Origin: a virus
Lineage: Duplodnaviria; Caudoviricetes
Virus record (IMG/VR): IMGVR_UViG_3300027112_000001
Coordinates: 1-60,547 of that record
Strand: one strand, 5' to 3'
DNA: 60,547 bases
In this document: piece after piece, positions 1-60,547 of the stretch
Layout of the letters: every line of letters starts with the position of its first letter
How positions within the stretch are numbered: the first letter of the stretch is position 1
Position numbers and translations under genes: made by a program
Notes under the pieces: model-generated
Database searches by the model: none
The model's input: the letters and a program-made list of their open reading frames with translations, nothing else
What the model was told of the DNA's origin: nothing

Positions 1-99
1 CCTCGAACACGGAGGCCAGCTTGAGGCTCTTGGCCATACTCCGCCGCTTGTTACCTACCTTCAGCCGGAGCAGGTAGCTGTAGGCCATCACATTGGCCA
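1..99. repeat. Terminal direct repeat, copy 1 (circular contig overlap)
   Basis: Bases 1-99 (cctcgaacac...cattggcca) are identical to 60449-60547. Confidence 0.97.
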
Positions 100-319
100 A
101 CTCGTCGGTGGCTTTCTCCAGGAGCTCCTCGTCCGGGTCTTTCACCCGAGGCCCCGAGGCGAGCCACCTCTTGTTGCTGCGTGCCATATCGGCCGCTACC
201 CGCCACATCCTGGATGCCAGCAACCCGGACCGCCCCACCACTCGCTCGATGTCGCGAACTTGCAGTTTGGCGATAGCCCGCGTGGTTTGTCGCCTAGCCT
301 GAATAGTCGCCCGAGACAT
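1..319 (-). CDS. 5' part of MuF-like head morphogenesis protein (continues across the circular join to 59901)
   Basis: Manual translation: ATG at 319 with AGGAG just upstream. The frame is open (MSRATIQARRQTTRAIAKLQ...ELANV) and in frame with ORF 59901-60539 after removing the 99-bp overlap; ~288 aa total. Confidence 0.85.
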   Translation of the reverse strand, partial: MSRATIQARRQTTRAIAKLQVRDIERVVGRSGLLASRMWRVAADMARSNKRWLASGPRVKDPDEELLEKATDELANVMAYSYLLRLKVGNKRRSMAKSLKLASVFE

Positions 320-1334
320 ACGGCTCCTGATCAAAGGTGGTAGGTGACGCGAACACCGTCGGTATCGTTTGAGGTTTCAGCCCCTCGGCCAGTTTGATCC
401 GGCCACGAGCGATCTTCTTCAGCGTGTCTTCGGCTCGCGTCCTTTGATAGTGGAGACGATGCTGAATCGTGCCGTCCACCGGGTTGAAGTCCACGACGCC
501 ACGCGACTCGTACGCGTAGACGCCACTGAGTAACATTGCCGAGAACGCGATCTCCTTCGGCACTGACGTGAGCAGCGTAAGGTCCACATACGGACTGTTC
601 TCCAAGATCTCATCCACCCGCTGCTCGGCCAACGCGATCATCTCGTACAACCGCACCGCGTAGTCCACTGGCTCGTCCTTGTCGCTAACGGCGATCCACT
701 TGTGGAGGTTGTCCATGTTGTAGAACCGCCCGATCGCTTCGCTGTTCGTGTAGCGACCAAAGACCAACGCGGCAGACTTCACGTACTCCGTCGTACGAGG
801 CAAGTGGTAGGTAGTGTCGTTGTACAGCACCTCGACGTAGTACTGGTACTTGGTCACGTCCTCGGGAGCGATGAAGCCACGAGAGTAATGACCAATGCCA
901 GTCACGCCGAACGTGGACCCGTCGGCGAGCATAACCTCTTGGGTGTCCATCCGGATCACGCCGTACGTACTCGAAGGGTTTGACAGCGTGGGGATCTCGT
1001 CCGCGTTCACGAACTCGCCCTGGTCTAGCAAGGCGAACCGTAACGTGAACACCTCGACGGGATCTGGCGGATCGGACGACTCCTCCACCGTGTCCCGAGT
1101 GATGCGATACGTCTCGGTCTCGGAGACGATCTCAATGACGTACTCGTAGTCTACGTCCTCCTCGCTGTCGAACTCGTAGGTGTACAGTCCGCCGCCCTCC
1201 GACACCATATCAGTGCCGTCGGCGACGATGACTTCGAGCGTATCCTTGTTCCGCACCCCGTATGCCCCTAGGGCATCCGACAGCTTGACCGTCTCGGGGA
1301 GTGCGTCTGCAGTCCAGTTGAATGAAATCAGCAT
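294..1334 (-). CDS. Head-tail adaptor-like protein (Mu gp36/DUF1320-like C-terminus) with duplicated N-terminal beta-rich domain
   Basis: C-terminal 'MIALAEQRVDEIL...Y...P...L..Y.YESRG....AEDTLKKIARGRIKL' resembles gp36. Two N-terminal copies of 'LS..xxYGV..DT.EV..ADG....G.G.Y..F'. Adjacent to MuF. Confidence 0.6.
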   Translation of the reverse strand: MLISFNWTADALPETVKLSDALGAYGVRNKDTLEVIVADGTDMVSEGGGLYTYEFDSEEDVDYEYVIEIVSETETYRITRDTVEESSDPPDPVEVFTLRFALLDQGEFVNADEIPTLSNPSSTYGVIRMDTQEVMLADGSTFGVTGIGHYSRGFIAPEDVTKYQYYVEVLYNDTTYHLPRTTEYVKSAALVFGRYTNSEAIGRFYNMDNLHKWIAVSDKDEPVDYAVRLYEMIALAEQRVDEILENSPYVDLTLLTSVPKEIAFSAMLLSGVYAYESRGVVDFNPVDGTIQHRLHYQRTRAEDTLKKIARGRIKLAEGLKPQTIPTVFASPTTFDQEPYVSGDYSG

Positions 1335-1687
1335 TAGATGTCAATCGAGATGGGTCGTGGAGAGGTGATGTCGTCGATGCTGCGTTCGTCCTCGTTGATA
1401 GCGAAGTCCCGCAGTGCCTGCACTTGAGCATCGGTGAACGGAATGCTGAATGGCTTCGCCACCGCGTTGCCATCACCGTCGTCCCAGATGCAGACGCCAC
1501 GAAGCTCCGCATCGGAGATAGTCAGCTTCTTCATGTAGATGCCGTAGTCCTCGCCATCGAAGATCTTTACGACACTCGCGGTGGAACGAGCGATTAGCTC
1601 CGCCCCGTCCTCGTCGTACACAGTGACGCCCACCGTTCCGACACCATCGGCGATCGGGAGCATTGCTTCCGAGATGATCGTGCTCAT
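1334..1687 (-). CDS. Hypothetical protein, probably virion-associated
   Basis: Tightly coupled ORF in the late operon; acidic and beta-rich. Confidence 0.5.
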   Translation of the reverse strand: MSTIISEAMLPIADGVGTVGVTVYDEDGAELIARSTASVVKIFDGEDYGIYMKKLTISDAELRGVCIWDDGDGNAVAKPFSIPFTDAQVQALRDFAINEDERSIDDITSPRPISIDI

Positions 1688-1688
1688 G

Positions 1689-3671
1689 CTATCGTGACCT
1701 CACTGCTTTGTGAACTTTATCCATGATATCGAGTACTGAACCCGCTTCCGGATCGTCTTCCGGCGTGGCAAGCAGCGCTGCTTCGTTGCGAGCCTGAATC
1801 GCGTCAAGTGCTCCGGTCGTTAGCTCGACCGTCGCTCCGTTCCACACGCTCGACACCGCTGCCGCAACGTTCGTGTTGCCCGTTGTCGAGAGTGTGCGCG
1901 TGGCAGTGGCCCACACCGCTGTCGCAACCGCCGAAGCGCTCGCTCCATCCGTGAGTGTACGAGTAGCATTCCCCCACACCGCTGTTGCGTTCTCAGCTGC
2001 TGTTGGTGCTGAGCCGCCCGTCGTGATCTGATCCCACATGTCGGCCCGCAACGGATAGATCACGATCTTCGACGAGTCCGTCGGTGCTGTGCTGAACGCT
2101 GGCGAGACCGTGAGCGCCTTCGTCGTGCCGTTGTACGCCGTGATGACTCGCGTTTCCTTCGCTGCCGGCCCAGTGTAGACCGTCGCAACGTAGTCCTTGT
2201 AGAAGTCATTGACACTTGAGGGGCTGCCAGAACCGCCAAGAATGACATTCGTTGTCGTACCACCAGTCGTCACGCATAAGCCGTTGAATAGCCAGCTTCC
2301 TGTCTCGACTATGCTTTGCTCGTGGACGTCCGTCAGATTGTTGAGCGTTGCCGAGCTAATCGTCGAGTTATTCGTCCAGAACGATGAGAAGTTGGTTTGA
2401 TTGTACGCACCAGACATTGCGCTGCCGACGGTCGCATCTCCGACCCAATAAGTCAGATTCGATTGCGGAATGCCTTGCGGAAGAATGATGTAGGTCGAAG
2501 TGTTATCCGGAGCCGTTCGCCAGCTTCGGTTGACGTATGCCTTCTTCGTCGAGCTTCCAATGTAGTCGTAGATCGTGCGAGACTGCCCGGCTCCAGTCCC
2601 GCCTGTAATCACGACGAGCGCTTGATTGTAATAATCACTGACGGTAGACGGGCCAGACGATTGAAGAATGATCGTATTAAGCTCTTCGCCTTCGACAACC
2701 GACGAGCCTTGAGACGTGCCGCTGTTCAGTGTTGTCTCGCTGCCGCCACCAGCCGCAGTATCCAAGATAAGATCGAGCCGCCCGCCATTGGCCCAATCAG
2801 TTTGCAACTCGTTCGTGTCCGAGAGGATCGAATCGACAATCCCATCAATCGTATCGACGCTCGACTGCGAGGACCGTGCGTCGAGTATATTGTCCAATCG
2901 GCCACCGTTGGCCCAATCCGTTTGCAGTTCGTTCGTGTCCGCAAGTGCAGACGTAACTTTCGTATCGGTCGCCGGTCCAGCGTGTCGGCCAGGATACACC
3001 CGCCAAATGTCGTCCTCTACCACCGAGAGCGTGGCATCGAGCGTCACGATTCCATCGCCGCCATTCGAGATGATTGTCCGTGTGGCGATGTCGCCCAAGT
3101 CCGCGCGGGTAATGACCAACTCCATGCCGGTGAAGTCCGACTGAGCGTTCGCACCGTCGAGCGTGATCGTCGTGCCAGTGTCGCCGCCTGTGCCGAATTG
3201 ACCAGACTCTTGCACGTTCGCCGTTGCGATAACGCCACCCGCAGTCGTCCCGCTGATCTGCGCTGCATTCACTGGCAGATACCCGTCGCCTCGCCATGCG
3301 TCGTAGACTGTCGCGGGCAATACCGTGAACTCAACCCACACCTGCTGGAACGTCGCCGTGTGAACCGCCTTCACGATCAACCGCCCTGGCGTACTGGTGT
3401 CGGTCGTGCTGAGTGGTATTAGGTACCAGCCATCACCGTCGTCCGTCGGGTCCGTCGTGCTGTTGCGAGCCGCGAATGCTCCGTTGTCCTTCGAGACTTC
3501 AAGATAGCCTTCGAGCGTGTTGACGTTGATTGTCTCCGGCGTCTTGCCGTCGTCTGCATCCAAGAACGGACCTACTTGCACCGTAATCGCCGTATCTTCC
3601 TTGAGATACTGAGCACTTAGTGCCTGCGAGCTAATCGCCAAGAGAATCAGAATTGATCGAACGAACTTCAT
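1689..3671 (-). CDS. Fibre/appendage-like repeat protein with N-terminal signal peptide
   Basis: MKFVRSILILLAISSQALSA signal peptide; Thr/Gly-rich. Internal repeats DTNELQTDWANGGRLD x2, ATAVWxxATRTL x2, and a repeated 'SxVxDxY...R.I..Y.G.T' domain. Confidence 0.55.
   Translation of the reverse strand: MKFVRSILILLAISSQALSAQYLKEDTAITVQVGPFLDADDGKTPETINVNTLEGYLEVSKDNGAFAARNSTTDPTDDGDGWYLIPLSTTDTSTPGRLIVKAVHTATFQQVWVEFTVLPATVYDAWRGDGYLPVNAAQISGTTAGGVIATANVQESGQFGTGGDTGTTITLDGANAQSDFTGMELVITRADLGDIATRTIISNGGDGIVTLDATLSVVEDDIWRVYPGRHAGPATDTKVTSALADTNELQTDWANGGRLDNILDARSSQSSVDTIDGIVDSILSDTNELQTDWANGGRLDLILDTAAGGGSETTLNSGTSQGSSVVEGEELNTIILQSSGPSTVSDYYNQALVVITGGTGAGQSRTIYDYIGSSTKKAYVNRSWRTAPDNTSTYIILPQGIPQSNLTYWVGDATVGSAMSGAYNQTNFSSFWTNNSTISSATLNNLTDVHEQSIVETGSWLFNGLCVTTGGTTTNVILGGSGSPSSVNDFYKDYVATVYTGPAAKETRVITAYNGTTKALTVSPAFSTAPTDSSKIVIYPLRADMWDQITTGGSAPTAAENATAVWGNATRTLTDGASASAVATAVWATATRTLSTTGNTNVAAAVSSVWNGATVELTTGALDAIQARNEAALLATPEDDPEAGSVLDIMDKVHKAVRSR
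2772..2939 (-). repeat. Intragenic duplicated 16-codon unit (DTNELQTDWANGGRLD), 120 nt apart
   Basis: Near-identical DNA at ~2772-2819 and ~2892-2939. Confidence 0.85.
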
Positions 3672-4477
3672 TGTCGCCTCCGCTTCGATAGCAGTAGTGA
3701 GCGTGGGCCGTTGCCGCCTGCCGGTGCTGTCTCGTGCAACGAAATCCAGCCAGGGATTACGTCGCTCGATACGCCAAGAGTTGGGTTGAACGTTTGAGTG
3801 TTTGTGCCTGTGACTACTTTACGTTGATTGGCAACGGACATACCACCGGCACCGTTCGTGCCGGTGGATTCCGTCGTGTGAAGCGTAGACCAGCTGCCAT
3901 CACTGCTGTCACCATCCCCAGTGATAGTCTGATCCGCTCCACGCTCATTGAACAACACGCCTACCACGCAGTCGCCAGTCGGAATAGAACTAGTAGTAGT
4001 AGTTGGCGAAGCAGTTGCTGAGCCCGCTTCTGATGATCCGCCAACATACGAGAGCGTATATCCGCTTGTCGGGACGATCTCCACTAGCGTGGCCAGCGTC
4101 ATCGTGTTTGCTTGGCCATAGGTTATTGTTATCGTGTCGCCAGTATCGAGCCCGTTCGTCAGTGGGCTGGTGAATACTGCTCCCTCAACGCCTGCATCTG
4201 CGGCACCAGGATCATACAGCGGAGATAACCGTCTCGTCCATGTGTTACCATTCGTATCAGTGACAGTCCAGCTGGAATACGCAGTACCATTCGTATTGCT
4301 ATTGTCCGCCGAGATAACCAGCACACCCCATGAGCCAGTTGCGAAGTTGCCCGATGGCGTGATCGTCGCCGTCGTGGCCGATGTGTTCTCGTACAGCGTA
4401 CCGCGATCAGTAGTCGTGATCGCAGCTTGTGCTGACAAGCAGACCAGGCTCAGTAGTGCTGCGAGTAAGTATCTCAT
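3668..4477 (-). CDS. Thr/Gly-rich beta-sheet protein with signal peptide (fibre/adhesin-like)
   Basis: Likely start MRYLLAALLSLVCLSAQA at 4477, overlapping the upstream stop (ATGA). Confidence 0.55.
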   Translation of the reverse strand: MRYLLAALLSLVCLSAQAAITTTDRGTLYENTSATTATITPSGNFATGSWGVLVISADNSNTNGTAYSSWTVTDTNGNTWTRRLSPLYDPGAADAGVEGAVFTSPLTNGLDTGDTITITYGQANTMTLATLVEIVPTSGYTLSYVGGSSEAGSATASPTTTTSSIPTGDCVVGVLFNERGADQTITGDGDSSDGSWSTLHTTESTGTNGAGGMSVANQRKVVTGTNTQTFNPTLGVSSDVIPGWISLHETAPAGGNGPRSLLLSKRRRQ

Positions 4478-5544
4478 TCGGGATCCGGGTACTCGAAGTC
4501 CTCGCCCGCCCCTCCGACACGCTGCACGTTGATTGTGAACTCGGAGTCCTCGTTCAATATGGTAGGGTCGGGGAACGTGACGTCCTTCGACGAATAGCCA
4601 TGCACATTGACAACGCATGCCGCGTCCTCGTCGTCGCATCGCTCTACTATAGTTTCGTCAAAGTACGTCGTGTTATCGATGAAGATGAAAATGTCGTAAT
4701 GCCCGTAGTTGTAAGCAGCTTGCATCGCACCGACGATTGGGCAGAGAATCAATGCTTCCCATCTGCCAAGCGGCGTGACTTCCGCCTTCATGCGTCCGCC
4801 TTGCACGAAGTCGAACACCGCTTCACCCTTCGTTCCGCCGCCTGGATCAATCGTGATCGCTCGGAAGATCCACTCGACCGACTGCCGTTCCTCGACGACG
4901 ACCATCTTCTTAATCCAATGCATGAAGCAATCAGACACAGTGATGTGGTCGCAGTGGTTTACTCCCGGCGCGTAGAACACTCGATTTGCAACACCGAACA
5001 TGCAGCGGCTAATCTGAATGTTGCCGACCGGCCAGTCGCCGCCGTTCACTTGATAGAACTTCACTAGATCGCATGTCATATGCTCGACGCCTAGTTCGTC
5101 CGTGCCGAGTCCGCTGCCGCCAGGGACAGAGATACCTTCGATGCCGATGTCCTCCATCACGAATGCGCCCGAACGAACGTCTAGCACTGTCCCGCCTGGC
5201 GCTCCATTCCATATGAGGATTGTCACTGGCCTGTCGTCGCCCGTATCCCAATTGCCGTTGTTGCGTACTTGATCCGGCATTCCGTTACCGCGCAGGCTCC
5301 ACCCTGGGCTGTGCGAACCAATTACCATCGTCGATGAGACAAAGTACATGCCCGCCGGCAATCGCTTGCCCTTTCGCATCCACTCGACTATAGCCGGACC
5401 GTTATCAACGCTGGTGTTGTCCCGCACCAATGCGGGCACGGTCGTCGGAGCGATCAGCTCCAGATTGATAGCACCCATCGAAGCGATCAACGCACAAGCG
5501 AAGATCATCATCGCGGGGACGGCAAGATGTTTTGGTCGTTGCAT
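4474..5544 (-). CDS. Pectate-lyase-like beta-helix (tailspike/depolymerase-like) protein with hydrophobic N-terminus
   Basis: 'DNTSVDNGPAI...LPAGMYFVSS...SLRGNG' resembles the N-terminal cap of right-handed beta-helix proteins; start refined to MQRPKHL. Confidence 0.5.
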   Translation of the reverse strand: MQRPKHLAVPAMMIFACALIASMGAINLELIAPTTVPALVRDNTSVDNGPAIVEWMRKGKRLPAGMYFVSSTMVIGSHSPGWSLRGNGMPDQVRNNGNWDTGDDRPVTILIWNGAPGGTVLDVRSGAFVMEDIGIEGISVPGGSGLGTDELGVEHMTCDLVKFYQVNGGDWPVGNIQISRCMFGVANRVFYAPGVNHCDHITVSDCFMHWIKKMVVVEERQSVEWIFRAITIDPGGGTKGEAVFDFVQGGRMKAEVTPLGRWEALILCPIVGAMQAAYNYGHYDIFIFIDNTTYFDETIVERCDDEDAACVVNVHGYSSKDVTFPDPTILNEDSEFTINVQRVGGAGEDFEYPDPE

Positions 5545-5640
5545 GTTATCCTCTGTAAGCAAAACAGCGGCCCAAGCGCGGGGACACCTGAGCCGCTGCT
5601 CTTGCAATCAAGCCTTCGCAGCTTGACCTTCTCTTCGTAC

Positions 5641-6477
5641 CTAACGCTTAGCCGGTGGATCGTAGATCACACGGTTAGCGGTTCCAGTATCCTCGTACAC
5701 TATCACTAGCTGCAACCCTGCCCCCTCGCAGGCATCCTGCGCGTCGAGCAAGTTTTCTCCACCACATGCGTAGATCACTTCCTCCTCGTCGCCTTCCGGC
5801 TCCGGAGTAGGTAGTGGCTCGTCATCTGGGGATGGCACATCTGGACCAGGCGTCGGTTCAGGTAGTGGCTCCGGTTCCGGCTCGGGTGCCGGATCTGGTT
5901 TAGGCGTAGGCTGATCGCATATCAAGATTAGGCCCGCTCCGCTGGAGCCAGCTTTCTTCTTGAGGTACGAAGCCTTACCTACTGCTGACATCCAGTCCTC
6001 GCAGTTAGCTACTTCCCAGACGACCCGCTTGTGCGGACCGCGAGCTTGGTAGACGTCGATCTTGACGCCATTACGCTCATGGTTCGCTCGCACGTAGCCG
6101 CCGATCAGCTTACCTACGAATACGTTGAGCTCAGCTGGGTCGTCGGGCAGCGGCGAGACAGGTGGGCTCGGCTCTGGCGTAGGCACGTCATCGGGCTCGT
6201 CGGGTAGCGGAGCAGGGTCTGGCTGCGGTGCCGGTGCCGGCTCGTCCGGCGAGGGTTGCGGCACGTCATCCTCTTCGTCCCACGGCCACCAATTCTCGGC
6301 TGGGGCTGAAGCGAAACGCACTCGGGCTCTGGTACTGGTGGCTCCGCCATGACTACCATGGCTGCCCGCACTAGCGTGGGCTCGGTCTCTGAGCCTGCAC
6401 TTACCGATGGCTCCTTCCGCTGTGACCACTAGGGCCAAAGCAGAGATCATCGATACTGCTATGATGAATTTTCGCAC
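5641..6477 (-). CDS. Exported Pro-rich protein, possible degenerate PD-(D/E)XK-like domain
   Basis: Signal peptide, two P/E/D-rich linkers, and a 'KIDVY...WEV...W.SAVGKA.Y...AGLILI' core. Confidence 0.45.
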   Translation of the reverse strand: MRKFIIAVSMISALALVVTAEGAIGKCRLRDRAHASAGSHGSHGGATSTRARVRFASAPAENWWPWDEEDDVPQPSPDEPAPAPQPDPAPLPDEPDDVPTPEPSPPVSPLPDDPAELNVFVGKLIGGYVRANHERNGVKIDVYQARGPHKRVVWEVANCEDWMSAVGKASYLKKKAGSSGAGLILICDQPTPKPDPAPEPEPEPLPEPTPGPDVPSPDDEPLPTPEPEGDEEEVIYACGGENLLDAQDACEGAGLQLVIVYEDTGTANRVIYDPPAKR

Positions 6478-6515
6478 TGGAAAATCCTCGGGGTGTTTGT
6501 GGACGGGAACGGACG

Positions 6516-6758
6516 CTACTTCAACATCCCCTCGATCGCGTCGAGGACGGAGTTGAACGCAAACGCCAACATCGGGTTGATCTTCTCGAGGTGTGGCGTA
6601 GCGAACTCTTGCAGAGCGTTGATCGCTGCGACCAGAAGCTTCTTGAACGGCACTGGGATGTCCAGCGTTCCAAGATTCTCCAGACCCTTAACTAGGTCCT
6701 TGGCTTGAGTCTGCTCGTGCGAAGGCATTGCCTGCAAAATTCTCTCGGCTGCTTTCAT
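6516..6758 (-). CDS. Hypothetical helical protein
   Basis: Coupled to the upstream PAS gene; GGAGGTG RBS. Confidence 0.6.
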   Translation of the reverse strand: MKAAERILQAMPSHEQTQAKDLVKGLENLGTLDIPVPFKKLLVAAINALQEFATPHLEKINPMLAFAFNSVLDAIEGMLK

Positions 6759-7279
6759 TGGTGGATCACCTCCTTCGGTGGGTTAGTAAGGTCAAACTGA
6801 ACTACTCGACTCGGTGAATCTATGTTCGCTACTGCATATCGGCGGCCATCGAACGCACTTAGGATGCGAACGGAAATAGCCACTGCTTTCTTCTTGCCGT
6901 CCTTGCACAGGATGATGCAGTTAATCTTGGTCACCTTGCCGCTGGACTTAGGGTCGGCCATGGACTTCACGTAAACTTCCCTGTGCTTGGCGATCAATGC
7001 TCCGTCGTCCATTAACGCCTCAACGCCTATCTCCTTCATCTCTTCCAGCGTCCAGCCGGTCAACCGCTCCAACGCTTTGTTCCACTCTATGACCTCATGG
7101 TCCTCGTCCATGATGCAGAGGCCATAGTTCGTATCGTCTAAGACGCACGACACTATCCGATAAAACTCTCGCTGCCTGACCCCTTCGACGTGCGACATGT
7201 AGGCTCCAAGCAGAGCCAAGATGCACGCCCCGCTCATCGCTACAAACGCCGCCACGCCTCTAATCTTTTGGGGGATCAT
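6755..7279 (-). CDS. Membrane-anchored PAS-domain protein
   Basis: One TM helix, then the PAS signature 'LCIMDEDHEVIEWNKALERLTGWTLEEM...CKDGKK..V.IS'; start refined to MIPQKIRG. Confidence 0.75.
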   Translation of the reverse strand: MIPQKIRGVAAFVAMSGACILALLGAYMSHVEGVRQREFYRIVSCVLDDTNYGLCIMDEDHEVIEWNKALERLTGWTLEEMKEIGVEALMDDGALIAKHREVYVKSMADPKSSGKVTKINCIILCKDGKKKAVAISVRILSAFDGRRYAVANIDSPSRVVQFDLTNPPKEVIHQ

Positions 7280-7574
7280 TGCTGTCACTGATGGCCAATA
7301 TTCTTCTAACGAGGTTAGTAATATCCCGCATCTTGATCGCACGGACACCCACCAGCATGCCGCAGGCGACGACCTTCCAGGGATTGTTCTTTCCTCCCAA
7401 GTATTCATACCCTACCATGCCGAGACCTGAGCCCAATCCCCCGTATAGTAATATGGTGCCGATGATCGTTCTGAACCGCAGTGGCTTGTCTTCCAGCAAG
7501 ACCACGGCTAGCCCACTCAACGCGGCTGCTATGTAAGTAACCGCGAATGTTAATTCCGGCGACCATTCCATCAC
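7260..7574 (-). CDS. Holin-like membrane protein (3 TM)
   Basis: 104 aa, three hydrophobic segments, charged C-terminus. Confidence 0.55.
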   Translation of the reverse strand: MMEWSPELTFAVTYIAAALSGLAVVLLEDKPLRFRTIIGTILLYGGLGSGLGMVGYEYLGGKNNPWKVVACGMLVGVRAIKMRDITNLVRRILAISDSNDPPKD

Positions 7575-7913
7575 TCACTCTAGGGCTGATCTGTTGTAGG
7601 TCCAGCTATCCCACAGATAGTCAAGCAACTTGCCAATAATCCATCCGGCCAAGATCATCAAGATCAAGCTAAGCGTAATGAACCCTTTGACCTCCGGATC
7701 CTTGCTCACTTCGTGGACCAACCAACTTCGATCCTTGGCGTAGTCCTTGCCACCACCCACCACATAATCAGTCAGTTTCTCTTCTGCCACGGACACCATG
7801 GTCCGGCGTTCTGTTGGCGTCGTCGCCCGAGCTACTAGCCAGTCTTGGTCTAGCTTATCGCAGATCGCCGCTCGCTGGTTATCCGTTATGATTTTCACCA
7901 ACCCACCCCGCAA
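7575..7913 (-). CDS. Hypothetical protein with C-terminal TM helix
   Basis: FITLSLILMILAGWIIG hydrophobic segment. Confidence 0.55.
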   Translation of the reverse strand: MRGGLVKIITDNQRAAICDKLDQDWLVARATTPTERRTMVSVAEEKLTDYVVGGGKDYAKDRSWLVHEVSKDPEVKGFITLSLILMILAGWIIGKLLDYLWDSWTYNRSALE

Positions 7914-8200
7914 CTGAACCTAATGCCGAGCGAGGGTCCGTAGGAGTAAACTGGTTGGGAGTAGTACACAGACTGCGAGTAGTAGACCGGCTGCGAGTAG
8001 TACACAGGTTGCGAATACACAGGCTGCGAGTAGTAAACAGACTGTGAGTACGCAGGTTGTGAATAGTACGTCGATTGGGAATAGTAAGGCTGCGAGTACG
8101 TAGCTCCTCCGCCGCACCCTCCCGGACCGCACTGCGCGTAGCCCACGCTCGCCATGAAAGCCAACACCAACGCCACCGCTAATAGACATGCGAACCTCAT
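7895..8200 (-). CDS. Exported small protein with nine YSQ[P/S] repeats
   Basis: GGAGGTG RBS; signal peptide MRFACLLAVALVLAFMASVGYA, then QCGPGGC and Tyr/Ser/Gln repeats. Confidence 0.7.
   Translation of the reverse strand: MRFACLLAVALVLAFMASVGYAQCGPGGCGGGATYSQPYYSQSTYYSQPAYSQSVYYSQPVYSQPVYYSQPVYYSQSVYYSQPVYSYGPSLGIRFSCGVGW
7947..8100 (-). repeat. Degenerate 15-18 nt tandem repeat encoding (Y)YSQPV
   Basis: Repeated gctgcgagtagta-like units on the + strand. Confidence 0.8.
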
Positions 8201-8210
8201 GATCACCTCC

Positions 8211-9653
8211 TCAGTTACACGTAGCACACCCGGTCATCCCGCCAGTCGGCACAAATCCGCTGGCACGAACTGTTCTCCATCGCGACGCAGCAGTGGACTC
8301 TCGCATCCCCTTGGTGCCTCCGCCGCAGCTATGTCGCATCGGGTCGTCGTACTCCCCGCATTGATTGCACACTCGGAAGGCTGGGCCTTCGCATCGGTGG
8401 TTGCAGCTAGTGGGCCCACCGCAGATCGTACACATGCCGTTGTCCTGGTATCGATCCCCGCGACACCCAACGCAGCCGCCCAACAAAGCCTCACCCCGTA
8501 GTACCTCCGCTCGGCGTTCAGGGTTGTCCGGCAGGGCCTGCGCCTCAATGGCCTGCATGGCCACTGCGTCGCCGAACGGGTTGGCTTGGACGGTTACTTC
8601 CCCTGGACCTTGCATGCTGGCATACACGACCCTAGGGCCACTGCCAGAGTACAATGGGCTCTGCTTAACGTAGTACTGCGGAGCGGCGAGTTCGGCCACA
8701 CCCGCGAACCGACCCTCGCCGCAGTCTCCGCAGCCAGGCCCCGTCCGAGGCTCTACGCTAATACCTATTTTGTTGTAGCTCCATATCGGAGCCGACTCGA
8801 TCTTATTGATGAAGCTCTGTGCGTCATGCGACAGAAGACTGTTCAGGCTCTGCTTGTGGCCCCAGTCCGATGTCAGCAGTACGCAGTGCGGAACCATACG
8901 ACAACCCCACTTAGCGATCTCTGCTTGACTCAGAGAGTCTCTGTCTATGATCCCGATGGCGTACTTCGAGCCTATCGCGTCTATGACCTCTCGGCTGAGC
9001 AGCACCTCCCGCTTGAACTTCTGACACGGAGCGCACCACGACGCCGTGAAGTAGAGAATCACATTCTTATTCTCGCGGGCAGCCCAGGACTTTGTAGTCG
9101 CGATCGAGTTTGTATATGTCAATACCTTCGAGTCGTCGGTAGCCTCGACCTGCTCTTCCACCCTGGGCTTCGGCTTCGGCGTGTGCTCGGGGCAGTCCTT
9201 GCATGCACACTTGCCCTTCTCGCAGGTACAGACCCCAGTGTTTGCGCAGTCGCAGTACTGTGGCGACATGTCCGACGCACCCCAGTCCCGCTCCAAGTTT
9301 GTGACGCGACGCTCCAGCGCAGTCAGCCCATCATGGTACTTCCGGTGCTCTACTTCCATAGTGGTCAGCCGGTGGTTCAGCTGGGCGAAGTGATCGCCGA
9401 TCGCCATCTTGCCATCGCCACCACAGACGCGGCACTGTGTGAGCCCATCCCCGCTGCGGCCAGTGCCGTTGCAGTTAGCGCATACGTCGCCTGGTTGCGG
9501 CGTTGGGATATCTGGTCCTGGGATAGGCGACCCTATCTCGACCGTATTGCCAACGGCGTCCGCTGCGTTTGCTTTGCCACGCTCTACCTCGAACTGCGCT
9601 AATGCTGCATCCCCGAGGAGACCGCATAGCAAGAACATGTAGATGATCTTCAT
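8211..9653 (-). CDS. Exported Cys-rich thioredoxin-domain protein
   Basis: Signal peptide, DnaJ-type CxxCxGxG pairs, coiled coil, metallothionein-like Cys cluster, thioredoxin active site FTASWCAPCQ, Cys-rich C-terminus. Confidence 0.75.
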   Translation of the reverse strand: MKIIYMFLLCGLLGDAALAQFEVERGKANAADAVGNTVEIGSPIPGPDIPTPQPGDVCANCNGTGRSGDGLTQCRVCGGDGKMAIGDHFAQLNHRLTTMEVEHRKYHDGLTALERRVTNLERDWGASDMSPQYCDCANTGVCTCEKGKCACKDCPEHTPKPKPRVEEQVEATDDSKVLTYTNSIATTKSWAARENKNVILYFTASWCAPCQKFKREVLLSREVIDAIGSKYAIGIIDRDSLSQAEIAKWGCRMVPHCVLLTSDWGHKQSLNSLLSHDAQSFINKIESAPIWSYNKIGISVEPRTGPGCGDCGEGRFAGVAELAAPQYYVKQSPLYSGSGPRVVYASMQGPGEVTVQANPFGDAVAMQAIEAQALPDNPERRAEVLRGEALLGGCVGCRGDRYQDNGMCTICGGPTSCNHRCEGPAFRVCNQCGEYDDPMRHSCGGGTKGMRESTAASRWRTVRASGFVPTGGMTGCATCN

Positions 9654-9654
9654 G

Positions 9655-10596
9655 CTAAACAATCCCTTGTGTGTCGAAGTCGTACAACTCCTGAGTGAAA
9701 CCCTTGATCGGCGAGAAGGCGTACGAGTCCTGCTCTCCGAGTTGCTTGTCAACGTCATCCTGGTGCGTTCTCCACGAGCACCCCATGACTGCTTGATCGT
9801 TAATCTTTGGGTACGGTCCGCTCACGGACTGACCCCACGAGTTGAATTGGTACAAGTATCCTACGCCAGACTCTGTCCAGCCCACGCCGAGGTACACCAT
9901 CTGGTGCGGCCAGCTGCCGTTGCGACGAATGAAGCCTTCGCTGTCTCGATCGCCCTCGTATCCTACTCCGCTCGCGACAGTCACTGGGCAGCCGGCACTG
10001 ATCGCCGCAGCCGCCTCGTCGAAGCTCCGCACGAGCGTAACGTCCATCACTGGGTACTGCCGAGCGATGTCGTCTAGTTTGTTCTTGTCTTGCTGCCCTC
10101 CGCAGCCGTAGTAGCCCCACTCTTTTGCTTTACGCTGATCGTAGCGAGTCAGGTCGTGCTCCGCGACTCCGGTCTCCTTCGAGTAGTCCTTGCGTAGCAG
10201 CACACCGTACTTGCTGACCCAGTCGGCAGCCCAAGAGCCAGCCGCCCCATCTGAGTTATAGTCCATCTGAGGACCGCCATGCACTTCTACTCGGCAGCCT
10301 CCGTAGATTGCTTCCGTCGCCGCTCGACCAGGCCAGGTGATCTCGCCCTTGGCCGCCATGTTCCATAACAAACACGTACACGCTAACTCGGCACCCCACG
10401 ACACGCAGTCGCCGATGCCTTGTGCTTCCCGCTTCCAGCTGGGGTCTACTCTGTCCTTCGCTTCCCAGAGGCGAACCTCTGTCCCTCGCTTCAGTTGGCG
10501 CACCATCCGATCAGGGACGTGCTTGACTGCCATCTGAGCCTGGAAGAACTCTTGGTAGTGTCGGTCGGGGATCCGACCAAATAGCTGCTTCGTCAT
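9655..10596 (-). CDS. Papain-like (C1-type) cysteine protease
   Basis: Catalytic motifs QGIGDCVSWG (Gln/Cys), WPHQMVYLG (His) and QFNSWG (Asn). Confidence 0.8.
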   Translation of the reverse strand: MTKQLFGRIPDRHYQEFFQAQMAVKHVPDRMVRQLKRGTEVRLWEAKDRVDPSWKREAQGIGDCVSWGAELACTCLLWNMAAKGEITWPGRAATEAIYGGCRVEVHGGPQMDYNSDGAAGSWAADWVSKYGVLLRKDYSKETGVAEHDLTRYDQRKAKEWGYYGCGGQQDKNKLDDIARQYPVMDVTLVRSFDEAAAAISAGCPVTVASGVGYEGDRDSEGFIRRNGSWPHQMVYLGVGWTESGVGYLYQFNSWGQSVSGPYPKINDQAVMGCSWRTHQDDVDKQLGEQDSYAFSPIKGFTQELYDFDTQGIV

Positions 10597-11117
10597 AGCG
10601 CCTTCGCATACCCAGCGTTGATTTGTCTTCGTCCCAGCGTCGTCTTGTATGGTTCGACTAACGCGTCCGCGAGCACTCGCTCTAGTGTAAGTAGCCTAGA
10701 CACGTTGGCCACTTCCTTCCCTCGCCCTCGCGTGGTGAAAGCTGCGTCTAGGTTTATGATCAAGGTGCAGTCCTGGCCGTTGGCCATGCGTTGTAAGTTG
10801 TTTCGGGATACCTTGCCGCCCCGCTGGTCGAGCTCGGGAGCCCAACACCCGCGAGGGTTGGTCGGGTCGTTGAGGTCTACGAGCCTCACGGATATCGTGA
10901 ACGTCACCCGTTCGTTGCGTACTGGCGAGCCATCTACTTTCGCTCCGGGAGCACTGAGGGTTAGCGTGGTTTGAAAGATGAACGTATCACCGTCGTGCAC
11001 CGAGATAATCTTCCCCGGCACTCGCAGCTGAGCTCCGTAGCACACCGCGTTCAGCACCAATAGGATCTTCAGCACCAGCAGCATGAAGTAGCCGCGTTTG
11101 GTGAGCCCTATCTTCAT
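10593..11117 (-). CDS. Staphylococcal-nuclease (thermonuclease)-like protein with signal/TM segment
   Basis: 'ISVHDGDTF', 'VRL...WAPELDQ.GG', 'R.LA', 'QINAGYA' motifs. Confidence 0.7.
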   Translation of the reverse strand: MKIGLTKRGYFMLLVLKILLVLNAVCYGAQLRVPGKIISVHDGDTFIFQTTLTLSAPGAKVDGSPVRNERVTFTISVRLVDLNDPTNPRGCWAPELDQRGGKVSRNNLQRMANGQDCTLIINLDAAFTTRGRGKEVANVSRLLTLERVLADALVEPYKTTLGRRQINAGYAKAL

Positions 11118-11656
11118 AACGTCCGAAGCCCTTCTGCTACTTCTCGGAACATGGCAGCCGCCGACGCTCGGCGAGCATCATCGAGTTGCCCTGGGTCTTT
11201 CAGTCGTCGTACGCTCATCTCTTGAGAGATGAGCACTTCGGTGCGAGGAAATCTGGTGGACAATGGGGTGGTGTTCGCAAGAAAGCGATGTCGTTGTAAC
11301 CGAGCAAACGCCTTCCCCAGCCCGTTCGCCGTTTGTATCCGCTCTTCCTGAGTGCCATTGTACACCAGCGACTCAGCCATCTGAGCATACATGGCAGCCA
11401 GGATGGATGCTTCGTCCGAGGTGCAGCCTTCGCTCTTGAATGAGGAGGCAACTGTCGCGGAAAACGAGGTCGGCGTAGGAACTGGGGTCGGCGTAGGCGT
11501 CGGCGGTCCTGGAGGTAATGGACCAGGCGAGGGTACGCTACGGAGGAACAGCCACACTGCTCCACCGACGAGCACTGCCGTCATCAACATCACAAAGAGC
11601 ATCCCAACGCAACCTATCGCCAGCGTGGAATTCTCGATCTTTCGGGGCTCGGTCAT
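11114..11656 (-). CDS. Membrane-anchored protein with PT linker
   Basis: TM helix, then PPTPTPTP, then helical domain; start refined to MTEPRK. Confidence 0.6.
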   Translation of the reverse strand: MTEPRKIENSTLAIGCVGMLFVMLMTAVLVGGAVWLFLRSVPSPGPLPPGPPTPTPTPVPTPTSFSATVASSFKSEGCTSDEASILAAMYAQMAESLVYNGTQEERIQTANGLGKAFARLQRHRFLANTTPLSTRFPRTEVLISQEMSVRRLKDPGQLDDARRASAAAMFREVAEGLRTL

Positions 11657-11934
11657 GGGCGAGCTACTAGCTCCTTGAACTTCCGGTCCACGAAGTCTAC
11701 GACTCGTTGGCGGACCTGGTTTTTGAATAACTCGTCCGTGTAAGCCGGACCCCAAAAGTTAACATCCGTCAACAACTCATCCGCAAAGTGGTGGGCAAGA
11801 ATCTGGCATATGCGGTTGATGTCTTGCGCGTCACCACCTTCGGAAGTATACACTGCGACGAGGAGCCGAGGCATTCGTCGCAGATCAATTGTCCTCGCTG
11901 CCTTGTCAAGCAGTTCAGACAATTCGCCGTCCAA
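11653..11934 (-). CDS. Hypothetical protein
   Basis: Fits the operon with an overlapping stop/start. Confidence 0.5.
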   Translation of the reverse strand: MDGELSELLDKAARTIDLRRMPRLLVAVYTSEGGDAQDINRICQILAHHFADELLTDVNFWGPAYTDELFKNQVRQRVVDFVDRKFKELVARP

Positions 11935-11963
11935 TCCGTTTGTGAGCGGAACGGATTGAACGG

Positions 11964-12482
11964 TTAGCTGGGGCGGGTATCCGCGTCCACCTCGTCGATC
12001 TGGTCGGCTTCGCCGAGGTCCTGCGGTGCCGGCGTCGGCGGACTGTAATTGTCCACCTGCACGTAGCTCTCCGCGAACGGATCGGTGACCGTACCATCCG
12101 AGTACGTGTACCGAGCTTCGCGACCTACGGTCTTATCGACCTCGGCCCAAAACTCTGGCAACGGCGGTTGCTCTTCCCCGGTCGTCGGATCGAACGCGAC
12201 TTCGGTCCAGGGCAGGATCTCCACCCCGTCTTCCGTCACGCGAAGCTCTTGCTTCACCACTCGCAACCCGTTAGGGTCGTTCGGCACTGGCACGGGAGCC
12301 ATGTGCTGGCGGTTCTTGATGAAATGCGCCATGCCTTCAGTCCTTTCGTCTATTGCCTCGGTCGGCCCGAGTCGCCGTGGCGGTCGCCCGCCCAAAGTAA
12401 GGTGCGTAAGTAACTCGCGAATCTCGTTGATCGCCTCGGATTGGTCTCGGAGCTCTCGCAGGATTCTAAGTTCTTGTCCCAT
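11964..12482 (-). CDS. Hypothetical protein (start uncertain; internal RBS before MAHFIK)
   Basis: ORF directly downstream of the portal gene. Confidence 0.5.
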   Translation of the reverse strand: MGQELRILRELRDQSEAINEIRELLTHLTLGGRPPRRLGPTEAIDERTEGMAHFIKNRQHMAPVPVPNDPNGLRVVKQELRVTEDGVEILPWTEVAFDPTTGEEQPPLPEFWAEVDKTVGREARYTYSDGTVTDPFAESYVQVDNYSPPTPAPQDLGEADQIDEVDADTRPS

Positions 12483-12521
12483 AGTAATAACGTTTAGTCG
12501 CCGAGCGGCGATCTGTCTAAA

Positions 12522-13784
12522 TTAAATATCATCGGGACCTTCAGAGAACTGCTCCGCCTGCGTAACAGGCACGTTGAGTTTCTCCAACATGGCTTGGATG
12601 TCCACCTGCCCAGCGATCTGCTCACCGAAGACTGGATCCGTCATCAGGGCAGTGAAGATCGTGGAGAACAACGCTCGGTCATCTGGCGACAACTTACCCA
12701 AGAGCAACCGGCACGCTCCCGGCTTGCCCCAGTTACTGCGGTTGAACGGCTCGAGAATATGCGTCGTCACTGCCTGCGTGATCCGCTTGTGCCGCTCAAG
12801 GTTAATAATGATCGCTACGTCGGCATGGGCCTCCGCCTCCGCCTTTGTCCCGAACGTGCCCTCGGTCGTGGCTCGCTCGGGGATGCCGAACGCTCGCAGC
12901 TTCAGGGCATCGAGGTACTTGAGGCGTACCACGAAGCTCGGCTGCAAGCCACCACCGTCGGTCACCCGCTCCATCTTCCAGGCGGACTCGGCAATCTCTC
13001 CGGTCTCTGGGTCGGTGTCCACTGGCGTGGCCCCATAGCCTGCTGATTTGTACGCTTCGCCCAGCCGCCTAGCCAGTTCGGCGTGGTCGATCTTGGGCCC
13101 ACCGTCCGTAATCGCCGTCGAACCGACTGGGTACTGGATCCAAGTGAAACCACCCGCGACCTTATCGTCGTATCGTTGAGCACCCGAATCGCACGCGTTC
13201 CACTTCTGCCAACTCTCTTGCGGGACTCGAAGCAACGGATCACCTAGATCCCCGTAGCCCTCGTCGTCGAAGTTCACCCACAACACATGGTCCTTGTCGA
13301 TTATCTCCTTCTTGCCGTTGCGGTCCGTGTTCTCGACGCCGAGGAAGTCACCGGTCTTATCGTCTACCAGGATATCGGTCAGGCAGGTCCGCAAGGACTT
13401 AATCCCAGTGAGCACCTGACGACGAGACTTGCCGCCCTTGAAGTCCACATCCTCGATGTCGTACCGCGTCTCGAAGGATCGCCACCCGTCCTTGAGCAGT
13501 CCCCTGAAAGAGGATCTGATAATGTACTCCTTGTACGGTTCCAGCTGGGCCCAAGTGAAGTCGCAGATGTCTGCGTCTTGCCCCTCGATGGTCCAGGGTT
13601 GCTGCATCAGCATAGCGACGATCACGTCCACCGCGAGTTTGATCGTCGGGTCGCGGAGCATGAGATTGAAGTCTCTGTCCGAGAGCCGAGCGGTATGCGG
13701 CAGTGTGGCACCGCCTACGCCACGGCCACCCCAGCCGTTGCTGCTGACGACCACTTGTCTGCCGGACTTGAATTCCTTGGCCAT
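12522..13784 (-). CDS. Portal protein (Mu gp29/DUF935-like)
   Basis: Follows the terminase; 420 aa; 'MLRDPTI', 'YGDLG.PLLR', 'GTFGTKAEAEAHAD' pattern typical of gp29-like portals. Confidence 0.8.
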   Translation of the reverse strand: MAKEFKSGRQVVVSSNGWGGRGVGGATLPHTARLSDRDFNLMLRDPTIKLAVDVIVAMLMQQPWTIEGQDADICDFTWAQLEPYKEYIIRSSFRGLLKDGWRSFETRYDIEDVDFKGGKSRRQVLTGIKSLRTCLTDILVDDKTGDFLGVENTDRNGKKEIIDKDHVLWVNFDDEGYGDLGDPLLRVPQESWQKWNACDSGAQRYDDKVAGGFTWIQYPVGSTAITDGGPKIDHAELARRLGEAYKSAGYGATPVDTDPETGEIAESAWKMERVTDGGGLQPSFVVRLKYLDALKLRAFGIPERATTEGTFGTKAEAEAHADVAIIINLERHKRITQAVTTHILEPFNRSNWGKPGACRLLLGKLSPDDRALFSTIFTALMTDPVFGEQIAGQVDIQAMLEKLNVPVTQAEQFSEGPDDI

Positions 13785-13791
13785 CGTTCAC

Positions 13792-15108
13792 CTAGTTTCC
13801 GATAACTACCAGTCGGTTGCCGCTGAGGTCCACTGGTATGGGGAAGTACTTGTAGATTGGGTAACCGAGTGCGTCGGTCGCGTGCCCGCTGTCGTGCCTT
13901 TGCCCTGGTTCAGCCGGCACCGGGTTGCCGTAAGGATCCAGAGCTCGGTTCTCCAGATCGTCTATGAGGTGCGTCACTCGGTGATCGATCCAGAGCCTAG
14001 TCTCGCCTTTGGCGTTGCGGAGCATAGCGTTGACCGAGGCCACGCGGTCCTGCACGCCTGGATTGCTCTTGTCGTAGCGGACCCTAGCATTGAACCGCGT
14101 ATCGCTGAGTATTTGTCGGTAGTCTGTCTTGCTCGCTGCCGTCTTGCGAGCTCGGCTGGATGCGTCACCAGTGAATAACCAGCCGCCCTTGTGCGTGGTG
14201 CCGTATCTGTTCCATAGGTGGTCGAGCGTCTCTTGCGTCGTAGTGTTCCGAAGCCAAATCTCATCAAAGACTTCTACTCCTCGCCCCGCTGGGGTATCGA
14301 CGAACTGCATCAGCACCCACGCCATCGGATCGACGTTGAAGTCGCTGCCCACCAGGATCAGCTTCCTCGGGTCGTAGGTGCAGGCTTTCTTATTGTGCGG
14401 ACCGAACGCGTAGTAGCACTTGCCTCCCGCGTCTACCCAGTTGCCACCTATTTGTTCGTTAAAATCTTTTGTATCAAGCTGAGCTCGGAGAGCCTCGATT
14501 TCCGCCGGGTCAGCAACGTCCCACGATGGCCAGGTGTAAGACTCGTACCCACCCTCTCCGCGTAGGCCCATCTCGTAGGCTTGCTTGAACTCGCGGGCAC
14601 CAGGTCCAAAACGCTTAGGTACTCCGATTCGCCAACACCAACCTTGACGAGCAGCAAGTGCTGGCCGGATGCTGCGGTCATACACGCCAGGCCTTTGATC
14701 ACTAGACTCATCGATCACACCTCCGTCCCACTCTGCTCCCTCGACACGAGCCGGTTTGTCGAGGCCCACTACGTACAGCTTGCTCCCAAAGATAGTCTCT
14801 ATCTCCATGCGAGACTCGGATGGCGGTTTGGCGAGCCACTCTTTTGGGACTAAGTTTAATATCTGGTCCCACGCCACTAAACGAGCTTGCGCATATGTAG
14901 GTAAAGCAAAGAAATACTTCGGGTCGGGCCATGGCTTCTCCACTGGCAAGTACGCCACTATCCTTCGTCGCGACATAGTGGTCTTGCCGCTGAACCGACC
15001 GCAGCACAACACCACCGTTCGGGACTGGCTACGCCATGCCCGCGACTGCTTGGCGTGCGGCCGGAGTCGTTCCCATTGCCTTGCTGGTAGTAGAGCCTTC
15101 GCCGCCAT
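13792..15108 (-). CDS. terL: Terminase large subunit
   Basis: Q motif PHAKQ, Walker A GRFSGKT, Walker B GVIDE, nuclease motifs GSDFNVDP and HATDALGY. Confidence 0.93.
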   Translation of the reverse strand: MAAKALLPARQWERLRPHAKQSRAWRSQSRTVVLCCGRFSGKTTMSRRRIVAYLPVEKPWPDPKYFFALPTYAQARLVAWDQILNLVPKEWLAKPPSESRMEIETIFGSKLYVVGLDKPARVEGAEWDGGVIDESSDQRPGVYDRSIRPALAARQGWCWRIGVPKRFGPGAREFKQAYEMGLRGEGGYESYTWPSWDVADPAEIEALRAQLDTKDFNEQIGGNWVDAGGKCYYAFGPHNKKACTYDPRKLILVGSDFNVDPMAWVLMQFVDTPAGRGVEVFDEIWLRNTTTQETLDHLWNRYGTTHKGGWLFTGDASSRARKTAASKTDYRQILSDTRFNARVRYDKSNPGVQDRVASVNAMLRNAKGETRLWIDHRVTHLIDDLENRALDPYGNPVPAEPGQRHDSGHATDALGYPIYKYFPIPVDLSGNRLVVIGN

Positions 15109-15551
15109 CAGTCCTCAAAGCCACCTGGATTGATGTCCTCTTCGCCCATGCTCGTGAACAAGAATATCTCATGGGCGTCGGTGTCTCGCGAGCCAGGAGC
15201 AAAGGTCTCTAAGGTATGCCCAGCCGCGTGCCGGAACATCCGAGTGCCGTCGTCCTCCCTGCCTTCTTCCGCGAAGCCCAGCTTCTTGAACTTCTTGAGG
15301 GACTTATTAAACTCGGTTACGCTCGTGCCCTTCCACGTGGAGCCATCTGCGGAGTGCTTGGCTCCCTTCGGCATGGCCGCATGCAGCTGCTTCGTAGTGG
15401 GCCCGTCTACTGCTCCTGCTCCGCCGCCCTCGCCTCCGCAGGAGTTGTCGATCCCTCCGCCTTTGCCCGTAGCACAAAAGCCCAGCTTCAGCGTCTCCGG
15501 TGCTCCGTACCCAGGGTCACCAGGGAACAACCACTTAACTTTCTTGCTCAT
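15108..15551 (-). CDS. Small protein carrying the same FCxTGKGGGIDNSC tag as the polyprotein modules
   Basis: TLKLGFCATGKGGGIDNSC at ~15438-15495. Confidence 0.75.
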   Translation of the reverse strand: MSKKVKWLFPGDPGYGAPETLKLGFCATGKGGGIDNSCGGEGGGAGAVDGPTTKQLHAAMPKGAKHSADGSTWKGTSVTEFNKSLKKFKKLGFAEEGREDDGTRMFRHAAGHTLETFAPGSRDTDAHEIFLFTSMGEEDINPGGFED

Positions 15552-16108
15552 GCGACCTCCACTTCAGGAACAGAATCCAGCATCGCCGTCACAGCTTTGT
15601 TCAGCCGCTCCGGAGTAAGTTGTGTCTTCGCCACTGCGTCCACAGTCAACAACTTCTGTCGCAGATCCTTGGCCAGATCTATAACGAAGTCATCCGGCGA
15701 GACGCCCATCTTCAGCAGCTGCAATCCGTGACCGTCGTGCCGCAGCTTGTGGTCGATTAGCTCGCATGTCTCGGTGACCAGAGCATGCACTATGCTCACG
15801 TCTACCGAGCGACCAGACTCCTCGACCCGCTTGGCCGCTACTGTCATGTCGCGCACTTGGTTCAGGCTCTCGATCAAGTACTGCGTAGCGAAGTGCATGA
15901 TCCGCATTCGCTGCTCAGTGTTCGTGACTGTCTTCGCATGCTCGCTGGCCGCCTCGTACTGAGCAGCCGCTCGCCCACAGATGTCGTGCATCATAGTGAG
16001 CTCATCCCGCAAGGATAGTATGTCCCTGGCGTGCCGCTGAAGAGTATCCAGCCGCTCGCGGAAGGCTTCGCTCAAGTATGATGCGTAACGACTCACCGCT
16101 TCCTCCAA
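15548..16108 (-). CDS. Probable terminase small subunit
   Basis: Helical; 'SRYASYLS...LSLRDEL'; upstream of terL. Likely GTG start at ~16096 after GGAGG. Confidence 0.5.
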   Translation of the reverse strand: MEEAVSRYASYLSEAFRERLDTLQRHARDILSLRDELTMMHDICGRAAAQYEAASEHAKTVTNTEQRMRIMHFATQYLIESLNQVRDMTVAAKRVEESGRSVDVSIVHALVTETCELIDHKLRHDGHGLQLLKMGVSPDDFVIDLAKDLRQKLLTVDAVAKTQLTPERLNKAVTAMLDSVPEVEVA

Positions 16109-16203
16109 GACCTACGCCATTGCTTCAGCTTACGCTTCAGCTTCGCCTTCCGACGATCGCACCCGCACCAGCTTCGCTTCTTGCGGTTCTTACGCTTAGC
16201 CAT

Positions 16204-16548
16204 CTACCACCGCAGCAATGGAGCTATCTGTTTCTTCCAGTGTTCCCTATTTGCGTCACAAATCTCTGCAAGCGCGTCCACTGGCAGTGACCAGTCAACG
16301 CCTGACTCCTCAAGCAGCCAACGCATCGCAATCTCTGCATCGATTTTCGATCCGTAGCCGATCATAACTGCTAGCTCTACGTTGCGACTCCACTTTGCCT
16401 TAGGAGCGGCGACTAACCATGCTGGCGGGTGGTCCAAATCGCACAACGTTCCACACGACACTCTTAGCCGTAGCTGTTGCATAACATCGCTGCTACAAAT
16501 CCGCCCATGATCGCCGCCCCGACGAGGAGCAGCAGTAGGGCGAACCAC
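16204..16548 (-). CDS. Hypothetical protein (start uncertain)
   Basis: ORF filling the gap in the late operon. Confidence 0.4.
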   Translation of the reverse strand: MVRPTAAPRRGGDHGRICSSDVMQQLRLRVSCGTLCDLDHPPAWLVAAPKAKWSRNVELAVMIGYGSKIDAEIAMRWLLEESGVDWSLPVDALAEICDANREHWKKQIAPLLRW

Positions 16549-16554
16549 TTTGCG

Positions 16555-16671
16555 TCACTTGGTTTTCTTTCGTCCGGCACTGGGTCCTCGCTTCCCTAGC
16601 TTCGTGATCTGTAGGTCGCTGCCTTTGACCACGAATCTGTTTGGCTTCTTGGCTTTCTTCTTTTTGCTCAT
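16555..16671 (-). CDS. 38-aa basic peptide translationally coupled to the polyprotein (not in ORF track)
   Basis: ATGA overlap with the polyprotein stop; MSKKKKAKKPNRFVVKGSDLQITKLGKRGPSAGRKKTK. Confidence 0.55.
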   Translation of the reverse strand: MSKKKKAKKPNRFVVKGSDLQITKLGKRGPSAGRKKTK

Positions 16672-19600
16672 AGTAGTGTCACCTGTACGAAATTGGTACC
16701 GTCCTCTTGGTATGTTCCCGTCACCTTGAACTGACTGCCACGAGGCAGCAAGACCTCCGCCTCGCCCCAGTCTAGGAACAAGGCTCGTTTGCCCTTGGGC
16801 ACGGTAATCTGCATCCGGATCGTCTTTCCGAACTGCTTGGCTACACCCGGATCTAGCGTCGTGCTCGTGTATCCATGGTCCACGAACTGATCGCCTGGCT
16901 TCAGTTTCGAGAACACGCTCAGCCCACCGTCGTCAATGCCTCGCACCACTTTGATCTCAGAGCTCAGTGGCGGGGCTTTCGCAAACGCTTTGTCCAGCTT
17001 GTTGATCTCGGTGTCCACCCCAATGCCCAAGTAGTCCTTGGGCTGTGGCTTCTCCCATGTCTCCAACTTTGATTTTCGAAGGTACTCGTTCATCTGTTCA
17101 TGGCCGTCCTCCGAGTACCAACTGACCGCATCATCCACGGAGCTTGTCTTGGTGTACCTCTTCTGCTCCTGAATTAGCTCCTTGCAGCACGGATGGAATC
17201 CCTTGTCGAACGTGCCGACCTTTGCTTTCTCCTTCGGCGGCTCGTCGTCGGCGATCACCTGCTTGCTCTTAAAGTCGATCTCGCGGTTAATCTCCGCTCG
17301 GAGTTTCTTCAGCGAGCTCAGCGTCTCTCCCTCGACCGCCTCGCCTGCCTTGACCTTCTTGATCTTGGCCTTGACTGCGTCGCGGTCCGCTTCCAGCTTG
17401 GCTATTTCCTTCAGCAGCTTCGTCGAACCTTTGGCTGCACCCGCGACAGCCTTCGCTGCCTTCGGTCCGCCCTTCCCGCACGTGGGGTCAACGCCACCGC
17501 CTTTACCAGTTGGGCAGAACGCGAGCTCCAACCCTTCCGGCAGCACCACCGTAGCGTCACGAGCCACGAGGTCCTCCTCGGCGAGGGACACGATCTCGAT
17601 GTCCTGCATCTGGAACTTGTCTCGGCTTAGTATCTCGTCGATGCTTAATTCTTTCATATCTCCCCGCGTCTCTCTGGCCAACGCCAGCATCTCGGTGCCT
17701 AGCTGACCAGCTGGCAGTCCTACGTAATGATCCGGCAATACTTCCGCGTCTATGACTGTGACCACTCCGTGCCCTGGGTGATTAATCTCGTACTTCGCCA
17801 ACACCTTCATCTTCGTGTCCCGAGGCAACAAGAACTCCCGCTCGTAGCCCGAGCCTGGCCCGCCATCCACACTGACATAAGCACCGCGATTGCCCTTCGG
17901 CACCTTAAGATTTATCTTCGTGGCTCCGTTGCCGTACCCAGGTTCTTTCTTCGTGGCGATCGATGTGCTCACGTACCCGCGCTCTAAGAACACATCGCCG
18001 ACCTCCAGCTTTCCTACGACGTTGCCCATCTTACCCGCGTTGCGATGCAGCAGCAAGTCCTCTTTCAGTGGTGGCGATTTGCGAAGAGCCTCATCAATCC
18101 GGATCACCCTGTCGAGGACGTCCGCCTTGACTACGTTGTGTCGTAGGTTGCCGTTAATAGTTTTGTAGCCCGACGAGCAGTAGCTGCCAAGCGCTTGCCG
18201 CTCTTGGAGAGTCAGGTTCTTCACCCACTCACTGTAGTTCTCTTTTGCCCATTCCTGATGTCCGCCATCTTTGAAGTTCTTCGGGCCACCAGGCAGGTAC
18301 GAGCCATCTTCCGCGATGTAATGTGAGATCCCCTTGAGTGGCTTGGCCGGACTCGGCGGTGGCGGGGTCGGTGCTACTGGTGTCAAACCTTTCGGAGCAG
18401 ACGGTGGTGGTGGTAGCGGAGGCTTGCCGATAAACTGCGAAGTCGTGCCAGGCTTGCTCGTGACGACGCCCATCAGTTTGTCGCTGGCCTGCTTCTCGAA
18501 GGCTTTAGCTTTCGCGTTGAGCAGCTTACGCTGCTTCTTCAGGGCACTCAACCCCTTCGTGGTGCCCGTAGCTTTGATTGCCGCGATCTTGGCCGCCACT
18601 CCCTTGGCTTCCGCCTTTGCCACCTTCGCCGACAGACGCAACGCATCTACTTCAGCCTTGAGCTCGGGCGTCATGGCGACGGAGTTTAACCCACCGCTGC
18701 CTCCGCGTCCGCCTCCCGGCGAGCAGCTATTGTCGATGCCTCCGCCTTTGCCCGTAGGACAGAACGCCAAGGACAGACCCACAGGCAAGTACGAGAACTC
18801 GATGCCGTGCTCGGCGTCCTTCATAGCCGCGTTGATTACTTCCTCCACCTGGTCCTCGGGGAACTCGTCCGCGAACTCTGCCTGCCCAGTCATGATCCCA
18901 GTGAAGTGGACCCACGAGTTGCCGTCCTCGTCCTCGCCAGTGCCGCGTGCCTGGAAGCGTAACCGCGTCTCTTCCTGATCGACGCCCAATAACTTTTGTG
19001 TCACGTCGAAGTGCGTAGCCTTGAACGCATCCCACGTGTATAGGTTGCCCTCGTTATCGACCATGCCCCTGAGCGTATCGACCGTACCGCCCTCGGTCAA
19101 CCCCGCGTCGAACTTGGCTCGGATCTTGGCGAGCACTTGCGACATACTCGGGTTGACGTGGATCTTGACCTCTTGGCCGTTGTCGAGCTCGATCGTCTCG
19201 TGGCCGGAGGATGCCTTCCCGCAGGTAGGATCGATGCCACCGCCTTTACCAGTAGCACAAAACGCGAGCTCCAGCCCAGCAGGCAAGAAGCTTAGGGCGA
19301 GCTCCTTCGCCTCCTCGACGAGGTTCTTGTACCGCTGGGTCAGCGTAGTAATCACTGCGTCCGGCACTACGTCCCCAAGCAAGTACGTCAATCTAGCATG
19401 CGGGTCTGCCCCCATCCGAGACCGGAGCGTGTTGATTTGTGCAGCCAGATCCTTGTCTGACAGGCTGCCAAACACTTGGTGGGCGGATGCGTTGCTTCCG
19501 CCATGCCGCATGCTATCGAGCTCGCCCACTGAATTTCCGAAAGCCTTGCCCTTCGGCGAGCCCATTGCTCGAAACGCTAGGGCTCCTCCGTTGTCCAACC

Positions 19601-21410
19601 GGAGCACTTTGCCACTACTGGTCACGCCGATGTTGTCGTGTTCCAGCCCTGCGACATCCCAGTTCGCCAGCCACGCATCGACCACGAAGTTCTTGGATAC
19701 TTCCTCTATTGCCTTCTGGCGAGTGTAACCTTGTAGGTCTCCGAGGGTCTTGACCTTCTCGAACTTGTTGAACACCGCAGCCTTGCCCTCGTACTCGCCG
19801 AGCTTCGTCTCGGGCACGGAGCCAGGGGCGAACGCTTCGTAGAGCTTGTTCGCCGCGTACTCGTTCTTGACGTTCGCTTCCTTGCCTCCGTAGGTCTTCA
19901 TCACGTAGTCGCCATCGCCTTCGATGCGGACCTTCTTGGCTCCGGTGCTGCCGCCTATGTTCGAGTCCAGGACCTTAATCTTGCCTACAGCCTCGGGCAC
20001 GTCCGCTCCGCTAGCGATCTTGGCATCGGCTATCTGCTTGTTCAGCTTCGCTCGCAGCTTCTTCGTTGCCGCTGTGACACCACCCGCTGCTCGCTCCTTC
20101 GCTACCTGCGCCATGAGGTTCGCTTGCTGCACGTAGAGCGAAGCTAGCTGACCGGAGCCTCCGGAGGACGACGAGCAACTGTTGTCGATTCCGCCGCCTT
20201 TACCCGTAGGACAGAACGCGAGCATCAACCCTTCGGGCATCGGGGAGTCTAGCTCGATGCTCGCCGCTACCTGACCAGTACTTACGCTCTCTCGCTTGCC
20301 GAGCGTAGCATACATGAACTCCTCTATCTCCGGCAGCAGCCGCTTGCCGCTGGTGCCGTAGTTCGGGTGCGTTATGGCAGCGAACGACTCAGCGTAGTAC
20401 TCCTTAATGTTGCTCGTTCCGTACTCGGTGAGAGTCTTGGCCGCGTCTTTGCTCTTCTTCCACCGCTTCTGATGGGCCTCGTCTTTGCAGAGCTTCATCT
20501 TCTTGCCCACTATATCCAGGAACTCGCTGCGTTGCTGCTGCGAGAGTGCCTTGTACCAAATCCGATGCCCGAACTCATGCCTGATGACACTCTGCATCCT
20601 GCCACCGCCGATCGTCCAGTGACCGGCTCCTACCCCTGGCGTCGGGGTTTCGGCAATTGGCAAATGCGACATCACCCCGATGTTGTTGTTCAGAGCCCAG
20701 TAGGTGCCGATCGCCGAGCCACCGTTCACGCCATGCCCAGCTTGGCCACTGGACTTCACGTCCGTTACGCGGAACTCGTTTGCTTGGAACGAAAACGTGT
20801 GGACCTTGATCTCGCCCTTCAGATGCTTGTCCACTAACTCGAACTCGTTCGCCGCTCTGTTGATCTCGTTGGCGTAGACCTGAGCTACTTCGACTATGCG
20901 AGACTTGTCTACGCTGCCGCCCTTGGTGAGCGTAGTAGACAACTCGTCCTTGAGGTACTTACTCGCTTCCGCCATCGAGTTGAACTCAACTGCTTCGGGG
21001 CGAGTGCCCTTGGCTCCGAAGGATTTCTTCGGTCCGGCAGGCGGAGCAGGTGGTGCGTCCGGCGGCGAGGCAGGCTTGGGCGGAGCAGGCTTCTTGCCCT
21101 TCGGCGGAGTCTTCGGTGGCAGAGGCTTGCCGGCGAGCTTCGCTTCGAGCTCTGCGATCTTGCTGTTAATCTGTGAGCGTAGCTTCTTCGTGGCACTAGT
21201 CGCGACACCCTTCGGCGAGAGCTTCCGCTCCTCGGCTGCCTTCTTCTGGATCTCTTCCCGCTTCGCGTAGAGCTCGGTGAGCTCCTTCTGTATCGCGAAG
21301 GCATCGCCGTCCCCAGCACTCGCCGCCGAGCCTCCCGGCGAGCACGTAGGATCTATGCCTCCGCCTTTGCCAGTCGGACAGAATGCGAGCTCTAGTCCAG
21401 CAGGTAGCAT
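16668..21410 (-). CDS. 1580-aa modular effector polyprotein: zincin metallopeptidase + HipA/PI3K-like kinase + unknown + two VIP2/Alt-like ADP-ribosyltransferases, each preceded by a repeated tag
   Basis: Peptidase HEFGH...EYYAESF. Kinase GGSTGA..YVMK..NEY..DAWLANWD..N..LDNG. ART1 Y..INGNLR..HR..GYVSTS..EREFLLPR. ART2 MNEYLR..VRG..GYTSTT..EAEVLLPR. Five LxLAFCxTGKGGG[IV]DxxC repeats. Confidence 0.88.
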   Translation of the reverse strand: MLPAGLELAFCPTGKGGGIDPTCSPGGSAASAGDGDAFAIQKELTELYAKREEIQKKAAEERKLSPKGVATSATKKLRSQINSKIAELEAKLAGKPLPPKTPPKGKKPAPPKPASPPDAPPAPPAGPKKSFGAKGTRPEAVEFNSMAEASKYLKDELSTTLTKGGSVDKSRIVEVAQVYANEINRAANEFELVDKHLKGEIKVHTFSFQANEFRVTDVKSSGQAGHGVNGGSAIGTYWALNNNIGVMSHLPIAETPTPGVGAGHWTIGGGRMQSVIRHEFGHRIWYKALSQQQRSEFLDIVGKKMKLCKDEAHQKRWKKSKDAAKTLTEYGTSNIKEYYAESFAAITHPNYGTSGKRLLPEIEEFMYATLGKRESVSTGQVAASIELDSPMPEGLMLAFCPTGKGGGIDNSCSSSSGGSGQLASLYVQQANLMAQVAKERAAGGVTAATKKLRAKLNKQIADAKIASGADVPEAVGKIKVLDSNIGGSTGAKKVRIEGDGDYVMKTYGGKEANVKNEYAANKLYEAFAPGSVPETKLGEYEGKAAVFNKFEKVKTLGDLQGYTRQKAIEEVSKNFVVDAWLANWDVAGLEHDNIGVTSSGKVLRLDNGGALAFRAMGSPKGKAFGNSVGELDSMRHGGSNASAHQVFGSLSDKDLAAQINTLRSRMGADPHARLTYLLGDVVPDAVITTLTQRYKNLVEEAKELALSFLPAGLELAFCATGKGGGIDPTCGKASSGHETIELDNGQEVKIHVNPSMSQVLAKIRAKFDAGLTEGGTVDTLRGMVDNEGNLYTWDAFKATHFDVTQKLLGVDQEETRLRFQARGTGEDEDGNSWVHFTGIMTGQAEFADEFPEDQVEEVINAAMKDAEHGIEFSYLPVGLSLAFCPTGKGGGIDNSCSPGGGRGGSGGLNSVAMTPELKAEVDALRLSAKVAKAEAKGVAAKIAAIKATGTTKGLSALKKQRKLLNAKAKAFEKQASDKLMGVVTSKPGTTSQFIGKPPLPPPPSAPKGLTPVAPTPPPPSPAKPLKGISHYIAEDGSYLPGGPKNFKDGGHQEWAKENYSEWVKNLTLQERQALGSYCSSGYKTINGNLRHNVVKADVLDRVIRIDEALRKSPPLKEDLLLHRNAGKMGNVVGKLEVGDVFLERGYVSTSIATKKEPGYGNGATKINLKVPKGNRGAYVSVDGGPGSGYEREFLLPRDTKMKVLAKYEINHPGHGVVTVIDAEVLPDHYVGLPAGQLGTEMLALARETRGDMKELSIDEILSRDKFQMQDIEIVSLAEEDLVARDATVVLPEGLELAFCPTGKGGGVDPTCGKGGPKAAKAVAGAAKGSTKLLKEIAKLEADRDAVKAKIKKVKAGEAVEGETLSSLKKLRAEINREIDFKSKQVIADDEPPKEKAKVGTFDKGFHPCCKELIQEQKRYTKTSSVDDAVSWYSEDGHEQMNEYLRKSKLETWEKPQPKDYLGIGVDTEINKLDKAFAKAPPLSSEIKVVRGIDDGGLSVFSKLKPGDQFVDHGYTSTTLDPGVAKQFGKTIRMQITVPKGKRALFLDWGEAEVLLPRGSQFKVTGTYQEDGTNFVQVTLL

Positions 21411-21674
21411 CTATTCTTCCTCGCGGCGACGATCCAACAACGCTTCGTCAGATAGATCCGGGTCTAGCTGAAACGTAATCGGCTCTTCCTCTTGGTAGTC
21501 CACTTGTGACGGATCCGGCTCGAGGTGCAGATCATGCCCATCGCAGATCTCTTCCGGTATCCCCTCGGGGAACGCACCGCACACGTGGACCTCACTGGCC
21601 TCTGTCCCGTCCGGCTGCTCGACGCCCTCGTAGTGTATGCAGCCCCGTACCCAGCATCTGCATTTAGCCAACAT
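21411..21674 (-). CDS. Small Cys/His protein with CxAFPxGIP motif (candidate immunity/accessory)
   Basis: C..GCIHY...CGAFPEGIPEEICDGHDLH.EP; stop abuts the polyprotein start. Confidence 0.6.
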   Translation of the reverse strand: MLAKCRCWVRGCIHYEGVEQPDGTEASEVHVCGAFPEGIPEEICDGHDLHLEPDPSQVDYQEEEPITFQLDPDLSDEALLDRRREEE

Positions 21675-21799
21675 CTACCTATTCCTTCTGCCTAGTCGCA
21701 CCACGACCCACACCACCGCTATCGCAGTGATGGCGAGCAGCGAGACAATAACTACTCCCGACCCATCGAACGCTTCCAACAAGTTTGTCAACATATGAT

Positions 21800-22264
21800 C
21801 TACCAAACGAAGTGCGCGACCCATGCTACGAAGCGCTTCATGATCCGCTGAACCTTGGCCCATAAGGATTGTCGTAGCATGCCGTACTTGTGAGTAAGTT
21901 CTTCGCGAGACTTATCAGAGCAGTACCAGTCGTGGATCAACTCGTACTCTTCCTCGCTTAAGAGAGCTTGGAGCTCCTCGATGCTCATGGGCACATCACC
22001 AGTAACGTTTAGTGCCGGCACTTGGATATGTCTAAAATCTTCTCCCTCTAATATGGGCACCTCCTTCTTGGCCTTCTTGTACCGAACGAATGCGTTCCGT
22101 AACGCGGTCATGGCGTATGTTGAAAACGAGCCTCGGGACTCGTCGTGATTCTTCTCGCAGTCCTGGAGCACTTGCAGACCGAGCTCGGCGACGAGGTCGG
22201 GATCGACGCCCACTCGCTTAGCTATCCGCTCGACAAGTTTGAGGTGGTTCCAGATGTCTGACAC
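21800..22264 (-). CDS. Phage RNA polymerase sigma-70 family factor (regions 2 and 4)
   Basis: 'HLKLVERIAKR..DPDLV..LG.....HDESRGSFSTYAMTALRN'; C-terminal HTH 'LSEEEYELI...SREEL..KYG..RQ'. Confidence 0.75.
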   Translation of the reverse strand: MSDIWNHLKLVERIAKRVGVDPDLVAELGLQVLQDCEKNHDESRGSFSTYAMTALRNAFVRYKKAKKEVPILEGEDFRHIQVPALNVTGDVPMSIEELQALLSEEEYELIHDWYCSDKSREELTHKYGMLRQSLWAKVQRIMKRFVAWVAHFVW

Positions 22265-22759
22265 ATGGGCCTCGTTGCACTACTCACGTGCCAAAACGCA
22301 GAACGCGCGTTGGAAAAAATAATCTCATCCTACAATCTCATCTTAAAGTTCTAGCAACCTGCCCGCTGAGCCCCCTACCTCACTCCGGACTAAGAGGGAA
22401 GATCAAAATACAGCATGAATTACAGGAAAACTCAAAAGGGTGGATGCGGGTGTGTGGACTGGGATGACGGTCCCACGCCCCACCCAGTCCGCTCAAGAGC
22501 ATCCACCGGCCCAGCCTTCCCCTTGACTCCCTGGCCCGCCCTGGCCTCGCCCATCCACGTCCGCCTTGAGGGGCCCACCTCAGCGGGGCGACTCGCCCGC
22601 ACCTGTTGTCCCCACTTAGTGAGGCCGCTTACCCTTATATTCATGCTGAAACCTGCGTTATGTCCGGCCAGCCATCCTGAGACCCACCCTGACCATCTTT
22701 GTCCGACCACCCCAGGCCCTGACCGACGCCCTGACCGAAAAGTTCCTATTTCGCAACCC

Positions 22760-23752
22760 TCACGGCTCCGTTTTACTTTGCTCACTTGGCTCATCCACGT
22801 AGTGCTTGCTCAAATCTCCACACCAGTTCTTGGGAGCGTTCGGGTCGTGCCAATCATCCTCGTCGAGCTCGCTCACACTATCGAGCTCCGCAGCTGCTTG
22901 AGCTAGTTGCTCCTTCGCCCATGCCTCGCCCGCTGCTCTGAACCTGTCGAGCTCCGCTGCCTCGGCGAGCAACTCCCGGTGCCTCTGCTTGAGCCTGCGT
23001 AGATGCCTCGGCGAGTACTTCTGGGCAGCATCGTAACCAACCGTGCCTATCACTCGTTCGTTGGCCTCGACCTCTTGGATCTCCAAATCTCTCCACTTCC
23101 ACTTATCGGCATGGGCACTCACCTCAACTAGCTGCCGATGCAGATCCTCACCGACCATCGGGAACCACTGAGTAGCGTACGGACGCTTCGTGCCTGGCCC
23201 TGAGTAGTACAGCTTCATCCGCGTATTGGTAGTGTCCACCATGCAGATCCAGGCGTAGTGCCCGCCTGCGTGCAGCTTGCGTCGGTTGTTATCGTTCCAC
23301 TTGCGGCGTAGCGGGTCCTTGCCCTTGAACTCCTGGAAGCGTAACCAGCCGCTCCAGAACGCTCGGTCCTCTGTCGCAGGGATGTGGCCCAACAAGTAGT
23401 GACCAGTCACCCAGTCGGCGTAGCCGCCTAGGTCAGAGATCATGCCCTTGCCGATCTTCGTGGCGTAGTTCTTAGCCTGCTTCTTCTCTGGCTGCTCCTC
23501 TAGCTCTGCGTTGATCGCTCGCTCGATCTCGAACAAATCCACGTACGTCTTCGCCCACTTGGCTCTTGGGTTGACGATCTTCGCCTCGATGGCTGCCAGC
23601 ACATCCCGGCTGGCTCGAATACGCACAGCCAGTCTGATAGTGTTGGTCAGCGTCACCTCCTTGCCCTTGCTCAAGAACGTGACCATCGGGTACTTGGTCC
23701 GCAGCCGCTGCATCTCCGCTAGGTAGTTCTTTTCGTCCATCACATACCCCAC
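22760..23752 (-). CDS. Hypothetical protein
   Basis: 330-aa ORF, last of the middle cluster. Confidence 0.6.
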   Translation of the reverse strand: MGYVMDEKNYLAEMQRLRTKYPMVTFLSKGKEVTLTNTIRLAVRIRASRDVLAAIEAKIVNPRAKWAKTYVDLFEIERAINAELEEQPEKKQAKNYATKIGKGMISDLGGYADWVTGHYLLGHIPATEDRAFWSGWLRFQEFKGKDPLRRKWNDNNRRKLHAGGHYAWICMVDTTNTRMKLYYSGPGTKRPYATQWFPMVGEDLHRQLVEVSAHADKWKWRDLEIQEVEANERVIGTVGYDAAQKYSPRHLRRLKQRHRELLAEAAELDRFRAAGEAWAKEQLAQAAAELDSVSELDEDDWHDPNAPKNWCGDLSKHYVDEPSEQSKTEP

Positions 23753-24660
23753 TTCTTAGGGAACACAAAGTCGTCGGGCCACCGCATCCGCCCGAGGGGA
23801 CTAGGCTTGTACGTCTGCTTAGGTCTGGTCAGAGGCTTGCGGTTGCCTCGTCCCGTCGAGTTGAGCTCCGGCTTGGTCATGCGTAGATACTTGTCGTACT
23901 CGCAGTAGAGATTCTGGACGTCCATCAGGGACAGTGGGTGTCCAGGCAAGACTGGGAACCGATACGCGTGCTGCCCCTCGACGGTCTTCTCCAACGCTTC
24001 GAGTATAGCGTCGTCGTCCCTAAAATGGCAACCACAAACTTTGGCAACGCCACGTCGGCAGCCCGGACCAGGCATGACGAAGTCGTTCTCGTCGAACTGG
24101 AAGAGCTCGGAGTAGTTCAGGTCTGTCGCAAACTGCATCGCGAAGAATGGCCCTAGCATCTTGGTCTGCCACAGCCGCGTGTACAACTGCTCGTACGTCG
24201 GCGACTCCAAGATGTACTTGGCTCGTGTCACTACGTCGTCGATCATCCGCAGGTAGTTGCGGTACTTGTCCGTAAACCCGTACGAGCTCTGCCCGCTGGC
24301 GTATCTGTACGCGGGAGCAAACAGCTTATAACCGCCCTCGTGCTGCTTGAGAACCACATCGTAGTCCTCGCACCAGCCTCGGTAGTGGAACGGCTCGTGG
24401 CCGAGGGCATCGAGCAGGAACTCCCACGTGCTGATCTTGTTGAACGTCTTGAAGAGCAGTATGCGAAACAGTTCGTCCTTGGCGAACTCCGCCCAGCCGA
24501 TCACGTGCTTGATCAGGTACTGCGATACCCTGTCCATCGCTCGATAGCAGTTGGTGAATCTGTACGTCTGCAGCACCGGGTCGTCGGTAGTGCTCGTATA
24601 GAAGAGCTCTTGCCGCTTGATGGCGAACGCCCAAAACCCGTCGTATAGCTCTACACTCAT
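23740..24660 (-). CDS. aGPT-Pplase1 / 5-hmdU DNA kinase helical-domain family protein
   Basis: 'TDDPVLQTYRFTNCYRAMDRVSQYLI..LFRILLFKTFNKISTWE', 'GPFFAMQFATDLNY', 'GPG..RG', 'QNLYCEYDKYLR'. Confidence 0.82.
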   Translation of the reverse strand: MSVELYDGFWAFAIKRQELFYTSTTDDPVLQTYRFTNCYRAMDRVSQYLIKHVIGWAEFAKDELFRILLFKTFNKISTWEFLLDALGHEPFHYRGWCEDYDVVLKQHEGGYKLFAPAYRYASGQSSYGFTDKYRNYLRMIDDVVTRAKYILESPTYEQLYTRLWQTKMLGPFFAMQFATDLNYSELFQFDENDFVMPGPGCRRGVAKVCGCHFRDDDAILEALEKTVEGQHAYRFPVLPGHPLSLMDVQNLYCEYDKYLRMTKPELNSTGRGNRKPLTRPKQTYKPSPLGRMRWPDDFVFPKKWGM

Positions 24661-25103
24661 CAGTTAAACCCTTCGTCTACGGTGGCGTGTCGGAGCACTT
24701 CTAACTCCGGGTGATTGAGCTTAGGTGGCATGGCACCTTCTTCCCTGTCCAGATGCTGCTGGATCTCGGCAGCTTTCTGATCTTCCCGCCACTTATCATG
24801 ATGCTCCATGTGGTTGCCGATAGCTTCCTCGTAGGCGTGTATTTTCTGATAGGCCAAGCCCATAGACTTCTGTAAGTCGCTCACGTCCCACCGAAGAGCC
24901 TCCGCCCGTTTAGTGTTGAGCTCCGTGTGCTCGGCTAGTTTCTCCACAGCGATGGCCAGCCGGGTCATGCTACGCTGTTGCTGAAGATCTGTCCACGCGT
25001 TACAGGCTCCCAGCGCAGCTACTATCGCTAGCCCCACTGATGTGCCTATTGACCTTACTGGAGAAGCCACCGAATGGCCTCGCTCCATATCCCATGTTGC
25101 CAT
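24660..25103 (-). CDS. Hypothetical membrane-anchored coiled-coil protein
   Basis: Hydrophobic N-terminal segment followed by heptads. Confidence 0.5.
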   Translation of the reverse strand: MATWDMERGHSVASPVRSIGTSVGLAIVAALGACNAWTDLQQQRSMTRLAIAVEKLAEHTELNTKRAEALRWDVSDLQKSMGLAYQKIHAYEEAIGNHMEHHDKWREDQKAAEIQQHLDREEGAMPPKLNHPELEVLRHATVDEGFN

Positions 25104-25120
25104 GCTGTAGCTCCTCTAGC

Positions 25121-25480
25121 CTAAGGGTGCAGTAGCCAATAGATTACTTCCTTCCACGTGCGGTGCTCTAGTACCACGCCCCCGAGGTAGTCCTCTAGCT
25201 GGAGCGTAGTGCCGTCCTCGCTGAAGCGACCGACGTACACGGCTGCCCCGCGCTCGGTCAGCCGCTTAATAACGCTCAGCTGGTCCGGCCGCAGTCGGCC
25301 ATTCCATGCCTTGAGCTCCAGGAACGTCACCTTGGATGGCGAGACGATCAGTCGGTCCGGCCACCCGCTGGGAGCGTAGCGGTTGCCCACGCAGGGGTAG
25401 ACTAGTGCTCCCGCGTACTCCAACGCTTTGCTGAACCGACGGGTGTACTCGCTCTCGGTCTTATTTTGTTTCGTCGGCAC
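25121..25480 (-). CDS. VRR-NUC family nuclease (Holliday junction resolvase-like)
   Basis: 'SGWPDRLIV...FLELKAWNGRLRPDQ' PD-(D/E)XK pattern. Confidence 0.85.
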   Translation of the reverse strand: MPTKQNKTESEYTRRFSKALEYAGALVYPCVGNRYAPSGWPDRLIVSPSKVTFLELKAWNGRLRPDQLSVIKRLTERGAAVYVGRFSEDGTTLQLEDYLGGVVLEHRTWKEVIYWLLHP

Positions 25481-25673
25481 GGACCCACCTCTCCTCCGTG
25501 ATAGATCCAGTCTTGAGCTCCTGCTTGATCCACGTCTCCTCGGCTCGGTTGGTCATGCGCACTATGATCTTGCGACGACGCGGCGTCTCGAAGACGAGCT
25601 TGATCTCGTCGTCGTGGTACTCCTTGCGGATGTCGGCTGGCAAGCTGTGTATGGGTATACTATGTGCCATGGT
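25461..25673 (-). CDS. Hypothetical protein (start refined to MAHSIP)
   Basis: GGAGGT RBS upstream. Confidence 0.45.
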   Translation of the reverse strand, partial: TMAHSIPIHSLPADIRKEYHDDEIKLVFETPRRRKIIVRMTNRAEETWIKQELKTGSITEERWVRADETK

Positions 25674-26208
25674 GCTCACTACCTCCCTTAAGTCGGTCGA
25701 ACAGAATAGTAACGGACTCGATGGTCGGGTCCCTACGGACTTTGATCTTCGTGCCACCGGCCACGAGCTCGAACGCTTGCTGCCGTGTAGCATTCAAGCA
25801 CAACCCGTTGCCCAGCGGCACCAGCACATCGCCGACGGCGACCGTCACCCCAGGTGGCAGAGTGGTTGAGGCCAGGCTAGTCACGACGTAGGCGTCGTAC
25901 GGTGGCCCCACCTCGACCTCTATCTCCGGCTCGGTGTACGTGCGGTTGATCAGGATCTTGCCCATGGCGTCTTCCTCCTTGTTAGGTGGCTTAATTTTCA
26001 TGGCGAGGCTGGACTCCAGCGCTTCCATAAAGCTAGGGGTGTACTGCGGGTTATGCTGCCAACCATCGAGCCTCACGATACGGCCAGGCAATATGATCCG
26101 CCCAGCGATGTCCTCGATAGTGCCGAGGTACACATAGTCCTCCGGCTCATCCCGTTTCCGGATATACCGTTCAGCGTGGGCAAAGTTACGAGCCAAGAGG
26201 TACCGCAT
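25660..26208 (-). CDS. Hypothetical protein
   Basis: ORF in operon; internal RBS before MGKILIN. Confidence 0.5.
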   Translation of the reverse strand: MRYLLARNFAHAERYIRKRDEPEDYVYLGTIEDIAGRIILPGRIVRLDGWQHNPQYTPSFMEALESSLAMKIKPPNKEEDAMGKILINRTYTEPEIEVEVGPPYDAYVVTSLASTTLPPGVTVAVGDVLVPLGNGLCLNATRQQAFELVAGGTKIKVRRDPTIESVTILFDRLKGGSEHHGT

Positions 26209-27100
26209 ACTCCACCACGTATTCTTCGAGCCATGGCCGCTTCTTCCGCCATCGCTCTGGGGCTGGTTCGTCTGTCGCCATGAGTATTGGTAGCTTCGTC
26301 TCCTCGGGGATCTGGAAGCACGACAGCCCTAGCTGGGCCCATAGGTGCTCGATGTTCGCTCGCCACCCAAAACAAAAGTCCTCGTACTTGATCCGGATCT
26401 CGTCGCGGTAGTAGTGGTGGGCGAACATGAGTGACGCGTTCAACTGGTTGACTGCTATCTCCGTTAGGGGTCTGCACAACTTCCAGTCCGCGTACCAGCA
26501 CGGCGGCATGTCGAACTTCCACCAGCCTGTGTGCCTGTCTCCCGTCGGTGTCTCGACGTCCACCCATCGGGCCTCAAACGCTCCGTCCTTCTCCCAGCCG
26601 TCGATCAATCCGTTGACTATGGCTCGCGAGTCCCGCTCACACACCACGTACTTGATCTTCGCGTTCGGGTACAGCTGCTCCATGATCCCGCGTCGATAGA
26701 CATCTTGCGGGGTCTTCAGCAATAACGTGTCACGTGGCGAGCGATACGGGTGCCACACGAGTTCTATCTCCGCTGCTGACAAGTAGGGCGGCTCCTCTAT
26801 ATGTTCACGCTGTAGCCACCGGCGGTTCTGCCACGCGGTGATGTCGCATGGCCGCAGTAGCTCGTTGGCAATGCAACTCCGCACGAGCTCCGGGTTGTTG
26901 AGCTCGTGGAACTCATCCGAGTCGTGCCAAGGGTAGCCATTCTGAGCCAGCTTCAGGTAGGGCTCGTGCTCGCCCACCAACTGGCACACGTCCGGGTGCA
27001 GCCCGAGGGCATGCTTGATGATGGTGCTCCCGCTGCGGCTGGGCCCGACCATGCATATGACGGTCTTGGGCTCGTACTTCAGGCTAAGATCCAGCTTCAT
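26186..27100 (-). CDS. Sulfotransferase-family (P-loop) protein
   Basis: 5'-PSB-like 'ICMVGPSRSGSTIIKHALGLHPDV', 'LLLKTP', 3'-PB-like 'YVVCERDSRAIVNGL', 'IKYEDF'. Confidence 0.75.
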   Translation of the reverse strand: MKLDLSLKYEPKTVICMVGPSRSGSTIIKHALGLHPDVCQLVGEHEPYLKLAQNGYPWHDSDEFHELNNPELVRSCIANELLRPCDITAWQNRRWLQREHIEEPPYLSAAEIELVWHPYRSPRDTLLLKTPQDVYRRGIMEQLYPNAKIKYVVCERDSRAIVNGLIDGWEKDGAFEARWVDVETPTGDRHTGWWKFDMPPCWYADWKLCRPLTEIAVNQLNASLMFAHHYYRDEIRIKYEDFCFGWRANIEHLWAQLGLSCFQIPEETKLPILMATDEPAPERWRKKRPWLEEYVVEYAVPLGS

Positions 27101-27854
27101 ACGCGTAATCCTTATCTACGACGCCTACTTCCATATCCCCGACCAACGACGGGTGCCAGTACCACGAGCCGACCAGCTTTCCAAACAGAGGCTTGTCAGC
27201 GGTGTAAGTCTTCACGTGCCCTCGGCGGCTGTGCAGTGGCATCTTGAAGCCTGGCTCGTTGATGTTCACGTCCCGAGGGTGCTTCTTCGTGCCGAGCTTC
27301 AGCTTCAGGACATGGTACTTGAACTCCCAGTCCTTCTGCCGACGAGAGCTAGGGCGAGAGAGTTTGGGTAGCTGCAACGTCTCCGTAGTACCATAGTGCA
27401 CGTTTTGGCATGCGAAGAACTTCAGCAAGTTGAGGATGCTCCACCGCACTACCTCGGCGTCGTGCTCGTCAAACGACATAGTTTTCGGGTAGATCATGAA
27501 TCCCAGAACACCATCTCTAAGCTCGGCGTCGTACTCCGCGTACATGAAACCCCATGGCTCGCTTAAGATCGAGAACGCTATCCCCTTTAGCCCGCTGCGT
27601 GTTCGCTGGATGGTGTACCCCATAGGCATCTTCAGACTGGTGACCTCGATGTAGAGGCAATCGTAGGGCATCGGCAGACCAGTTATCTCCGACATGTGGC
27701 CTTCTTCCGGGAGGATGGGGTAAGGCACGGAGAACTTGTGGAGATCCCGAACGCTTCTCACGCCAGCTTTGTACCCTTCGGGAAAGACAAACGGGAGCTT
27801 GAAGGACCGCAGCGCATTCATGTAGTTCGGAAATAGCTCCTTGGCTCGGCTCAT
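27084..27854 (-). CDS. Conserved phage protein with HxRRGH motif
   Basis: C-terminal 'PLHSRRGHVKTY...WYWHPSLVG'; start refined to MSRAKE. Confidence 0.6.
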   Translation of the reverse strand: MSRAKELFPNYMNALRSFKLPFVFPEGYKAGVRSVRDLHKFSVPYPILPEEGHMSEITGLPMPYDCLYIEVTSLKMPMGYTIQRTRSGLKGIAFSILSEPWGFMYAEYDAELRDGVLGFMIYPKTMSFDEHDAEVVRWSILNLLKFFACQNVHYGTTETLQLPKLSRPSSRRQKDWEFKYHVLKLKLGTKKHPRDVNINEPGFKMPLHSRRGHVKTYTADKPLFGKLVGSWYWHPSLVGDMEVGVVDKDYAYEAGS

Positions 27855-28465
27855 CTTCCCTCCTTCACGATAGCGTAGAAGTCCTCGGGTGCAGTCCGAT
27901 GGTCCAAGACCGTGACGCGTCGCCCTGCCTTCCGGAAGTTCTCTTGGTTGTTCAGGTTCTGCCGATGCAGGTCGCGGCAGTTCTTGTCGTTGAACGGAGC
28001 CAGCTTCTGCCCTGGCTTCAGCTTCTTCGCTCGTCGAGCGAGTATCCTCTCGATGCACACCTCGACTGGCGTGTCCAGGAACAGGAAGTGGACCACCTCG
28101 CGTCCGTAGAGGTTAGCTAGCTGCTGGGCCTGGTTGTTCCATCGGCCGAACGTGCCGCTGACCATGAAGCCTTCGTACAGCACGTGCTTCTGCGGCACCC
28201 AGTCCATGGCCAGGCGGTTGATCAGGGACTCCAGCTGGTCCGTGTTGCCTCGGTGGGCGATGAACCAATCGCACCCGCCACACTGCATGTCGTAGATGCC
28301 GACCGTCCGCAAGTTCAGGTCCGGGACCAGTAATCCCACGGTCTGCTGCCACGCGTCGCCCTCCCGCGTCGGGTCGAGCAGGTCCTGCTGCTCGTGCTTC
28401 TCCAGCATCATGTGGACGCAGTGACTCTTGCCGCTGCCGTTCGTGCCTCGTAGGTTATAGATCAT
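27851..28465 (-). CDS. P-loop nucleotide kinase of the DNA-hypermodification type
   Basis: 'YNLRGTNGSGKS', 'VGIYDMQCGGCD', 'VLYEG', 'FLDTPVEVCIERILARR'. Confidence 0.78.
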   Translation of the reverse strand: MIYNLRGTNGSGKSHCVHMMLEKHEQQDLLDPTREGDAWQQTVGLLVPDLNLRTVGIYDMQCGGCDWFIAHRGNTDQLESLINRLAMDWVPQKHVLYEGFMVSGTFGRWNNQAQQLANLYGREVVHFLFLDTPVEVCIERILARRAKKLKPGQKLAPFNDKNCRDLHRQNLNNQENFRKAGRRVTVLDHRTAPEDFYAIVKEGR

Positions 28466-28668
28466 GCTTGCTCCACTAACTTACCGTATGCCCAGACTAC
28501 CTTGCCTAGCTCGTTCACTACACGCGTCTTCTTCACGCGAGCTCCGTCGCCCGAGTTTTGAATGTCGGTCGCAGCCTTGATGGCTGCGTCTAAGTTTTCG
28601 TACAACGGTCCGTGCCCGACCCAGTCGAACTCGCGATTCCAGACTAACTCTACTTGGTACCTCACCAC
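28462..28668 (-). CDS. Hypothetical protein
   Basis: Short coupled ORF. Confidence 0.45.
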   Translation of the reverse strand: MVRYQVELVWNREFDWVGHGPLYENLDAAIKAATDIQNSGDGARVKKTRVVNELGKVVWAYGKLVEQA

Positions 28669-29387
28669 TGCACCATCCCCGTAGCGCAGGCCACGCCTCC
28701 GCCATGCTCAAGCAACTGGTCTATCGGCACCGGGATCACGTTGCAGTGCGGCTCCAGCAGCTTGATGGTCTGTTTGTTCCGATCCCCGATCACAATGTTG
28801 TCGCGGTACTGCACCCAGTTGGAGTGCTTCGTCTTGTACTCGTCATGTGGCAACGGGATGCAGCCCGTTAGCCACGCGGGTGGCTCGTCGCCGCACTCGG
28901 CCAGGGCCTTCTCGTCGCAGAAGATGTTCCACCCCTGCACCACGTTGGCCAGCCCGAGCAGATGCTGGTCGTGCCACGCGGGGAAACCCGTAATGGTGAC
29001 CGTCATGTTCCTAGCTTTGTAGGTCAGCCAGTGCTCTAGGTGTCTCGCCGCCACCAAGTTGGTCCGCGTGCCGAGCCCAATAATCACATGCGAGCTCGTG
29101 GTCCAGAGCAGGTCCGCTCCTTCCAGGCAGCCCTCGGGTAGCGTGTGCTCCCAGTGTCGCCGCGTGATGTCAAAGAAGCGATGGATCTCTGAGGACCGAG
29201 AGGACTTGCCCATCATCTGTGGTCTGACTAAGCCCAGCGGCGTGAAGGCGAACACGTCCCGGAGGAACACCGCGTCAGTCTCTTCGACTGGATAGCGGTA
29301 GGTCGCGATGCCTAGGTCCGCGTAGACTTGAGCTAGGTTGTCCAAGTCCTTCTGCATGGCTTCGTGCTCTGCTACGTACACTATCAT
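28662..29387 (-). CDS. Amidinotransferase/arginine deiminase/DDAH (pentein) superfamily enzyme
   Basis: 'DAVFLRD', 'LEGAD', 'GTRTN', 'QHL', C-terminal 'HGGGVACAT' catalytic Cys. Confidence 0.8.
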   Translation of the reverse strand: MIVYVAEHEAMQKDLDNLAQVYADLGIATYRYPVEETDAVFLRDVFAFTPLGLVRPQMMGKSSRSSEIHRFFDITRRHWEHTLPEGCLEGADLLWTTSSHVIIGLGTRTNLVAARHLEHWLTYKARNMTVTITGFPAWHDQHLLGLANVVQGWNIFCDEKALAECGDEPPAWLTGCIPLPHDEYKTKHSNWVQYRDNIVIGDRNKQTIKLLEPHCNVIPVPIDQLLEHGGGVACATGMVQW

Positions 29388-29584
29388 GGTTTAACCTTGT
29401 GCCTCACTAAGACTTCGATGCCCAGGTCCGCCATCGCTTCCTTACGGACCGCGTTCTCTTCGGAGCGTATCTCCGTGCCCTTCCGTCCCATCTGTGCGTT
29501 GACCCTGCCGGTGCTCGGGTACTCGCCGCGTCGCCAGACTTCGACGACCGCCTCGATGATCCGGCGTCTATGCTGTGGTGTCAT
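29384..29584 (-). CDS. Small hypothetical protein (start refined to MTPQHRR)
   Basis: Overlapping stop/start at both ends; GGAG RBS. Confidence 0.45.
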   Translation of the reverse strand: MTPQHRRRIIEAVVEVWRRGEYPSTGRVNAQMGRKGTEIRSEENAVRKEAMADLGIEVLVRHKVKP

Positions 29585-30450
29585 CTCCCCTCCCAAGGCG
29601 CTAGTACGCGTCCCGTTGCTTGGTACACTTTCAAACGGTCCTTGTCGATGCCATGCCATCCCCCGAGCTCGCCCAGCGTGTTCTCTGGGAATACTCGGTG
29701 TCGAATGACCCATAGCTCCGATAGCTTGGAAGCGCATACCGTCTCGCCTGCCAGCATGTCGTCTACTTTGTGAATCCGTCCCTGTTGCCGGTCGATGTTC
29801 CGCCCAGCGTAGAACGTGCCCTTGTTCATGCCAGCCCAGTCGCAGAGCAGGCTCTCGCATTGGGAGACGGAGCACGCCAGGCCTTCGCGGTTCAGCGTTT
29901 GGTGGACCTCGTGGGCGGACTGCTCGGTCGGTGTCAGGCCGAGGAACTCCAGCCCCTGCCTGGGGCCACTGGAGCTCGCTATCTCGAACCGATCCGGCTC
30001 GATGTGGTTAAGGTCGCCCAGGTGCATGAGTAGCTCCGCCGACGTGTACGTGGCCCAGCGGCCATTGCCCCAGACCGACTCGACGAGGTTCAGTAGCTGG
30101 CACCAGTTCTGAGCACCGAGCAGCCAACCGTGCAGCGGTCGCCTAGCGTGGACCTCGTCGAGGTGCTGGTAGATCCTGCCACCGTAGAGATTGCGTCGCT
30201 GCAACTCGATCGGGTACTGCATCAGGCCGCCACCACCACCGTCGGCGAACTGCTTAATGACGAGCCGATCGACAAACGCTAGGTGCGCCGAGGCCTCGTT
30301 GTAGTACGCCATGTAGAGGAAGCCCATGTACACGGACTCCTCGCCACTCATGCCGTTGCAGTACTCCTTCAGGAACGGGATGTGGGCATCGTAGTCGCCC
30401 GTCTCCAGTTGCAGCTTGACGAAGTACAGGAATTTGTCTTGGTTGATCAT
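29581..30450 (-). CDS. Amino acid:DNA transferase (aGPT-Pplase2 family)
   Basis: 'LETGDYD', 'YMAYYN', 'QRR', HhH-like 'WGNGRWATYTSAELL', 'SSGPRQGL', 'ESLLCDW', 'FYAGRNID'. Confidence 0.78.
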   Translation of the reverse strand: MINQDKFLYFVKLQLETGDYDAHIPFLKEYCNGMSGEESVYMGFLYMAYYNEASAHLAFVDRLVIKQFADGGGGGLMQYPIELQRRNLYGGRIYQHLDEVHARRPLHGWLLGAQNWCQLLNLVESVWGNGRWATYTSAELLMHLGDLNHIEPDRFEIASSSGPRQGLEFLGLTPTEQSAHEVHQTLNREGLACSVSQCESLLCDWAGMNKGTFYAGRNIDRQQGRIHKVDDMLAGETVCASKLSELWVIRHRVFPENTLGELGGWHGIDKDRLKVYQATGRVLAPWEGR

Positions 30451-30554
30451 AGTTCACCCGAGCCACGCTCCGTGGAGCATGCTTCGGGTGCCCGTCCGCG
30501 TTGGCCCTCGGACGGGACCCTTTCCTACCAGCACGTGCCGGCAGGGAGTGCTTC

Positions 30555-30797
30555 CTACTTTGCTTGCCGGCGACGACGCCGAGCAGCTTTGACCTTCCCC
30601 TTCCCGGAAGCTACGGCTCGCCCGAGGTCCTCATAAGCCTTGGCGATGTTCGCCTTGGCTCGCTCGATGCCATCCCCGCTGCGTGCCTTCTTGGCTCGGG
30701 TCTTCTTTGCCTTCGGCTCCGGCGTGTTCAGCTTGCGACGAGCAGGCTTCTTACGGCGGACTTTTCTCTTCGGTGCTGTAGTAGCAGCTTTCGCCAT
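30555..30797 (-). CDS. Highly basic histone-like small protein
   Basis: MAKAATTAPKRKVRRKK...; GGAGGT RBS. Confidence 0.55.
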   Translation of the reverse strand: MAKAATTAPKRKVRRKKPARRKLNTPEPKAKKTRAKKARSGDGIERAKANIAKAYEDLGRAVASGKGKVKAARRRRRQAK

Positions 30798-30799
30798 TG

Positions 30800-31147
30800 C
30801 TACCTCCGTTTCTTCGAGTGCTTTTGCTTCTGTCTCGACGCGCACTCGTTCAACTCGCCGAGCAGTTCTTCCGTCTGGAACAAGAATTCGTGTATGGTGC
30901 AGAAGTAGCCGGACTCCCGATCCTCTTGCGTGAGTGGCTCCTCCTCCGATCGCCCCGTCACCCAGCACAGCGTAGCGTAGATCGACTGTAGGCTCACGGT
31001 CATGCTAGTCAGCTTGATCGCCAGCATCGAGTTGACTTCCAGGTACCCATCGCTCAAGCTGTCACGAAGCACGTGGAATCGATCCTGCAATACGTTCAGC
31101 TTCGCGATCATGGCTTCTACTTCTTGGATGCTCTTGTGCTCTCTCAT
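30800..31147 (-). CDS. Hypothetical protein
   Basis: AGGAG RBS plus GACACACGAC before the ATG. Confidence 0.55.
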   Translation of the reverse strand: MREHKSIQEVEAMIAKLNVLQDRFHVLRDSLSDGYLEVNSMLAIKLTSMTVSLQSIYATLCWVTGRSEEEPLTQEDRESGYFCTIHEFLFQTEELLGELNECASRQKQKHSKKRR

Positions 31148-31718
31148 GTCGTGTGTCTCCTGTCTCTTCGAGTTTAGCGTAGAGTAGCTCGAGGTTGTCA
31201 GACAGCCTCGTGCGAATCTCCTCGATGAACGCTCGGTTCTCGTACTTCGTGTTCCGGCCGCTAGGGTGAGGGATCCGCGTGAACCACACGGAGCCCGACC
31301 CGGTTATGACACCTGGGGCGGTCGGATACCCAGGGTCTGTCGTCTCGTAGTTCTTCGCCTTCAGGGCATGGTACACCGCACTAGTGACCCGCGTCCCGCA
31401 ACAAATCAGCAGGCTCGGCCTCGGGCACGCCGTCACCAGGCTCCTCGCTGCTCGCCTCGCCTCGTCCAACTGCCACGACCCGCAGATCGCACTGGGTCGC
31501 AGTAGCTGCATCGTGTGGTCGAGAGTGAGGTCGCCCAGCACGCGGCCCAGCCGCTCCCAGCATCGCAGTTGTGCGTCCTCCCATCCGGGTGCCCAGCGAA
31601 ACGCTTCGTGGCGGATCATCGTCGCGAAGTACTTCTGCGGGTCATCGTAGATCCGCTGCCACACTCCTCGATTGCTGCCCCAGCCGTTGACGCGCTCGCC
31701 GACGAGGATCTTACGCAT
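31062..31718 (-). CDS. Uracil-DNA-glycosylase-like fold protein
   Basis: N-terminal 'ILVGE', 'LLICCG..V..A', C-terminal 'IPHPSGRN'. Confidence 0.6.
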   Translation of the reverse strand: MRKILVGERVNGWGSNRGVWQRIYDDPQKYFATMIRHEAFRWAPGWEDAQLRCWERLGRVLGDLTLDHTMQLLRPSAICGSWQLDEARRAARSLVTACPRPSLLICCGTRVTSAVYHALKAKNYETTDPGYPTAPGVITGSGSVWFTRIPHPSGRNTKYENRAFIEEIRTRLSDNLELLYAKLEETGDTRHERAQEHPRSRSHDREAERIAGSIPRAS

Positions 31719-32652
31719 CGATGTGCTGCTCCAACGCGGGGTCTTGGTCCGGCGTGCATTGTTCAGGCTTCTTGTCGTCCCGCCACGCGACGAACCTCGG
31801 GTGTTGCAGCTTGCCGCGCGTCCCTACGCGTTCGTACTCGACTTCGACCACGCGGCCGACGTCGTCCGTGTCGATAGCTTGACGCACTGCGTCGTCCATG
31901 CCGGAGCACGACGCCACAACCATCGCGGTATCTGTCCCAGGGATCACCACCGCGCATTCGAGCGAGCCCACCATGCCGGCGAACTTGCCTTTGCCTGGCT
32001 TCAGCCCCATGACAATCAGGTCGATCGTCCGCTGGTGCTTCTGCTTCGCCCACTCGGAGTACATGCCGTTCTTGAACACGACGCCGTCGAAGTGGGCCCC
32101 GATGGCCTTCACGTTGTCTATTGCTAGATCAGCGCGTTCACGGAAGGTCTTCAAAAGACCATCCGTGGTCTCCCCTATGCGGCTCCAAGCCGGGAAGTCG
32201 ATGCCGCAATTCTTGCCTTTGATGATTTGTGCGACCCCTTCCATGCTGGTCTCGCTGGGCGTATGGCTGTAACCGAACGCGGCGAAGCGTATGTCCTTCG
32301 AGCGTTGAGCCAACGCGGTGCTTACGGCCTCGCGGCCAAGCCCAGGCAGGTAGATCTCGCCGTCGAACCACTCCAGATCATTTGTCTTCTTCCACAGCTG
32401 GTGCGCCCAGTGGCACTGCTCCAGCTTCTCGCCGATGTCGATGCCTTGGGTGGTGATGACGTGCAGCTTCTGCGTGTCGAAACTTCGCAGAGCGAGGACT
32501 CTATTGCCATCACACTTCGCTTGCACGAACTTGTAGTCGTTGGCTGTGGGCTTCTCCGGGTTGTAGACCCGAGGCTTGCGGAACTCGATCCGCTTGCTCT
32601 CCCACCAGAGTTGCGTGGGTCCTTCGCGGACCACGTCCACTAGAAATCTCAT
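31711..32652 (-). CDS. ATP-dependent DNA ligase
   Basis: Motifs KCDGNR, FDGEI, DGVVFK, WAKQK, and OB domain 'GKGKFAGMVGSL...LQHPRFVAWRDDK'; start refined to MRFLVD. Confidence 0.88.
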   Translation of the reverse strand: MRFLVDVVREGPTQLWWESKRIEFRKPRVYNPEKPTANDYKFVQAKCDGNRVLALRSFDTQKLHVITTQGIDIGEKLEQCHWAHQLWKKTNDLEWFDGEIYLPGLGREAVSTALAQRSKDIRFAAFGYSHTPSETSMEGVAQIIKGKNCGIDFPAWSRIGETTDGLLKTFRERADLAIDNVKAIGAHFDGVVFKNGMYSEWAKQKHQRTIDLIVMGLKPGKGKFAGMVGSLECAVVIPGTDTAMVVASCSGMDDAVRQAIDTDDVGRVVEVEYERVGTRGKLQHPRFVAWRDDKKPEQCTPDQDPALEQHIDA

Positions 32653-32900
32653 CGGTCGCCCTTGGTTAGTCGTTTGGGTACGCAGCCAGGACACAGCACG
32701 TGGCATGCGATAAGAACGCCATTGCAGTCTCGCACTCGCAGGGCGGTGACGCCCAAGCGTAGTGTTTGGTTCTGCCCGTTGGCGGATGTGACGAGGAGCC
32801 GACGGCCGCAGCATGTGCAGCCGGTTAGCACCTCGATCTGGACCCACTCCTCCCAGTCGGGAGGGAGATCACAATGTTCGACGAAAGCTTTGATGTTCAT
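32649..32900 (-). CDS. Small Zn-finger-like protein
   Basis: CTCC...CPGC; first gene after the promoter at 32942-32970. Confidence 0.5.
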   Translation of the reverse strand: MNIKAFVEHCDLPPDWEEWVQIEVLTGCTCCGRRLLVTSANGQNQTLRLGVTALRVRDCNGVLIACHVLCPGCVPKRLTKGDR

Positions 32901-32941
32901 AGAAGCCTCTTCTCCACTCAAACAGCGGCACAGTCGCTCAC

Positions 32942-32970
32942 ATTATAGAGCGACTGTGCGCACATGTCAA
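32942..32970 (-). promoter_or_regulatory. Consensus sigma70 promoter TTGACA-N17-TATAAT; -10 lies in the loop of a perfect 12-bp inverted repeat (32928-32959)
   Basis: Minus strand reads ttgaca tgtgcgcacagtcgctc tataat; arms gcacagtcgctc / gagcgactgtgc. Confidence 0.85.
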
Positions 32971-33455
32971 GAGCTCTTAGGTGCTCTCCACAAAATAACA
33001 ACCCACAACGCGATCCAGATCCCTAACGCGATCGCGTTTGGCTCCGGCACGATAGTGCCATCGCCTACGATCCTCCACTCGACTCGACTCGACCCGCTCG
33101 TCGGCGTCATGAACCAATACGACAACTCCAACTCGATCCGCTCGGGGTCGAAGTCGAGCACCCGCTGGTTCTTGCCTAGCGACTCGTAGATGTCGTCGTC
33201 TACTATGTGACGACTCCCGAGCCCGAAGTCCACTTCGGCGGGCACTTCCAGCAGCGGCCAGGTCCACGTTTGCGGCATGCTGGAAGGGTAAACCTCGGGC
33301 ACCACGTACTCGTTGACGTGGATAGGCCTCGGGGGAGGCACGTACGTGTTGGCCGTCGTGTAGGCGACCTTGTAGTGGCCACTCAACGTGACCGGGTCCG
33401 CTTGCACTGGGGTCACCCCCAGGGCAAGCAGCGTAGCGAACAGGACCTTCTTCAT
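32967..33455 (-). CDS. PEP-CTERM-type exported surface protein
   Basis: Signal peptide MKKVLFATLLALGVTPVQA; C-terminus VPEP + TM helix + WRAPK. Confidence 0.72.
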   Translation of the reverse strand: MKKVLFATLLALGVTPVQADPVTLSGHYKVAYTTANTYVPPPRPIHVNEYVVPEVYPSSMPQTWTWPLLEVPAEVDFGLGSRHIVDDDIYESLGKNQRVLDFDPERIELELSYWFMTPTSGSSRVEWRIVGDGTIVPEPNAIALGIWIALWVVILWRAPKSS

Positions 33456-33688
33456 GTGGCCTCCTCGATGTGAAACCTGAAGCCAGTGAGTCGCTCCAAG
33501 AACGCTTCGACTTCGGGTACCTTGCTTAGATCCTCGAGGGTAATGCTGCTGTACCGAACGTTTTGCTCGCCGAGGATCTTGGCGACCTCCACGTTCTTTC
33601 TGCTGACGGTGATGTTGAACTTCAGCTTCCTGGCTAGGTCATTCTCGTAGTCCTTCTTCGACTTGTAGCTTGTGTTGTCGTGTGTCAT
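33452..33688 (-). CDS. Hypothetical protein
   Basis: Coupled ORF. Confidence 0.55.
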   Translation of the reverse strand: MTHDNTSYKSKKDYENDLARKLKFNITVSRKNVEVAKILGEQNVRYSSITLEDLSKVPEVEAFLERLTGFRFHIEEAT

Positions 33689-33689
33689 G

Positions 33690-33998
33690 CTACCACCCTC
33701 TCCTTTGTGAGACGGGCAGTGCTTCCTCGTCGTTGACCGGCAGCTGCGATCGGTCCAGGGATCGAGCGAGCCTAATCTCCTCCGGCGTGCAGCACATGTC
33801 GTACTCGTTGTAGTTGTAGCGGTGCAGGACCGCCTGCCTGGTCAGCGGGCACTTGCGGATCACCGCGAAGATCCCGCGAGAGATGTCGTTGAAGACCACG
33901 CTTCCCACGCCGCTCCCGTCGTCCGACCCTTCGATCATCTCCGCTCGGATGACCTGGCCTTCCTCTTGGTACAACGCACCTGTGTTGAAACGAATCAT
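33690..33998 (-). CDS. Hypothetical protein
   Basis: AGGAG RBS. Confidence 0.55.
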   Translation of the reverse strand: MIRFNTGALYQEEGQVIRAEMIEGSDDGSGVGSVVFNDISRGIFAVIRKCPLTRQAVLHRYNYNEYDMCCTPEEIRLARSLDRSQLPVNDEEALPVSQRRGW

Positions 33999-34016
33999 AT
34001 CCTGTGTCTCCTGTGT

Positions 34017-34709
34017 CTACTGAACAACTGGAACTTCCATACCCGCTAACTTCATCTGTCGCAGCACGTCCTCCATCTCCTTCTTGGCGTTGGCCAGGTT
34101 CTCGTCCGGGTCGTCGCCACGTGCCTTGATCCGCTCGCGAGCGTCCTTCACTTCCTGCTTCCAGGCTGCCTTGTCCTCGCACATGTGGCTGCCGCAGATG
34201 GGCCCAATGCCGAGCTCGCGGCTGATCCGGTCGGTCAGCGTTCGACCGCACTTCGAGCACGCTCCGATCTCGCGGCCGAAGCGTATCGCACACTCGCGGA
34301 CGCCGACGTTGAGGATCTTCTGACAGATCGACTCCTGCGTCTTCGGGAAGAGCTTCGCAGCGGACGGACCGAACATCACGTAGAGATTGCGGCGTCGGCC
34401 ATCGGGGCTGACCCACTGCTGGTAGAACCGCAGCTGCCCGTCCTCGTTCTCGATCGCGTAGCGACCAGGTGGCAGCTGCCGGCACGCGGGTCCGACGACC
34501 GGCGGTGCGACTGGCTTCTTCGGTAACGAGAGCAGCCAGTCGATGTCTCGGCTGGCGTCCTTCGTGCTCAGCCCGAACTCCTCTGGGTCCTCGCTGATGC
34601 GCAGGCACTTCCAGAGCGTATCGACGCGGGCATCCGCGTCCGTAGGGATGTCGCGGGCGTCGAGCAGGGACTTCAGGAATTCGCGTTGACGTTCTGTGAT
34701 CTTGTTCAT
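34017..34709 (-). CDS. DUF6011-like Zn-finger protein
   Basis: 'CSKCGRTLTDRISRELGIGPIC'; 'PGRYAI....LRFY'. Confidence 0.7.
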   Translation of the reverse strand: MNKITERQREFLKSLLDARDIPTDADARVDTLWKCLRISEDPEEFGLSTKDASRDIDWLLSLPKKPVAPPVVGPACRQLPPGRYAIENEDGQLRFYQQWVSPDGRRRNLYVMFGPSAAKLFPKTQESICQKILNVGVRECAIRFGREIGACSKCGRTLTDRISRELGIGPICGSHMCEDKAAWKQEVKDARERIKARGDDPDENLANAKKEMEDVLRQMKLAGMEVPVVQ

Positions 34710-34795
34710 GTGTCGTGTGTCCTAATTCTGTCGGTGATGCAGTTCGAGCCCAGGTTTTGGCCTGGGCTCGAATGAAATGGGTTGCTTGTCGCGGG

Positions 34796-35194
34796 TTAGC
34801 TGACGATGTCCTCCTCGGTGATCATGGCCCCAACGCTGATGTTGGGCGTCATGCCCAGCTTCTTCAGCTGCTGGTAGAGCTCGCGGGCCTTCAGCGCTCG
34901 GTCGAAACCCAGCCGCATTTTCAGCCCCGCCTCGTGGTACGCTCGCCGCTCGGCGATTTCAGCCAGCGTTTTGTCCGCGTTGGCTACGATATTGATGAGA
35001 CGAAGAAGGGCTGCTTCTTCGCGTTCGAGTTCCGCCTTGAGGTTTGTGACGCGCTCCGCTTGCTGCCGCACAAACTTTTCCGGGTCGTTGATCTGCTTGA
35101 CGGTTTCACGCTTCCAGCCATCCATCGCTTCGATTCCGCGTTGCCAGTCTGCCGCGTCGCGGCGTTCAACTTCGTCAAATCCAGGCTTGGTCAT
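34796..35194 (-). CDS. Hypothetical coiled-coil protein
   Basis: GGAGGT RBS. Confidence 0.6.
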   Translation of the reverse strand: MTKPGFDEVERRDAADWQRGIEAMDGWKRETVKQINDPEKFVRQQAERVTNLKAELEREEAALLRLINIVANADKTLAEIAERRAYHEAGLKMRLGFDRALKARELYQQLKKLGMTPNISVGAMITEEDIVS

Positions 35195-35286
35195 TTCATA
35201 CCTCCGTGGGTTTCAGTGTGTCATGTGTCTGAACCAGAGCGGTTCGTTGGCTGGGGCTCCCGTGAGCCCCAGCGTGTCGAAACGTT

Positions 35287-35748
35287 CTACTTCACTTCCC
35301 CGCCTTCGAGGAAAGCCTTCAGAGCCTCTTCCGACATCCCGCTGCCCTTCATCTCGCCGAACAGAGCCTTGAACTTGTCGTGCAGGCTCTTCATCCGCTT
35401 CGCCTTCTTGCGATCCGACACGTTGCCCAGTTTGGCCTCGTCGATCGCCTGTTGGCGGAGCTTCTTGGCCTTCGCTTCGAGGCGATCGGCCGTGACGTTC
35501 AGGAAATCCGCAGGGTTGTCGTAGTCCTGCTTCCGCAGCGGGAGGTGCAGCTTGCTGTCGAAACCCTCGGGCGTCACAGCGCCTTTGATTTTCTCCTTCA
35601 GCTTGCCCTTCTCGTCGCGGTCGCCAAACGCGGTCCGCTTGACCTTCGGCTTCTTTTCCTTCCGCTCCTTCTTTCCGCTTTCAACTGCGGTGAATCCGGC
35701 GGTTGCCTTCTGGTCCTTGGCGGGTGCGTTCTTGGTTGCGGCTGGCAT
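35287..35748 (-). CDS. Lys-rich early protein
   Basis: AAAGGAG RBS; first gene after the promoter at 35847-35875. Confidence 0.65.
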   Translation of the reverse strand: MPAATKNAPAKDQKATAGFTAVESGKKERKEKKPKVKRTAFGDRDEKGKLKEKIKGAVTPEGFDSKLHLPLRKQDYDNPADFLNVTADRLEAKAKKLRQQAIDEAKLGNVSDRKKAKRMKSLHDKFKALFGEMKGSGMSEEALKAFLEGGEVK

Positions 35749-35846
35749 GGTTAATGCTCCTTTCGCTGGTCTGCTCTCGCAGCCAGCACAAACGTGAAAC
35801 GGGTTGAGAAAGAACTGCGTAACGGACTCGATCCGTCACAGCCCAC

Positions 35847-35875
35847 ATTCTACAGACCCCTTCGCCGTTTGTCAA
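35847..35875 (-). promoter_or_regulatory. Sigma70-type promoter TTGACA-N17-TAGAAT
   Basis: ttgaca aacggcgaaggggtctg tagaat, in intergenic DNA. Confidence 0.8.
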
Positions 35876-35920
35876 GAACGGTTCCGCCCCGTTTGAGCGG
35901 AATTCCAGATTTTCCCATGC

Positions 35921-35958
35921 GAGCCTCACGCGGGGCGTTTTGAGCCTCACGCGGGGCG
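35921..35958. repeat. 17-bp direct repeat gagcctcacgcggggcg x2
   Basis: Copies at 35921-35937 and 35942-35958, upstream of the promoter. Confidence 0.85.
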
Positions 35959-36055
35959 AAACGGGCCAGCCGCCCCGAAACTTGGGCCCAGGTAGGCCCG
36001 CCTGCCGACCCGGCTAGGCCCCCTCGGGGTTCAGGCCCAGCCGGCCAGCCGTCGG

Positions 36056-36424
36056 CTACGTGGCCGCTGCTGCGGTTTGCCCCCCGGTCGGGGGGTTCGG
36101 GGCGGACTCAAACGCTGGAACCCCGTCAACGGTCCGTTTTGGGGCGTCCACCCCCGCTGCCGCTCGTAACCGCTCTGCCATCACGTGAGACACCAAACGT
36201 TTCTCTCCGTCCAGGATGAGCTCCTCGACTTGTGGGTACTCGTTGCAGCGTTTGATCACCCACACATCCGATGGGTACTCGCTCGTGATGAGCAGTCCTT
36301 GGTACGGACGCTCACCGACTACCTTCGCGAGCCGGATCTGTGGCTCAGCTTTTCCGTAGGTCATAAACGACACCCACCAGAACTCGCCTTCCTCCATCAC
36401 CCATCCGTTGTCGTGTATCTTCAT
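36056..36424 (-). CDS. Hypothetical protein (start refined to MKIHDNG)
   Basis: ATGA overlap with the polymerase stop. Confidence 0.5.
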   Translation of the reverse strand: MKIHDNGWVMEEGEFWWVSFMTYGKAEPQIRLAKVVGERPYQGLLITSEYPSDVWVIKRCNEYPQVEELILDGEKRLVSHVMAERLRAAAGVDAPKRTVDGVPAFESAPNPPTGGQTAAAAT

Positions 36425-38256
36425 GTCTCGTCTCCTGCTTTCTTCGCCGCGAGCCAGTTCTTTGTCGAGACACCTCGACTGCACCGCACCGGGACTCGCA
36501 TCGGTACGCTGCTGTGGTTCAGGATATCGCAGACCGATAGTGCATACTCATCGGCGACGTCGATCGGCACTTCGCTCACGGTCTCGTCGTGCACCAGGGC
36601 GAGGATGTGAGCACCCCACCGCTCTCGCTGCTCGTCGAGCGCGTTGGCTCGGTCCTTCATGTGGTCCGCTGCATGCGACTGGCACACGCGGTTGAACGCG
36701 ACCCGAGCGAACTCGATCGGCATGTGGCATCGCCGCCCATACGCGTTCCTGACATAGCCGCGTTCGCGTGCCGCTGCCTCCGCTGCCCGCGTGTGTGGCT
36801 TGAGCTCGGGCAGCCTGCGGTGAAACTCACCGTGGACCTTGACTGCGATCTCGTAAGCCTTGGTCTTGTCGCCACCCGTAGCCGCCACGATCGACGGGTC
36901 CACTCGCAGCGACGCGATAGTCTTCCGCTTGCCCATGCCGTAGCCCATGGCGAGGTTCAGGATCTTGGCTGCCTTGCGGTCGATCGAGATGCCCAGCGAG
37001 GCCCCGACCTCGTCCGCCATCATTTGGTGGAAGTCCGCGTCCGGGTTGTCGAGGAACGTTTGGACGATCTTCGGGCTATTGATGTAGTGGATGATGTCGC
37101 GGTACTCGATGTTCTTGTAGTCGTGACAAGCGATGGCCCAACCGTCTCTCGGTATGATGAGCTCGCGGGCCTCGTTGTTCATCTGCTGGTTGTTCGGCTG
37201 CGAGCATGACATGCGACCGGACCGCACACACTGGTTGTTGTCGGAGTGCAGCACGCCCTCGACGTTGAGCTCCAGCCACGACTCCCAGAACAGGCTACTC
37301 ATGGTTGTCTCATGGCGGTGGGCGTCGATCAGTCGCAGGATCTCCATCGGAGCCCACGGTATCAGCTTGTACTGCTTCAGCACGTTCTTGTCGAAGCTAG
37401 GCCCCTTCGACTGCACACCCTTCTTCTCGGTGTAGATCGGTGGCAGCCCAAATCTGTTAATGAGCAGATCGTGCATATCCACCGGCGACTTCGGGTTGAC
37501 CTTATAGCCGACGAGGACTTCCAGCTGCTCCTCGTATTGCATCATTCGATAATAAGACCGGAGCAGAGCCTTCTTCGTCCCCTCTACGTCAATCAGCATG
37601 CCGCGTCGCTCGGCTCGGATCAGCGTCTTCGTGAGCCTCTTTTCCGTAGCATACACCGTCGAGCATTCGGCCGGCAGCAGCGACTCCATCTTGGTATGCA
37701 AGACTCGGTTCGCTCGCACCTGGTTACCAGCGTAGTCCGCGAGCACATGCGTCGGGATGTCGCCATAGTCCTTCGTGTTCGTTAGCCAAGCCTGGAGACT
37801 GTTGTAGTAATACGACAGATCGATGCCTGCGAACTCCTTGGCCATGACGTCCAGGCCGTAGCCGCCCTTGTAGGTGCGGTCGCTGTCTACCAGCTTGCAG
37901 AGCGTGAGCGTGTCGCGGTACTCGCCAGCGAAGTCAAACCCGTAGTTATTCCACAGCACATGGGCGTCGTACTTGACGTTCTGGTTGACCCACGCATCGC
38001 TGTTGGCTAGTAGCTCCCTGAGGATTTCAGGCAGCCTACCATCCTCGCGGCTCACGCAGTAGACTTGCGGGCAGTCGTCAAACGTGAACGCCGCGAGGCA
38101 TGGAGTGCAGTTAGCGGTACGCCATGGGTTGAGAGACGTGAGCTTCGGGTCGTTGGAGCTCGTCTCTAGGTCGAGGTACAGCTTCGAGATCCGCTTGGGT
38201 ATCGGCACGAAGTCGAGCTCGGACAGCAACACCACGTTATTGCTTAGCTTCAGCAT
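36421..38256 (-). CDS. polA: Family A DNA polymerase (3'-5' exonuclease + polymerase)
   Basis: Exo YLDLET, NQNVKYD; 'SGRMSCSQPNNQQ'; motif A DYKNIEYR, motif B RKAAKILNLAMGYG, motif C VHDE. Confidence 0.92.
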   Translation of the reverse strand: MLKLSNNVVLLSELDFVPIPKRISKLYLDLETSSNDPKLTSLNPWRTANCTPCLAAFTFDDCPQVYCVSREDGRLPEILRELLANSDAWVNQNVKYDAHVLWNNYGFDFAGEYRDTLTLCKLVDSDRTYKGGYGLDVMAKEFAGIDLSYYYNSLQAWLTNTKDYGDIPTHVLADYAGNQVRANRVLHTKMESLLPAECSTVYATEKRLTKTLIRAERRGMLIDVEGTKKALLRSYYRMMQYEEQLEVLVGYKVNPKSPVDMHDLLINRFGLPPIYTEKKGVQSKGPSFDKNVLKQYKLIPWAPMEILRLIDAHRHETTMSSLFWESWLELNVEGVLHSDNNQCVRSGRMSCSQPNNQQMNNEARELIIPRDGWAIACHDYKNIEYRDIIHYINSPKIVQTFLDNPDADFHQMMADEVGASLGISIDRKAAKILNLAMGYGMGKRKTIASLRVDPSIVAATGGDKTKAYEIAVKVHGEFHRRLPELKPHTRAAEAAARERGYVRNAYGRRCHMPIEFARVAFNRVCQSHAADHMKDRANALDEQRERWGAHILALVHDETVSEVPIDVADEYALSVCDILNHSSVPMRVPVRCSRGVSTKNWLAAKKAGDET

Positions 38257-38729
38257 ATGCCCTTCGCGTTACTGGGTTGGCTCGGAGCCATGTTAGGGTC
38301 TCGCAGCCCGAGCTCCGCGTCGTCGGGGATGTCGAGCCACACTATGTTCATCCCGCAATTGACAAGGACCTTTACTCCCTCGGCTCCTGGCTCTGACTGG
38401 TCCAGGATGTAGACCGTGCGGATCCTGCCGCGTTTCCAGTTGACCATCGCCGTGGCACACGGCACGCATGGTGCCCTCGTCACGATCATCAGGCACGAGG
38501 TCATCGACCGCTCGACGCCGTTCAGCAAGGTGTTGATCTCGCTGTGAGCACAACCGCAGTTGTCTTTTACTCCGGAGCAGCCTGCCCGCGTGCCGTTCAC
38601 TCCCCAGCCGACCACTTGGTGGTTCGACTCTTGCAGGATGATGGCCGCCACGCCGCGTCGCTTGCACGTGGAGTGCTTAGCTAGCCTTCGGGTCAGTCTC
38701 GCGAAGTCCTCAATTAGTTCCCTGCTCAT
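38250..38729 (-). CDS. dCMP deaminase-like protein
   Basis: 'STCKRRGVAAII', HSE, 'APCVPC' zinc motifs. Confidence 0.85.
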   Translation of the reverse strand: MSRELIEDFARLTRRLAKHSTCKRRGVAAIILQESNHQVVGWGVNGTRAGCSGVKDNCGCAHSEINTLLNGVERSMTSCLMIVTRAPCVPCATAMVNWKRGRIRTVYILDQSEPGAEGVKVLVNCGMNIVWLDIPDDAELGLRDPNMAPSQPSNAKGIC

Positions 38730-39669
38730 ATTGCTCCTTCGTTTTGGTTAGGTGCCGCAGCATCGCGTGCCGCAGCCCAGGTGCTCGAATCTCTTCCCAC
38801 ACTACATCGGGGTACCACTTCCGGCAGCAGCATATCACCGCGTCGCCCAGCACGCTGGAGATGATCTTGCCTTGTGGCTTGAACCCCAGCATGCGGTACG
38901 AGCGCTCTGTCGCCAGCGCTGAGTCTAGCTCTTCCTCGCTCCAGTAGCCTGCGCCTGGGTGGTACGGCTCGAACGTGGTACGAGGCACTGGCAGTGCCTC
39001 CTTCGCCTTCTCCACATCCCGCTCGTACAGATGCAACGAGCCAGCGAAGTGGTGGTAGTCGCCAGCCGTCACACCGAGCCTCGCCGCCACGTACCTCTGT
39101 ATAACCGTGTTGACATAGCAATCGTAGAGGAAGCCCTTCCACAGATCGTTCGACCGCATCGAGCAGACCATGTGCAGCCGCTCGCCGCGCAGGAGGAACT
39201 GCCACGTGAGGGTGCAAGGGATATCCCGATTGCTGGCAACCAGGTCGTCTGGTCGCCACAGCGACACCACGCACTTCTTCGTGGTGCCCCGCTCGCTGAG
39301 CTTGAACACTGCCTCGTCCAGCAGGTCTGGAGCATAGGGTGCCCCAGCTGGCACGCGAAGGTTATTGGCCAGTCGCCCACCGTATGCCCCGTAAGCTCTG
39401 CCGCCCTCACAGAACTGCTTGTACTGCGGAGCGTACGCACAGATCATACTGGCATCGTGGGTCCTCGACAAGTACCACAGGAGCTCCGCCGACGCATAGA
39501 TCGGCGAGAGCTTCCGTCTCTCGTTGAGACAGAACTGCTCCATCGAGCCATCGAGGACCACGTGGGCCCCGATGATCTCGCGGATGCTGTCCTGCTGCGC
39601 GTCAGTCTTTGGTGACAGCAGCGCGTTGTCCAACAGCCTTCCCCACACTTGGTCGATATGAAAAGACAC
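38710..39669 (-). CDS. Thymidylate-synthase-family pyrimidine (hydroxy)methylase
   Basis: 'AELLWYL', 'GAYGGR', 'RDIPCT', 'MRSNDLWKGFLYD', 'GSLHLYE'. Confidence 0.88.
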   Translation of the reverse strand: MSFHIDQVWGRLLDNALLSPKTDAQQDSIREIIGAHVVLDGSMEQFCLNERRKLSPIYASAELLWYLSRTHDASMICAYAPQYKQFCEGGRAYGAYGGRLANNLRVPAGAPYAPDLLDEAVFKLSERGTTKKCVVSLWRPDDLVASNRDIPCTLTWQFLLRGERLHMVCSMRSNDLWKGFLYDCYVNTVIQRYVAARLGVTAGDYHHFAGSLHLYERDVEKAKEALPVPRTTFEPYHPGAGYWSEEELDSALATERSYRMLGFKPQGKIISSVLGDAVICCCRKWYPDVVWEEIRAPGLRHAMLRHLTKTKEQYEQGTN

Positions 39670-40036
39670 AGATCAACTCCTCTACGGTTTTGTAAACAGG
39701 TACCCCGACTCGTTCCGCGTACAAGCACTCCATGTCCCCGCCTAGCGAGTGGCCCGGCAACCGGAGCACCGCGTCGGCTACCCGCACGCAGGGCAGGTCA
39801 TTCTCCATCCAATCCTCGTGCGTCAAGTGCGCATCGCCCAACGACGAGTTGAACGGAGCCAGCATGTTCAGCATCGGATTGATGACGCTGAAGCCACACT
39901 GCATGAGCTCCCTATGCGCCTCCAGGGATTGGAGTAGGTGTAGGTTGCGGTTGCCCTTGGAGATCGGCCCGCTGATGTAGATCAGGGGTCTCTCCGTGTC
40001 CGCTGCGTCCAGGCGATCCACTGCTTGCTGGTTCAT
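39602..40036 (-). CDS. Nucleoside deoxyribosyltransferase-like (DUF4406/DUF1937-like) protein
   Basis: 'IYISGPIS', 'VINP', 'ADAVLRLPG.S.G..ME..YA'. Confidence 0.7.
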   Translation of the reverse strand: MNQQAVDRLDAADTERPLIYISGPISKGNRNLHLLQSLEAHRELMQCGFSVINPMLNMLAPFNSSLGDAHLTHEDWMENDLPCVRVADAVLRLPGHSLGGDMECLYAERVGVPVYKTVEELICVFSYRPSVGKAVGQRAAVTKD

Positions 40037-40182
40037 TCCGTTCTCCTTTTAGCCAGTCCCACATCGCACGTCGAAACTTATCGATGTGCTCACTACACAA
40101 ATGCACGCACGTGTGCTTGCTCTTGGTCTTGAACTCCAGCCACTCGGTGGCCTTGCCGCCACAGCAGTAGCAGGCTCCCTTG

Positions 40183-42984
40183 TCAGTATTGAGCGTGTCC
40201 ATTCAGGTGCTCCGGTCTCTCGGGTGGGTTAGCGACTAGGTGCCGCAGCATGTTCACAAACGGCGGTGTCTTCTGGTAGCTTCGCCCCTTCCGCGTTAGA
40301 GCGTTGTTCTGCACCAGCTTGCCAATGGCGATGTTCGCCTCCTCGGTCTGCCATCCGCACCAGTCGCATAGGTCCTTGGCTTCGAGCTCGTCCGTGTGGA
40401 GCAGTTGCTCCAGCGTAGACTTCACGTTCGGCAGCACGGCCAGCTGCGTCGTCACCGCCTCCTTGTCCACTAGGTTCTCTTGGCGTCGGGCTCGTTCGGT
40501 AAGGGCGGAGTACCCATGGGTCGGTCGGGTGTACTCATCGCGTAGGAACTTAGCGACCCATTCAACATGGCATGGTCGCACAATGAGTCGCTCATAACTA
40601 GGGTCGGTGGAGTACGTGCGACCGGCAACAGCACAGGCGAGCCGTAGTAGCTTGAACCGAGCTCCACCATGATCGAACAGAGGGACCGAGTCCGTGAATT
40701 CGTCACATAGCAACTTACTCTGAGCGACCGCCATCGCCACTGTCTCGTCGCTAACATCGATCTTGCTGATGTCTCGCGTCCAACACCACAGCACAAGGCG
40801 ACGAGCCTGCTCAGCCGTGAACGTCTCCGGCGCGTTCTCTCGAATTTCATGGATAACATTGTGGTCCACATCCTTCCTCGTTAGCACCATGCACACGTCG
40901 AACCGACGGATGTCTTCGGCCGCTCCGATGAGCTCGACTACTGCGTCCACCCCGTATGGGTAAGCCTCGATGCCTCGATCGGACCGAGCGTTCGACAGTA
41001 CCACTAGGCGTGTCCGAGCCTGCGCCTTCTGTCGTATGATCTTCGGGAGTTCCGCCTCGCCGCTCGACCGCATGTCGGTGAGCTTCGAGAACACATCCTC
41101 CCGCATGCCCTTAAGCTCTTCCAGGATGACGAGGCGACGATCGTGCTGGGGTATGACACCCCAGTGTATGAACCACGTGCCGCCAATCTGCTCGAGTCCT
41201 CCGAGCAGACCGGCGACCGTAGCGTTCTTACAATCAACCCGTTCACCCAATCCATAGAACCGTTGTAGGTTTTGTGCGGTCTCGCTCTTGCCCTGGCCGC
41301 GATCGCCGACGACGAGGATCTCCGCCACGCCCTTCTGCGACACGCCGCGTACGTTGAACGCCAAAGCGCTGTGATACGCCAGGTCGATCAGCTGGTGCAG
41401 GGTCTTCCGCTCATATATACGTGTGACGTTACGCGATAGCTCCTCGTAAATCGGGTCGAGCACCTCGTCAATAGACTCCACGCTCCACTCGCGTGGCCGG
41501 AACCGTTCGAGCTCCTCCGGCTTGGTCAACTCGAAGCCTGTCAGAGCATCGGCCACCGCGGTCGTGTTGGACACCACCGCCACGCATCGCTGCGTGCGAG
41601 GATGTGGGATCGACCGACCCGTAATCTCGTAGGTCTCGTTGAGCTCTGTTTCTCTATCTACCATGATCGTGCTCACCGCCATCTTGTCGCTGTCCTGGGC
41701 GGTCAGGTTGAGCGCTCGCTGCACGCGGGCCTCTTGGACTTTGTATCGGTTGGTTATATCGTACTTCACTATCGGGCAGTCGGGCACCCCAAGTGCTTTG
41801 CCTATCTCCTTCACTAGGTTCTCGTCCCCGCCATTCATGATGGCGACGATCGACGTAGACTCCGGGTGGATCGTCATGGCCGACTCGGGCTGCGACAAGA
41901 ACACTGGGCACGCGGAGCAGAACGTCTGGTCCCTCGTGCAAACTGGTATGACCTCCTTCGGAGCGTAAAACGGGTCTTGGGCCACGGCGGTGACCACTAC
42001 TCGACTCTTGAACCTCTTGGTCGCCATACTGGCCTGCATAGCATCTTTGATCGATATCTCCGAGAGCTCCTCCTCGTCGTCCCCGGTAGCAACCACGCCC
42101 CGAAGTGTACTGACCCATTGGGGAGTGGCCTCCAGCAAAGCAAGTAGATCGACCCCTTCAGCGATGGCGTCATTGAGATCCCCGTTGGGGTACTTACTGA
42201 TATCGAGAGGCCAGTCAACGTTACCGACCCACGAAGCCATGTTCTGCAAGCGAGCGCAGCGGTATTCGGCCGCTCGCTTCCCAGTAGTGTCGATATCGAG
42301 ACCCATCCAGACTTGCTTGCCACGAAAGTATTCCTCGAACTTCGGTGCCCACTCGTTCTCGCCTGCGGTCAGCGTGACGCAACCAATGCCGTGCTCGTTC
42401 AATCGTTCCAGTCCGGCGAGGGCTTTGATCTCTCCACCAGTAAACAGAATCCTCGGGTACTGCAACTGCTCGAAGGGATAGATTCTTGCAGCACCTCGAC
42501 CCTTAAGGTTGAGAGTCTTGGGAGCAAGTTTCTCCCCTGGGGCGTACTGCCGGATGTTGACATACATCCCAGAAGCGTTGGCGATGGGGATCGTGACTCG
42601 CCCGTTGTGCTCGCCGAGGAAGAACCTCTTGATCGTGTCATCGCTCACTCCCCGTAGGTGCAGCTGCCGTAGCAGTTCTTTGGCAGTCCATATTTGTTCG
42701 GCGTATCGTATTATCGCAGCGGTCTCTACTGGCTTGTCGTCCAGGGACTCCAGCCGCGACAGCGTAACATGTCTCGCCTCGCCAGCGAGTCTGGAGACCA
42801 GCGTAACTGCGTCTCCAGACACGTGGCAGGCTCGGCACGTGAAGAATTGCCTCTCCTGCGAGATATCACAAGAGGGGTTATCGTCGTCGTGGTACGGGCA
42901 TCTTATGCGGAGAGAATTGCCTCTCCGTTGAGCCTCGACCCCGAGTCGCTTCAACTCTTCCGCGATGTCGATGATTAACTTCAC
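40183..42984 (-). CDS. Primase-helicase fusion: CHC2 Zn finger + TOPRIM + MCM-like AAA+ ATPase
   Basis: CPYHDD..PSC..CRAC; 'GGEIK', 'LDID', 'DLND'; CxxxxxxCxxC; Walker A GDRGQGKS, 'ATVAGLLG', Walker B LVILEE, Arg finger IRRFD. Confidence 0.82.
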   Translation of the reverse strand: MKLIIDIAEELKRLGVEAQRRGNSLRIRCPYHDDDNPSCDISQERQFFTCRACHVSGDAVTLVSRLAGEARHVTLSRLESLDDKPVETAAIIRYAEQIWTAKELLRQLHLRGVSDDTIKRFFLGEHNGRVTIPIANASGMYVNIRQYAPGEKLAPKTLNLKGRGAARIYPFEQLQYPRILFTGGEIKALAGLERLNEHGIGCVTLTAGENEWAPKFEEYFRGKQVWMGLDIDTTGKRAAEYRCARLQNMASWVGNVDWPLDISKYPNGDLNDAIAEGVDLLALLEATPQWVSTLRGVVATGDDEEELSEISIKDAMQASMATKRFKSRVVVTAVAQDPFYAPKEVIPVCTRDQTFCSACPVFLSQPESAMTIHPESTSIVAIMNGGDENLVKEIGKALGVPDCPIVKYDITNRYKVQEARVQRALNLTAQDSDKMAVSTIMVDRETELNETYEITGRSIPHPRTQRCVAVVSNTTAVADALTGFELTKPEELERFRPREWSVESIDEVLDPIYEELSRNVTRIYERKTLHQLIDLAYHSALAFNVRGVSQKGVAEILVVGDRGQGKSETAQNLQRFYGLGERVDCKNATVAGLLGGLEQIGGTWFIHWGVIPQHDRRLVILEELKGMREDVFSKLTDMRSSGEAELPKIIRQKAQARTRLVVLSNARSDRGIEAYPYGVDAVVELIGAAEDIRRFDVCMVLTRKDVDHNVIHEIRENAPETFTAEQARRLVLWCWTRDISKIDVSDETVAMAVAQSKLLCDEFTDSVPLFDHGGARFKLLRLACAVAGRTYSTDPSYERLIVRPCHVEWVAKFLRDEYTRPTHGYSALTERARRQENLVDKEAVTTQLAVLPNVKSTLEQLLHTDELEAKDLCDWCGWQTEEANIAIGKLVQNNALTRKGRSYQKTPPFVNMLRHLVANPPERPEHLNGHAQY

Positions 42985-43001
42985 GTGCTTCTATCGTTGC
43001 T

Positions 43002-43826
43002 CTAGTAGCTTCCGCTACCGACCTCAGTTGCAGCAGCTTCCACGAACTGCTCCTCGTCGTACTGCGTATCGAGCTCCCTGTTCGATTGCAGCTTGTAGAA
43101 GTCATCGTGCATCTTTTCCAACTCCTCGCAGAGGAACGGATCGGTCCAGGGGTCCGGGTGGTTGTCCACCGTGTAGACCTTGAACGTACCCTGGCTGTTC
43201 TCCTTGTCGCGAGTACTCAACACGTACTGACCCGCGAACACCGGTGCCTTGCGAGCAAGACACAGCTTGCCTAGCCGCTGACCCGCTTGGTAGCTGGTCT
43301 TGTAGAAGCTAAGCAACACCGGGTCCGTATCCATGAACTCGGGGTCCGTGAGCTTGATGATGAAGTTCGCGTGCTCGCAGTAGCGATAGTTGAACTTCGG
43401 ATCGCTCACGTGCTGCGGGTGGGGCTCGCTCCAAGTCGCGGACGACTGTGACTTCAACGCCACATGCGACTTCGGATCAAACGACCGCTCCACGATCATG
43501 GGCTCCTGCCCCTTGAGCGCGTTGGCGGACCACTTGCAGTACTCGGTGTAGAACAGCACCGGAGCAAACGACGCGGGTTTCGCACCCTCGCGTCCCGTCG
43601 TCAACAGCACCATATCCGGCGTGAGGATGATCGCCCCGACGCCGTACTTCTCGGTGAGCTCGTCGTTCGACATCTTCTGCACGATCTTGCAGAAGCTAGG
43701 ACGAACGATGCGTCCGAGGCCCTCGGTGCCGGTGGCCTTACCCTCGTACTTCGCCAGATGCTCGGGACGCGGCACGGATACCGCGACCTCGCTGGTCTGT
43801 TTCTTCGCAATCTCAGTCTTTGGCAT
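43002..43826 (-). CDS. Putative single-stranded DNA-binding protein
   Basis: Position between helicase and primase; beta-rich core; acidic C-terminus. Confidence 0.55.
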   Translation of the reverse strand: MPKTEIAKKQTSEVAVSVPRPEHLAKYEGKATGTEGLGRIVRPSFCKIVQKMSNDELTEKYGVGAIILTPDMVLLTTGREGAKPASFAPVLFYTEYCKWSANALKGQEPMIVERSFDPKSHVALKSQSSATWSEPHPQHVSDPKFNYRYCEHANFIIKLTDPEFMDTDPVLLSFYKTSYQAGQRLGKLCLARKAPVFAGQYVLSTRDKENSQGTFKVYTVDNHPDPWTDPFLCEELEKMHDDFYKLQSNRELDTQYDEEQFVEAAATEVGSGSY

Positions 43827-44403
43827 GACTAGTCTCCTGAAGGCTGCGCTGGAGTAGAGTATCTACGTCAGCATCTTTGTGAAAACGACAAACAACAGTG
43901 TACTCCACTGACGAATCATTAGGATTGACGCCAGGAGGGAGAGGCTTGAAATTCGCTTCTTGACTGGTGCAGTATTCGACCATCGACGGCCAGTGCGGCC
44001 GAAAGGGGACGCCAGCCGGGATGCCGAAGTGCTCCGCCATCGCGGCGTACGCTTCGGGGTCATCCTTCTCGCGAGGCATCTTCGGGATGGTCTTGCTGTC
44101 TGGGTTGGCACAAATCCAGTCGGTCCGGATCGTCTCGCCGATCTTGCCTTCCTTCACGTACAGCATACACGCCCCGCGTGACAGCTGCTTGATGGCCTTC
44201 TCGGTCTCTACCTTCGAGTCCTTCAGTAGGGCCTCGATCTTCTTCAGGACCGCGATGACGTCCACGATCTGCGATAGGTCCGGCGAGTTGGCCAAGTCCT
44301 GCCGCACTCGGGCGAGGTTCGAAAACCCTTCCTCGTGCAGCTGCTTGGCGATGGCATATACGTCGAGTACGCGTTTACGCAGGGCATCCATTGAGCACCT
44401 CAT
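43813..44403 (-). CDS. Hypothetical replication-region protein
   Basis: Coupled ORF. Confidence 0.55.
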   Translation of the reverse strand: MRCSMDALRKRVLDVYAIAKQLHEEGFSNLARVRQDLANSPDLSQIVDVIAVLKKIEALLKDSKVETEKAIKQLSRGACMLYVKEGKIGETIRTDWICANPDSKTIPKMPREKDDPEAYAAMAEHFGIPAGVPFRPHWPSMVEYCTSQEANFKPLPPGVNPNDSSVEYTVVCRFHKDADVDTLLQRSLQETSHAKD

Positions 44404-44695
44404 GATATTCCCGACGCAGGGCGTCGTAACAGATTAGACCAGGCGCATGCCCTTGGGATTCTGTGATCGCAGCTGCGGCTACCGTGAGCATGCTTAGGTT
44501 GCCGGTTACGACGAGGCGGCAGTGGTCCTCCCAGTTCTCGTCCGCCCAGTTGCGGATGTGCAGGAAGAACTTGTCCAGCACACCCCGCCATGCGATGGCG
44601 TCGTTGGTCTGCCGGATGATGAACTCTACGTCGTAGGTCTTGTAGAGCTCATCGATCGGGAACTTCGGGGGCTCGATGAGTATTGCTTTGTTCAT
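44375..44695 (-). CDS. Hypothetical protein (start refined to MNKAIL)
   Basis: ATGA overlap with the helicase stop. Confidence 0.5.
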   Translation of the reverse strand: MNKAILIEPPKFPIDELYKTYDVEFIIRQTNDAIAWRGVLDKFFLHIRNWADENWEDHCRLVVTGNLSMLTVAAAAITESQGHAPGLICYDALRREYHEVLNGCPA

Positions 44696-46710
44696 GTGGG
44701 CACCACCAATCTCTTGAGGATCGCTCGGATGTCCTGCACCGCCATCGCGTGCTCGACCTTGCCGAACACTCGCTCCAAGATCTCGAAGTCGATCGAGTCT
44801 TCTGCGCACATATCCACCACCTCGATGGACCAGTCACAGGTCTTGTCCTGGGGACGAGCTTGGGATTGCAACCGAACCGGCGACGACCAGCCCTGGCAGT
44901 AGTACACCATCGAATCGCATTGCGAGATTCGCGTGCCGTCCGCTGCGAGGATTCGGCCGTTCAAGTTGACGCCGATGCCGCCCTTCGTCGGGTTGCTCAA
45001 ATACACTTGGACCTTCGGGTCCGTGTTGAAGCGATCCATCGCCTCTTGGTTCTCTGATCCCTTCGTCTTGCCGTAGAGCGTGACGCACTCGATCCCTTCC
45101 ATCTCGAGCCGAGCTCGGATCTGTTTCAGAGCAGGGATGAAGCATGCCCACACGATAGTCTTGCTGCCGAACTCCTTTTCCTTCAGGTACTCGACCAGCA
45201 TGTCCAGCTTCGGATTCGGGTCGATGCGGTCGATCTGTCGCGACAGAACCTCGCCGGTATCCAGGTCGATTTCACCATCCAGTGCGACGAAGCCTGCCGC
45301 GACCTGCGCCAAGCGTAGCAGCTTGGTCAGAATATTGTTGATGGTGATGGTGCCCTTCTCGCTGGACTCCAGATCGCGTTCGATCTCCGCGTAGAGGCTC
45401 GTGGCCACTTCGTTGTAGACCTGCTTCTGGTAGTCCGTCATCTCCACTTCGAGGACCTTGTTGGTCATCGGCGGCAGATCGGGCAGCGCTTCCTTCTTCG
45501 TGATGAGGAAGGACGACCGGCTGATCCGCTCCTGGAGCAGCGGCATGTTCTGCATGCCGACGAGGAACTTCTTGTATCCGCTGGTCGGCGTGTTCACCTC
45601 GTCGAACTTGCCGTAGAACGCTCGGAACGCTTCGAACGATGCGAAGCCACTGTGGCCTTCGTTGAGCCACTCGAACTGCGAGTACAAGTCGAACGCCGAG
45701 TTGCAGATCGGCGTGCCCGTTAGGCACACCCGCTTGGCACACGACTCGCGGATCTGTTTGGCCGCTTGGAACCTCTTGGTTCGGCTCTGCTTGATGTAGT
45801 GGGATTCGTCGAGGACGCCCCACCGCCACGTGAACGCACTCAGCTGCGGGATCATGCTGCTCATCCCCTCGTAGCTGATGAGCACGACCGTGTAGTCGTA
45901 GTCTTCGCGGAACTCGAACGCTTCCAGCATGAGCTTCATGCGGTTGATCTTGTGACGACGCAGCGTGATGACCTTCACCCGCTTGTTCGAGAACAACGCT
46001 ATCTCTCGCTCCCAGTTGACGCGAACGTTCTTCGGGCAGACGATCATGTTGAGAGCGTGAGGGTTTTTCTCGCTGTCCTCGTCCATCGCCATGATGACCG
46101 AGTAGGTCTTGCCCGTCCGCATCTCCATGAACAGGGAGTACGCATCGGATTCGAGCAGGCACATCGCCGCTACCCGCTGGTGCGGCATCGGCGGCAGACC
46201 CTCTTTGCCCATCGGGGCGTGATCGGGGACGAGGTGCGTCTCCTTGAATTGGGCCTGGTACTCAGCGGTCTTCTGACCACGCATGAACGCTCCGACGCGG
46301 GTCCAGAACTCCAGACGAGCTTCCTCGTCCTCAAACGTGATCTTGTTCTTGCCCCAGACGGCGAGCGCTACCAATGCACTCGTGTCGCTGATCGGGGCGT
46401 AGCATCCGCGATTGCTGTTTGACAGCTGCGCACCGGGGATCTTCTGCCACCAGTGGTTCTCTGCGTAGCCAGACGGATACTGGCGGTATTGATAGTGGGC
46501 ATGCGACATGCTGCTGATGTCGTCGTCCCCGTTGTGCTGGACACAGTATGCCTGCATCTCGAAACGTCGGTTGTCCTGGCCCCATGGCGTAACAACCGAA
46601 ACGTGCAGTCGGTCCGTGGCGTAGAGTTTGCGATCTTCCGCCAAGAGCAGCGTAGTCGCTTCTGAGAGCGGTTTGATGAAATCCGCGACGTGCGGGCTCA
46701 GCTTTGTCAT
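44692..46710 (-). CDS. SNF2-family helicase/ATPase
   Basis: MEMRTGKT, LDESH, LTGTP, GGIGVNL, QSQAR motifs. Confidence 0.92.
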   Translation of the reverse strand: MTKLSPHVADFIKPLSEATTLLLAEDRKLYATDRLHVSVVTPWGQDNRRFEMQAYCVQHNGDDDISSMSHAHYQYRQYPSGYAENHWWQKIPGAQLSNSNRGCYAPISDTSALVALAVWGKNKITFEDEEARLEFWTRVGAFMRGQKTAEYQAQFKETHLVPDHAPMGKEGLPPMPHQRVAAMCLLESDAYSLFMEMRTGKTYSVIMAMDEDSEKNPHALNMIVCPKNVRVNWEREIALFSNKRVKVITLRRHKINRMKLMLEAFEFREDYDYTVVLISYEGMSSMIPQLSAFTWRWGVLDESHYIKQSRTKRFQAAKQIRESCAKRVCLTGTPICNSAFDLYSQFEWLNEGHSGFASFEAFRAFYGKFDEVNTPTSGYKKFLVGMQNMPLLQERISRSSFLITKKEALPDLPPMTNKVLEVEMTDYQKQVYNEVATSLYAEIERDLESSEKGTITINNILTKLLRLAQVAAGFVALDGEIDLDTGEVLSRQIDRIDPNPKLDMLVEYLKEKEFGSKTIVWACFIPALKQIRARLEMEGIECVTLYGKTKGSENQEAMDRFNTDPKVQVYLSNPTKGGIGVNLNGRILAADGTRISQCDSMVYYCQGWSSPVRLQSQARPQDKTCDWSIEVVDMCAEDSIDFEILERVFGKVEHAMAVQDIRAILKRLVVPT

Positions 46711-46777
46711 GGGTCGTTGTCCTGTGTCGTGTGTCAGACTGGCAGGCCGTCACTGTGGCGGTAGCCAGATCCCCCGC

Positions 46778-46806
46778 ATTGTAGGTCGGCAGCGTTTATT
46801 TGTCAA
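46778..46806 (-). promoter_or_regulatory. Sigma70-type promoter TTGACA-N17-TACAAT for the replication operon
   Basis: ttgaca aataaacgctgccgacc tacaat, intergenic, upstream of SNF2. Confidence 0.82.
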
Positions 46807-46809
46807 GAG

Positions 46810-47682
46810 CTATGCGGATATTTTCCCCAAAATCTTTTCCAAAACGACTGTGTGCGCCGTTTTTGGGGTTATTTTCTCTGCTCCAGGAATCGCATCGGTG
46901 CCCGCGACAACCGCAAACGGACCTGCGAGAGCGCATGCGCGGAGCACATCGCGTGCCCAAGATGCGTTTGGCTTCTGCAACTGGAACTTGAACTGAGGCT
47001 CGGGCAGCTTCAGTTTTCCGATGCCCGATACGCGAACCTTCCGGTAGCCGATCTTCTTGATCTCCGCCATCTTCTGCGTGCCGGTTTCACCCGACTTTGT
47101 CCCGAACCAGTTTGCTCGGCGTTCACCCTGATGGACCAAACGGAATCCCAGATCCTTCCGCTTGGGCCGAGGCCATAGGTCTGTGAAGTTCGCGTCGTAG
47201 CTGCCGGCATGCGGGTAGCACACGTCGAAGATCGGCCACCGCCACGTCTGTGGGGCCGAGGTGTGCCACAAATGAAAGTAGCCGTAGGGATACAGCGGTG
47301 CCTCGTCCATGCGAGCTCCGCCCTCGTCGTAGCGGTACGCTCCGTTGAGGCAGTCCGGTCGTGCTTTCTGCGATGCGACTGCCCGCCAGTTCTTCGGCGG
47401 GATGATGTCGCTGTCGAAGTGCAGGCACCAGTCGATAGGCTCCAGCTTGCCGTACGCGACGCACAACCCGGCACCCTTGTTGAAGTACGCACCGTAGTCC
47501 GTGAACACCTCGGTCGTGACGATACGTAGATTCGACTGTCCAGTGTCTAGCGACAGAGCCTCGTCGTCAGGCCTCGTCACGATGACCAGTGAGTCCAGCG
47601 TGTCCAGCCAGATCGGTAAGGACTTCTTCAGTTGTGGCGTGTACACATCGCCGGAGCAGCTTGTGATCGCGTCAATTCTCAT
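46810..47682 (-). CDS. GT-A-like glycosyltransferase
   Basis: 'FNKGAGL', DxD 'HFDSDII', 'GYFHLWH', 'AGSYD..F'. Confidence 0.68.
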   Translation of the reverse strand: MRIDAITSCSGDVYTPQLKKSLPIWLDTLDSLVIVTRPDDEALSLDTGQSNLRIVTTEVFTDYGAYFNKGAGLCVAYGKLEPIDWCLHFDSDIIPPKNWRAVASQKARPDCLNGAYRYDEGGARMDEAPLYPYGYFHLWHTSAPQTWRWPIFDVCYPHAGSYDANFTDLWPRPKRKDLGFRLVHQGERRANWFGTKSGETGTQKMAEIKKIGYRKVRVSGIGKLKLPEPQFKFQLQKPNASWARDVLRACALAGPFAVVAGTDAIPGAEKITPKTAHTVVLEKILGKISA

Positions 47683-48362
47683 AGTGGCTTCCTAGCTAAG
47701 AGATACATGAAGTTTTCGCGGTCGTTCAATCGTGCGGTCGAGAAGCGATGCACCTCGAAGCCTACTTGGGCTAACACATGCCGCAACGAGGCCTCGTTGA
47801 AGAACCATAGGTGATCGGGGTTGGTCTGGTCCTCGTCGTCGGGGACTATGATGTACAACCAGCCGCCTGGCTTCAGCAGCGCTCGTACTCGCAGCAGTGC
47901 CTTCGGGGCGTCTTTGACGTGCTCCAACACATGGGCCATCAACACGAGCTCCAGCTTCCCATCGCCGGTGTCACAGCAATCCGGGAACACTCCCGCGATA
48001 GTGTGGACCCCATACTCGTTGTGCGTGTAGTTCGCCGCCCAGGGGTCTTCGTCCACGCCGATGTAGGTGTAACCCGCGCTACGGATCAGGTTGACATACG
48101 GGCTGACTCCGCAGCCGATCTCCAACGCGTATGCCCCTTCGGTCGTAGCAGTCTTTAGCTCCCCGAAGCTTTCTGTGAACTGAGTGAGATAGCTCGCTGG
48201 CAGCACGACACCAGCCTCTGAGAGCACCCCGAGAGACTCGTAGTAGGCGTGCCCAGGCGGGTGCTTGGCCTTGTACTCCACATGGTACGGGCACTTGATA
48301 GTATTGTGCATCACGCCCCAGCGAAGGTCCAACTCGTTCACGCAGCCACAGCTGTACATCAT
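47679..48362 (-). CDS. Class I SAM-dependent methyltransferase
   Basis: 'LEIGCG', 'GVD', 'HVLEHV', 'LLKPGGWLYIIVP', 'HLWFF'. Confidence 0.88.
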   Translation of the reverse strand: MMYSCGCVNELDLRWGVMHNTIKCPYHVEYKAKHPPGHAYYESLGVLSEAGVVLPASYLTQFTESFGELKTATTEGAYALEIGCGVSPYVNLIRSAGYTYIGVDEDPWAANYTHNEYGVHTIAGVFPDCCDTGDGKLELVLMAHVLEHVKDAPKALLRVRALLKPGGWLYIIVPDDEDQTNPDHLWFFNEASLRHVLAQVGFEVHRFSTARLNDRENFMYLLARKPL

Positions 48363-49330
48363 AGAACACTATTCTCTATGTAGTTGGTCGCCCGCTCCAA
48401 GTGCTTACCGTCGTCGATCTGGATCAAGTCCACGCGACGATTAGGCTTCTTGGGTTTGTAGATATCCTGGTGCGTCACAGACACCTCTTCAGCTTGGTGC
48501 TCGCCCACCGCCAACTGACCGTAACGACGCAGCGGTATGCCGCACGCATGGCAGTACTTGTCCACCTGCGCCCCGTAGTCGGCCATGGGGCGACGCCACC
48601 ACCCAGGTACAGCTTCGAGGCCCAGGTCCGGCCAACTAGGGTCAGCCGCGTGTAGCATGGCCTGGGCTCCGGCTAGCTCGCAGAAGAACGCTCGCAGACC
48701 CTTCCCCGGCACGTGGCACAGCATAGCCGACCAGAACTGGTTCACGTCGCAAGTGGAGATCAGCTTCCACCGATCCTCCTCGGAGATGCCTACGTCCTGC
48801 ATGGCCACGAACGGCGGACTGTGACGACCCGGCTTGCCGTTGTGCCCTTTGAGGTATGGCTTGCACTCGGGCCAGTCCTTAGCGAACTCGTCGTAGGCAG
48901 CCTGCACCATGTGCACGTTGAGGTTACTGACCGCTGGGTTGAAGACCCGACGCATGATGCTACCCTTGCCTAGCGGGTTATTGCACCACAGACCGCGTTG
49001 AGCGTAGGGAAAGTGTTTGCACAGGACGTTGCATAGCTCCTCGAACTTCGGGTGGCTGGCAGGGTTGCCACCGAAGAAGCCAACGACGCCGAAGTAGCCT
49101 TCGATGCTACGACACGCTTCCTCCATCTGCTCGACAGAGATCATCGCTGGCTTGCCGGCGAGGTTACTGCCCTGTGTGCAGCTGAAGCACGCTAGGTCGC
49201 AGCCTCGGGTGATGTGGATCTGTATCACTCCGCCTCGCCAGATGCCGTGGCGGACATCGTACGGCGACTTCATTTTGTCGAGGCACTCTTGCCGCTGCAT
49301 TCGAAGCTCCTCCATTGCTCTGCGACCCAT
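48359..49330 (-). CDS. Radical SAM protein with C-terminal auxiliary Cys residues
   Basis: CDLACFSC (CxxxCxxC), 'FGGNPASHP', later C...FCE...CHAC. Confidence 0.85.
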   Translation of the reverse strand: MGRRAMEELRMQRQECLDKMKSPYDVRHGIWRGGVIQIHITRGCDLACFSCTQGSNLAGKPAMISVEQMEEACRSIEGYFGVVGFFGGNPASHPKFEELCNVLCKHFPYAQRGLWCNNPLGKGSIMRRVFNPAVSNLNVHMVQAAYDEFAKDWPECKPYLKGHNGKPGRHSPPFVAMQDVGISEEDRWKLISTCDVNQFWSAMLCHVPGKGLRAFFCELAGAQAMLHAADPSWPDLGLEAVPGWWRRPMADYGAQVDKYCHACGIPLRRYGQLAVGEHQAEEVSVTHQDIYKPKKPNRRVDLIQIDDGKHLERATNYIENSVL

Positions 49331-50010
49331 TGGATGTTCGGGTCTTGGTTTCTGGCGTTAGGGCTGATCGACGTGCGACGAACGTCCCGCAGTAGGTGGA
49401 CGATCTTCGCTTGGTCCTTGACCGAGCCAATAGTGTCTTGGGTGCAATTCCAGATCCTGGACGCGAGCTCCAGCATCCGCAGACCGTGCTTGTTCTCTTT
49501 CAGTAGGAAGCCCAACGAGCTCTGGTTGATCCCGCCGTACTCGGCGATGAACGCTCGGTGCGAGACCTTGTTCCGTAGCATGGCCGTGGCCGCGTACTCC
49601 CATCGGTCGTAGAACTTTCGTACCTTCTCGCTGACGCGGCAGAACGTCACTCCGGTGTTCAAGCGTAACCGGCTCTCCGCAGGCTTCATGGTGTAAGCTA
49701 GGTCGAACGCATCGAACTGCTCGATCTCTTCGAGTGGCTTGAGGATCAGCGTGTCTACGTCGAGGAAGCCTACCAAGTCGCCGTCCTGGCAACTATCTAC
49801 GTAACGCCGCTGATGGCGGGTCTTGCGGGTGTTCTGAGTGTACCCATTCGACCTGCCGTGTCCAATAGCTAATAGGTCGAGATCGCGATCTTCTACCGTG
49901 AGGATCTCCAACGGAGTGGCTGTGTTCGCCTCGGCGGATCTGCGCAGAGACTCCAAGTACCGGCAGTAGATCGGCGGCGACCTATCGAAGATGATCGTGA
50001 CTAGCCTCAT
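49270..50010 (-). CDS. Nucleotide-diphospho-sugar transferase-like glycosyltransferase
   Basis: 'FLDVDTLI', 'LNTGVTF', 'INQSSL', 'WNC', 'KIVH'. Confidence 0.75.
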   Translation of the reverse strand: MRLVTIIFDRSPPIYCRYLESLRRSAEANTATPLEILTVEDRDLDLLAIGHGRSNGYTQNTRKTRHQRRYVDSCQDGDLVGFLDVDTLILKPLEEIEQFDAFDLAYTMKPAESRLRLNTGVTFCRVSEKVRKFYDRWEYAATAMLRNKVSHRAFIAEYGGINQSSLGFLLKENKHGLRMLELASRIWNCTQDTIGSVKDQAKIVHLLRDVRRTSISPNARNQDPNIQWVAEQWRSFECSGKSASTK

Positions 50011-50291
50011 AGCTTACCTAACTTCTTCCGGACCCAGGCGTCTACGCGATTGAGCCATTGTTGCCTAGCTCCACACCCACCGCATGGTGGTAGGCCCATT
50101 TCCTTTCGGCAGTCCTCGTACAGCTGTGCCACGCCTAAGCTCTCTAAGAATTCCTTCAGCGCATCTCCAGCCAACTTGCGATCAGCAGCTGCGGATAATG
50201 GTTTTCCCTTCACGCAAATACGGATTTCGCGCGTCTCACTTGGTTGTGAACACAACCGACAAATTCCGTCTTTAGTATACTGACAGTGCAT
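50007..50291 (-). CDS. Small Cys-rich protein
   Basis: 'C.LC', 'LAGD', 'CGGCGARQQWLN'. Confidence 0.6.
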   Translation of the reverse strand: MHCQYTKDGICRLCSQPSETREIRICVKGKPLSAAADRKLAGDALKEFLESLGVAQLYEDCRKEMGLPPCGGCGARQQWLNRVDAWVRKKLGKL

Positions 50292-51340
50292 TATGCTGCG
50301 AACGAAATTGACGATGTAATATTAGCGTCTACCTCTTCCCAAGTATCTCCTTGAACGATCATTCCAGCACCGCGAGTAAAATTATCATCCAGGTCCGATA
50401 ACTCAGAAAAATTCGCTAGTGTTTGGCCTTCAAATGGTCCTATTGTTGACAAACCTGAAGTGCAGAAATTTGCAGTATATGGTGATACCGCACTGCGTAC
50501 CCAATCGTGCGAAGACATATCATTGCAATAGATCAAGCTTGCGTCCATTGGGATATCAATATCCATTGCACGATATTGTTCTCCATAACCTAAAGTCGAT
50601 AGATATACAAATTTGGCCGGGGTATAGTGATAGCAATCCTTAAATACGGCTTTAAGTTCTAGACCTAAGCCAATCGTTAAACCTGGCGGAACCCCAGAGT
50701 CTCCAGAAGGAGGTTTGCATTGCAACGTGCCAGTAGCTTTAACTGCAACTAAGTATCCTTCTCGGGCAAAGTAATCCAGGCAGCTATTGTCATCCGGGTC
50801 TAGAATTGTTTCCATTGAGCACTTAGGGGCATCACTAGCAAGCATCGCTTCGGCAATCTCTTCATTTGTCATGCCGTCTTCTATCGCTTGATCTAAGTCG
50901 AAGAATATCACTTCGTACTGACACCCAGCGATCGTGCAAGGCACGGTCAATAGATAGTGATAATCAGCGCAAGGGTCGAGTTCAGTATACGGATCAACTT
51001 CAGTATACGTTCGATCTTTACGTCGTAGTGTCCAAGTACCATTGATGAATGCCCCAATATCGCATGCAGCTTCTACGTAGCAGTCTGTTTGTACAAACGG
51101 CCCGCCAATGTTGTACGTAGTGGAAATCACGGTAATTGAGTTTGCAATCTGAATGTCCCACTGCAGATACGTAGGAAGCAAACATCGTGGGTCAAGAATT
51201 ACTTCTTCCGAAGTATCGGGTGGTGGAGGATCCCAACTCCCCATACCGAAAGAGCAACAGCATACGCACCACCAAGTGGGGTCGGGCAAGCAGCAGACTT
51301 CGACGCACTCCGCGTCGTCTATCGTGATGACTAGGGGCAT
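50291..51340 (-). CDS. Cys-rich acidic tail-tip/receptor-binding candidate (low GC)
   Basis: End of the tail module; start refined to MPLVIT; visibly AT-richer DNA. Confidence 0.5.
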   Translation of the reverse strand: MPLVITIDDAECVEVCCLPDPTWWCVCCCSFGMGSWDPPPPDTSEEVILDPRCLLPTYLQWDIQIANSITVISTTYNIGGPFVQTDCYVEAACDIGAFINGTWTLRRKDRTYTEVDPYTELDPCADYHYLLTVPCTIAGCQYEVIFFDLDQAIEDGMTNEEIAEAMLASDAPKCSMETILDPDDNSCLDYFAREGYLVAVKATGTLQCKPPSGDSGVPPGLTIGLGLELKAVFKDCYHYTPAKFVYLSTLGYGEQYRAMDIDIPMDASLIYCNDMSSHDWVRSAVSPYTANFCTSGLSTIGPFEGQTLANFSELSDLDDNFTRGAGMIVQGDTWEEVDANITSSISFAA

Positions 51341-51341
51341 C

Positions 51342-52040
51342 CTAGCTGCTCTCCCCACCGGAGGGAGGAATGATAAACTGCACGCCGCTGCCAGAAGGCT
51401 CGATGGTGATAACGATCGTGCCACTTTCGCAGATAGCGGTGCCGTCGAAGCCATCCTCGAAGTTACCCACCTCGAACGCTCGGTACACTGCTTGGTCGCC
51501 GGCAGCACCGAGGTACCTGTTGTTGGCGAAGCTCGCGTGGCCTTCCCAGTAGCAGGAGCTATCCACGTGCAGAGCCCATACGCGAGACGCGTACCAGGAC
51601 GTGCCCTCGGCGATCGAGTCGCTCGACATCAGCCAGATGCGGTCGCCCGCCTTCATACCGGAGTCCGTGTGAGCGGACTTGAACTCTAGCGCAGCTTGCT
51701 CGATCTCGTACTCGCTATACCCCGAGTCTAGCGGGTCCATGATTAGGGCCTCGCCAGCCGCGTTGACTGGGGTCAGGTCCTCCTCGCTGAGCAGCACGCA
51801 GGTGCCGATTGATCCGCCGTTGGCCGACGCAGGCGAGACAACCTGAGCCATGGCGATCACGTTCGATGTGTTACCGCCTCCCCCGCGACGACCATGCTGA
51901 AGCATGAACTCGCCATTGACGAACATGCCGTGGACCATGTTCCCGCGACGAGCCATCTTGGCCACGCGGTTCAGGTAGTCCGCTCGAATGCCCTTGCCCG
52001 CCTCGAAGGGCGTCTTGGGTAGGCTGACGATGTTCTTCAT
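51342..52040 (-). CDS. Tail tip/baseplate-region protein
   Basis: Position after the distal-tail-like gene; 'GKGIRADYLNRV' N-terminus. Confidence 0.5.
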   Translation of the reverse strand: MKNIVSLPKTPFEAGKGIRADYLNRVAKMARRGNMVHGMFVNGEFMLQHGRRGGGGNTSNVIAMAQVVSPASANGGSIGTCVLLSEEDLTPVNAAGEALIMDPLDSGYSEYEIEQAALEFKSAHTDSGMKAGDRIWLMSSDSIAEGTSWYASRVWALHVDSSCYWEGHASFANNRYLGAAGDQAVYRAFEVGNFEDGFDGTAICESGTIVITIEPSGSGVQFIIPPSGGESS

Positions 52041-52906
52041 TACGGGAGCATCCCTTCCATGTCCACGAGGGGATAGTTGTTGTACGGTCCTTCAGGACCA
52101 GGGATGCGGAACTGCCGCTTCCACGTTTCGTCCTTGGAGTGCCAGTACCTATTCCACCCGTCTTTACGCAGCGACCAGCGGAGCTCCACGTCGTAGTAGT
52201 CCACCCCTGGGGCAGTGCTGAACGTGCGAGTTACGGTGGCCGCAGACAGCATCAGGGTCTCGGCAGGGAACGTGAGGCCCAGCGATGGGCTGATCACATC
52301 GTCATCGTTGCACCCATTGATGTGGGTCATAACCTGCGTCGGGATGACGAGCAGCTTACTGTATCGCACGACGTAGTCCAGGCCGATGTTCAACCGCGAC
52401 GGTGCTTCCTCATCCGTCACTGGGTTGTCGATATCGACTATGTCCGGGTCTTCCTCCTCTACCCCTGGCTGGCTCCAGAAGAACACCTGAGTGCCGTTGG
52501 CGTCCTTCGGATTGAGCTTTATGAACTCCGCCGATGGCTCGATGGTCTCGGTGAACTCTGCTGTCGTAACGTCGCCGGGTCCGCCAGGCTCGACACCAGC
52601 TTCGACCGCAAATTGGAGCGATATCTTTGCCCACTCGTACACGTTGCCGTGCCCGTCACTGGAGTTCTTGACTCGCTCGAACGGGCCCATCGTGCCGGAG
52701 CGAGCCACGATGTTGCTGCCCGGAGCGTACGGCCACTCCAGGCGGTTCTCTATGATGTTGAGGAAGATAGCGTGCCGCTGATCCCAACGACACTTGAGGT
52801 CCACTGCGGCAGCCCAGGACTGCCCATCGAAGCTCTCGCTCTCGGTCCACGCGAGGGCCTCGGGCTCCTCCAGGTCTGTCTCGTCGGTTAGCCAAGAAAT
52901 AGGCAT
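52040..52906 (-). CDS. Distal tail/hub-like protein
   Basis: Immediately after the tape measure gene; acidic and beta-rich. Confidence 0.5.
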   Translation of the reverse strand: MPISWLTDETDLEEPEALAWTESESFDGQSWAAAVDLKCRWDQRHAIFLNIIENRLEWPYAPGSNIVARSGTMGPFERVKNSSDGHGNVYEWAKISLQFAVEAGVEPGGPGDVTTAEFTETIEPSAEFIKLNPKDANGTQVFFWSQPGVEEEDPDIVDIDNPVTDEEAPSRLNIGLDYVVRYSKLLVIPTQVMTHINGCNDDDVISPSLGLTFPAETLMLSAATVTRTFSTAPGVDYYDVELRWSLRKDGWNRYWHSKDETWKRQFRIPGPEGPYNNYPLVDMEGMLP

Positions 52907-52907
52907 G

Positions 52908-54644
52908 CTAGATAGCCGTAGCTACGACTCCCTTGTTCAGCTTGTCGCGAATCTGGATCTCGACCTTGGTTTGATTCCGGGTCTCCTCGATCTGGTCCGC
53001 CATGGTCTTCAGGATTTCTTTCTGCGTCTCCAACTGACTCTTCGGGATATCGCGCTCGCCGGCAGTCGCAGTTTGGATTCGATTGAACACGCTGCTGGCG
53101 TCTTCGATCGTGGACTTGAATGGCTCGAGATCGATGTTCTTGGCCAGCTGCAAGATGGCGTCCTCGCGGCGACCGCGAGAAGCAGTCTCGTCCGTGTACA
53201 TGCTTCCCGTTGCGCCCATGCCGAGCATGTTGCCTGCTCCAAGCAACGTGCCGAAGCCTGTACCCTTCAGCGGATCCAGGAACCACTTTTGAACCGCCTG
53301 TCCCTGCAAGTCAGCCATAGAGAAGTTGATGTCCTTCAGGATGCTGCCACCGCCCATGCCTGCATTCGTGAACTGGTTGAACGCTCCGGAGCCCATCCGA
53401 ACAAACGCGTCGCGTACGCTTTCCTTAGTCTGTGGCCTGCCCGTAATGGCTCCCAGAGGGTTGGCTATCCCGCCTTGGATCAGATTGAACGCTTTCATGG
53501 CATCGGTGAAGCCACCAAACTCTTCGTGTATCGGCTTGAAGCCGAACATTCGCAGTGCGGAGCCCATGAACCCACCGCTCAAGAAGTCCTTCCCCTCGCC
53601 CATCATCCAGTTGTCGCTGCCCTTCAGCCCTTGCGGACCTACGGGTGCAGACCCGGAGAGGATACCAGCTAGGTCGGATCCCGCTTGGCCAGCCAACGCG
53701 GTCAAGAACGGCATCATCTCTGCGGTCTTGATCGCCATCTCTCCAAGCGCTCCGGCGAGCTTAGCGATCTCCTCTGCGAACTGACGAACCATGTCAGGGT
53801 TCATCTTGCTCATGAGGTTCGCGAAGTCCGTGCCCAGCTGATCTAGGATCGGGATCAGCTTCTCGCCTAGTGTAGCCGTGAATGCGTCGTACCATGGCAG
53901 CAGCGTGTCGCCTACTTGCTCGCGGAAGTTCTTCATGCCGAGCGTTAGATCAGCCTGCGCCTTGCCCGCTCCGCCCGTAGCCGTAGCCACGCCCTTGACG
54001 CCCACTTCCACCGCGTCGAGAATCACTCGTTGAGCCATGGCCGTCTCGCCAAGCTGAACCATGATCTTGAGCATGTCCTTCTGCTCTTCGGTGAAACGAA
54101 CGCCAGACTTGGCCAAACCATCGAGACCGGACTCGGGGTACTCAAGTGCCTTCGCGAGTTGCAGTGCGTTGCTCTCCAGAGTACCGAAGCCTAACGCGGT
54201 GGTGTCCAGGACTGCCTTGATCGCCCGATCAAAGTTCTCGCCCTTGACGCTAGGAAACGCGAGGACCTGCCCCATGACGGTTTTGATCTTGCCGTCGTCC
54301 ACGCGTGTGATTCGCTCGAGCTCGTCCGCCATCTGTTTCAGCTGCGGCACGCTGCGGCCAGCCGACGCACCCGTCGCCTGAATGACCGCGTGCAGCCTGG
54401 CGTCGATGGCCCGTCCCTCCATGGCCTCGCCGAGCGCTCCTTTGACGAAGCCTGTAATCGCCCGTAGGCCCGACTGAATCTGCTGCATGGCCTCCCTGCC
54501 GAGCCAGGTGGCAAACGCCGCTATGCCGATACTCCTAACCGTATTCGCCCAACCCTGCATCATCCCCTGGATGCCAGTTAGGCTTTGTCGGACCTGATTG
54601 AAGTCCGCCCCGAATACGATGTTGACGTCAGGTGTTCTTGACAT
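52908..54644 (-). CDS. Tape measure protein
   Basis: Ala/Gly-rich helical; 'QLAKALEYPESGLDGLAKSGVRFTEEQK' lambda-H-like segment; follows the chaperone. Confidence 0.85.
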   Translation of the reverse strand: MSRTPDVNIVFGADFNQVRQSLTGIQGMMQGWANTVRSIGIAAFATWLGREAMQQIQSGLRAITGFVKGALGEAMEGRAIDARLHAVIQATGASAGRSVPQLKQMADELERITRVDDGKIKTVMGQVLAFPSVKGENFDRAIKAVLDTTALGFGTLESNALQLAKALEYPESGLDGLAKSGVRFTEEQKDMLKIMVQLGETAMAQRVILDAVEVGVKGVATATGGAGKAQADLTLGMKNFREQVGDTLLPWYDAFTATLGEKLIPILDQLGTDFANLMSKMNPDMVRQFAEEIAKLAGALGEMAIKTAEMMPFLTALAGQAGSDLAGILSGSAPVGPQGLKGSDNWMMGEGKDFLSGGFMGSALRMFGFKPIHEEFGGFTDAMKAFNLIQGGIANPLGAITGRPQTKESVRDAFVRMGSGAFNQFTNAGMGGGSILKDINFSMADLQGQAVQKWFLDPLKGTGFGTLLGAGNMLGMGATGSMYTDETASRGRREDAILQLAKNIDLEPFKSTIEDASSVFNRIQTATAGERDIPKSQLETQKEILKTMADQIEETRNQTKVEIQIRDKLNKGVVATAI

Positions 54645-54645
54645 A

Positions 54646-54849
54646 TCAGAGGCTCGAATAGAACGCGGATAGTTCCTTCGCGTCCTTGAACGTAACTATG
54701 TTGCTGGTGTTGAGCCCGAAGACCGCTTCCAGCTGCGACAATGTGATGCGTCCTACGTTCTGGGGTTGTACTCCGCACCTAAGGATCAAGACTTCGGCGA
54801 TTTTTGCTCGGTCGAATTTCTCCGGCTTTTCGCCCTTCGAGACAAAGGG
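54646..54849 (-). other. -1 programmed frameshift extension (gpGT-like); slippery heptamer C CCT TTG at 54849-54843
   Basis: The -1 frame is open for 67 codons (PFVSKGEKPEKFDRAKIAEVLILRCGVQPQNVGRITLSQLEAVF...) and ends at a TGA one base before the tape-measure ATG. Confidence 0.75.
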
Positions 54850-55268
54850 GTCTCCTTGGTGGATGCCTCCTTGCCCATCACGTTGGCTCTGAGAAGCTCC
54901 AGCTTTGACAGCAGGGCTTTGGCCTTCTTTGCGTCAGAGATCCAGTTACGACACATCTCTAACGTCACCTCCGGGTGATTCCGGATGACCATGCGATAGA
55001 GTATCCGCGTGACCCCCGCTGGGTTGAGCAGCTTCAGGAAGTCCCCGCCGAAGATGTCGATACCTGCCGCTTCCGACGCAGCCATCCGTAGGATGCGATC
55101 GCCTTGGGCTTCGTTTGGAATACTGTTAGCCGCAGCGTTGCCCGCCTCGATCACTCGAGCCTTGAGCCACATCTCCAGCCATTCCAGATCTTCTAACTCC
55201 AGCGGTGAAAACTCGTACTCGACCCCGTCGCAAACGTGGCGGATGCCAGCGTGCGTTGCATTCCCCAT
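54786..55268 (-). CDS. Tail assembly chaperone (gpG-like)
   Basis: Between tail tube and tape measure; slippery site near the 3' end. Confidence 0.75.
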   Translation of the reverse strand: MGNATHAGIRHVCDGVEYEFSPLELEDLEWLEMWLKARVIEAGNAAANSIPNEAQGDRILRMAASEAAGIDIFGGDFLKLLNPAGVTRILYRMVIRNHPEVTLEMCRNWISDAKKAKALLSKLELLRANVMGKEASTKETPLSRRAKSRRNSTEQKSPKS

Positions 55269-56113
55269 TAGGTTGATCCTTCCCCGTAGTACTCATAGCC
55301 ACTTGGCAGCAAGATCTTACCCAGAGCACCTGGGTCTTGTTCTCGCAGTGCCGTCCAGATGCCACTAACCGTGTAACCGATGATCGGTGGTGGGTTCGAC
55401 GAGCGATCCACCTGGAAGTTCTGGTGAGCGTTCCAGACAATCGCGTCGAACTCGAAAAACAGCGTGGGCGTGACATACACCCGAACGCGGTTCGTGTTGT
55501 TGAGCTCGTACAACGCCACTTCCATATCGTCGTTGTGCACCTCGAAGCTGAGGTCCACTTCGAGGTTGCCGGTATCCCGCTCGGTCTCGCCATCCGCGAC
55601 CGACGTCGAGGCAGGGCGGCGGAATGCCAGCGTGATAGCCTGCACTCGCTCCACTTCCGTGAACGTGTCGCTGTCGAGCGTGCCCTCGATGGTGACCCTG
55701 CCGTTCTTGCCGGACGCAGCCGGCACGCGGGTCTCGTCATGGTACGTGTTCGTCGTGTTCTTCTCGAGGTGGCCCATGACACCGAAGTTCGCCGACCAGT
55801 TGATCGGCGTACCGGCGGAGACAGGGATGTTCAGCGTGACATCGCTGATGAGCACCTCGCCCTCGTAGTTCACTAGCTGGCCAGGCTTGGCTGACGCCAC
55901 GCCCGCGAACGCGAGTGGGTCTTCGCTAGGCATGGGGAAGTCGTAGCCCAGGCCTCGAACGAAGCCAGTCTCATCCAATACACCCTCTGTCGCACCGGAG
56001 GCACCCGGCACGCAGCTAGCGAAGTAACGAGCGACTGACGATTGACGGCCGAAGCCCCATGCTTGGGTGCAACCAATGCCTTCGACGTATGCGTATTTGC
56101 CAGAGCGTAACAT
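55268..56113 (-). CDS. Major tail (tube) protein
   Basis: Position; two-domain beta-rich 281 aa; no sheath gene seen. Confidence 0.6.
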   Translation of the reverse strand: MLRSGKYAYVEGIGCTQAWGFGRQSSVARYFASCVPGASGATEGVLDETGFVRGLGYDFPMPSEDPLAFAGVASAKPGQLVNYEGEVLISDVTLNIPVSAGTPINWSANFGVMGHLEKNTTNTYHDETRVPAASGKNGRVTIEGTLDSDTFTEVERVQAITLAFRRPASTSVADGETERDTGNLEVDLSFEVHNDDMEVALYELNNTNRVRVYVTPTLFFEFDAIVWNAHQNFQVDRSSNPPPIIGYTVSGIWTALREQDPGALGKILLPSGYEYYGEGST

Positions 56114-56114
56114 G

Positions 56115-56600
56115 TTAGTCCTCGGAAGTGAGGTCCTCGTCCGGAAAGTTCATATGTACGTTGATGTCCCAAAGGGCATCCCAGCCTTCGATTCCCCGAG
56201 CGATGGCCAAATCCAAGTCCGCTTGTATGCTAACTATCTCTACGTTCTGAATGAACGCGTGGTCCCGGTAGGTCAACGACTCCAGGACTAACGCGTCATA
56301 CTTCAGTGCGTGGATCGCTTGTATCATCCGCCACTGGGTGGGGAAGAACATGTAACCCACGCGGTCGTCGCCGGTCGATACCAGCAACGTGTAGGTCTGT
56401 ATAATCTCCGTCCCGCAGCTGGCATTACCGAGGTTGACCTGCGTCGCCGTCGGTCGTAGCTGCCATTCAGGGAAGTCCGCCTCTTCCCGCACGTCCGGCT
56501 CTGGGTCGCGAGAAGAGTTCCAAGAGATCAGCTTGAACTTGCGATCTTTTAGAACCTTCACCAAGCGATCATACACCAGGGTCAGCGGTTCCCGTGTCAC
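56115..56600 (-). CDS. Tail terminator-like protein
   Basis: Position and size between the neck gene and tail tube. Confidence 0.55.
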   Translation of the reverse strand: MTREPLTLVYDRLVKVLKDRKFKLISWNSSRDPEPDVREEADFPEWQLRPTATQVNLGNASCGTEIIQTYTLLVSTGDDRVGYMFFPTQWRMIQAIHALKYDALVLESLTYRDHAFIQNVEIVSIQADLDLAIARGIEGWDALWDINVHMNFPDEDLTSED

Positions 56601-57271
56601 TTAAGCTCCTGGGCTATAATCTTCTTAGCTGCGTTACCCATCCGCTTCATCTCTGGGTTGCCTGGTGTGGCAAAGATGATACGCTGCGGCAAATGACGCT
56701 TCTCGTTCCCTCGTTGATGGAAGCTCATTACGTCCCGAACTGTAACCCCGGTCGGTACCGTTAATGTGCGCTTGCTGTATTGGAACGACCCGTCTTTGTT
56801 CTTCTTGCCAGTCTTCTCGTAGTACGTTACCTTTCGGGTGTACTGAGCATCCGAGCCCATCGACACCGTGGCTACGAAAAGGGCACCGGACTTTTGTTTG
56901 GTAGGCCCGAGCTTCGCTACGTTAGGGTGTAGGTTCCGACGCAACAGGGCGGTGTCCACCAAGATAGCCGGTGGCTTAGGCGGCTTCGGCGTCTCGCCTG
57001 GCTTGAGTTTCTTCTTACGGCCAGGTCGCCGATTGGCGATCGTGCGAGGAGACAACTTCTTCCAGGCTCCCGTCGTGCGTTTGCTGTCGGGTTGATCGAC
57101 AGATCCGCCTCGGGAGGCCTGGGAGAAGCGACGTTGGGTGTAGGCAGAGTACATTCGCGACCACTGCTCCATGACCTTACTCATGACAGCAGGACTATTG
57201 AGAACCCTGGTTCGGAGAGCCTCTAATGCGCTGTCGCCGCGAATCCTAATTTGAACGTGAAAGTCTGCCAC
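56597..57271 (-). CDS. Virion morphogenesis / tail completion protein (Mu gpG-like)
   Basis: 'RRF', 'WKKLSPRT', 'ILVDTALLR', 'FHQRG...LPQR'. Confidence 0.75.
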   Translation of the reverse strand: MADFHVQIRIRGDSALEALRTRVLNSPAVMSKVMEQWSRMYSAYTQRRFSQASRGGSVDQPDSKRTTGAWKKLSPRTIANRRPGRKKKLKPGETPKPPKPPAILVDTALLRRNLHPNVAKLGPTKQKSGALFVATVSMGSDAQYTRKVTYYEKTGKKNKDGSFQYSKRTLTVPTGVTVRDVMSFHQRGNEKRHLPQRIIFATPGNPEMKRMGNAAKKIIAQELK

Positions 57272-57275
57272 ATCA

Positions 57276-58307
57276 CTATGAAGATGCGCCCGAGTAACCC
57301 TTGACCAGCAGCTTCGGCCGTTTGCAGATCATGAGCGGATTGGACTCGGTATGAATATCAATACCGGCGTTCCAATCCTTCATCTTCTGCATGGCGTACA
57401 CTTCCTTGCCCGGCGTGTTGATGTCGTCCATCGTGTTCGCTGGGGAGAAGTGTTGCTGGAAGAGATCCTCTACGCCCACTGGGTAGAAGTTCGCTTCGTC
57501 GGCCGCGAAGAAGTTCCGCGATCCGATCTTGCCTCGGTAGTTCTCGAACGTGATGTCACCGAACGTGACGGTGTTCGAGCCTCGGCCCATCGTGCCGGTG
57601 CCCTGCTGATCGATCGACCAGCGGTAGTTCGTCTGCTCGTTGTAGTTCGTCCGTACCTCTTCGTTGTTGACGAGGTTCTGGAAGAACGTGTTGCCGACGA
57701 ACGCGTGGATGTGGTCGTAGGTCTGGCCACCGAGGACTTCCTCGGTGAACTGGATGATCTCCAAGCAGACGGACTTGATGCCTTCGCCGCTGCCTTCCAG
57801 ATCGAAGTAGAACTCTTCCTGGGTCAGGCCGAGTGCGTCGAAGACATCCAGCAAGACCGTCGCGTCCTCGTCGGCGTCGATCAGCCGACCTTGGATCGCG
57901 TTGACTCGCCAGTACTCATGCGTGGCTTCGTGCGAACGACGCAGGCCGGTCAGCTTCTCCGTCATGAGCTCGCTGGCCGACACGAGTTGCTGCTCGCTGC
58001 CGTAGTGACGAATGCCGCTCAGGTCCTCCGCTTCGAGTGCGTCGTCGAAGGGAATGTAAGGGACATAGAACGGAATCAAGTCCCGGCGGTCCGCTGGCTT
58101 CTTGGTCGTTTCGCCAGACCGACGAGGCTTGGTCGGGATGAGCGAAATCGTCTCACCCTTTCGCTCGACTGCTACCGTGTAGCTTGTCGGATGCTTCGTT
58201 TCGAAAAGACCCATCGCCCCAATGCGTCGGGGGACGTAAGGAACGGTGTTGATGGCTTCCGTCAATGAAATAACACTGAAGGCGTCATCGTTGAAGATAT
58301 CGAGCAT
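57276..58307 (-). CDS. Major capsid protein (lambda gpE-like family)
   Basis: Start refined to MLDIFNDDAFSVISLTEAIN..PYVP; 'HEYWRVNAIQG', 'TESNPL.IC.RP'. Confidence 0.9.
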   Translation of the reverse strand: MLDIFNDDAFSVISLTEAINTVPYVPRRIGAMGLFETKHPTSYTVAVERKGETISLIPTKPRRSGETTKKPADRRDLIPFYVPYIPFDDALEAEDLSGIRHYGSEQQLVSASELMTEKLTGLRRSHEATHEYWRVNAIQGRLIDADEDATVLLDVFDALGLTQEEFYFDLEGSGEGIKSVCLEIIQFTEEVLGGQTYDHIHAFVGNTFFQNLVNNEEVRTNYNEQTNYRWSIDQQGTGTMGRGSNTVTFGDITFENYRGKIGSRNFFAADEANFYPVGVEDLFQQHFSPANTMDDINTPGKEVYAMQKMKDWNAGIDIHTESNPLMICKRPKLLVKGYSGASS

Positions 58308-58368
58308 CTGAGGAACTCCGAAGTAACAGTTGAATCGTATCCAGCGTGAATGGACCAGTAAGTTGGGC

Positions 58369-58782
58369 CTACGAATCGCGACCGCTCGTTGTGAACTCGA
58401 CCGGCTCGCGGACAAAGCGAACACCTTGGTTGCGAAGATCGAGCAGACGCGTGATGAGCTCGGCGTCCGTCTCGTCATCGTCAGCACGGACGATCTCGTC
58501 GAGGTTCAGCAGGGCGGGACCGCGCACGAGCACCGGTACCGACACCTCGCCGTCGCCAGCTTCGATCGTGATATTCTCCAGGCAGATAGCATCGGAGAAG
58601 GTCGGCTGCGAGCCAACGACCTCATCGGCAGCGGCAGGGTTGACGAGGATCTCGCCGATCTCGTACTCGCCCGTAGTGAGCTTGACCGCAGTGCGGGTGT
58701 ATCGCTTCTCGATCTCCCACAGAACAAGATCATGGACCTTCTTCTTGTCAACGACGGGAGTACCAGCTAATGGACGCGGCAT
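58369..58782 (-). CDS. Head decoration protein (lambda gpD-like)
   Basis: Between protease and capsid; 'DLVLWE...YTR', 'VLVRGPA', 'L..QGV'. Confidence 0.75.
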   Translation of the reverse strand: MPRPLAGTPVVDKKKVHDLVLWEIEKRYTRTAVKLTTGEYEIGEILVNPAAADEVVGSQPTFSDAICLENITIEAGDGEVSVPVLVRGPALLNLDEIVRADDDETDAELITRLLDLRNQGVRFVREPVEFTTSGRDS

Positions 58783-58834
58783 GTGATCTTCTCCGAAATA
58801 AAACTGACTGACTTGAGGTAACGAAGCCTAAGAG

Positions 58835-59860
58835 CTAGGCTCGCTTTTGAGATCGTTCCTTGGCTCGCTTCGCGGCCTCGATCATGGGGTTTTCTTTGCC
58901 GTTCTCGTCCTTGGACAGACGGATGACACTGCGGCCCACGTTCTGGATCGGCCGAGCTTCGGCGATCTTGCGGGCCTGCGCCACCATACGGTCGAACTCG
59001 GTCTCTCCGCTAGCGTTGTCTTCGCTGCTGAGGCTGAGGTCGCCAGTGATAGCATCGTCGGAGCAGTACGTCTTCTTCCACTCGTCGCCGAGGGCAGGCG
59101 TAAGCACGCGCTCCTTCACCAGGGAATCGATAACCGTTTCCCGCGACAGCTTGAACTGTCGGACCATGGCGGCTGGGAATGAAAGATTCAACGCAGGTTC
59201 CTCCACTTCTTCGAGGTTCTGAACCTCTTGGAGAATCAACCGCAACTGCTCGGGCTCGGATGAGCCTTCGGGAGCGGAGATGCCAAGAGCATCCAGGATC
59301 TTAGTAATGAGCTCGTTCATGCTGCCTCCGCCTTTGCCCTTAGATTTAGGTGCAGGCTCATCAGCGAGTTTCAGGCCGGACTGCGTATCGTAAGACAGCA
59401 CGACCGGACCCTTCCAATCTTCCAGACCAGGCACTACCGGGACGGAAGTAGCGGCGACGTGCCGCAGAGGATAAGAGTACGTCTTGCCTTTGCCATCGAC
59501 AAAGGACTTGGGGCACATGGCGGAGACATCCACGCGGGTGCACTTCTTCTTGGCATCCTCGTCGTGGAACTTCACCTTAATGAAGGTGGACATCACGCCG
59601 TCTTTGTTCGGCTTCTTCTGAAGGTCCAGAACCGTCCCGCGATCGTTGTCGGGATCTTCCACGTGCGTCTTGAAGAAAGGCACGCGGATCTTGGTCTTCT
59701 GGAACTGCTTGAACTGGGAGACCATGCGATCGAGGAACGGTTCCTTCACCTCGACGGTGACGGGTTTGTCGTTCTCAACCCACGGACAGATCTCGCCGAC
59801 GGGAAGTAGCTCCTTCTCCATCACGAGCGGATCAGCGGTCTTTTGCCAGGCTTGCGTCAT
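58835..59860 (-). CDS. Prohead protease/scaffold (Mu gpI-like)
   Basis: Between MuF and decoration; H ('KTH'), 'VSA', 'LRHVAATSVPVVPGL'; helical C-terminal scaffold. Confidence 0.75.
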   Translation of the reverse strand: MTQAWQKTADPLVMEKELLPVGEICPWVENDKPVTVEVKEPFLDRMVSQFKQFQKTKIRVPFFKTHVEDPDNDRGTVLDLQKKPNKDGVMSTFIKVKFHDEDAKKKCTRVDVSAMCPKSFVDGKGKTYSYPLRHVAATSVPVVPGLEDWKGPVVLSYDTQSGLKLADEPAPKSKGKGGGSMNELITKILDALGISAPEGSSEPEQLRLILQEVQNLEEVEEPALNLSFPAAMVRQFKLSRETVIDSLVKERVLTPALGDEWKKTYCSDDAITGDLSLSSEDNASGETEFDRMVAQARKIAEARPIQNVGRSVIRLSKDENGKENPMIEAAKRAKERSQKRA

Positions 59861-59900
59861 AAGAGGTTTAGTGAGCGGGGTAACTTATGTCAAAATAAAT

Positions 59901-60547
59901 TTACAATAAAAGTTCCGTGAAGTCCGTCTCGAATCCTGGATCGGGTGAGGCACCGGATGGGACCTTAGTTTGAGTAACCTCGTCGTCGTAAATAGCGACT
60001 GCTTGACACCGGCAGTTCCAGCCATTGGGTGGCCAGAACTGATCCCAGAACTCATCGTCCTTCTTTCGCTTGATCCCGTCGAGGACTTCGTGCTCCTCGC
60101 GGACTCGATCGTCGCCAACGGTCAAGTACTCAAAACCCCATACGTCCAAGTCGCCTTCGAAGCTGATGCGATGGGCGACGCCATATGCTATGGCCGAGTG
60201 CGTTCTGACTAGGGTCTCTATGTACCCAGTCGATCTAGGCTGCAACCCATGGCGACGAATCGCTTCGAGCATCTGAGCGACGCCCTGCTCCGTCGGTAGG
60301 TTCAGCTTCGTGACGTCGGCCAACGCATCGTTCATCACAGTCCGGATATCCGCCACGGACTTCTTGACTGCCTTCGACGACGTCGGGTAGAACCGCCTCT
60401 TGATGTTGCCTAGGTCTAGGTCGAACAGATCCGCTATGCGAGTGGCGTCCTCGAACACGGAGGCCAGCTTGAGGCTCTTGGCCATACTCCGCCGCTTGTT
60501 ACCTACCTTCAGCCGGAGCAGGTAGCTGTAGGCCATCACATTGGCCA
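59901..60547 (-). CDS. MuF-like head morphogenesis protein, 3' part
   Basis: 'ETLVRT', 'YLTVGDDRVREEH..LDG', 'FWPPNGWNCRC'. Confidence 0.9.
   Translation of the reverse strand, partial: ANVMAYSYLLRLKVGNKRRSMAKSLKLASVFEDATRIADLFDLDLGNIKRRFYPTSSKAVKKSVADIRTVMNDALADVTKLNLPTEQGVAQMLEAIRRHGLQPRSTGYIETLVRTHSAIAYGVAHRISFEGDLDVWGFEYLTVGDDRVREEHEVLDGIKRKKDDEFWDQFWPPNGWNCRCQAVAIYDDEVTQTKVPSGASPDPGFETDFTELLL
60449..60547. repeat. Terminal direct repeat, copy 2
   Basis: Identical to 1-99. Confidence 0.97.

What the first reader, a model, noticed from the sequence alone, without database searches (positions are those of the whole stretch)
16668..21410. Tagged effector polyprotein: five cargo modules each headed by the same putative cleavage site + disulfide-loop tag
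Seen: the 1580-aa ORF is divided at aa ~1, 391, 709, 875 and 1290 by (L/M)PxGLxLA-FC[PA]TGKGGG[IV]D[PN][TS]C. DNA differences between copies are largely synonymous, so the peptide is what is conserved. Each tag precedes a cargo: zincin peptidase, kinase, unknown, ART, ART. The gene lies in the late operon just upstream of terminase/portal. Established: T4 internal proteins and Alt use an N-terminal capsid-targeting sequence and are processed by the prohead protease; MuF-toxin fusions and polyvalent proteins deliver similar enzymes. Inference: this polyprotein is cut at LxLA into separate effectors, each with its own packaging/ejection tag. MuF here carries no toxin extension, so this would be a modular, MuF-fusion-independent way to load a cocktail of host-takeover or anti-defence enzymes into the virion. 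I do not know this tag from the literature.
Basis: partly seen in the sequence, partly recalled or inferred. Interest (0 to 1): 0.95.

Follow-up and report, generated by a model that had tools for sequence, protein, structure and literature searches.

The report
Repeated header motif in phage effector polyprotein
A phage gene encodes five enzymes strung together, each headed by the same short two-cysteine glycine loop, and this motif turns out to mark module boundaries in very many similar proteins of uncultured phages, seemingly undescribed.

Summary
The 1580-aa ORF (16668-21410, minus strand) carries five copies of (L/M)PxGLxLA-FC[PA]TGKGGG[IV]D[PN][TS]C. A sixth copy sits in a 147-aa ORF just before the terminase gene: 6 pattern matches against 0.00 expected. 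The cargos are a zincin peptidase, a kinase-fold domain, an unknown domain and two ADP-ribosyltransferases.

The motif is not private to this phage. A profile of it finds 1418 cluster representatives (E<=0.001) among 1.84 billion proteins, with up to 10 copies per protein.

- The core F-C-x-T-G-x-G-G-G-x-D-x-x-C is nearly invariant, even between phages with no other BLAST-detectable similarity.
- The 3-10 residues before it differ between lineages but are uniform within a protein.
- It heads modules in MuF- and portal-fused polyvalent proteins: 114 of 196 proteins examined contain MuF.

No Pfam, NCBIfam or PDB entry covers it, and my paper searches found no description.

My best reading (0.4) is a bipartite junction signal where the polyprotein is cut, most likely by the zincin module. 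Cutting would leave the Cys-loop as an N-terminal handle on each effector. Neither cleavage nor packaging is shown.

Elsewhere the tag belongs to the MuF/portal fusion system.

The parts
16668..21410 (-). 1580-aa polyvalent effector polyprotein (P0001): five [tag-linker-cargo] modules
21342..21407 (-). tag 1 (aa 2-23), directly after the start codon
20175..20240 (-). tag 2 (first Cys at aa 400)
19221..19286 (-). tag 3 (first Cys at aa 718)
18723..18788 (-). tag 4 (first Cys at aa 884)
17478..17543 (-). tag 5 (first Cys at aa 1299)
20298..20990 (-). cargo 1: zincin metallopeptidase (aa 141-371; HEFGH plus downstream Glu)
   Evidence: weak Pfam ATLF/Peptidase_Mx hits; local iterative HMM; invariant RHExGH...E...ExF in A2
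19293..19979 (-). cargo 2: protein-kinase-like fold (about aa 478-706), with invariant K, E, D..N.D and DNGG
   Evidence: alignment A3, AF2 pLDDT 83.9, Foldseek PDB
18786..19208 (-). cargo 3: roughly 140-aa domain of unknown function
   Evidence: no Pfam, PHROG or PDB match; one weak relative, P0033
17769..18257 (-). cargo 4: ADP-ribosyltransferase (aa 1052-1214), Vip2/C2/iota-like
   Evidence: PF03496 2e-46; PDB Vip2 2e-16
16677..17150 (-). cargo 5: second ADP-ribosyltransferase (aa 1421-1578)
   Evidence: phrog_3895 5e-33 and phrog_802 Alt-like; second PF03496 stretch and weak PF01129 hit
15108..15551 (-). 147-aa ORF carrying the sixth tag (window 15438-15503) followed by a small unknown cargo, immediately upstream of terminase
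13792..15108 (-). terminase large subunit (context)
   Evidence: phrog_2 9e-23
12522..13784 (-). portal, Mu type, untagged (context)
   Evidence: PF06074 7.8e-8
59901..60539 (-). MuF head-morphogenesis protein, untagged and without effector extension. The ORF runs across the 99-bp assembly repeat.
   Evidence: PF04233 1.5e-12
58835..59860 (-). 341-aa candidate prohead protease-scaffold (Mu gpI / P2 gpO-like, a lead only). It has a Cys-less tag-like stretch, GLKLA...GKGGGS, at aa 162-182.
   Evidence: Atlas features 0.96 to Mu-like_Pro clusters, structure TM 0.33-0.41; no Pfam or PHROG hit

Best explanation
The repeat is a bipartite 'module header' of virion-delivered polyvalent effector proteins. 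It is a short linear motif lying in a flexible linker at the N-terminal edge of every module.

- First half (about -10 to -1): lineage-specific. It reads LPxGLxLAF here, [TV]xN[VA]F in most phages and ExRAF in another lineage. I read it as the recognition and scissile site of a phage peptidase.
- Most likely peptidase: the gluzincin carried among the tagged modules, which is module 1 here. The cut would fall just before the aromatic residue, the usual P1' preference of zincins (recalled, not tested).
- Alternative peptidase: the prohead protease-scaffold candidate at 58835-59860.
- Second half: the nearly invariant C-[PA]-T-G-x-G-G-G-[VI]-D-[PN]-[ST]-C loop followed by a Gly/Ser/Pro linker. 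It would stay on the new N-terminus of each released enzyme.
- Role of the loop: its invariance across otherwise unrelated phages argues for constrained chemistry, such as a thiol/metal- or disulfide-clamped loop, or for a conserved partner. It would then act as a common handle for holding or ejecting the effectors.

Shown: the motif, its position, its spread, its cargos, and its association with head proteins and zincins.

Inferred: cleavage, which enzyme cuts, where it cuts, and any packaging or ejection role.
For: 1. Position. In 196 tag proteins with 690 tags, the median spacing is 256 aa. The first tag lies within 100 aa of the N-terminus in 125 of 196. Only 2 of 196 have a tag less than 60 aa from the C-terminus. 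Tags therefore head modules.
2. Essential head proteins are among the modules. MuF lies inside 114 of 196 proteins, and 108 of those 114 have at least one tag before it. Portals carry tag+cargo at the C-terminus in 3 of 3 ORFs tested and in 5 of 5 listed proteins.
3. Cleavage-site-like pattern. The residue at -3 is N 549, R 87, K 24, L 16, F 6, H 4 and four singletons, out of 690 tags. Its class is uniform within nearly every protein. The window's closest zincin relatives (P0145, P0063) share its L-type prefix.
4. Peptidase association. HExxH occurs in 78 of 196 tag proteins, against 8.35 expected from shuffling. A zincin HMM hit lies inside a tagged ORF in 6 of 6 records that are at least 78% complete, and in 2 of 6 less complete ones.
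5. Linear-motif character. AF2 on the 39-sequence tag alignment gives pLDDT 60.7 and no secondary structure. The downstream residues are rich in G, S and P.
6. Peptide-level selection. Synonymous changes dominate. 16-17-aa cores are 94-100% identical between phages whose other proteins gave no BLAST match, MuF in one locus aside.
Against: - No direct evidence of cleavage exists. None of the 50,697 isolate-phage records searched carries the tag, so I could consult no virion proteome.
- A tag directly at the N-terminus (aa 2 here; first Cys at aa 7-15 in others) has nothing upstream to be cut from. It makes sense only if the downstream half is the functional part.
- Four invariant Gly and two invariant Cys are more than a protease site needs.
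- G014 is 69% complete and has 10 tags in two ORFs, yet it has no zincin HMM hit anywhere in the record and no HExxH in its tagged ORFs. Only 78 of 196 tag proteins contain HExxH.
- The link between prefix class and zincin clade is confounded by shared ancestry, and I did not control for that.
- Pfam PF10123 found no over-cut-off prohead protease of that type in 14 tag-bearing records. The same model also misses the window's own candidate.
Confidence: 0.4

Rival explanations
1. Uncleaved docking tag. Each Cys-loop binds a head component (scaffold core, capsid interior or portal crown), and several tags give avidity. The polyprotein is loaded and ejected whole. This resembles T4 capsid-targeting sequences or encapsulin cargo-loading peptides, but without the cut.
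For: - The tag is present at the extreme N-terminus of free-standing proteins that lack MuF or a portal, including this polyprotein and the 147-aa ORF.
- All tagged proteins sit in head-gene blocks.
- The motif has linear-motif character.
Against: - The tags are just as frequent in proteins already anchored by a fused MuF or portal, where a loading tag would be redundant.
- The candidate receptors are too diverged between these phages to explain a nearly invariant core: capsid, portal and scaffold gave no BLAST match, and MuF matched in only one locus.
- A 1580-3000-aa chain would have to pass through the tail uncut.
Confidence: 0.2
2. Structural micro-element with no partner and no cut. A metal- or disulfide-clamped glycine loop would act as a hinge or insulator between independently folding modules, or as a redox- or metal-sensitive joint that changes state between the virion and the reducing cytoplasm.
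For: - Invariant F, C, T, four G, D and C point to constrained chemistry.
- The core is conserved across phages with no other detectable similarity.
Against: - AF2 does not fold the motif: pLDDT 60.7 and no secondary structure. Metals are not modelled, though.
- Two Cys alone do not make a standard Zn site.
- This reading does not explain the lineage-specific prefix that is uniform within a protein.
- It does not explain why the first module needs a tag at its free N-terminus.
- No PDB chain matches the profile at E<=10.
Confidence: 0.2
3. Regulatory pseudosubstrate or 'cysteine switch'. The Phe-Cys of a tag would occupy the S1' pocket and the zinc of the zincin module, keeping it latent until injection. 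This parallels the pro-domain Cys of matrix metalloproteinases (the analogy is recalled, not tested).
For: Zincins are enriched in tag proteins: 78 of 196 against 8.35 expected. Phe-Cys is nearly invariant next to a flexible loop.
Against: - There are many tags per zincin, up to 10.
- Some records have tagged proteins with no zincin in them (G014, G013, G008).
- There is no structural support.
Confidence: 0.08
4. DNA-level recombination joint. The repeats would be homology patches for shuffling cargo cassettes, and the peptide itself would be incidental.
For: Modules are clearly shuffled between proteins. P0063 carries the zincin, kinase-fold and ART modules in a different order.
Against: - The copies are only 59-80% identical at DNA level, with mostly synonymous differences.
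- The amino-acid core is kept across phages of 44-60% GC.
Confidence: 0.03
5. Translational device. The tags would drive internal initiation or a 2A-like ribosomal skip, producing separate modules without a protease.
For: - The peptide is conserved with free synonymous change.
- ATG, TTG or GTG codons lie near the start of four internal tags.
Against: - None of the four internal tags has a properly spaced Shine-Dalgarno sequence. Tag 3 has one, but about 15 nt from the nearest start codon, which is too far.
- A skip signal would be pointless at residue 2 of the protein.
- No bacterial 2A equivalent is known (recalled).
Confidence: 0.02

Closest known systems
Polyvalent proteins of phages and conjugative elements (Iyer et al. 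2017, PMC5512222; I read passages via find mode)
   Same: - Many effector domains in one polypeptide, encoded beside virion genes.
- Zincin MPTase and ART act as hub domains, with fusions to MuF and portal.
- The authors propose processing by the zincin.
   Different: - That paper describes the domains but, in the passages I searched, no recurring junction motif. 'Cysteine' and 'linker' each occur 0 times in its text.
- Here every module has the same header.
- In this phage MuF is not fused.
MuF polymorphic toxins (Jamet et al. 2017, PMC5576092; find mode only)
   Same: A head-morphogenesis MuF domain is used to carry toxic or enzymatic cargo.
   Different: - That architecture is an N-terminal MuF plus one C-terminal toxin, in temperate phages. 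The terms 'cleav', 'linker', 'cysteine' and 'pretoxin' each occur 0 times in the text.
- The tag proteins place MuF mid-chain between tagged modules.
- The relaxed core DNA pattern hit only 3 MAG contigs among 185,579 species genomes.
T4 internal proteins and Alt with a capsid-targeting sequence, and propeptide cleavage in giant phages such as SPN3US and phiKZ (abstracts listed; details recalled)
   Same: A short N-terminal signal on head-internal, ejected enzymes. A consensus site is cut by the prohead protease after assembly.
   Different: - There is no sequence similarity.
- Those signals are removed, whereas here the conserved half would probably stay on the cargo.
- They are one signal per gene, not a string of modules.
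- The protease type differs.
MARTX toxins: effector polyproteins cut between modules by a built-in cysteine protease domain (recalled)
   Same: A cocktail of enzymes is delivered as one chain. A protease in the same chain releases them at linker sites.
   Different: - MARTX toxins are bacterial secreted toxins with a CPD protease and loose Leu sites.
- They have no conserved header motif.
- No CPD is present here.
PT-VENN and other pre-toxin junction motifs of polymorphic toxins (recalled)
   Same: A short conserved motif marks the border between a constant part and exchangeable toxin modules. Many tags even read VENVF or TENAF.
   Different: - No Pfam PT-VENN hit.
- Those are one junction per protein and have no Cys-loop.

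Membership tests
Polyvalent protein (Iyer et al. 2017) | Two or more unrelated effector domains in one polypeptide of a phage or conjugative element | tested here: met
   Zincin, kinase-fold domain, unknown domain and two ARTs in one 1580-aa ORF of a complete virus record
Polyvalent protein (Iyer et al. 2017) | Hub domains (zincin MPTase, ART) and a location among late/virion genes | tested here: met
   HEFGH zincin and PF03496 ART. Terminase and portal lie directly downstream.
Polyvalent protein (Iyer et al. 2017) | Packaged in the virion and injected | not testable with these tools
   There is no isolate and no proteome. The claim is inferred from context only.
MuF-fused effector / MuF polymorphic toxin | A MuF (PF04233) domain in the same polypeptide as the effector | tested here: not met
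   P0001 has no PF04233. MuF is a separate ORF at 59901-60539. By contrast, 114 of 196 other tag proteins do contain MuF.
T4-type capsid-targeting sequence cargo | An N-terminal roughly 10-aa CTS ending in an (L/I)xE site, cut by a T4 gp21-type prohead protease | tested here: inconclusive
   Three of the five prefixes contain L-E-L, but the motif is otherwise unrelated. The candidate protease resembles Mu gpI / P2 gpO, not gp21, and that is a lead only. Cleavage was not testable.
PT-VENN pre-toxin domain (PF04829) | A match to the Pfam model | tested here: not met
   No such hit at E<=0.1 for P0001, P0002, P0003 or P0094
ADP-ribosyltransferase exoenzyme family (PF03496), modules 4 and 5 | A Pfam match above the cut-off, plus R / S-T-S / E-x-E catalytic residues | tested here: met
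   158.3 bits against a cut-off of 23.4, in 2 stretches. Read by eye: HR..YVSTS..EREF in module 4 and VRG..YTSTT..EAEV in module 5.
Protein-kinase-like fold (module 2) | Bilobal kinase fold with a Gly-rich loop, Lys, Glu, a D..N catalytic loop and a DxG metal loop | tested here: met
   AF2 pLDDT 83.9 and pTM 0.82. 37 Foldseek PDB matches at E<=0.001, and every row shown is a kinase, with best TM 0.60 to CtkA. Invariant G33, S34, K51, E63, D124, N129, D131, D152, G154 and G155 in A3. No Pfam family assigned.

The most novel reading that the evidence does not exclude
The Cys-loop header is a general, portable address label of phage-delivered proteins. A phage peptidase cuts at the lineage-specific prefix. 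The invariant loop, now at the N-terminus, is then what keeps each enzyme in the head and feeds it into the ejection channel, possibly switched by thiol, metal or redox state on entry. If so, any protein could be loaded into such capsids by adding about 25 residues, and thousands of unknown 'tagged' modules in metagenomes would be identified at once as injected effectors.
Probability: 0.2. Interest if true: 0.9.

Novelty: new variant of a known kind. Interest (0 to 1): 0.78.

Why it matters
Polyvalent and MuF-fused proteins are thought to be the way many phages inject a first wave of host-takeover and anti-defence enzymes. How such long chains are processed, stored and released is an open question.

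A single, sharply conserved header at every module boundary gives that question a concrete handle.
- It defines the module borders.
- It predicts the cleavage points.
- It offers a mutational target: the prefix, Phe-Cys and the second Cys.
- It gives a search key that flags unknown domains as probable injected effectors. In the proteins seen here these include kinase-fold, topoisomerase IB, sigma-factor, Acb1-like 2H, GNAT and many unannotated modules.

The core motif is absent from Pfam, NCBIfam and PDB. I found no convincing match in isolate phages, and a scan for the relaxed core DNA pattern hit only 3 contigs in reference genomes. A whole branch of phage biology carrying it may so far be known only from metagenomes.

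Tried and rejected
- Complex prediction of the zincin domain (A2) + Zn + tag (A1): no verdict (score 0.01 against a mark of 0.32; controls were not run). I use it neither for nor against binding.
- AF2 of the tag alone: low confidence.
- PF10123 (Mu-like protease) search in 14 tag-bearing records: 0 hits over the cut-off. The model also misses the window's own candidate, so this is uninformative.
- Iterative search from the window's own MuF domain linked only P0063. A seed taken from Pfam-defined MuF segments worked instead.
- Single-linkage clustering of inter-tag segments collapsed into one component of 387 and was abandoned.
- align_proteins on 43 whole proteins failed internally.
- tblastn of a tag 40-mer against 50,697 isolate-phage records gave only chance-level rows (best E 0.6). 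BLAST's low-complexity filter may hide matches.
- Exact 40-mer of the window in metagenome contigs: 0 hits.
- Search for [GSTA]LxL[AG] sites elsewhere in the proteome: 5 non-tag hits (11 in all) against 6.4 expected for the whole proteome, so not enriched.
- Internal translation starts: rejected.
- Readings I considered by eye and rejected, from recalled consensus motifs: lipobox (Phe at -1 does not fit), sortase LPXTG, RTX GGxGxD, intein junction, and acid-labile Asp-Pro (three of the six window tags have D-N instead).
- Supplements of the two Aravind-group papers and of Jamet et al. could not be opened. A junction motif listed only there would escape my searches.
Full report
**What is in the window.** The window is a complete IMG/VR virus record of 60,547 bp. 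Its 99-bp terminal repeat I read as an assembly overlap. GC content is 58%, and my ORF calling on the minus strand alone gave 72 non-overlapping genes. The ORF 16668-21410 lies on the minus strand and is open for 1580 aa.

A scan of all six frames finds the motif C-x-T-G-K-G-G-G six times, all in one frame of the minus strand. Five copies are in the long ORF, with the first Cys at aa 11, 400, 718, 884 and 1299. One is in the 147-aa ORF 15108-15551. The DNA pattern for F-C-[PA]-T-G-K-G-G-G-[IV]-D matches 6 times, against 0.00 in 100 shuffles.

The copies are 59-80% identical in DNA over the 23-codon core. Synonymous codon differences equal or exceed non-synonymous ones in all 10 pairs of the five polyprotein copies.

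**The cargos.**
- Module 1 is a gluzincin. It has HEFGH with weak Pfam ATLF/Peptidase_Mx hits, and R-H-E-x-G-H...E...E-x-F is invariant among relatives.
- Module 2 has no Pfam family, but an AF2 model from a 9-sequence alignment is confident (pLDDT 83.9). Its Foldseek matches in the PDB are kinases in every row shown. 37 reach E<=0.001, and the best TM is 0.60, to H. pylori CtkA. The usual catalytic residues are invariant.
- Module 3 (about 140 aa) matches nothing.
- Modules 4 and 5 are ADP-ribosyltransferases: PF03496 at 2e-46 in two stretches, plus PHROG Alt-like families.

Modules 1, 2, 4 and 5 also share a basic helix, [ST]xxKK[LQ]RxxIN, 38-62 aa after the tag. It recurs in the close relatives P0063 and P0145.

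**The surroundings.** Directly downstream lie the small tagged ORF, the large terminase subunit and a Mu-type portal. Across the assembly junction come three further genes:
- a stand-alone MuF (PF04233);
- a 341-aa ORF with no Pfam or PHROG hit, whose language-model features resemble Mu gpI / P2 gpO protease-scaffolds (score 0.96, a lead only);
- a lambda-E-type capsid protein.

**The motif elsewhere.** The exact DNA pattern occurs in 20 IMG/VR contigs. There it is again multi-copy in giant ORFs and sits near the N-termini of neighbouring ORFs.

I built a profile from 39 tag instances (A1) and searched 1.84 billion cluster representatives with it. It gives 1418 proteins at E<=0.001, 391 at E<=1e-10 and 74 at E<=1e-30, with up to 10 stretches per protein. 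In the 196 proteins I held locally there are 690 tags.

The consensus is [TV]-x-N-[VA]-F-C-[PA]-T-G-x-G-G-G-[VI]-D-[PN]-[ST]-C-[SGK]-[PK]-G.
- F, both C, T, the four G and D are nearly invariant.
- The 'K' of this window's copies is E, P or K elsewhere.
- The residue at -3 is N in 549 tags, R in 87, K in 24, L in 16, F in 6, H in 4, and four other residues once each.
- That class is the same for all tags of nearly every protein.
- The window belongs to the rare L class, together with the proteins whose zincin is closest to its own (P0145, P0063).

Apart from cargo domains and the tag, the window's proteome has no BLAST-detectable similarity to the tag-bearing loci, save MuF in one of them. Even so, 16-17-aa cores are 94-100% identical.

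**Where the tags sit.**
- Median spacing is 256 aa.
- The first tag is within 100 aa of the N-terminus in 125 of 196 proteins, with the first Cys as early as residue 7.
- Only 2 of 196 proteins have a tag closer than 60 aa to the C-terminus.

**Cargos and head proteins.** Precomputed and fresh Pfam hits show varied cargos: ART, ART-PolyVal, topoisomerase IB, GNAT, 2H/2'-5' ligase (weakly Acb1-like), HNH, NUDIX, ParB, C39 peptidase and sigma-70.

The commonest family is MuF. My local MuF model finds it in 114 of 196 proteins. In 108 of those 114, at least one tag precedes it, and the next tag follows about 66 aa after it. MuF is thus itself one tagged module.

Portals (PF06381) come first in their proteins and are followed by tag+cargo. 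This holds in 5 of 5 listed proteins and in 3 of 3 ORFs tested in fetched genomes.

Across the 12 phage records examined (11 fetched plus the window), the tagged ORFs lie at most about 1 kb apart in one block, and MuF lies inside a tagged ORF in 11 of the 12. The window is the exception.

**Peptidases.** HExxH occurs in 78 of 196 tag proteins, against 8.35 expected by shuffling. A zincin model hits a tagged ORF in 6 of 6 records that are at least 78% complete and in 2 of 6 less complete ones. G014 (69% complete, 10 tags) has none.

**Is it known?**
- No Pfam-A or NCBIfam model matches the tag, even in proteins with 10 copies.
- No PDB chain matches the profile at E<=10.
- A tag 40-mer finds nothing convincing in 50,697 isolate-phage records.
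- The relaxed DNA pattern occurs in only 3 MAG contigs among 185,579 species genomes.
- Full-text searches for FCPTG, CPTGKG, FCATGK, CPTGEGGG and CPTGPGGG return 2 unrelated parechovirus papers.
- The polyvalent-protein paper, the MuF-toxin paper and the NAD-ADPr survey do not mention such a motif in the passages I could search. Their supplements were not available.
- Two broader searches found nothing relevant.

**How it most likely works.** Five features together look like the junctions of a viral polyprotein:
- position at every module border;
- a flexible context (AF2 pLDDT 60.7, no secondary structure);
- a prefix that is uniform within a protein but differs between lineages;
- the presence of essential head proteins among the modules;
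- enrichment of a peptidase.

The aromatic residue before the first Cys (F, rarely Y or W) would suit the P1' preference of zincins. That preference is recalled, not tested.

The invariant Cys-loop is more than a protease needs. It also appears at free N-termini, so I think it has a function of its own on the downstream module. I cannot say whether that function is a metal, thiol or disulfide clamp or a binding handle.

None of these steps is shown, so I give the reading 0.4. The rivals are an uncleaved docking tag, a structural or redox hinge, and a zincin 'cysteine switch'. All remain open. A DNA recombination joint and translational tricks are unlikely.

**Verdict.** It is a new, widespread header motif within the known class of phage polyvalent effector proteins. 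It is linked to MuF and portal fusions rather than being an alternative to them, and its mechanism is still inferred.

Noticed in passing
window 58835-59860 (-), aa 162-182: The candidate protease-scaffold has SGLKLADEPAPKSKGKGGGS between its N-terminal (protease-like) half and its C-terminal helical half. This is the same GLxLA prefix and GKGGG run as the tags, but without the cysteines. It could be the protein's own processing site.
   Followed up: partly
window 21411-21674 (-): An 87-aa Cys-rich, acidic-tailed ORF ends one base before the polyprotein's start codon, so the two may be translationally coupled. It has no Pfam hit and could be a chaperone or partner.
   Followed up: no
window 21800-22264 (-); also P0104: A sigma-70 region-2-like ORF lies just upstream of the effector locus. 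In another phage, sigma-70 regions 2 and 4 sit inside a tagged MuF polyprotein (P0104), which suggests an injected sigma factor.
   Followed up: no
P0001 aa 63-94, 438-467, 946-977, 1356-1387 (window 21129-21224, 20010-20099, 18480-18575, 17250-17345, minus strand): A second repeated element: a basic helix, [ST]xxKK[LQ]RxxIN, lies 38-62 aa after the tag in modules 1, 2, 4 and 5. It is shared with P0063 and P0145 at similar distances (50-67 aa). It is lineage-specific and its role is unknown.
   Followed up: partly
window 8211-9758 (-): A 515-aa, very Cys-rich protein with a weak thioredoxin-domain hit. It may matter if the tag's cysteines are redox-active.
   Followed up: no
P0001 (table): The exact 1580-aa protein is recorded on 10 contigs, the longest of 268,804 bp. 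That is far longer than this 60.5-kb genome, so it may be a concatemer or an integrated copy. An exact 40-mer search of metagenome contigs returned nothing.
   Followed up: partly
P0002 (2644 aa): Ten tags at roughly 190-270-aa spacing, each preceded by GH[VT]xNVF and mostly followed by KKGESRQAPPD, with no Pfam hit at all. It is an array of unknown, possibly duplicated modules.
   Followed up: no
L008, L026, L049, L050: A further prefix class reads SWEFATY[AE]F-C and xxFAF-C, with an aromatic residue at -3. The stretch before the window's tag 4 (HGIEFSY) aligns with it.
   Followed up: no

Follow-up and report, generated by a model that had tools for sequence, protein, structure and literature searches.

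The genome examined here raises the question of why a phage would carry a sulfotransferase-like gene inside a cluster devoted to DNA modification, and what the encoded enzyme would act on. The window, i.e., the whole stretch of DNA analysed, is the complete 60.5-kb genome (60,547 nucleotides) of an uncultured virus, and no deposited phage has a DNA polymerase more than 30% identical to its family A enzyme. By hypermodifying their DNA, phages overcome restriction and CRISPR nucleases, and the enzymes involved are a resource for DNA labelling. The first-pass annotation of the window had proposed that the sulfotransferase-like protein may sulfate the hydroxymethyl or amino group of a modified base, as a final mark or as an alternative leaving group to phosphate, with the caveat that it could act on glycans.

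The gene, its active site and its neighbours

The annotated gene (Table 1) is a real one: its product matches PF13469 (Sulfotransfer_3) over residues 15-164 in a Pfam scan (37.1 bits, E 5.3e-9; gathering cut-off 27), and the 50 best solved-structure matches to a high-confidence predicted model of the 304-aa protein are sulfotransferases only. An AAGGA sequence lies 8 nt upstream of the start codon. The open reading frame (ORF) is not a chance one, given the 82 homologues found in a word-indexed set of 5.8 billion proteins (none informatively named), the 386 representatives recovered at E<=1e-3 by an exhaustive search of 1.84 billion, and the 48 columns that are invariant across 36 close homologues (alignment A1). 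Homologues at other loci likewise exceed the PF13469 threshold. Comparison of the 304-aa sequence with the sequences of solved structures gave a best pairwise E of about 0.7, which is insignificant, and the A1 family profile found nothing in the same set at E<=0.1. The protein matches no PHROG and no NCBIfam model that would name it; neither the window form nor the longer form of larger phages (type B, below) has a homologue in 50,697 deposited phage records, and the gene is thus missing from cultured phages. Inspection of the sequence revealed no N-terminal hydrophobic stretch, in agreement with the annotated lack of a signal peptide. The protein appears to be a sulfotransferase of the cytoplasm, from a small clade that has no name, and PAPS would be its most likely donor.

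Table 1. Locations of the genes and active-site elements discussed in the text (window positions unless a contig is named).
Feature	Coordinates	Strand	Remarks
PF18723 HMUDK_hel (formerly aGPT-Pplase1)	23740..24660	-	E 3.3e-62
Sulfotransferase-fold gene	26186..27100	-	304 aa; ATG start; member of a small undescribed PF13469 clade
Clade signature R156...N163-G164-L-x-D167-G-W169	26594..26635	-	at the site of the 3'-phosphate-binding motif
K129 (L-K-T-P-Q)	26714..26716	-	putative second basic residue of the catalytic site; aligns with the Lys of TPST 'NKDP'; invariant
E44 (G-E-x-E-P-Y motif)	26969..26971	-	candidate catalytic base; invariant in A1 (36) and A6 (18)
5'-phosphosulfate-binding (PSB) loop G19-T26 (GPSRSGST), with R22	27023..27046	-	aligns with the PSB loop of TPST1 and NDST
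P-loop kinase, 5-hmdU DNA kinase-like	27851..28465	-	PF18748, E 3.6e-5, 23.8 bits, below the cut-off of 27
DDAH/ADI-like guanidino hydrolase, pentein fold	28662..29387	-	241 aa; PF02274, E 4e-8
ADDT, amino acid:DNA transferase (PF18724, formerly aGPT-Pplase2)	29581..30450	-	27.9 bits; cut-off 26.2
dCMP deaminase	38250..38729	-	PF00383, E 2e-13
Thymidylate-synthase-family protein	38710..39669	-	PF00303, E 1.4e-19
APS kinase genes in two large phage contigs with the sulfotransferase cassette	L073:1429-2382; L074:1420-2079		

The annotation had also noted PAPS-binding-like motifs, and this claim stands in part. The PSB loop and the 3'-phosphate Arg can be aligned with TPST, through pairwise alignments that are themselves weak (E about 0.7), whereas the Ser of the 3'-phosphate motif is replaced: R156-DSRAIVNG aligns with RDGRASVHS of TPST, and the Ser expected eight residues after the Arg is Gly (G164) in 18 of 18 sequences of a second alignment spanning phage and bacterial members (A6) and in at least 90% of the 36 A1 rows. 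R22, K129 and R156 are, like E44, invariant in both alignments, as are G24, S25, N163, L165, D167, G168 and W169 in A6. E44 is taken by us to be the counterpart of the sulfotransferase catalytic Glu from its spacing after the PSB loop, and the invariant N163 might stand in for the missing Ser. Judged by sequence and model, the protein retains the fold together with most of its catalytic machinery and lacks one feature of PAPS binding; because the Ser is Gly throughout the clade, PAPS binding is not assured.

All genes of the cluster are on the same strand, in the order ADDT, DDAH/ADI-like gene, 68-aa ORF, P-loop kinase, ORF 27084-27857, sulfotransferase, 182-aa ORF, VRR-NUC nuclease, 147-aa ORF and PF18723 gene, which confirms the annotated position between the P-loop kinase and the aGPT-Pplase1 gene. 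The kinase keeps the Walker A motif (G-x4-GK[ST]), and its orthologue at locus L003 (41% identical) does pass the PF18748 cut-off, with 49.7 bits and E 4e-13. A role for this kinase as an adenylyl-sulfate (APS) kinase was considered and rejected, as neither it nor its counterparts elsewhere matched PF01583 at E<=1e-3. The ADDT is 49% identical to the L001 orthologue, which itself adjoins a sulfotransferase gene. Further away, the dCMP deaminase and thymidylate-synthase-family genes adjoin the family A DNA polymerase gene and are the likely source of 5-hydroxymethyl-dUMP, for which we infer a hydroxymethylase function of the latter protein.

Several other genes of the window are recorded as observations in their own right. 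The product of ORF 27084-27857 (minus strand) matches phrog_20769 and resembles AcrVA2-like ESM Atlas clusters (feature score 0.97), with 15-32% of the members of the best three listed clusters carrying PF26125; this ORF is probably outside the pathway since it is missing from the equivalent position at other loci. Just downstream of the terminase and portal genes, the product of positions 16668-21410 (minus strand), 1580 aa long, carries two ADP-ribosyltransferase domains (PF03496, E 2e-46, and a C-terminal PF01129) and about five repeats along the chain of an L-P-x-G-L-x-L-A-F-C-P-T-G-K-G-G-G-I-D-type motif; it may be a virion protein that is ejected. Far from the main cluster, positions 47679-49330 (minus strand) hold adjoining genes for a radical SAM protein and a class I methyltransferase, and these could be further base-modification genes.

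A guanidino hydrolase as the recurrent partner

Homologues of the sulfotransferase were located at 12 viral, 41 metagenomic and 18 genomic loci, of which 11 viral (L011 repeats L010), 9 metagenomic and 6 genomic loci were scanned with Pfam, tblastn or profiles; these 26 loci are not phylogenetically independent. A guanidino hydrolase gene adjoins the sulfotransferase gene or lies within three genes of it at 24 of the 26, in addition to the window (viral 11/11, metagenomic 8/9, genomic 5/6), and at the two loci without it (L018, L058) the contig ends within 0.9 kb of the sulfotransferase. The partner has the pentein fold (DDAH/ADI-like) at most loci; its profile gives a full-length match to Pseudomonas aeruginosa DDAH (E 4e-28), and C234, H142, E89, R64 and R108 are invariant. 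At five loci (L002, L003, L033, L055, L056), an arginase-fold enzyme takes its place as a non-homologous replacement. As two unrelated folds occupy the same place, hydrolysis of a guanidino group would be the activity that is required.

The two activities also occur in a single natural protein, P0209 (766 aa), in which Sulfotransfer_3 is fused to an ADI/DDAH-like domain; this protein came from the exhaustive representative search, and looking for longer, fused forms in the word-indexed set gave no hit. Separately, the sulfotransferase domain of P0158 (873 aa) is preceded by about 475 residues that have no Pfam match. The strict pairing is newly found here, and the sulfotransferase and guanidino hydrolase may well form a two-enzyme unit.

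The loci fall into three architectures. Type A combines kinase parts, sulfotransferase, ADDT and guanidino hydrolase, with an ADDT gene within about 3 kb of the sulfotransferase gene in the window and at L001, L002, L003, L007, L008, L015, L018, L021, L033 and L068. Gene orders include ADDT, ADI-like, P-loop kinase, sulfotransferase and PF18723 (L015); PF18723, sulfotransferase, ADDT and arginase-fold (L003, L033); and ParB-like, TET/JBP, P-loop kinase, sulfotransferase, ADI-like and ADDT (L007), with variants at L008, L001, L021, L016 and L068. TET or thymidylate-synthase-like (TS-like) genes occur at L004-L007, L009, L010, L021, L025, L031, L034 and L046, and L021 also has a TET-associated glycosyltransferase as a neighbour. 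On the 188-kb phage contig of L008, the genes for ADDT, the sulfotransferase and the DDAH-like enzyme have one for S-adenosylmethionine decarboxylase (7364-7711) 0.8 kb upstream of them, an arrangement that hints at polyamine chemistry near the cassette.

Type B is found in larger phages (L004-L006, L009, L025, L031, L034, L046, with L010 and L012 similar), in the order guanylate-kinase-like, unknown, small P-loop kinase, sulfotransferase (400-446 aa), ADI/DDAH-like, a protein of roughly 302 aa, APH-type kinase and TS-like protein. The roughly 302-aa protein was tried as a divergent ADDT and rejected (hhalign probability 0.2%); its weak similarity is to thymidylate synthase and CMP hydroxymethylase (E 0.007). 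Encoded at L004:11981-12952, L005:12117-13025 and six further loci (alignment A2), it would be a second, highly divergent TS-fold protein beside the ordinary TS-like one. The gene set of divergent TS-fold, TS-like, APH-type kinase and guanylate-kinase-like proteins suggests that type B modifies at the nucleotide level.

Type C is bacterial. On the Oxalobacteraceae chromosomes of Solimicrobium and Rugamonas, an apparent operon (L055:7189-9982, L056:7234-10021) consists of genes for a HemK/PrmC-like methyltransferase, the sulfotransferase homologue and an arginase-fold enzyme, and at L066 and L072 the sulfotransferase occurs with an ADI/DDAH-like gene. ADDT is missing from 15 of 16 type C genomes, the exception (L068) looking like a phage contig. 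The pair is thus found without ADDT or PF18723 both in ten type B phage loci and in bacteria beside the HemK-like methyltransferase; it would therefore not be intrinsically bound to DNA, and its acceptor is possibly a free metabolite.

The relationship was also approached from the side of ADDT. Among 47 viral records encoding relatives of the window ADDT, six contain the sulfotransferase and the same six contain a guanidino hydrolase (five DDAH-like, one arginase-fold), whereas the remaining 41 yielded neither in searches for the sulfotransferase and for both hydrolase folds. For ADDT records that are at least 90% complete, the corresponding numbers are 2 with both genes and 12 with neither. 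If the records were independent, the exact overlap would have a chance of 1 in C(47,6) = 10,737,573 (calculated by hand); since they are not, and since the query alignment was made from sulfotransferase-linked ADDTs, the evidence is at most as strong as this figure suggests. The sulfotransferase/hydrolase cassette is optional among ADDT clusters.

Proposed role and competing explanations

APS kinase, the enzyme that makes PAPS, is encoded in 2 of the 13 sulfotransferase-bearing viral records (E 8e-74 and 1e-72), both being fragments (42% and 31% complete), with an NCBIfam score of 286 bits against 163. The same query matched only 5 of the 50,697 deposited phage records, one of the five being a Salmonella contig. 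An APS kinase gene also lies 3 kb from the sulfotransferase homologue of L066. Its presence in related phages and at L066 supports PAPS as the donor. PF01583 has no match in the whole window genome, and ATP sulfurylase (PF01747) has none in the 13 viral records; the window phage would therefore rely on host PAPS.

Combined, the results are best explained by a sulfotransferase that carries out PAPS-dependent tailoring of an arginine-derived group on 5-hmdU, paired with the guanidino hydrolase. We give this reading a probability of about 0.5, a joint figure that includes the two-enzyme unit and the identity of the protein as a cytoplasmic sulfotransferase; family, fold, conserved catalytic-site residues, gene linkage, the fusion and the APS kinase genes of two related phages are observed, and PAPS as donor, the acceptor, arginine as the attached amino acid and the order of steps are inferred from them. 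The cassette would be an optional add-on to the 5-hydroxymethyl-pyrimidine DNA hypermodification clusters of phages. The TS-like hydroxymethylase route would bring 5-hmdU into DNA, where the P-loop kinase would phosphorylate it with the PF18723 protein, and ADDT would then attach an arginine-type amino acid. The guanidino group would serve as a masked amine or ureido group, to be trimmed or unmasked by the DDAH-like enzyme, after which sulfate would be placed on the appended side chain, through N-sulfonation of the unmasked amine or O-sulfonation, to give a sulfated hypermodified thymidine. It is a more tentative proposal, held at somewhat less than even odds, that the cassette phages make an undescribed base, namely thymidine (in type B, another hydroxymethyl-pyrimidine) with a sulfated or sulfamated arginine-derived side chain.

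The main rival, which we consider unlikely, keeps the hydroxymethyl group as the target that had originally been proposed. The enzyme would sulfate the 5-hydroxymethyl group, on DNA or a nucleotide, to create a very good leaving group that a guanidino nitrogen of arginine displaces, in the manner of activating sulfotransferases (CurM type, retinol dehydratase), whose sulfate is installed to be eliminated or displaced; the DDAH-like enzyme would then cleave the resulting N-omega-substituted arginine to citrulline and a 5-aminomethyl-pyrimidine, with the arginase-fold enzyme, a ureidomethyl group would remain. DDAH cleaves methylarginines in this way. The scheme is chemically attractive, and it would account for the type B loci that lack ADDT. 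However, activation would be duplicated, since the ADDT loci with a sulfotransferase keep the kinase and/or PF18723, and we know of no sulfotransferase that acts on DNA. With the cassette also being optional, the sulfotransferase is unlikely to be the hydroxymethyl activator, and the earlier notion of sulfate as an alternative leaving group to phosphate is disfavoured. The hydroxymethyl group itself finds no support as the target: bacterial pairs occur with no hydroxymethylase nearby and without hydroxymethyl-pyrimidine genes, so that the chemistry of the pair would centre on a guanidino compound, and an arginine-derived acceptor is more likely. The same bacterial chromosomes, where the pair is accompanied by a methyltransferase only (L055, L056), speak for another possibility that we rate as distinctly unlikely, in which the pair turns free arginine, or a relative, into an amine that is sulfated or otherwise altered and is either the nucleophile used by ADDT or an unrelated metabolite. 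The DDAH-like partner does keep residues that presumably bind the carboxylate of a free amino acid, and optional occurrence among ADDT clusters would fit; against this, the phage genes overlap or abut the kinase and ADDT genes in one operon, and no transporter or other small-molecule genes are nearby.

The remaining explanations are still less probable than tailoring of an arginine-derived group by the paired enzymes. Loss of the 3'-phosphate-binding Ser across the clade, the clade-specific N-G-L-x-D-G-W motif and the insignificant sequence match to solved sulfotransferases would all be expected of a protein that kept the fold and bound another nucleotide, or a nucleotide of DNA, in place of PAPS, with some other chemistry or a scaffolding role. 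The invariant PSB-loop Arg, Glu and Lys and the APS kinase genes of two related phages and L066 argue otherwise, and we regard this reading as very improbable. Action on proteins of the host or virion, as a tyrosine- or arginine-directed modifier, or on polysaccharides, as their sulfotransferase, is at least as improbable. The annotated glycan caveat retains one locus in its favour, L066, where the gene lies beside Wzy_C (1 of the 26 scanned), and the glycosyltransferase neighbour of L021 counts on the same side, but the other 25 have no glycan-assembly genes, the protein has no signal peptide, and nucleotide and DNA-modification genes are the rule as phage neighbours. Overall, the neighbourhood analysis indicates that the homologues are not tied to glycan genes alone, and the linkage to DNA modification rather than to glycan or tail genes, as first annotated for the window, recurs in unrelated phage contigs.

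To our knowledge, every thymidine hypermodification described so far is neutral or cationic. A sulfated thymidine, if true, would bring extra negative charge into the major groove and widen the known chemistry of natural DNA; it would be the first genomic nucleobase to bear sulfate or sulfamate. Additionally, the sulfotransferase and guanidino hydrolase would represent a portable two-enzyme chemistry common to phages and bacteria, and a sulfotransferase directed at DNA, or at a DNA pathway, would join the enzyme toolbox. An unnamed bacterial gene pair gains a testable function from the strict pairing of sulfotransferase and hydrolase, and the components of the pathway are few and soluble-looking.

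Comparison with known systems

The window cluster resembles the thymidine hypermodification systems of phages M6, ViI, PaMx11, SP10 and PhiW-14 (PMC5889632; PMC8989533) in having a likely source of 5-hmdU, a P-loop kinase of the 5-hmdU DNA kinase type, PF18723, PF18724 and clustered tailoring genes. As tailoring enzymes, Lee 2021 describes radical SAM isomerases, PLP decarboxylases, flavin lyases and acetyltransferases, and it also notes amidoligase and glutamine amidotransferase domains (PMC8989533). Sulfotransferases are mentioned neither in Lee 2018 (PMC5889632) nor in the main text of Lee 2021, which also has no mention of deiminase, amidinotransferase or arginine (PMC8989533); the main text of a 2026 T-dioxygenase paper mentions no sulfotransferase, deiminase or amidinotransferase (PMC13229309). 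A full-text literature search found no relevant link of a sulfotransferase with hypermodification, phage DNA modification or DDAH, with a mention in Iyer et al. 2013 being possible (PMC3763556).

Among characterized enzymes, Stf9/Stf1, TPST1/2, the sulfotransferase domains of CurM and the olefin synthases, NDST and 3-OST are 12-19% identical to the window protein. The clade differs from these PAPS-dependent sulfotransferases in its own signature motif, the replaced 3'-phosphate Ser and a basic C-terminal R-W-x-x-K-R-P-W-L. The hydrolase partner resembles P. aeruginosa DDAH (3rhy, 1h70) in its full-length match and in the conserved Cys, His and acidic residues, and differs in that most partner members are only about 20-25% identical to it and an arginase fold replaces the partner at five loci.

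The combination of the two enzyme types has counterparts in natural product biosynthesis. A sulfotransferase and an amidinohydrolase, encoded by genes that are not adjacent, both tailor clethramycin in the clethramycin/mediomycin pathway (PMC5704753), and a sulfotransferase and an amidinotransferase (AcmK/AcmN) are proposed to build the sulfamate of ascamycin (PMC9113183). These are small-molecule pathways of actinomycetes, likened to the phage pair by enzyme type; they share with it the use of a PAPS sulfotransferase together with a guanidino or amidino enzyme on one arginine-derived or nucleoside scaffold.

What the first reader, a model, noticed from the sequence alone, without database searches (positions are those of the whole stretch)
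27851..30450. DNA hypermodification cluster with an amidinotransferase-fold enzyme: candidate new modified base
Seen: coupled genes for an amino acid:DNA transferase (29581-30450), a pentein enzyme with Asp/His/Cys residues (28662-29387) and a P-loop kinase (27851-28465). An aGPT-Pplase1/5-HMUDK-type gene lies at 23740-24660. Established: in phages such as M6, ViI and phiW-14, 5-hmdU in DNA is phosphorylated and then substituted by an amino acid or amine, followed by tailoring by decarboxylases, radical SAM enzymes and others. No PLP decarboxylase is visible here. Inference: the pentein either amidinates the installed amine (guanidino-thymidine) or trims an installed arginine to citrulline or ornithine. 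I know of no described pathway with this enzyme.
Basis: partly seen in the sequence, partly recalled or inferred. Interest (0 to 1): 0.88.

Follow-up and report, generated by a model that had tools for sequence, protein, structure and literature searches.

The report
Phage thymine-modification operon with sulfamate-type enzymes
An uncultivated phage carries a thymine-modifying gene set that includes an enzyme pair otherwise tied to bacterial sulfamate-antibiotic synthesis, which points to a DNA base chemistry not yet described.

Summary
The window is a complete 60.5-kb phage genome. On its minus strand lies a translationally coupled operon: amino acid:DNA transferase (AADT), 66-aa ORF, pentein, 68-aa ORF, P-loop kinase, 256-aa ORF, sulfotransferase-fold protein, then HMUDK_hel. 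A thymidylate-synthase-like gene and a dCMP deaminase lie elsewhere.

Of 13 viral records with that gene, 11 have a pentein beside it. The other 2 have an arginase-family enzyme instead. Sulfotransferase-pentein fusion proteins exist.

The pentein is closest to DDAH hydrolases and far from amidinotransferases. Both proteins are homologues of the NucO-like and NucN-like genes of bacterial sulfamylation clusters; nucN and nucO knockouts abolish sulfamylation (PMC10946740).

Best reading: a 5-hmdU hypermodification pathway whose new unit hydrolyses an arginine-type guanidine and transfers sulfuryl. The product is probably a sulfamate-type or ornithine/citrulline-type thymine. Amidination is disfavoured.

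No cultured phage has either gene, and no held paper links these enzymes to DNA modification. The chemistry is untested.

The parts
29581..30450 (-). Amino acid:DNA transferase (AADT, formerly aGPT-Pplase2), 289 aa
   Evidence: PF18724 at 27.9 bits, cut-off 26.2. Invariant ESxxCD motif with E199 and C203, aligned to solved AADTs 25qc_A and 8z2m_A. 17 actinophage records match at up to 30.5% identity, some annotated aGPT-Pplase2.
29384..29584 (-). Small ORF, 66 aa, unknown. Overlaps the AADT stop and the pentein start by 4 nt each.
   Evidence: ATG at 29584 preceded by GGGAGGGGAG. No counterpart in L004, L007 or L008, where AADT abuts the pentein directly.
28662..29387 (-). Compact DDAH/NucN-like pentein (guanidino-group hydrolase fold), 241 aa
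   Evidence: PF02274 at 33 bits. Model pLDDT 93. Foldseek top hits are PaDDAH 1h70 (TMq 0.82) and ArgZ 6juy (TMq 0.82). Profile against PaDDAH gives E 2.7e-16. Invariant R43, D44, R64, E89, D92, R108, H142, C234.
28462..28668 (-). Small ORF, 68 aa, unknown
   Evidence: ORF list and start codons. No Pfam hit.
27851..28465 (-). P-loop kinase, probable 5-hmdU DNA kinase, 204 aa
   Evidence: Walker A GTNGSGKS. PF18748 at 23.8 bits, below the cut-off of 27. Orthologues in the same operon position in L004, L005, L007 and L037. The L037 orthologue scores 49.1 bits for PF18748.
27084..27854 (-). 256-aa protein of unknown function, coupled to the kinase stop (ATGA overlap)
   Evidence: ATG at 27854 after GAAGGAGGGAAG. 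phrog_20769, unknown function. Atlas lead to AcrVA2-like clusters, where 15-32% of members carry the family.
26186..27100 (-). NucO-type sulfotransferase-fold protein, 304 aa; the pentein's constant partner
   Evidence: PF13469 at 37.1 bits, cut-off 27. PSRSGST loop. Model pLDDT 89. All top Foldseek hits are sulfotransferases, with the highest TM for CurM ST 4gbm and OLS ST 4gox. 31% identity over 170 aa (E 2e-15) to the NucO-like gene of a Streptomyces cluster, and no significant similarity to its NucK-like gene.
25660..26208 (-). Unknown ORF, up to 182 aa
   Evidence: Weak N-terminal similarity in L004 and L005 (29% over 69 aa). No Pfam hit.
25121..25480 (-). VRR-NUC-like nuclease, 119 aa
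   Evidence: PF08774 at 22.1 bits, below the cut-off of 23.8. Conserved in L004, L005 and L007.
24660..25103 (-). Unknown ORF, 147 aa
   Evidence: ORF list. No Pfam hit.
23740..24660 (-). HMUDK_hel protein (formerly aGPT-Pplase clade 1 type), 306 aa
   Evidence: PF18723 at 210.8 bits. 122 phage records match. Syntenic in L004, L005 and L007.
22760..23752 (-). Unknown protein of about 326-330 aa, conserved next to HMUDK_hel
   Evidence: 31% identity over 318 aa in L004 and L005 at the same position. No Pfam or PHROG hit.
38710..39669 (-). Divergent thymidylate-synthase homologue, candidate dUMP hydroxymethylase (source of 5-hmdU)
   Evidence: PF00303 at 70.7 bits. All ThyA equivalog models score far below their cut-offs, e.g. 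61 against 174.55. phrog_160. Hydroxymethylase specificity is inferred.
38250..38729 (-). dCMP deaminase, supplies dUMP
   Evidence: PF00383 at 50.4 bits.

Best explanation
The region is the core of a post-replicative thymidine hypermodification operon of the 5-HMUDK/AADT kind.

Established for the family elsewhere (PMC8989533) and inferred here: a TS-like hydroxymethylase, fed by dCMP deaminase, puts 5-hmdU into phage DNA. The P-loop kinase phosphorylates it. The AADT replaces the phosphate with a nucleophile.

New here: the pentein is not a lone tailoring enzyme. It is the hydrolase half of a conserved two-enzyme unit with the sulfotransferase-fold protein at 26186-27100. The unit is homologous to the NucO-like and NucN-like genes of bacterial sulfamylation clusters. 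I propose that it joins PAPS-dependent sulfuryl transfer to hydrolytic C-N cleavage of an arginine-type guanidine. That gives the thymine adduct its distinctive group.

Preferred route (about 0.35):
1. The sulfotransferase N-sulfonates the guanidino group of free L-arginine.
2. The DDAH-like pentein releases the substituted amine, sulfamate or a close equivalent, much as DDAH releases methylamine.
3. The AADT installs it, giving 5-(N-sulfoaminomethyl)-dU or a related S-N base.

Second route (about 0.3): see the first rival.

Every chemical step of the new unit is inferred. Only the gene content, the folds, the residues and the linkage are shown.
For: Operon:
- Pfam and motif evidence for AADT, kinase, HMUDK_hel, the TS-like gene and the deaminase.
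- Successive genes overlap by 4 to 23 nt.
- The same gene order occurs in L004, L005 and L007.

The pair:
- 11 of 13 viral records with the sulfotransferase-fold gene (the window plus 10 of 12) have a pentein directly beside it. The other 2 have an arginase-family gene there. No record has both, and none has neither.
- The arginase-like proteins keep DAHPD/DSHGD and DGDVLDP/DTD motifs.
- Fusion proteins P0170 and P0236 carry Sulfotransfer_3 followed by ADI. The N-terminal half of P0170 matches the window protein at E 5e-15.
- G007, a complete genome, has the compact cassette Tet_JBP, P-loop kinase, sulfotransferase, pentein, AADT.

Hydrolase class:
- Foldseek and the profile search put DDAH first and amidinotransferases last.
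- The residues aligned to PaDDAH D60, R85, R132, D66, E114, H162 and C249 are conserved (D38, R64, R108, D44, E89, H142, C234). PaDDAH E65 is an invariant Arg (R43) in this family, and the same position is Arg in at least 90% of the long NucN-like penteins.

Sulfamylation link:
- Of the 80 best cellular loci, 38 have the NucO-like gene, and in 28 it is adjacent to the pentein.
- The Streptomyces locus L109 holds two sulfatases, a pentein, a B12-radical SAM enzyme, Sulfotransfer_3, rubrerythrin, a GyrB-methyltransferase and a NucO-like gene. This is the gene set named in PMC4257720 and PMC10946740.
- Per PMC10946740, nucN and nucO knockouts abolish sulfamylation, and NucO's nearest folds are 4GBM and 4GOX. 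Those two have the highest TM scores for the phage protein.
Against: - There is no biochemistry for any of these proteins.
- The kinase is below its Pfam cut-off.
- The phage has counterparts of only 2 genes of the Streptomyces cassette. tblastn found no sulfatase, B12-radical SAM, NucK-like, rubrerythrin or GyrB-methyltransferase counterpart in the window. Nine nuc genes are needed for sulfamylation.
- 42 of the 80 cellular NucN-like penteins have no NucO-like gene nearby.
- The tree has no outgroup. It leaves the compact phage clade on a long branch, not placed inside the NucO-linked clade.
- Arginase replacing the pentein is explained most simply by arginine to ornithine, not by sulfamate release.
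- N-sulfoarginine and sulfamate as an AADT nucleophile have no precedent that I found.
- Foldseek TM scores of the sulfotransferase model are modest, 0.36-0.49.
- Both proteins are acidic, with family median pI about 6. This gives no sign of DNA binding, but the AADT in this phage is acidic too.
Confidence: 0.6

Rival explanations
1. On-DNA trimming, the first reader's option (b) extended. The AADT installs L-arginine through its alpha-amino group. The pentein, or in other phages the arginase, then converts the tethered guanidine to an ornithine-type amine or a citrulline-type ureide. The sulfotransferase N-sulfonates or otherwise decorates that product.
For: - Arginase-family displacement in G002 and G003 fits arginine to ornithine. 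That is also the net reaction of the ArgZ/AgrE dihydrolases, which rank among the top fold matches.
- AADT and pentein genes abut or overlap in L004, L007 and L008.
- The compact pentein starts about 20 residues later than PaDDAH. It lacks the roughly 70-residue N-terminal extension of the long family. This could open the site to a tethered substrate. That the missing part is DDAH's lid is recalled, not tested.
Against: - The Asp and the two Arg that align with DDAH's alpha-amino and alpha-carboxylate ligands are conserved. That fits a free amino acid better; the roles of these residues are recalled.
- The same pair occurs where Pfam finds no AADT, in 7 of 12 viral records, though those records are 12-70% complete.
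- The same pair occurs in bacterial clusters, where no DNA-tethered arginine is expected.
Confidence: 0.3
2. Precursor supply only. The pentein or arginase makes free ornithine, citrulline or, from agmatine, a putrescine precursor for the AADT, as a phage-encoded boost of the nucleophile pool. The sulfotransferase has a separate role.
For: - Conserved ligands for a free amino acid.
- Pentein and arginase-family enzymes are classic alternatives for arginine or agmatine breakdown (established knowledge, recalled).
- Phage SH-Ab 15599 reprograms host synthesis of its diamine nucleophile (abstract of PMC13458397).
Against: This does not explain why the hydrolase is adjacent to the sulfotransferase-fold gene in 13 of 13 viral records and fused to it in P0170 and P0236. 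It also does not explain why the same pair sits in sulfamylation clusters.
Confidence: 0.12
3. Amidinotransferase, the first reader's option (a). The pentein moves an amidino group from arginine onto an amine already installed on thymine, giving a guanidino-thymidine.
For: The Cys-His-acid triad is shared with amidinotransferases. AGAT, HsvA, SxtG and StrB1 appear among the fold matches. AcmN and NucN are annotated as amidinotransferases in the literature.
Against: - Profile E-values are 0.016-0.04 for amidinotransferases, against 2.7e-16 for DDAH.
- TM by target is about 0.52-0.57 for amidinotransferases, against 0.75-0.78 for PaDDAH.
- The protein is 241 aa, against 340-420 aa for those enzymes.
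- It is replaced by an arginase-family hydrolase in 2 records, and that enzyme cannot transfer amidino groups.
Confidence: 0.05
4. Not a DNA modification. The pair makes a small sulfated or sulfamate-type metabolite, for host takeover or as an antimetabolite, and merely sits among nucleotide-metabolism genes.
For: The homologous bacterial genes act in small-molecule (nucleoside sulfamate) synthesis. In 7 of 12 viral records no AADT was found.
Against: - In the window the pair lies inside a translationally coupled run between the AADT and HMUDK_hel.
- In complete genome G007 it sits between the kinase and the AADT of a five-gene cassette.
- All AADT-less records carry it beside TS-like genes.
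Confidence: 0.08

Closest known systems
Thymidine hypermodification pathways of phages M6, PaMx11, ViI, PhiW-14 and SH-Ab 15599 (5-HMUDK plus AADT; PMC8989533, PMC13458397)
   Same: dUMP-hydroxymethylase-type gene, P-loop kinase, HMUDK_hel paralogue, and an AADT with the catalytic Glu and Cys.
   Different: The described tailoring enzymes are a PLP decarboxylase, a radical SAM isomerase, a flavin lyase and an acetyltransferase. Here the tailoring or supply unit is a sulfotransferase-fold protein plus a DDAH-like pentein. Neither class appears in the main texts of those papers. Their supplements were not seen.
NucO/NucN (AcmO/AcmN) of the nucleocidin and ascamycin sulfamylation gene sets (PMC10946740, PMC4257720, PMC9113183)
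   Same: A weakly scoring Sulfotransfer_3 protein with a CurM/OLS-like fold sits beside an 'amidinotransferase'-annotated pentein. The phage proteins match the corresponding genes of a Streptomyces locus with the same gene set, at E 2e-15 and E 3e-8.
   Different: The phage proteins are shorter (304 against about 400-444 aa; 241 against about 319-343 aa). The phage lacks counterparts of the other cassette genes. I compared with an unnamed-function Streptomyces locus (L109), not with NucN and NucO themselves, whose sequences I could not fetch. The biochemical roles of NucN and NucO are unknown.
Dimethylarginine dimethylaminohydrolase (P. aeruginosa DDAH, PDB 1h70/3rhy) and the arginine dihydrolases ArgZ/AgrE
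   Same: Best fold and sequence matches among solved structures. The Cys-His-Glu triad and the residues aligned with the substrate ligands are conserved.
   Different: Only 14-18% identity. PaDDAH Glu65 is an invariant Arg here. About 20 N-terminal residues are absent. The substrate is unknown.
Activating sulfotransferases CurM ST and olefin synthase ST (PDB 4gbm, 4gox)
   Same: Highest TM scores for the phage sulfotransferase-fold model. The PAPS-loop-like motif PSRSGST and a conserved Arg156 are present.
   Different: TM is only 0.43-0.49 and identity 15%. Whether sulfate is a leaving group or part of the final product here is unknown.
Five-gene thymidine hypermodification system of actinophages (Rhodococcus phage Tonitrus; Gordonia phage MakoManhole)
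   Same: Nearest cultured-phage AADT homologues, at up to 30.5% identity. They sit next to a kinase and an oxygenase or oxidoreductase.
   Different: No pentein and no sulfotransferase-fold gene occurs in any of the 50,697 phage records searched.

Membership tests
5-HMUDK/AADT thymidine hypermodification pathway | A source of 5-hmdU (dUMP hydroxymethylase or a T-dioxygenase) | tested here: inconclusive
   A TS-family protein is present (PF00303, 70.7 bits). It scores far below every ThyA equivalog cut-off. A dCMP deaminase lies beside it. Hydroxymethylase versus methylase specificity cannot be read from these scores.
5-HMUDK/AADT thymidine hypermodification pathway | P-loop 5-hmdU DNA kinase | tested here: inconclusive
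   Walker A motif present. PF18748 scores 23.8 bits, below the cut-off of 27. The syntenic orthologue in L037 scores 49.1 bits.
5-HMUDK/AADT thymidine hypermodification pathway | AADT with the catalytic Cys and the nearby Glu | tested here: met
   PF18724 is above its cut-off. E199 and C203 are invariant in 9 of 9 aligned sequences. They align with the E...C of the solved transferases. The mutational requirement is stated in PMC8989533.
5-HMUDK/AADT thymidine hypermodification pathway | A modified thymidine in virion DNA | not testable with these tools
   The genome is uncultivated, and no nucleoside data exist.
Pentein superfamily, DDAH-like hydrolase branch | Pentein propeller fold with a Cys-His-acid triad | tested here: met
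   Model pLDDT 93. Foldseek probability 1.00 to DDAH, TMq 0.77-0.82. C234, H142 and E89 are invariant and align with PaDDAH C249, H162 and E114.
Pentein superfamily, DDAH-like hydrolase branch | Ligands for a free alpha-amino acid (PaDDAH D60, R85, R132; roles recalled) | tested here: met
   D38 is conserved in at least 90% of members. R64 and R108 are invariant at the aligned positions.
Pentein superfamily, DDAH-like hydrolase branch | Hydrolysis of N-omega-methylated arginine | not testable with these tools
   Needs an enzyme assay. The Glu65-to-Arg change and the missing N-terminus suggest a different substrate.
Amidinotransferases (AGAT, StrB1, HsvA, SxtG) | Closer in sequence and fold to amidinotransferases than to the hydrolases | tested here: not met
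   Profile E-values are 0.016-0.04, against 2.7e-16 for DDAH. TM by target is 0.52-0.57, against 0.75-0.78.
NucO/NucN-type sulfamylation pair | A NucO-type (not NucK-type) sulfotransferase-fold protein | tested here: met
   Against the NucO-like gene of L109: E 2e-15 over 170 aa, plus E 3e-6 over the N-terminal 67 aa. Against the Sulfotransfer_3 (NucK-like) gene of L109: E 0.61. The nearest folds, 4gbm and 4gox, are those reported for NucO.
NucO/NucN-type sulfamylation pair | A NucN-type pentein adjacent to or fused with the NucO-type protein | tested here: met
   Profile A1 hits the 290-340 aa family at up to 144 bits, against 63 bits for DDAH. Adjacent in 11 of 13 viral records and in 28 of 80 cellular loci. 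Fusions P0170 and P0236 exist.
NucO/NucN-type sulfamylation pair | The remaining sulfamylation genes (NucK-type sulfotransferase, sulfatases, B12-radical SAM, rubrerythrin, GyrB-methyltransferase) | tested here: not met
   tblastn of the L109, L017 and L023 cassette proteins against the window gave hits only for the NucO-like gene and the pentein, at E <= 0.01. The genome has a single Sulfotransfer_3 match.
PAPS-dependent sulfotransferases | 5'-phosphosulfate-binding loop and 3'-phosphate-binding Arg | tested here: inconclusive
   The PSRSGST loop (S21, R22, G24 invariant) and R156 are invariant in 36 of 36 sequences. Assigning them to PAPS binding rests on recalled motifs. No cofactor docking was done.

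The most novel reading that the evidence does not exclude
The virion DNA of this phage and its relatives carries a thymine bearing a sulfur-nitrogen group. Candidates are 5-(N-sulfoaminomethyl)uracil, or 5-(sulfamoyloxymethyl)uracil by analogy with the 5'-O-sulfamoyl group of nucleocidin. That would be the first sulfate- or sulfamate-type base modification of DNA. The phage NucO/NucN-like pair would then be the minimal S-N bond-forming system: arginine serves as the nitrogen carrier, and a DDAH-like enzyme releases the N-sulfonated amine. This would also explain the unsolved origin of the sulfamate nitrogen in nucleocidin and ascamycin.
Probability: 0.3. Interest if true: 0.92.

Novelty: new variant of a known kind. 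Interest (0 to 1): 0.82.

Why it matters
Thymidine hypermodifications shield phage DNA from restriction enzymes and other nucleases. Each new one has brought new enzymology and new tools.

This operon adds two enzyme classes that the main texts of the pathway papers held here do not mention. One is a NucO-type sulfotransferase-fold protein. The other is a DDAH-like guanidine hydrolase, which can be swapped for an arginase-family enzyme.

The unit recurs in at least 13 uncultivated viral genomes of two different architectures. It occurs in none of the 50,697 phage records searched, which may be why it has gone unnoticed.

The homology to the nucN and nucO genes, which are genetically required for sulfamylation, makes two open questions testable with a small and soluble enzyme set:
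- What base do these phages make?
- How is the S-N bond of natural sulfamates formed?

Tried and rejected
- **Phage collection searches.** DNA-level search of the phage collection with 22000-32000 gave no match. tblastn of the pentein, the sulfotransferase-fold protein and a long viral pentein against the 50,697 phage records gave no match.
- **Early locus searches.** The single-protein scan of viral contigs with the pentein confirmed none of 12 pattern hits. The first scan of genome contigs, with the compact family, confirmed none of 80 pattern hits.
- **Single pentein against PDB sequences.** No hit at E <= 1. The family profile was needed.
- **Kinase homology.** phmmer and a four-sequence HMM of the window-type kinase found only the L037 orthologue among the ORFs of L036-L046. 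The P-loop genes upstream of the pair in the other viral modules are therefore not shown to be orthologous.
- **Radical SAM and methyltransferase at 47679-49330.** I considered them counterparts of the sulfamylation B12-radical SAM and methyltransferase. tblastn at E <= 1e-5 against the 80 cellular loci gave no hit, and the reverse search gave none either. Rejected as part of the unit.
- **Isoelectric points.** Computed as a hint of DNA binding, and uninformative.
- **Tree of 122 penteins.** It separates the groups but, without an outgroup and with long branches, does not place the compact phage clade. I draw no ancestry from it.
- **DDAH review PMC6273216.** Read in passages to confirm residue roles. 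It did not state them, so those roles are marked as recalled.
- **Host.** The major capsid protein is 34-36% identical to those of Curvibacter, Ralstonia and Pseudomonas phages. The AADT and HMUDK_hel are nearest to actinophage proteins. No host is assigned.

Full report
**What the window is.**
The window is one complete virus record of 60,547 bases with direct terminal repeats and an estimated completeness of 100%. GC content is 52-61% and no tRNA was found. Nearly all long ORFs lie on the minus strand. Other genes are:
- a major head protein, tape-measure-like proteins and a 1580-aa protein;
- a family A DNA polymerase;
- a primase-helicase and an SNF2 helicase;
- an ATP-dependent ligase.

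No DNA-level relative exists among the 50,697 phage records searched.

**Checking the observation.**
- The 289-aa product of 29581-30450 matches Pfam ADDT (27.9 bits, cut-off 26.2). An alignment of nine homologues has an invariant ESxxCD motif with E199 and C203. A profile of that alignment finds two solved amino acid:DNA transferases, 25qc_A (E 4e-6) and PaMx11 glycinyltransferase 8z2m_A (E 0.017). The Glu and Cys are aligned in both. PMC8989533 (passages) reports that mutating this Cys or the nearby Glu abolishes activity in M6 gp51 and ViI gp247.
- The 241-aa product of 28662-29387 matches Pfam ADI (33 bits, cut-off 22.8).
- The 204-aa product of 27851-28465 has a Walker A motif. It scores 23.8 bits for HMUDK_HMUD1, below the cut-off of 27. 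Its syntenic orthologue in L037 scores 49.1 bits.
- 23740-24660 matches HMUDK_hel at 210.8 bits.

Upstream in the genome lie a divergent thymidylate-synthase homologue (38710-39669; PF00303, 70.7 bits) and a dCMP deaminase (38250-38729). The TS homologue scores far below all ThyA equivalog cut-offs. Three PLP families were searched across the genome and none was found.

With the best-supported start codons, the genes from the AADT down to the sulfotransferase-fold gene overlap their neighbours by 4 to 17 nt. The next ORF overlaps by 23 nt. The order is AADT, 66-aa ORF, pentein, 68-aa ORF, kinase, 256-aa ORF, sulfotransferase-fold protein, 182-aa ORF.

**The pentein.**
A word-indexed search found 21 proteins, the query included. 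Eighteen of them are compact (223-263 aa) at 34-71% identity. Reading all 1.84 billion cluster representatives with the family profile gave 24 compact representatives at 212 bits or more. There is then a gap down to 144 bits, where a much larger family of about 290-340 aa begins. In all, 523 proteins score E <= 1e-10.

In the 18-sequence alignment R43, D44, R64, E89, D92, R108, H142 and C234 are invariant, and D38 is nearly so. The AlphaFold model is confident (pLDDT 93.1, pTM 0.89).

Fold matches among solved structures:
- P. aeruginosa DDAH: 1h70 with TMq 0.82 and TMt 0.78; 3rhy with E 2.7e-14.
- Human DDAH-1.
- The arginine dihydrolases ArgZ and AgrE: TMq 0.75-0.82.
- Amidinotransferases AGAT, HsvA, SxtG and StrB1 follow, with TM by target of only 0.52-0.57.

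Profile E-values against PDB sequences:
- PaDDAH: 2.7e-16
- human DDAH-1: 1.6e-7
- arginine deiminases: about 1e-6
- AgrE and ArgZ: 2e-5 to 2e-3
- HsvA, AGAT and StrB1: 0.016-0.04

In the printed alignment the phage residues D38, D44, R64, E89, R108, H142 and C234 stand opposite PaDDAH D60, D66, R85, E114, R132, H162 and C249. PaDDAH E65 is replaced by the invariant R43. The phage protein begins about 20 residues later than DDAH.

That D60, R85 and R132 bind the alpha-amino and alpha-carboxylate groups of the substrate, and that the missing N-terminus holds DDAH's lid, is recalled knowledge. The one review I could read did not state it.

**Linkage of the close family.**
Scans of viral and metagenome contigs with the family alignment gave 1 and 31 loci. 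The viral locus L003 lies on the same contig as L035. Eight loci hold a close relative (37-46% identity). Six of them (L003, L004, L005, L007, L008, L009) have an AADT gene abutting the pentein. The other two (L006, L010) are truncated on that side. L004, L005 and L007 also repeat the kinase, the sulfotransferase-fold gene, the VRR-NUC-like gene and HMUDK_hel in the window's order. The first genome-contig scan, with the compact family, found nothing.

The 304-aa product of 26186-27100 matches Sulfotransfer_3 (37.1 bits, cut-off 27). It carries a PSRSGST loop. It has 36 close relatives with many invariant positions. Its model (pLDDT 89) matches only sulfotransferases at the top of the PDB search. 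The highest TM scores are for the activating sulfotransferases CurM ST (4gbm, 0.46/0.49) and olefin synthase ST (4gox, 0.43/0.47).

A scan of viral contigs with this family gave 12 records.
- A Pfam ADI search of those whole records found a pentein in 10 of 12. In every case it lies directly beside the sulfotransferase-fold gene.
- The AADT family was found in 5 of 12.
- HMUDK_HMUD1 and HMUDK_hel were each found in 2 of 12.
- The records without these are 12-70% complete, except G007 (100%), so absence is weak evidence.

The two records without a pentein (G002 and G003) have an arginase-family gene directly after the AADT (PF00491, 49.6 and 25.6 bits). An arginase search of all 13 records, the window included, found it in exactly those two. 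Both proteins keep DxHxD and DxD motifs. That these are the manganese ligands of ureohydrolases is recalled.

So 13 of 13 records pair the sulfotransferase-fold gene with a guanidino-group hydrolase fold, of one kind or the other.

Three long hits of the profile search carry both domains:
- P0170 (788 aa) carries Sulfotransfer_3 followed by ADI.
- P0236 (766 aa) does the same.
- P0244 (513 aa) has the sulfotransferase part only at E 4e-4.

The N-terminal half of P0170 matches the window protein at E 5e-15.

**Two architectures in viruses.**
In the window type, and in G001, G007 and G008, the pair sits with an AADT. G007, a complete 79-kb genome, has the compact run Tet_JBP oxygenase, P-loop kinase (Ploopntkinase3), sulfotransferase-fold protein, pentein, AADT.

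In seven other records the order is different: a guanylate-kinase-like gene, an unknown gene, a P-loop protein, a 405-420-aa sulfotransferase-fold protein, a 300-326-aa pentein, a divergent TS-like gene, an APH-like kinase and a second TS-like gene. Pfam finds no AADT in these records.

In both architectures the pair is embedded in 5-hydroxymethylpyrimidine genes.

**Link to bacterial sulfamylation genes.**
In marine metagenome loci L017 and L023 the pair sits with a B12-binding radical SAM enzyme, a GyrB-methyltransferase fusion and a canonical Sulfotransfer_3 gene.
- Table 1 of the ascamycin cluster paper (PMC4257720, passages) lists acmH (B12/radical SAM), acmK (sulfotransferase), acmL (methyltransferase), acmN (amidinotransferase, 319 aa), acmO (hypothetical, 444 aa) and acmP (DNA topoisomerase II).
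- PMC10946740 (abstract and passages) reports that deleting nucI, G, J, K, L, N, O, Q or P abolishes sulfamylation of nucleocidin.
- The same paper reports that NucO has only a weak Sulfotransfer_3 match, with 4GBM and 4GOX as its nearest folds. [quoted passage not shown] - The review PMC9113183 (passages) says the S-N bond-forming mechanism is unknown.

I then built an alignment of 11 long penteins. These were 11 of the 40 in A4, chosen for Ala/Gly/Arg/Pro-rich composition. A scan of species-representative genomes with it gave 335 confirmed loci, of which the best 80 were kept. Among those 80:
- 38 hold the NucO-like gene. It is adjacent to the pentein in 28 and nearby in 10.
- 26 hold a canonical Sulfotransfer_3 gene.
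- 27 hold the GyrB-methyltransferase.
- 18 hold the B12-radical SAM gene.
- 42 have the pentein alone. These are mostly Anaerolineae, Chloroflexota and Bathyarchaeota.

The Streptomyces locus L109 carries two sulfatases, the pentein, a B12-radical SAM enzyme, Sulfotransfer_3, rubrerythrin, a GyrB-methyltransferase, the NucO-like gene and an MFS transporter. This is the published gene set.

Comparisons with L109:
- The window's sulfotransferase-fold protein matches the NucO-like gene at 31% over 170 aa (E 2e-15), plus 28% over the N-terminal 67 aa (E 3e-6).
- It does not match the canonical Sulfotransfer_3 gene (E 0.61).
- The window's pentein matches the L109 pentein at 31% over 111 aa (E 3e-8).
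- The reverse tblastn of the cassette proteins against the window hits only these two genes.

The window's own methyltransferase and radical SAM genes (47679-49330) are not detectably related to the cassette's. The genome has no APS kinase and no PAPS reductase family gene, so PAPS would have to come from the host.

A quick tree of 122 penteins recovers several groups:
- the compact phage family (18 rows, support 100);
- the long viral family (9 rows, support 99);
- a mostly NucO-linked cellular clade (42 rows, 35 with NucO, support 96);
- a mostly solo clade (46 rows).

The tree has no outgroup and has long branches. It does not place the compact clade, and I draw no ancestry from it.

**How it most likely works.**
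Shown:
- the gene content, the coupling and the synteny;
- the folds and the conserved residues;
- the obligate pairing of the sulfotransferase-fold gene with a guanidine-hydrolase fold;
- the homology to NucO-like and NucN-like genes.

Established elsewhere: 5-hmdU is phosphorylated by 5-HMUDK, and the phosphate is displaced by a nucleophile through the AADT (PMC8989533).

Inferred: the new pair joins PAPS-dependent sulfuryl transfer to hydrolysis of an arginine-type guanidine.

I prefer an off-DNA route (about 0.35). The sulfotransferase N-sulfonates the guanidine of free arginine. The DDAH-like pentein expels the substituted amine (sulfamate or an equivalent), as DDAH expels methylamine. 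The AADT then installs it. One common small product would explain three things:
- The same pair serves AADT phages, AADT-less phages and bacterial sulfamate pathways.
- The ligands for a free amino acid are kept.
- The Glu-to-Arg change beside the guanidine site (R43, shared with the long family) could bind an anionic substituent.

The on-DNA route (about 0.3) installs arginine and then trims it to an ornithine or citrulline type, followed by sulfonation. It is favoured by the arginase displacement, by the AADT-pentein coupling and by the shortened N-terminus.

Amidination is unlikely (about 0.05).

**Known or new.**
The pathway type is known. The tailoring or supply unit is not.
- Neither main pathway paper mentions these enzyme classes in its main text.
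- Five literature searches returned nothing that connects them to phage DNA modification.
- Iyer et al. 2013 and all supplements could not be read.
- No record in the phage collection encodes either protein.

I file the finding as a new variant of a known kind. There is a substantial chance that the product is a categorically new class of DNA base.

Noticed in passing
window 16668-21410 (-): A 1580-aa protein whose C-terminal 250 residues or so match PHROG families named ADP-ribosyltransferase (Alt-like; phrog_3895 at 5.3e-33, phrog_802 at 8.3e-20). It may be an injected or internal virion protein.
   Followed up: no
window 27084-27854 (-): A 256-aa protein inside the operon. The protein atlas places it near clusters in which 15-32% of members carry AcrVA2-like (PF26125). 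This is a lead only. Pfam found nothing and the PHROG family is unnamed.
   Followed up: partly
window 47679-49330 (-): An adjacent SAM methyltransferase (Methyltransf_23, 72 bits) and radical SAM protein (31.2 bits, cut-off 29.5). Their function is unknown. They are not detectably related to the methyltransferase and B12-radical SAM genes of the sulfamylation cassette.
   Followed up: partly
L041 8462-12850 (viral record G007, complete): A self-contained five-gene cassette: Tet_JBP oxygenase, P-loop kinase (Ploopntkinase3), sulfotransferase-fold protein, pentein, AADT. Here 5-hmdU would come from oxidation of T in DNA rather than from a TS-like enzyme.
   Followed up: partly
L036 2064-2744 and L037 8314-9099: Arginase-family proteins (226 and 261 aa) with DxHxD and DxD motifs stand where the pentein stands in the other records. 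They lie directly after the AADT.
   Followed up: yes
L038-L040 and L043-L046 (seven viral records): A second module type without a Pfam AADT: guanylate-kinase-like gene, unknown gene, P-loop protein, long sulfotransferase-fold protein, long pentein, divergent TS-like gene, APH-like kinase, TS-like gene, and then a sigma-70-like factor. It may work at the nucleotide level.
   Followed up: partly
L047-L126 (80 cellular loci): The NucO-like/pentein pair, with GyrB-methyltransferase, Sulfotransfer_3 and B12-radical SAM genes, occurs far beyond Streptomyces. Examples are Sorangium, Azospirillum, Nonomuraea, Umezawaea and many MAGs labelled Myxococcota, Gemmatimonadota, Proteobacteria and others. 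A separate clade of solo penteins is common in Anaerolineae and Bathyarchaeota.
   Followed up: partly
L004 1775-2272 and 2972-3352 (also L005, L007): Relatives of the operon carry a weak UDG-superfamily match (19.6 bits, below the cut-off of 24.3) and a DUF6717 protein between the pentein and the sulfotransferase-fold gene. Neither has a counterpart in the window.
   Followed up: no
window 27851-28465 (-): The kinase's best PHROG is phrog_800, labelled 'terminase small subunit' (7.6e-18). For a Walker A kinase in this operon the label looks wrong.
   Followed up: no
P0124 (815 aa): A long protein with an N-terminal pentein domain, followed by a weak phosphonate-binding-protein match (25.6 bits, below the cut-off of 27). 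This is a different fusion partner from the sulfotransferase.
   Followed up: no
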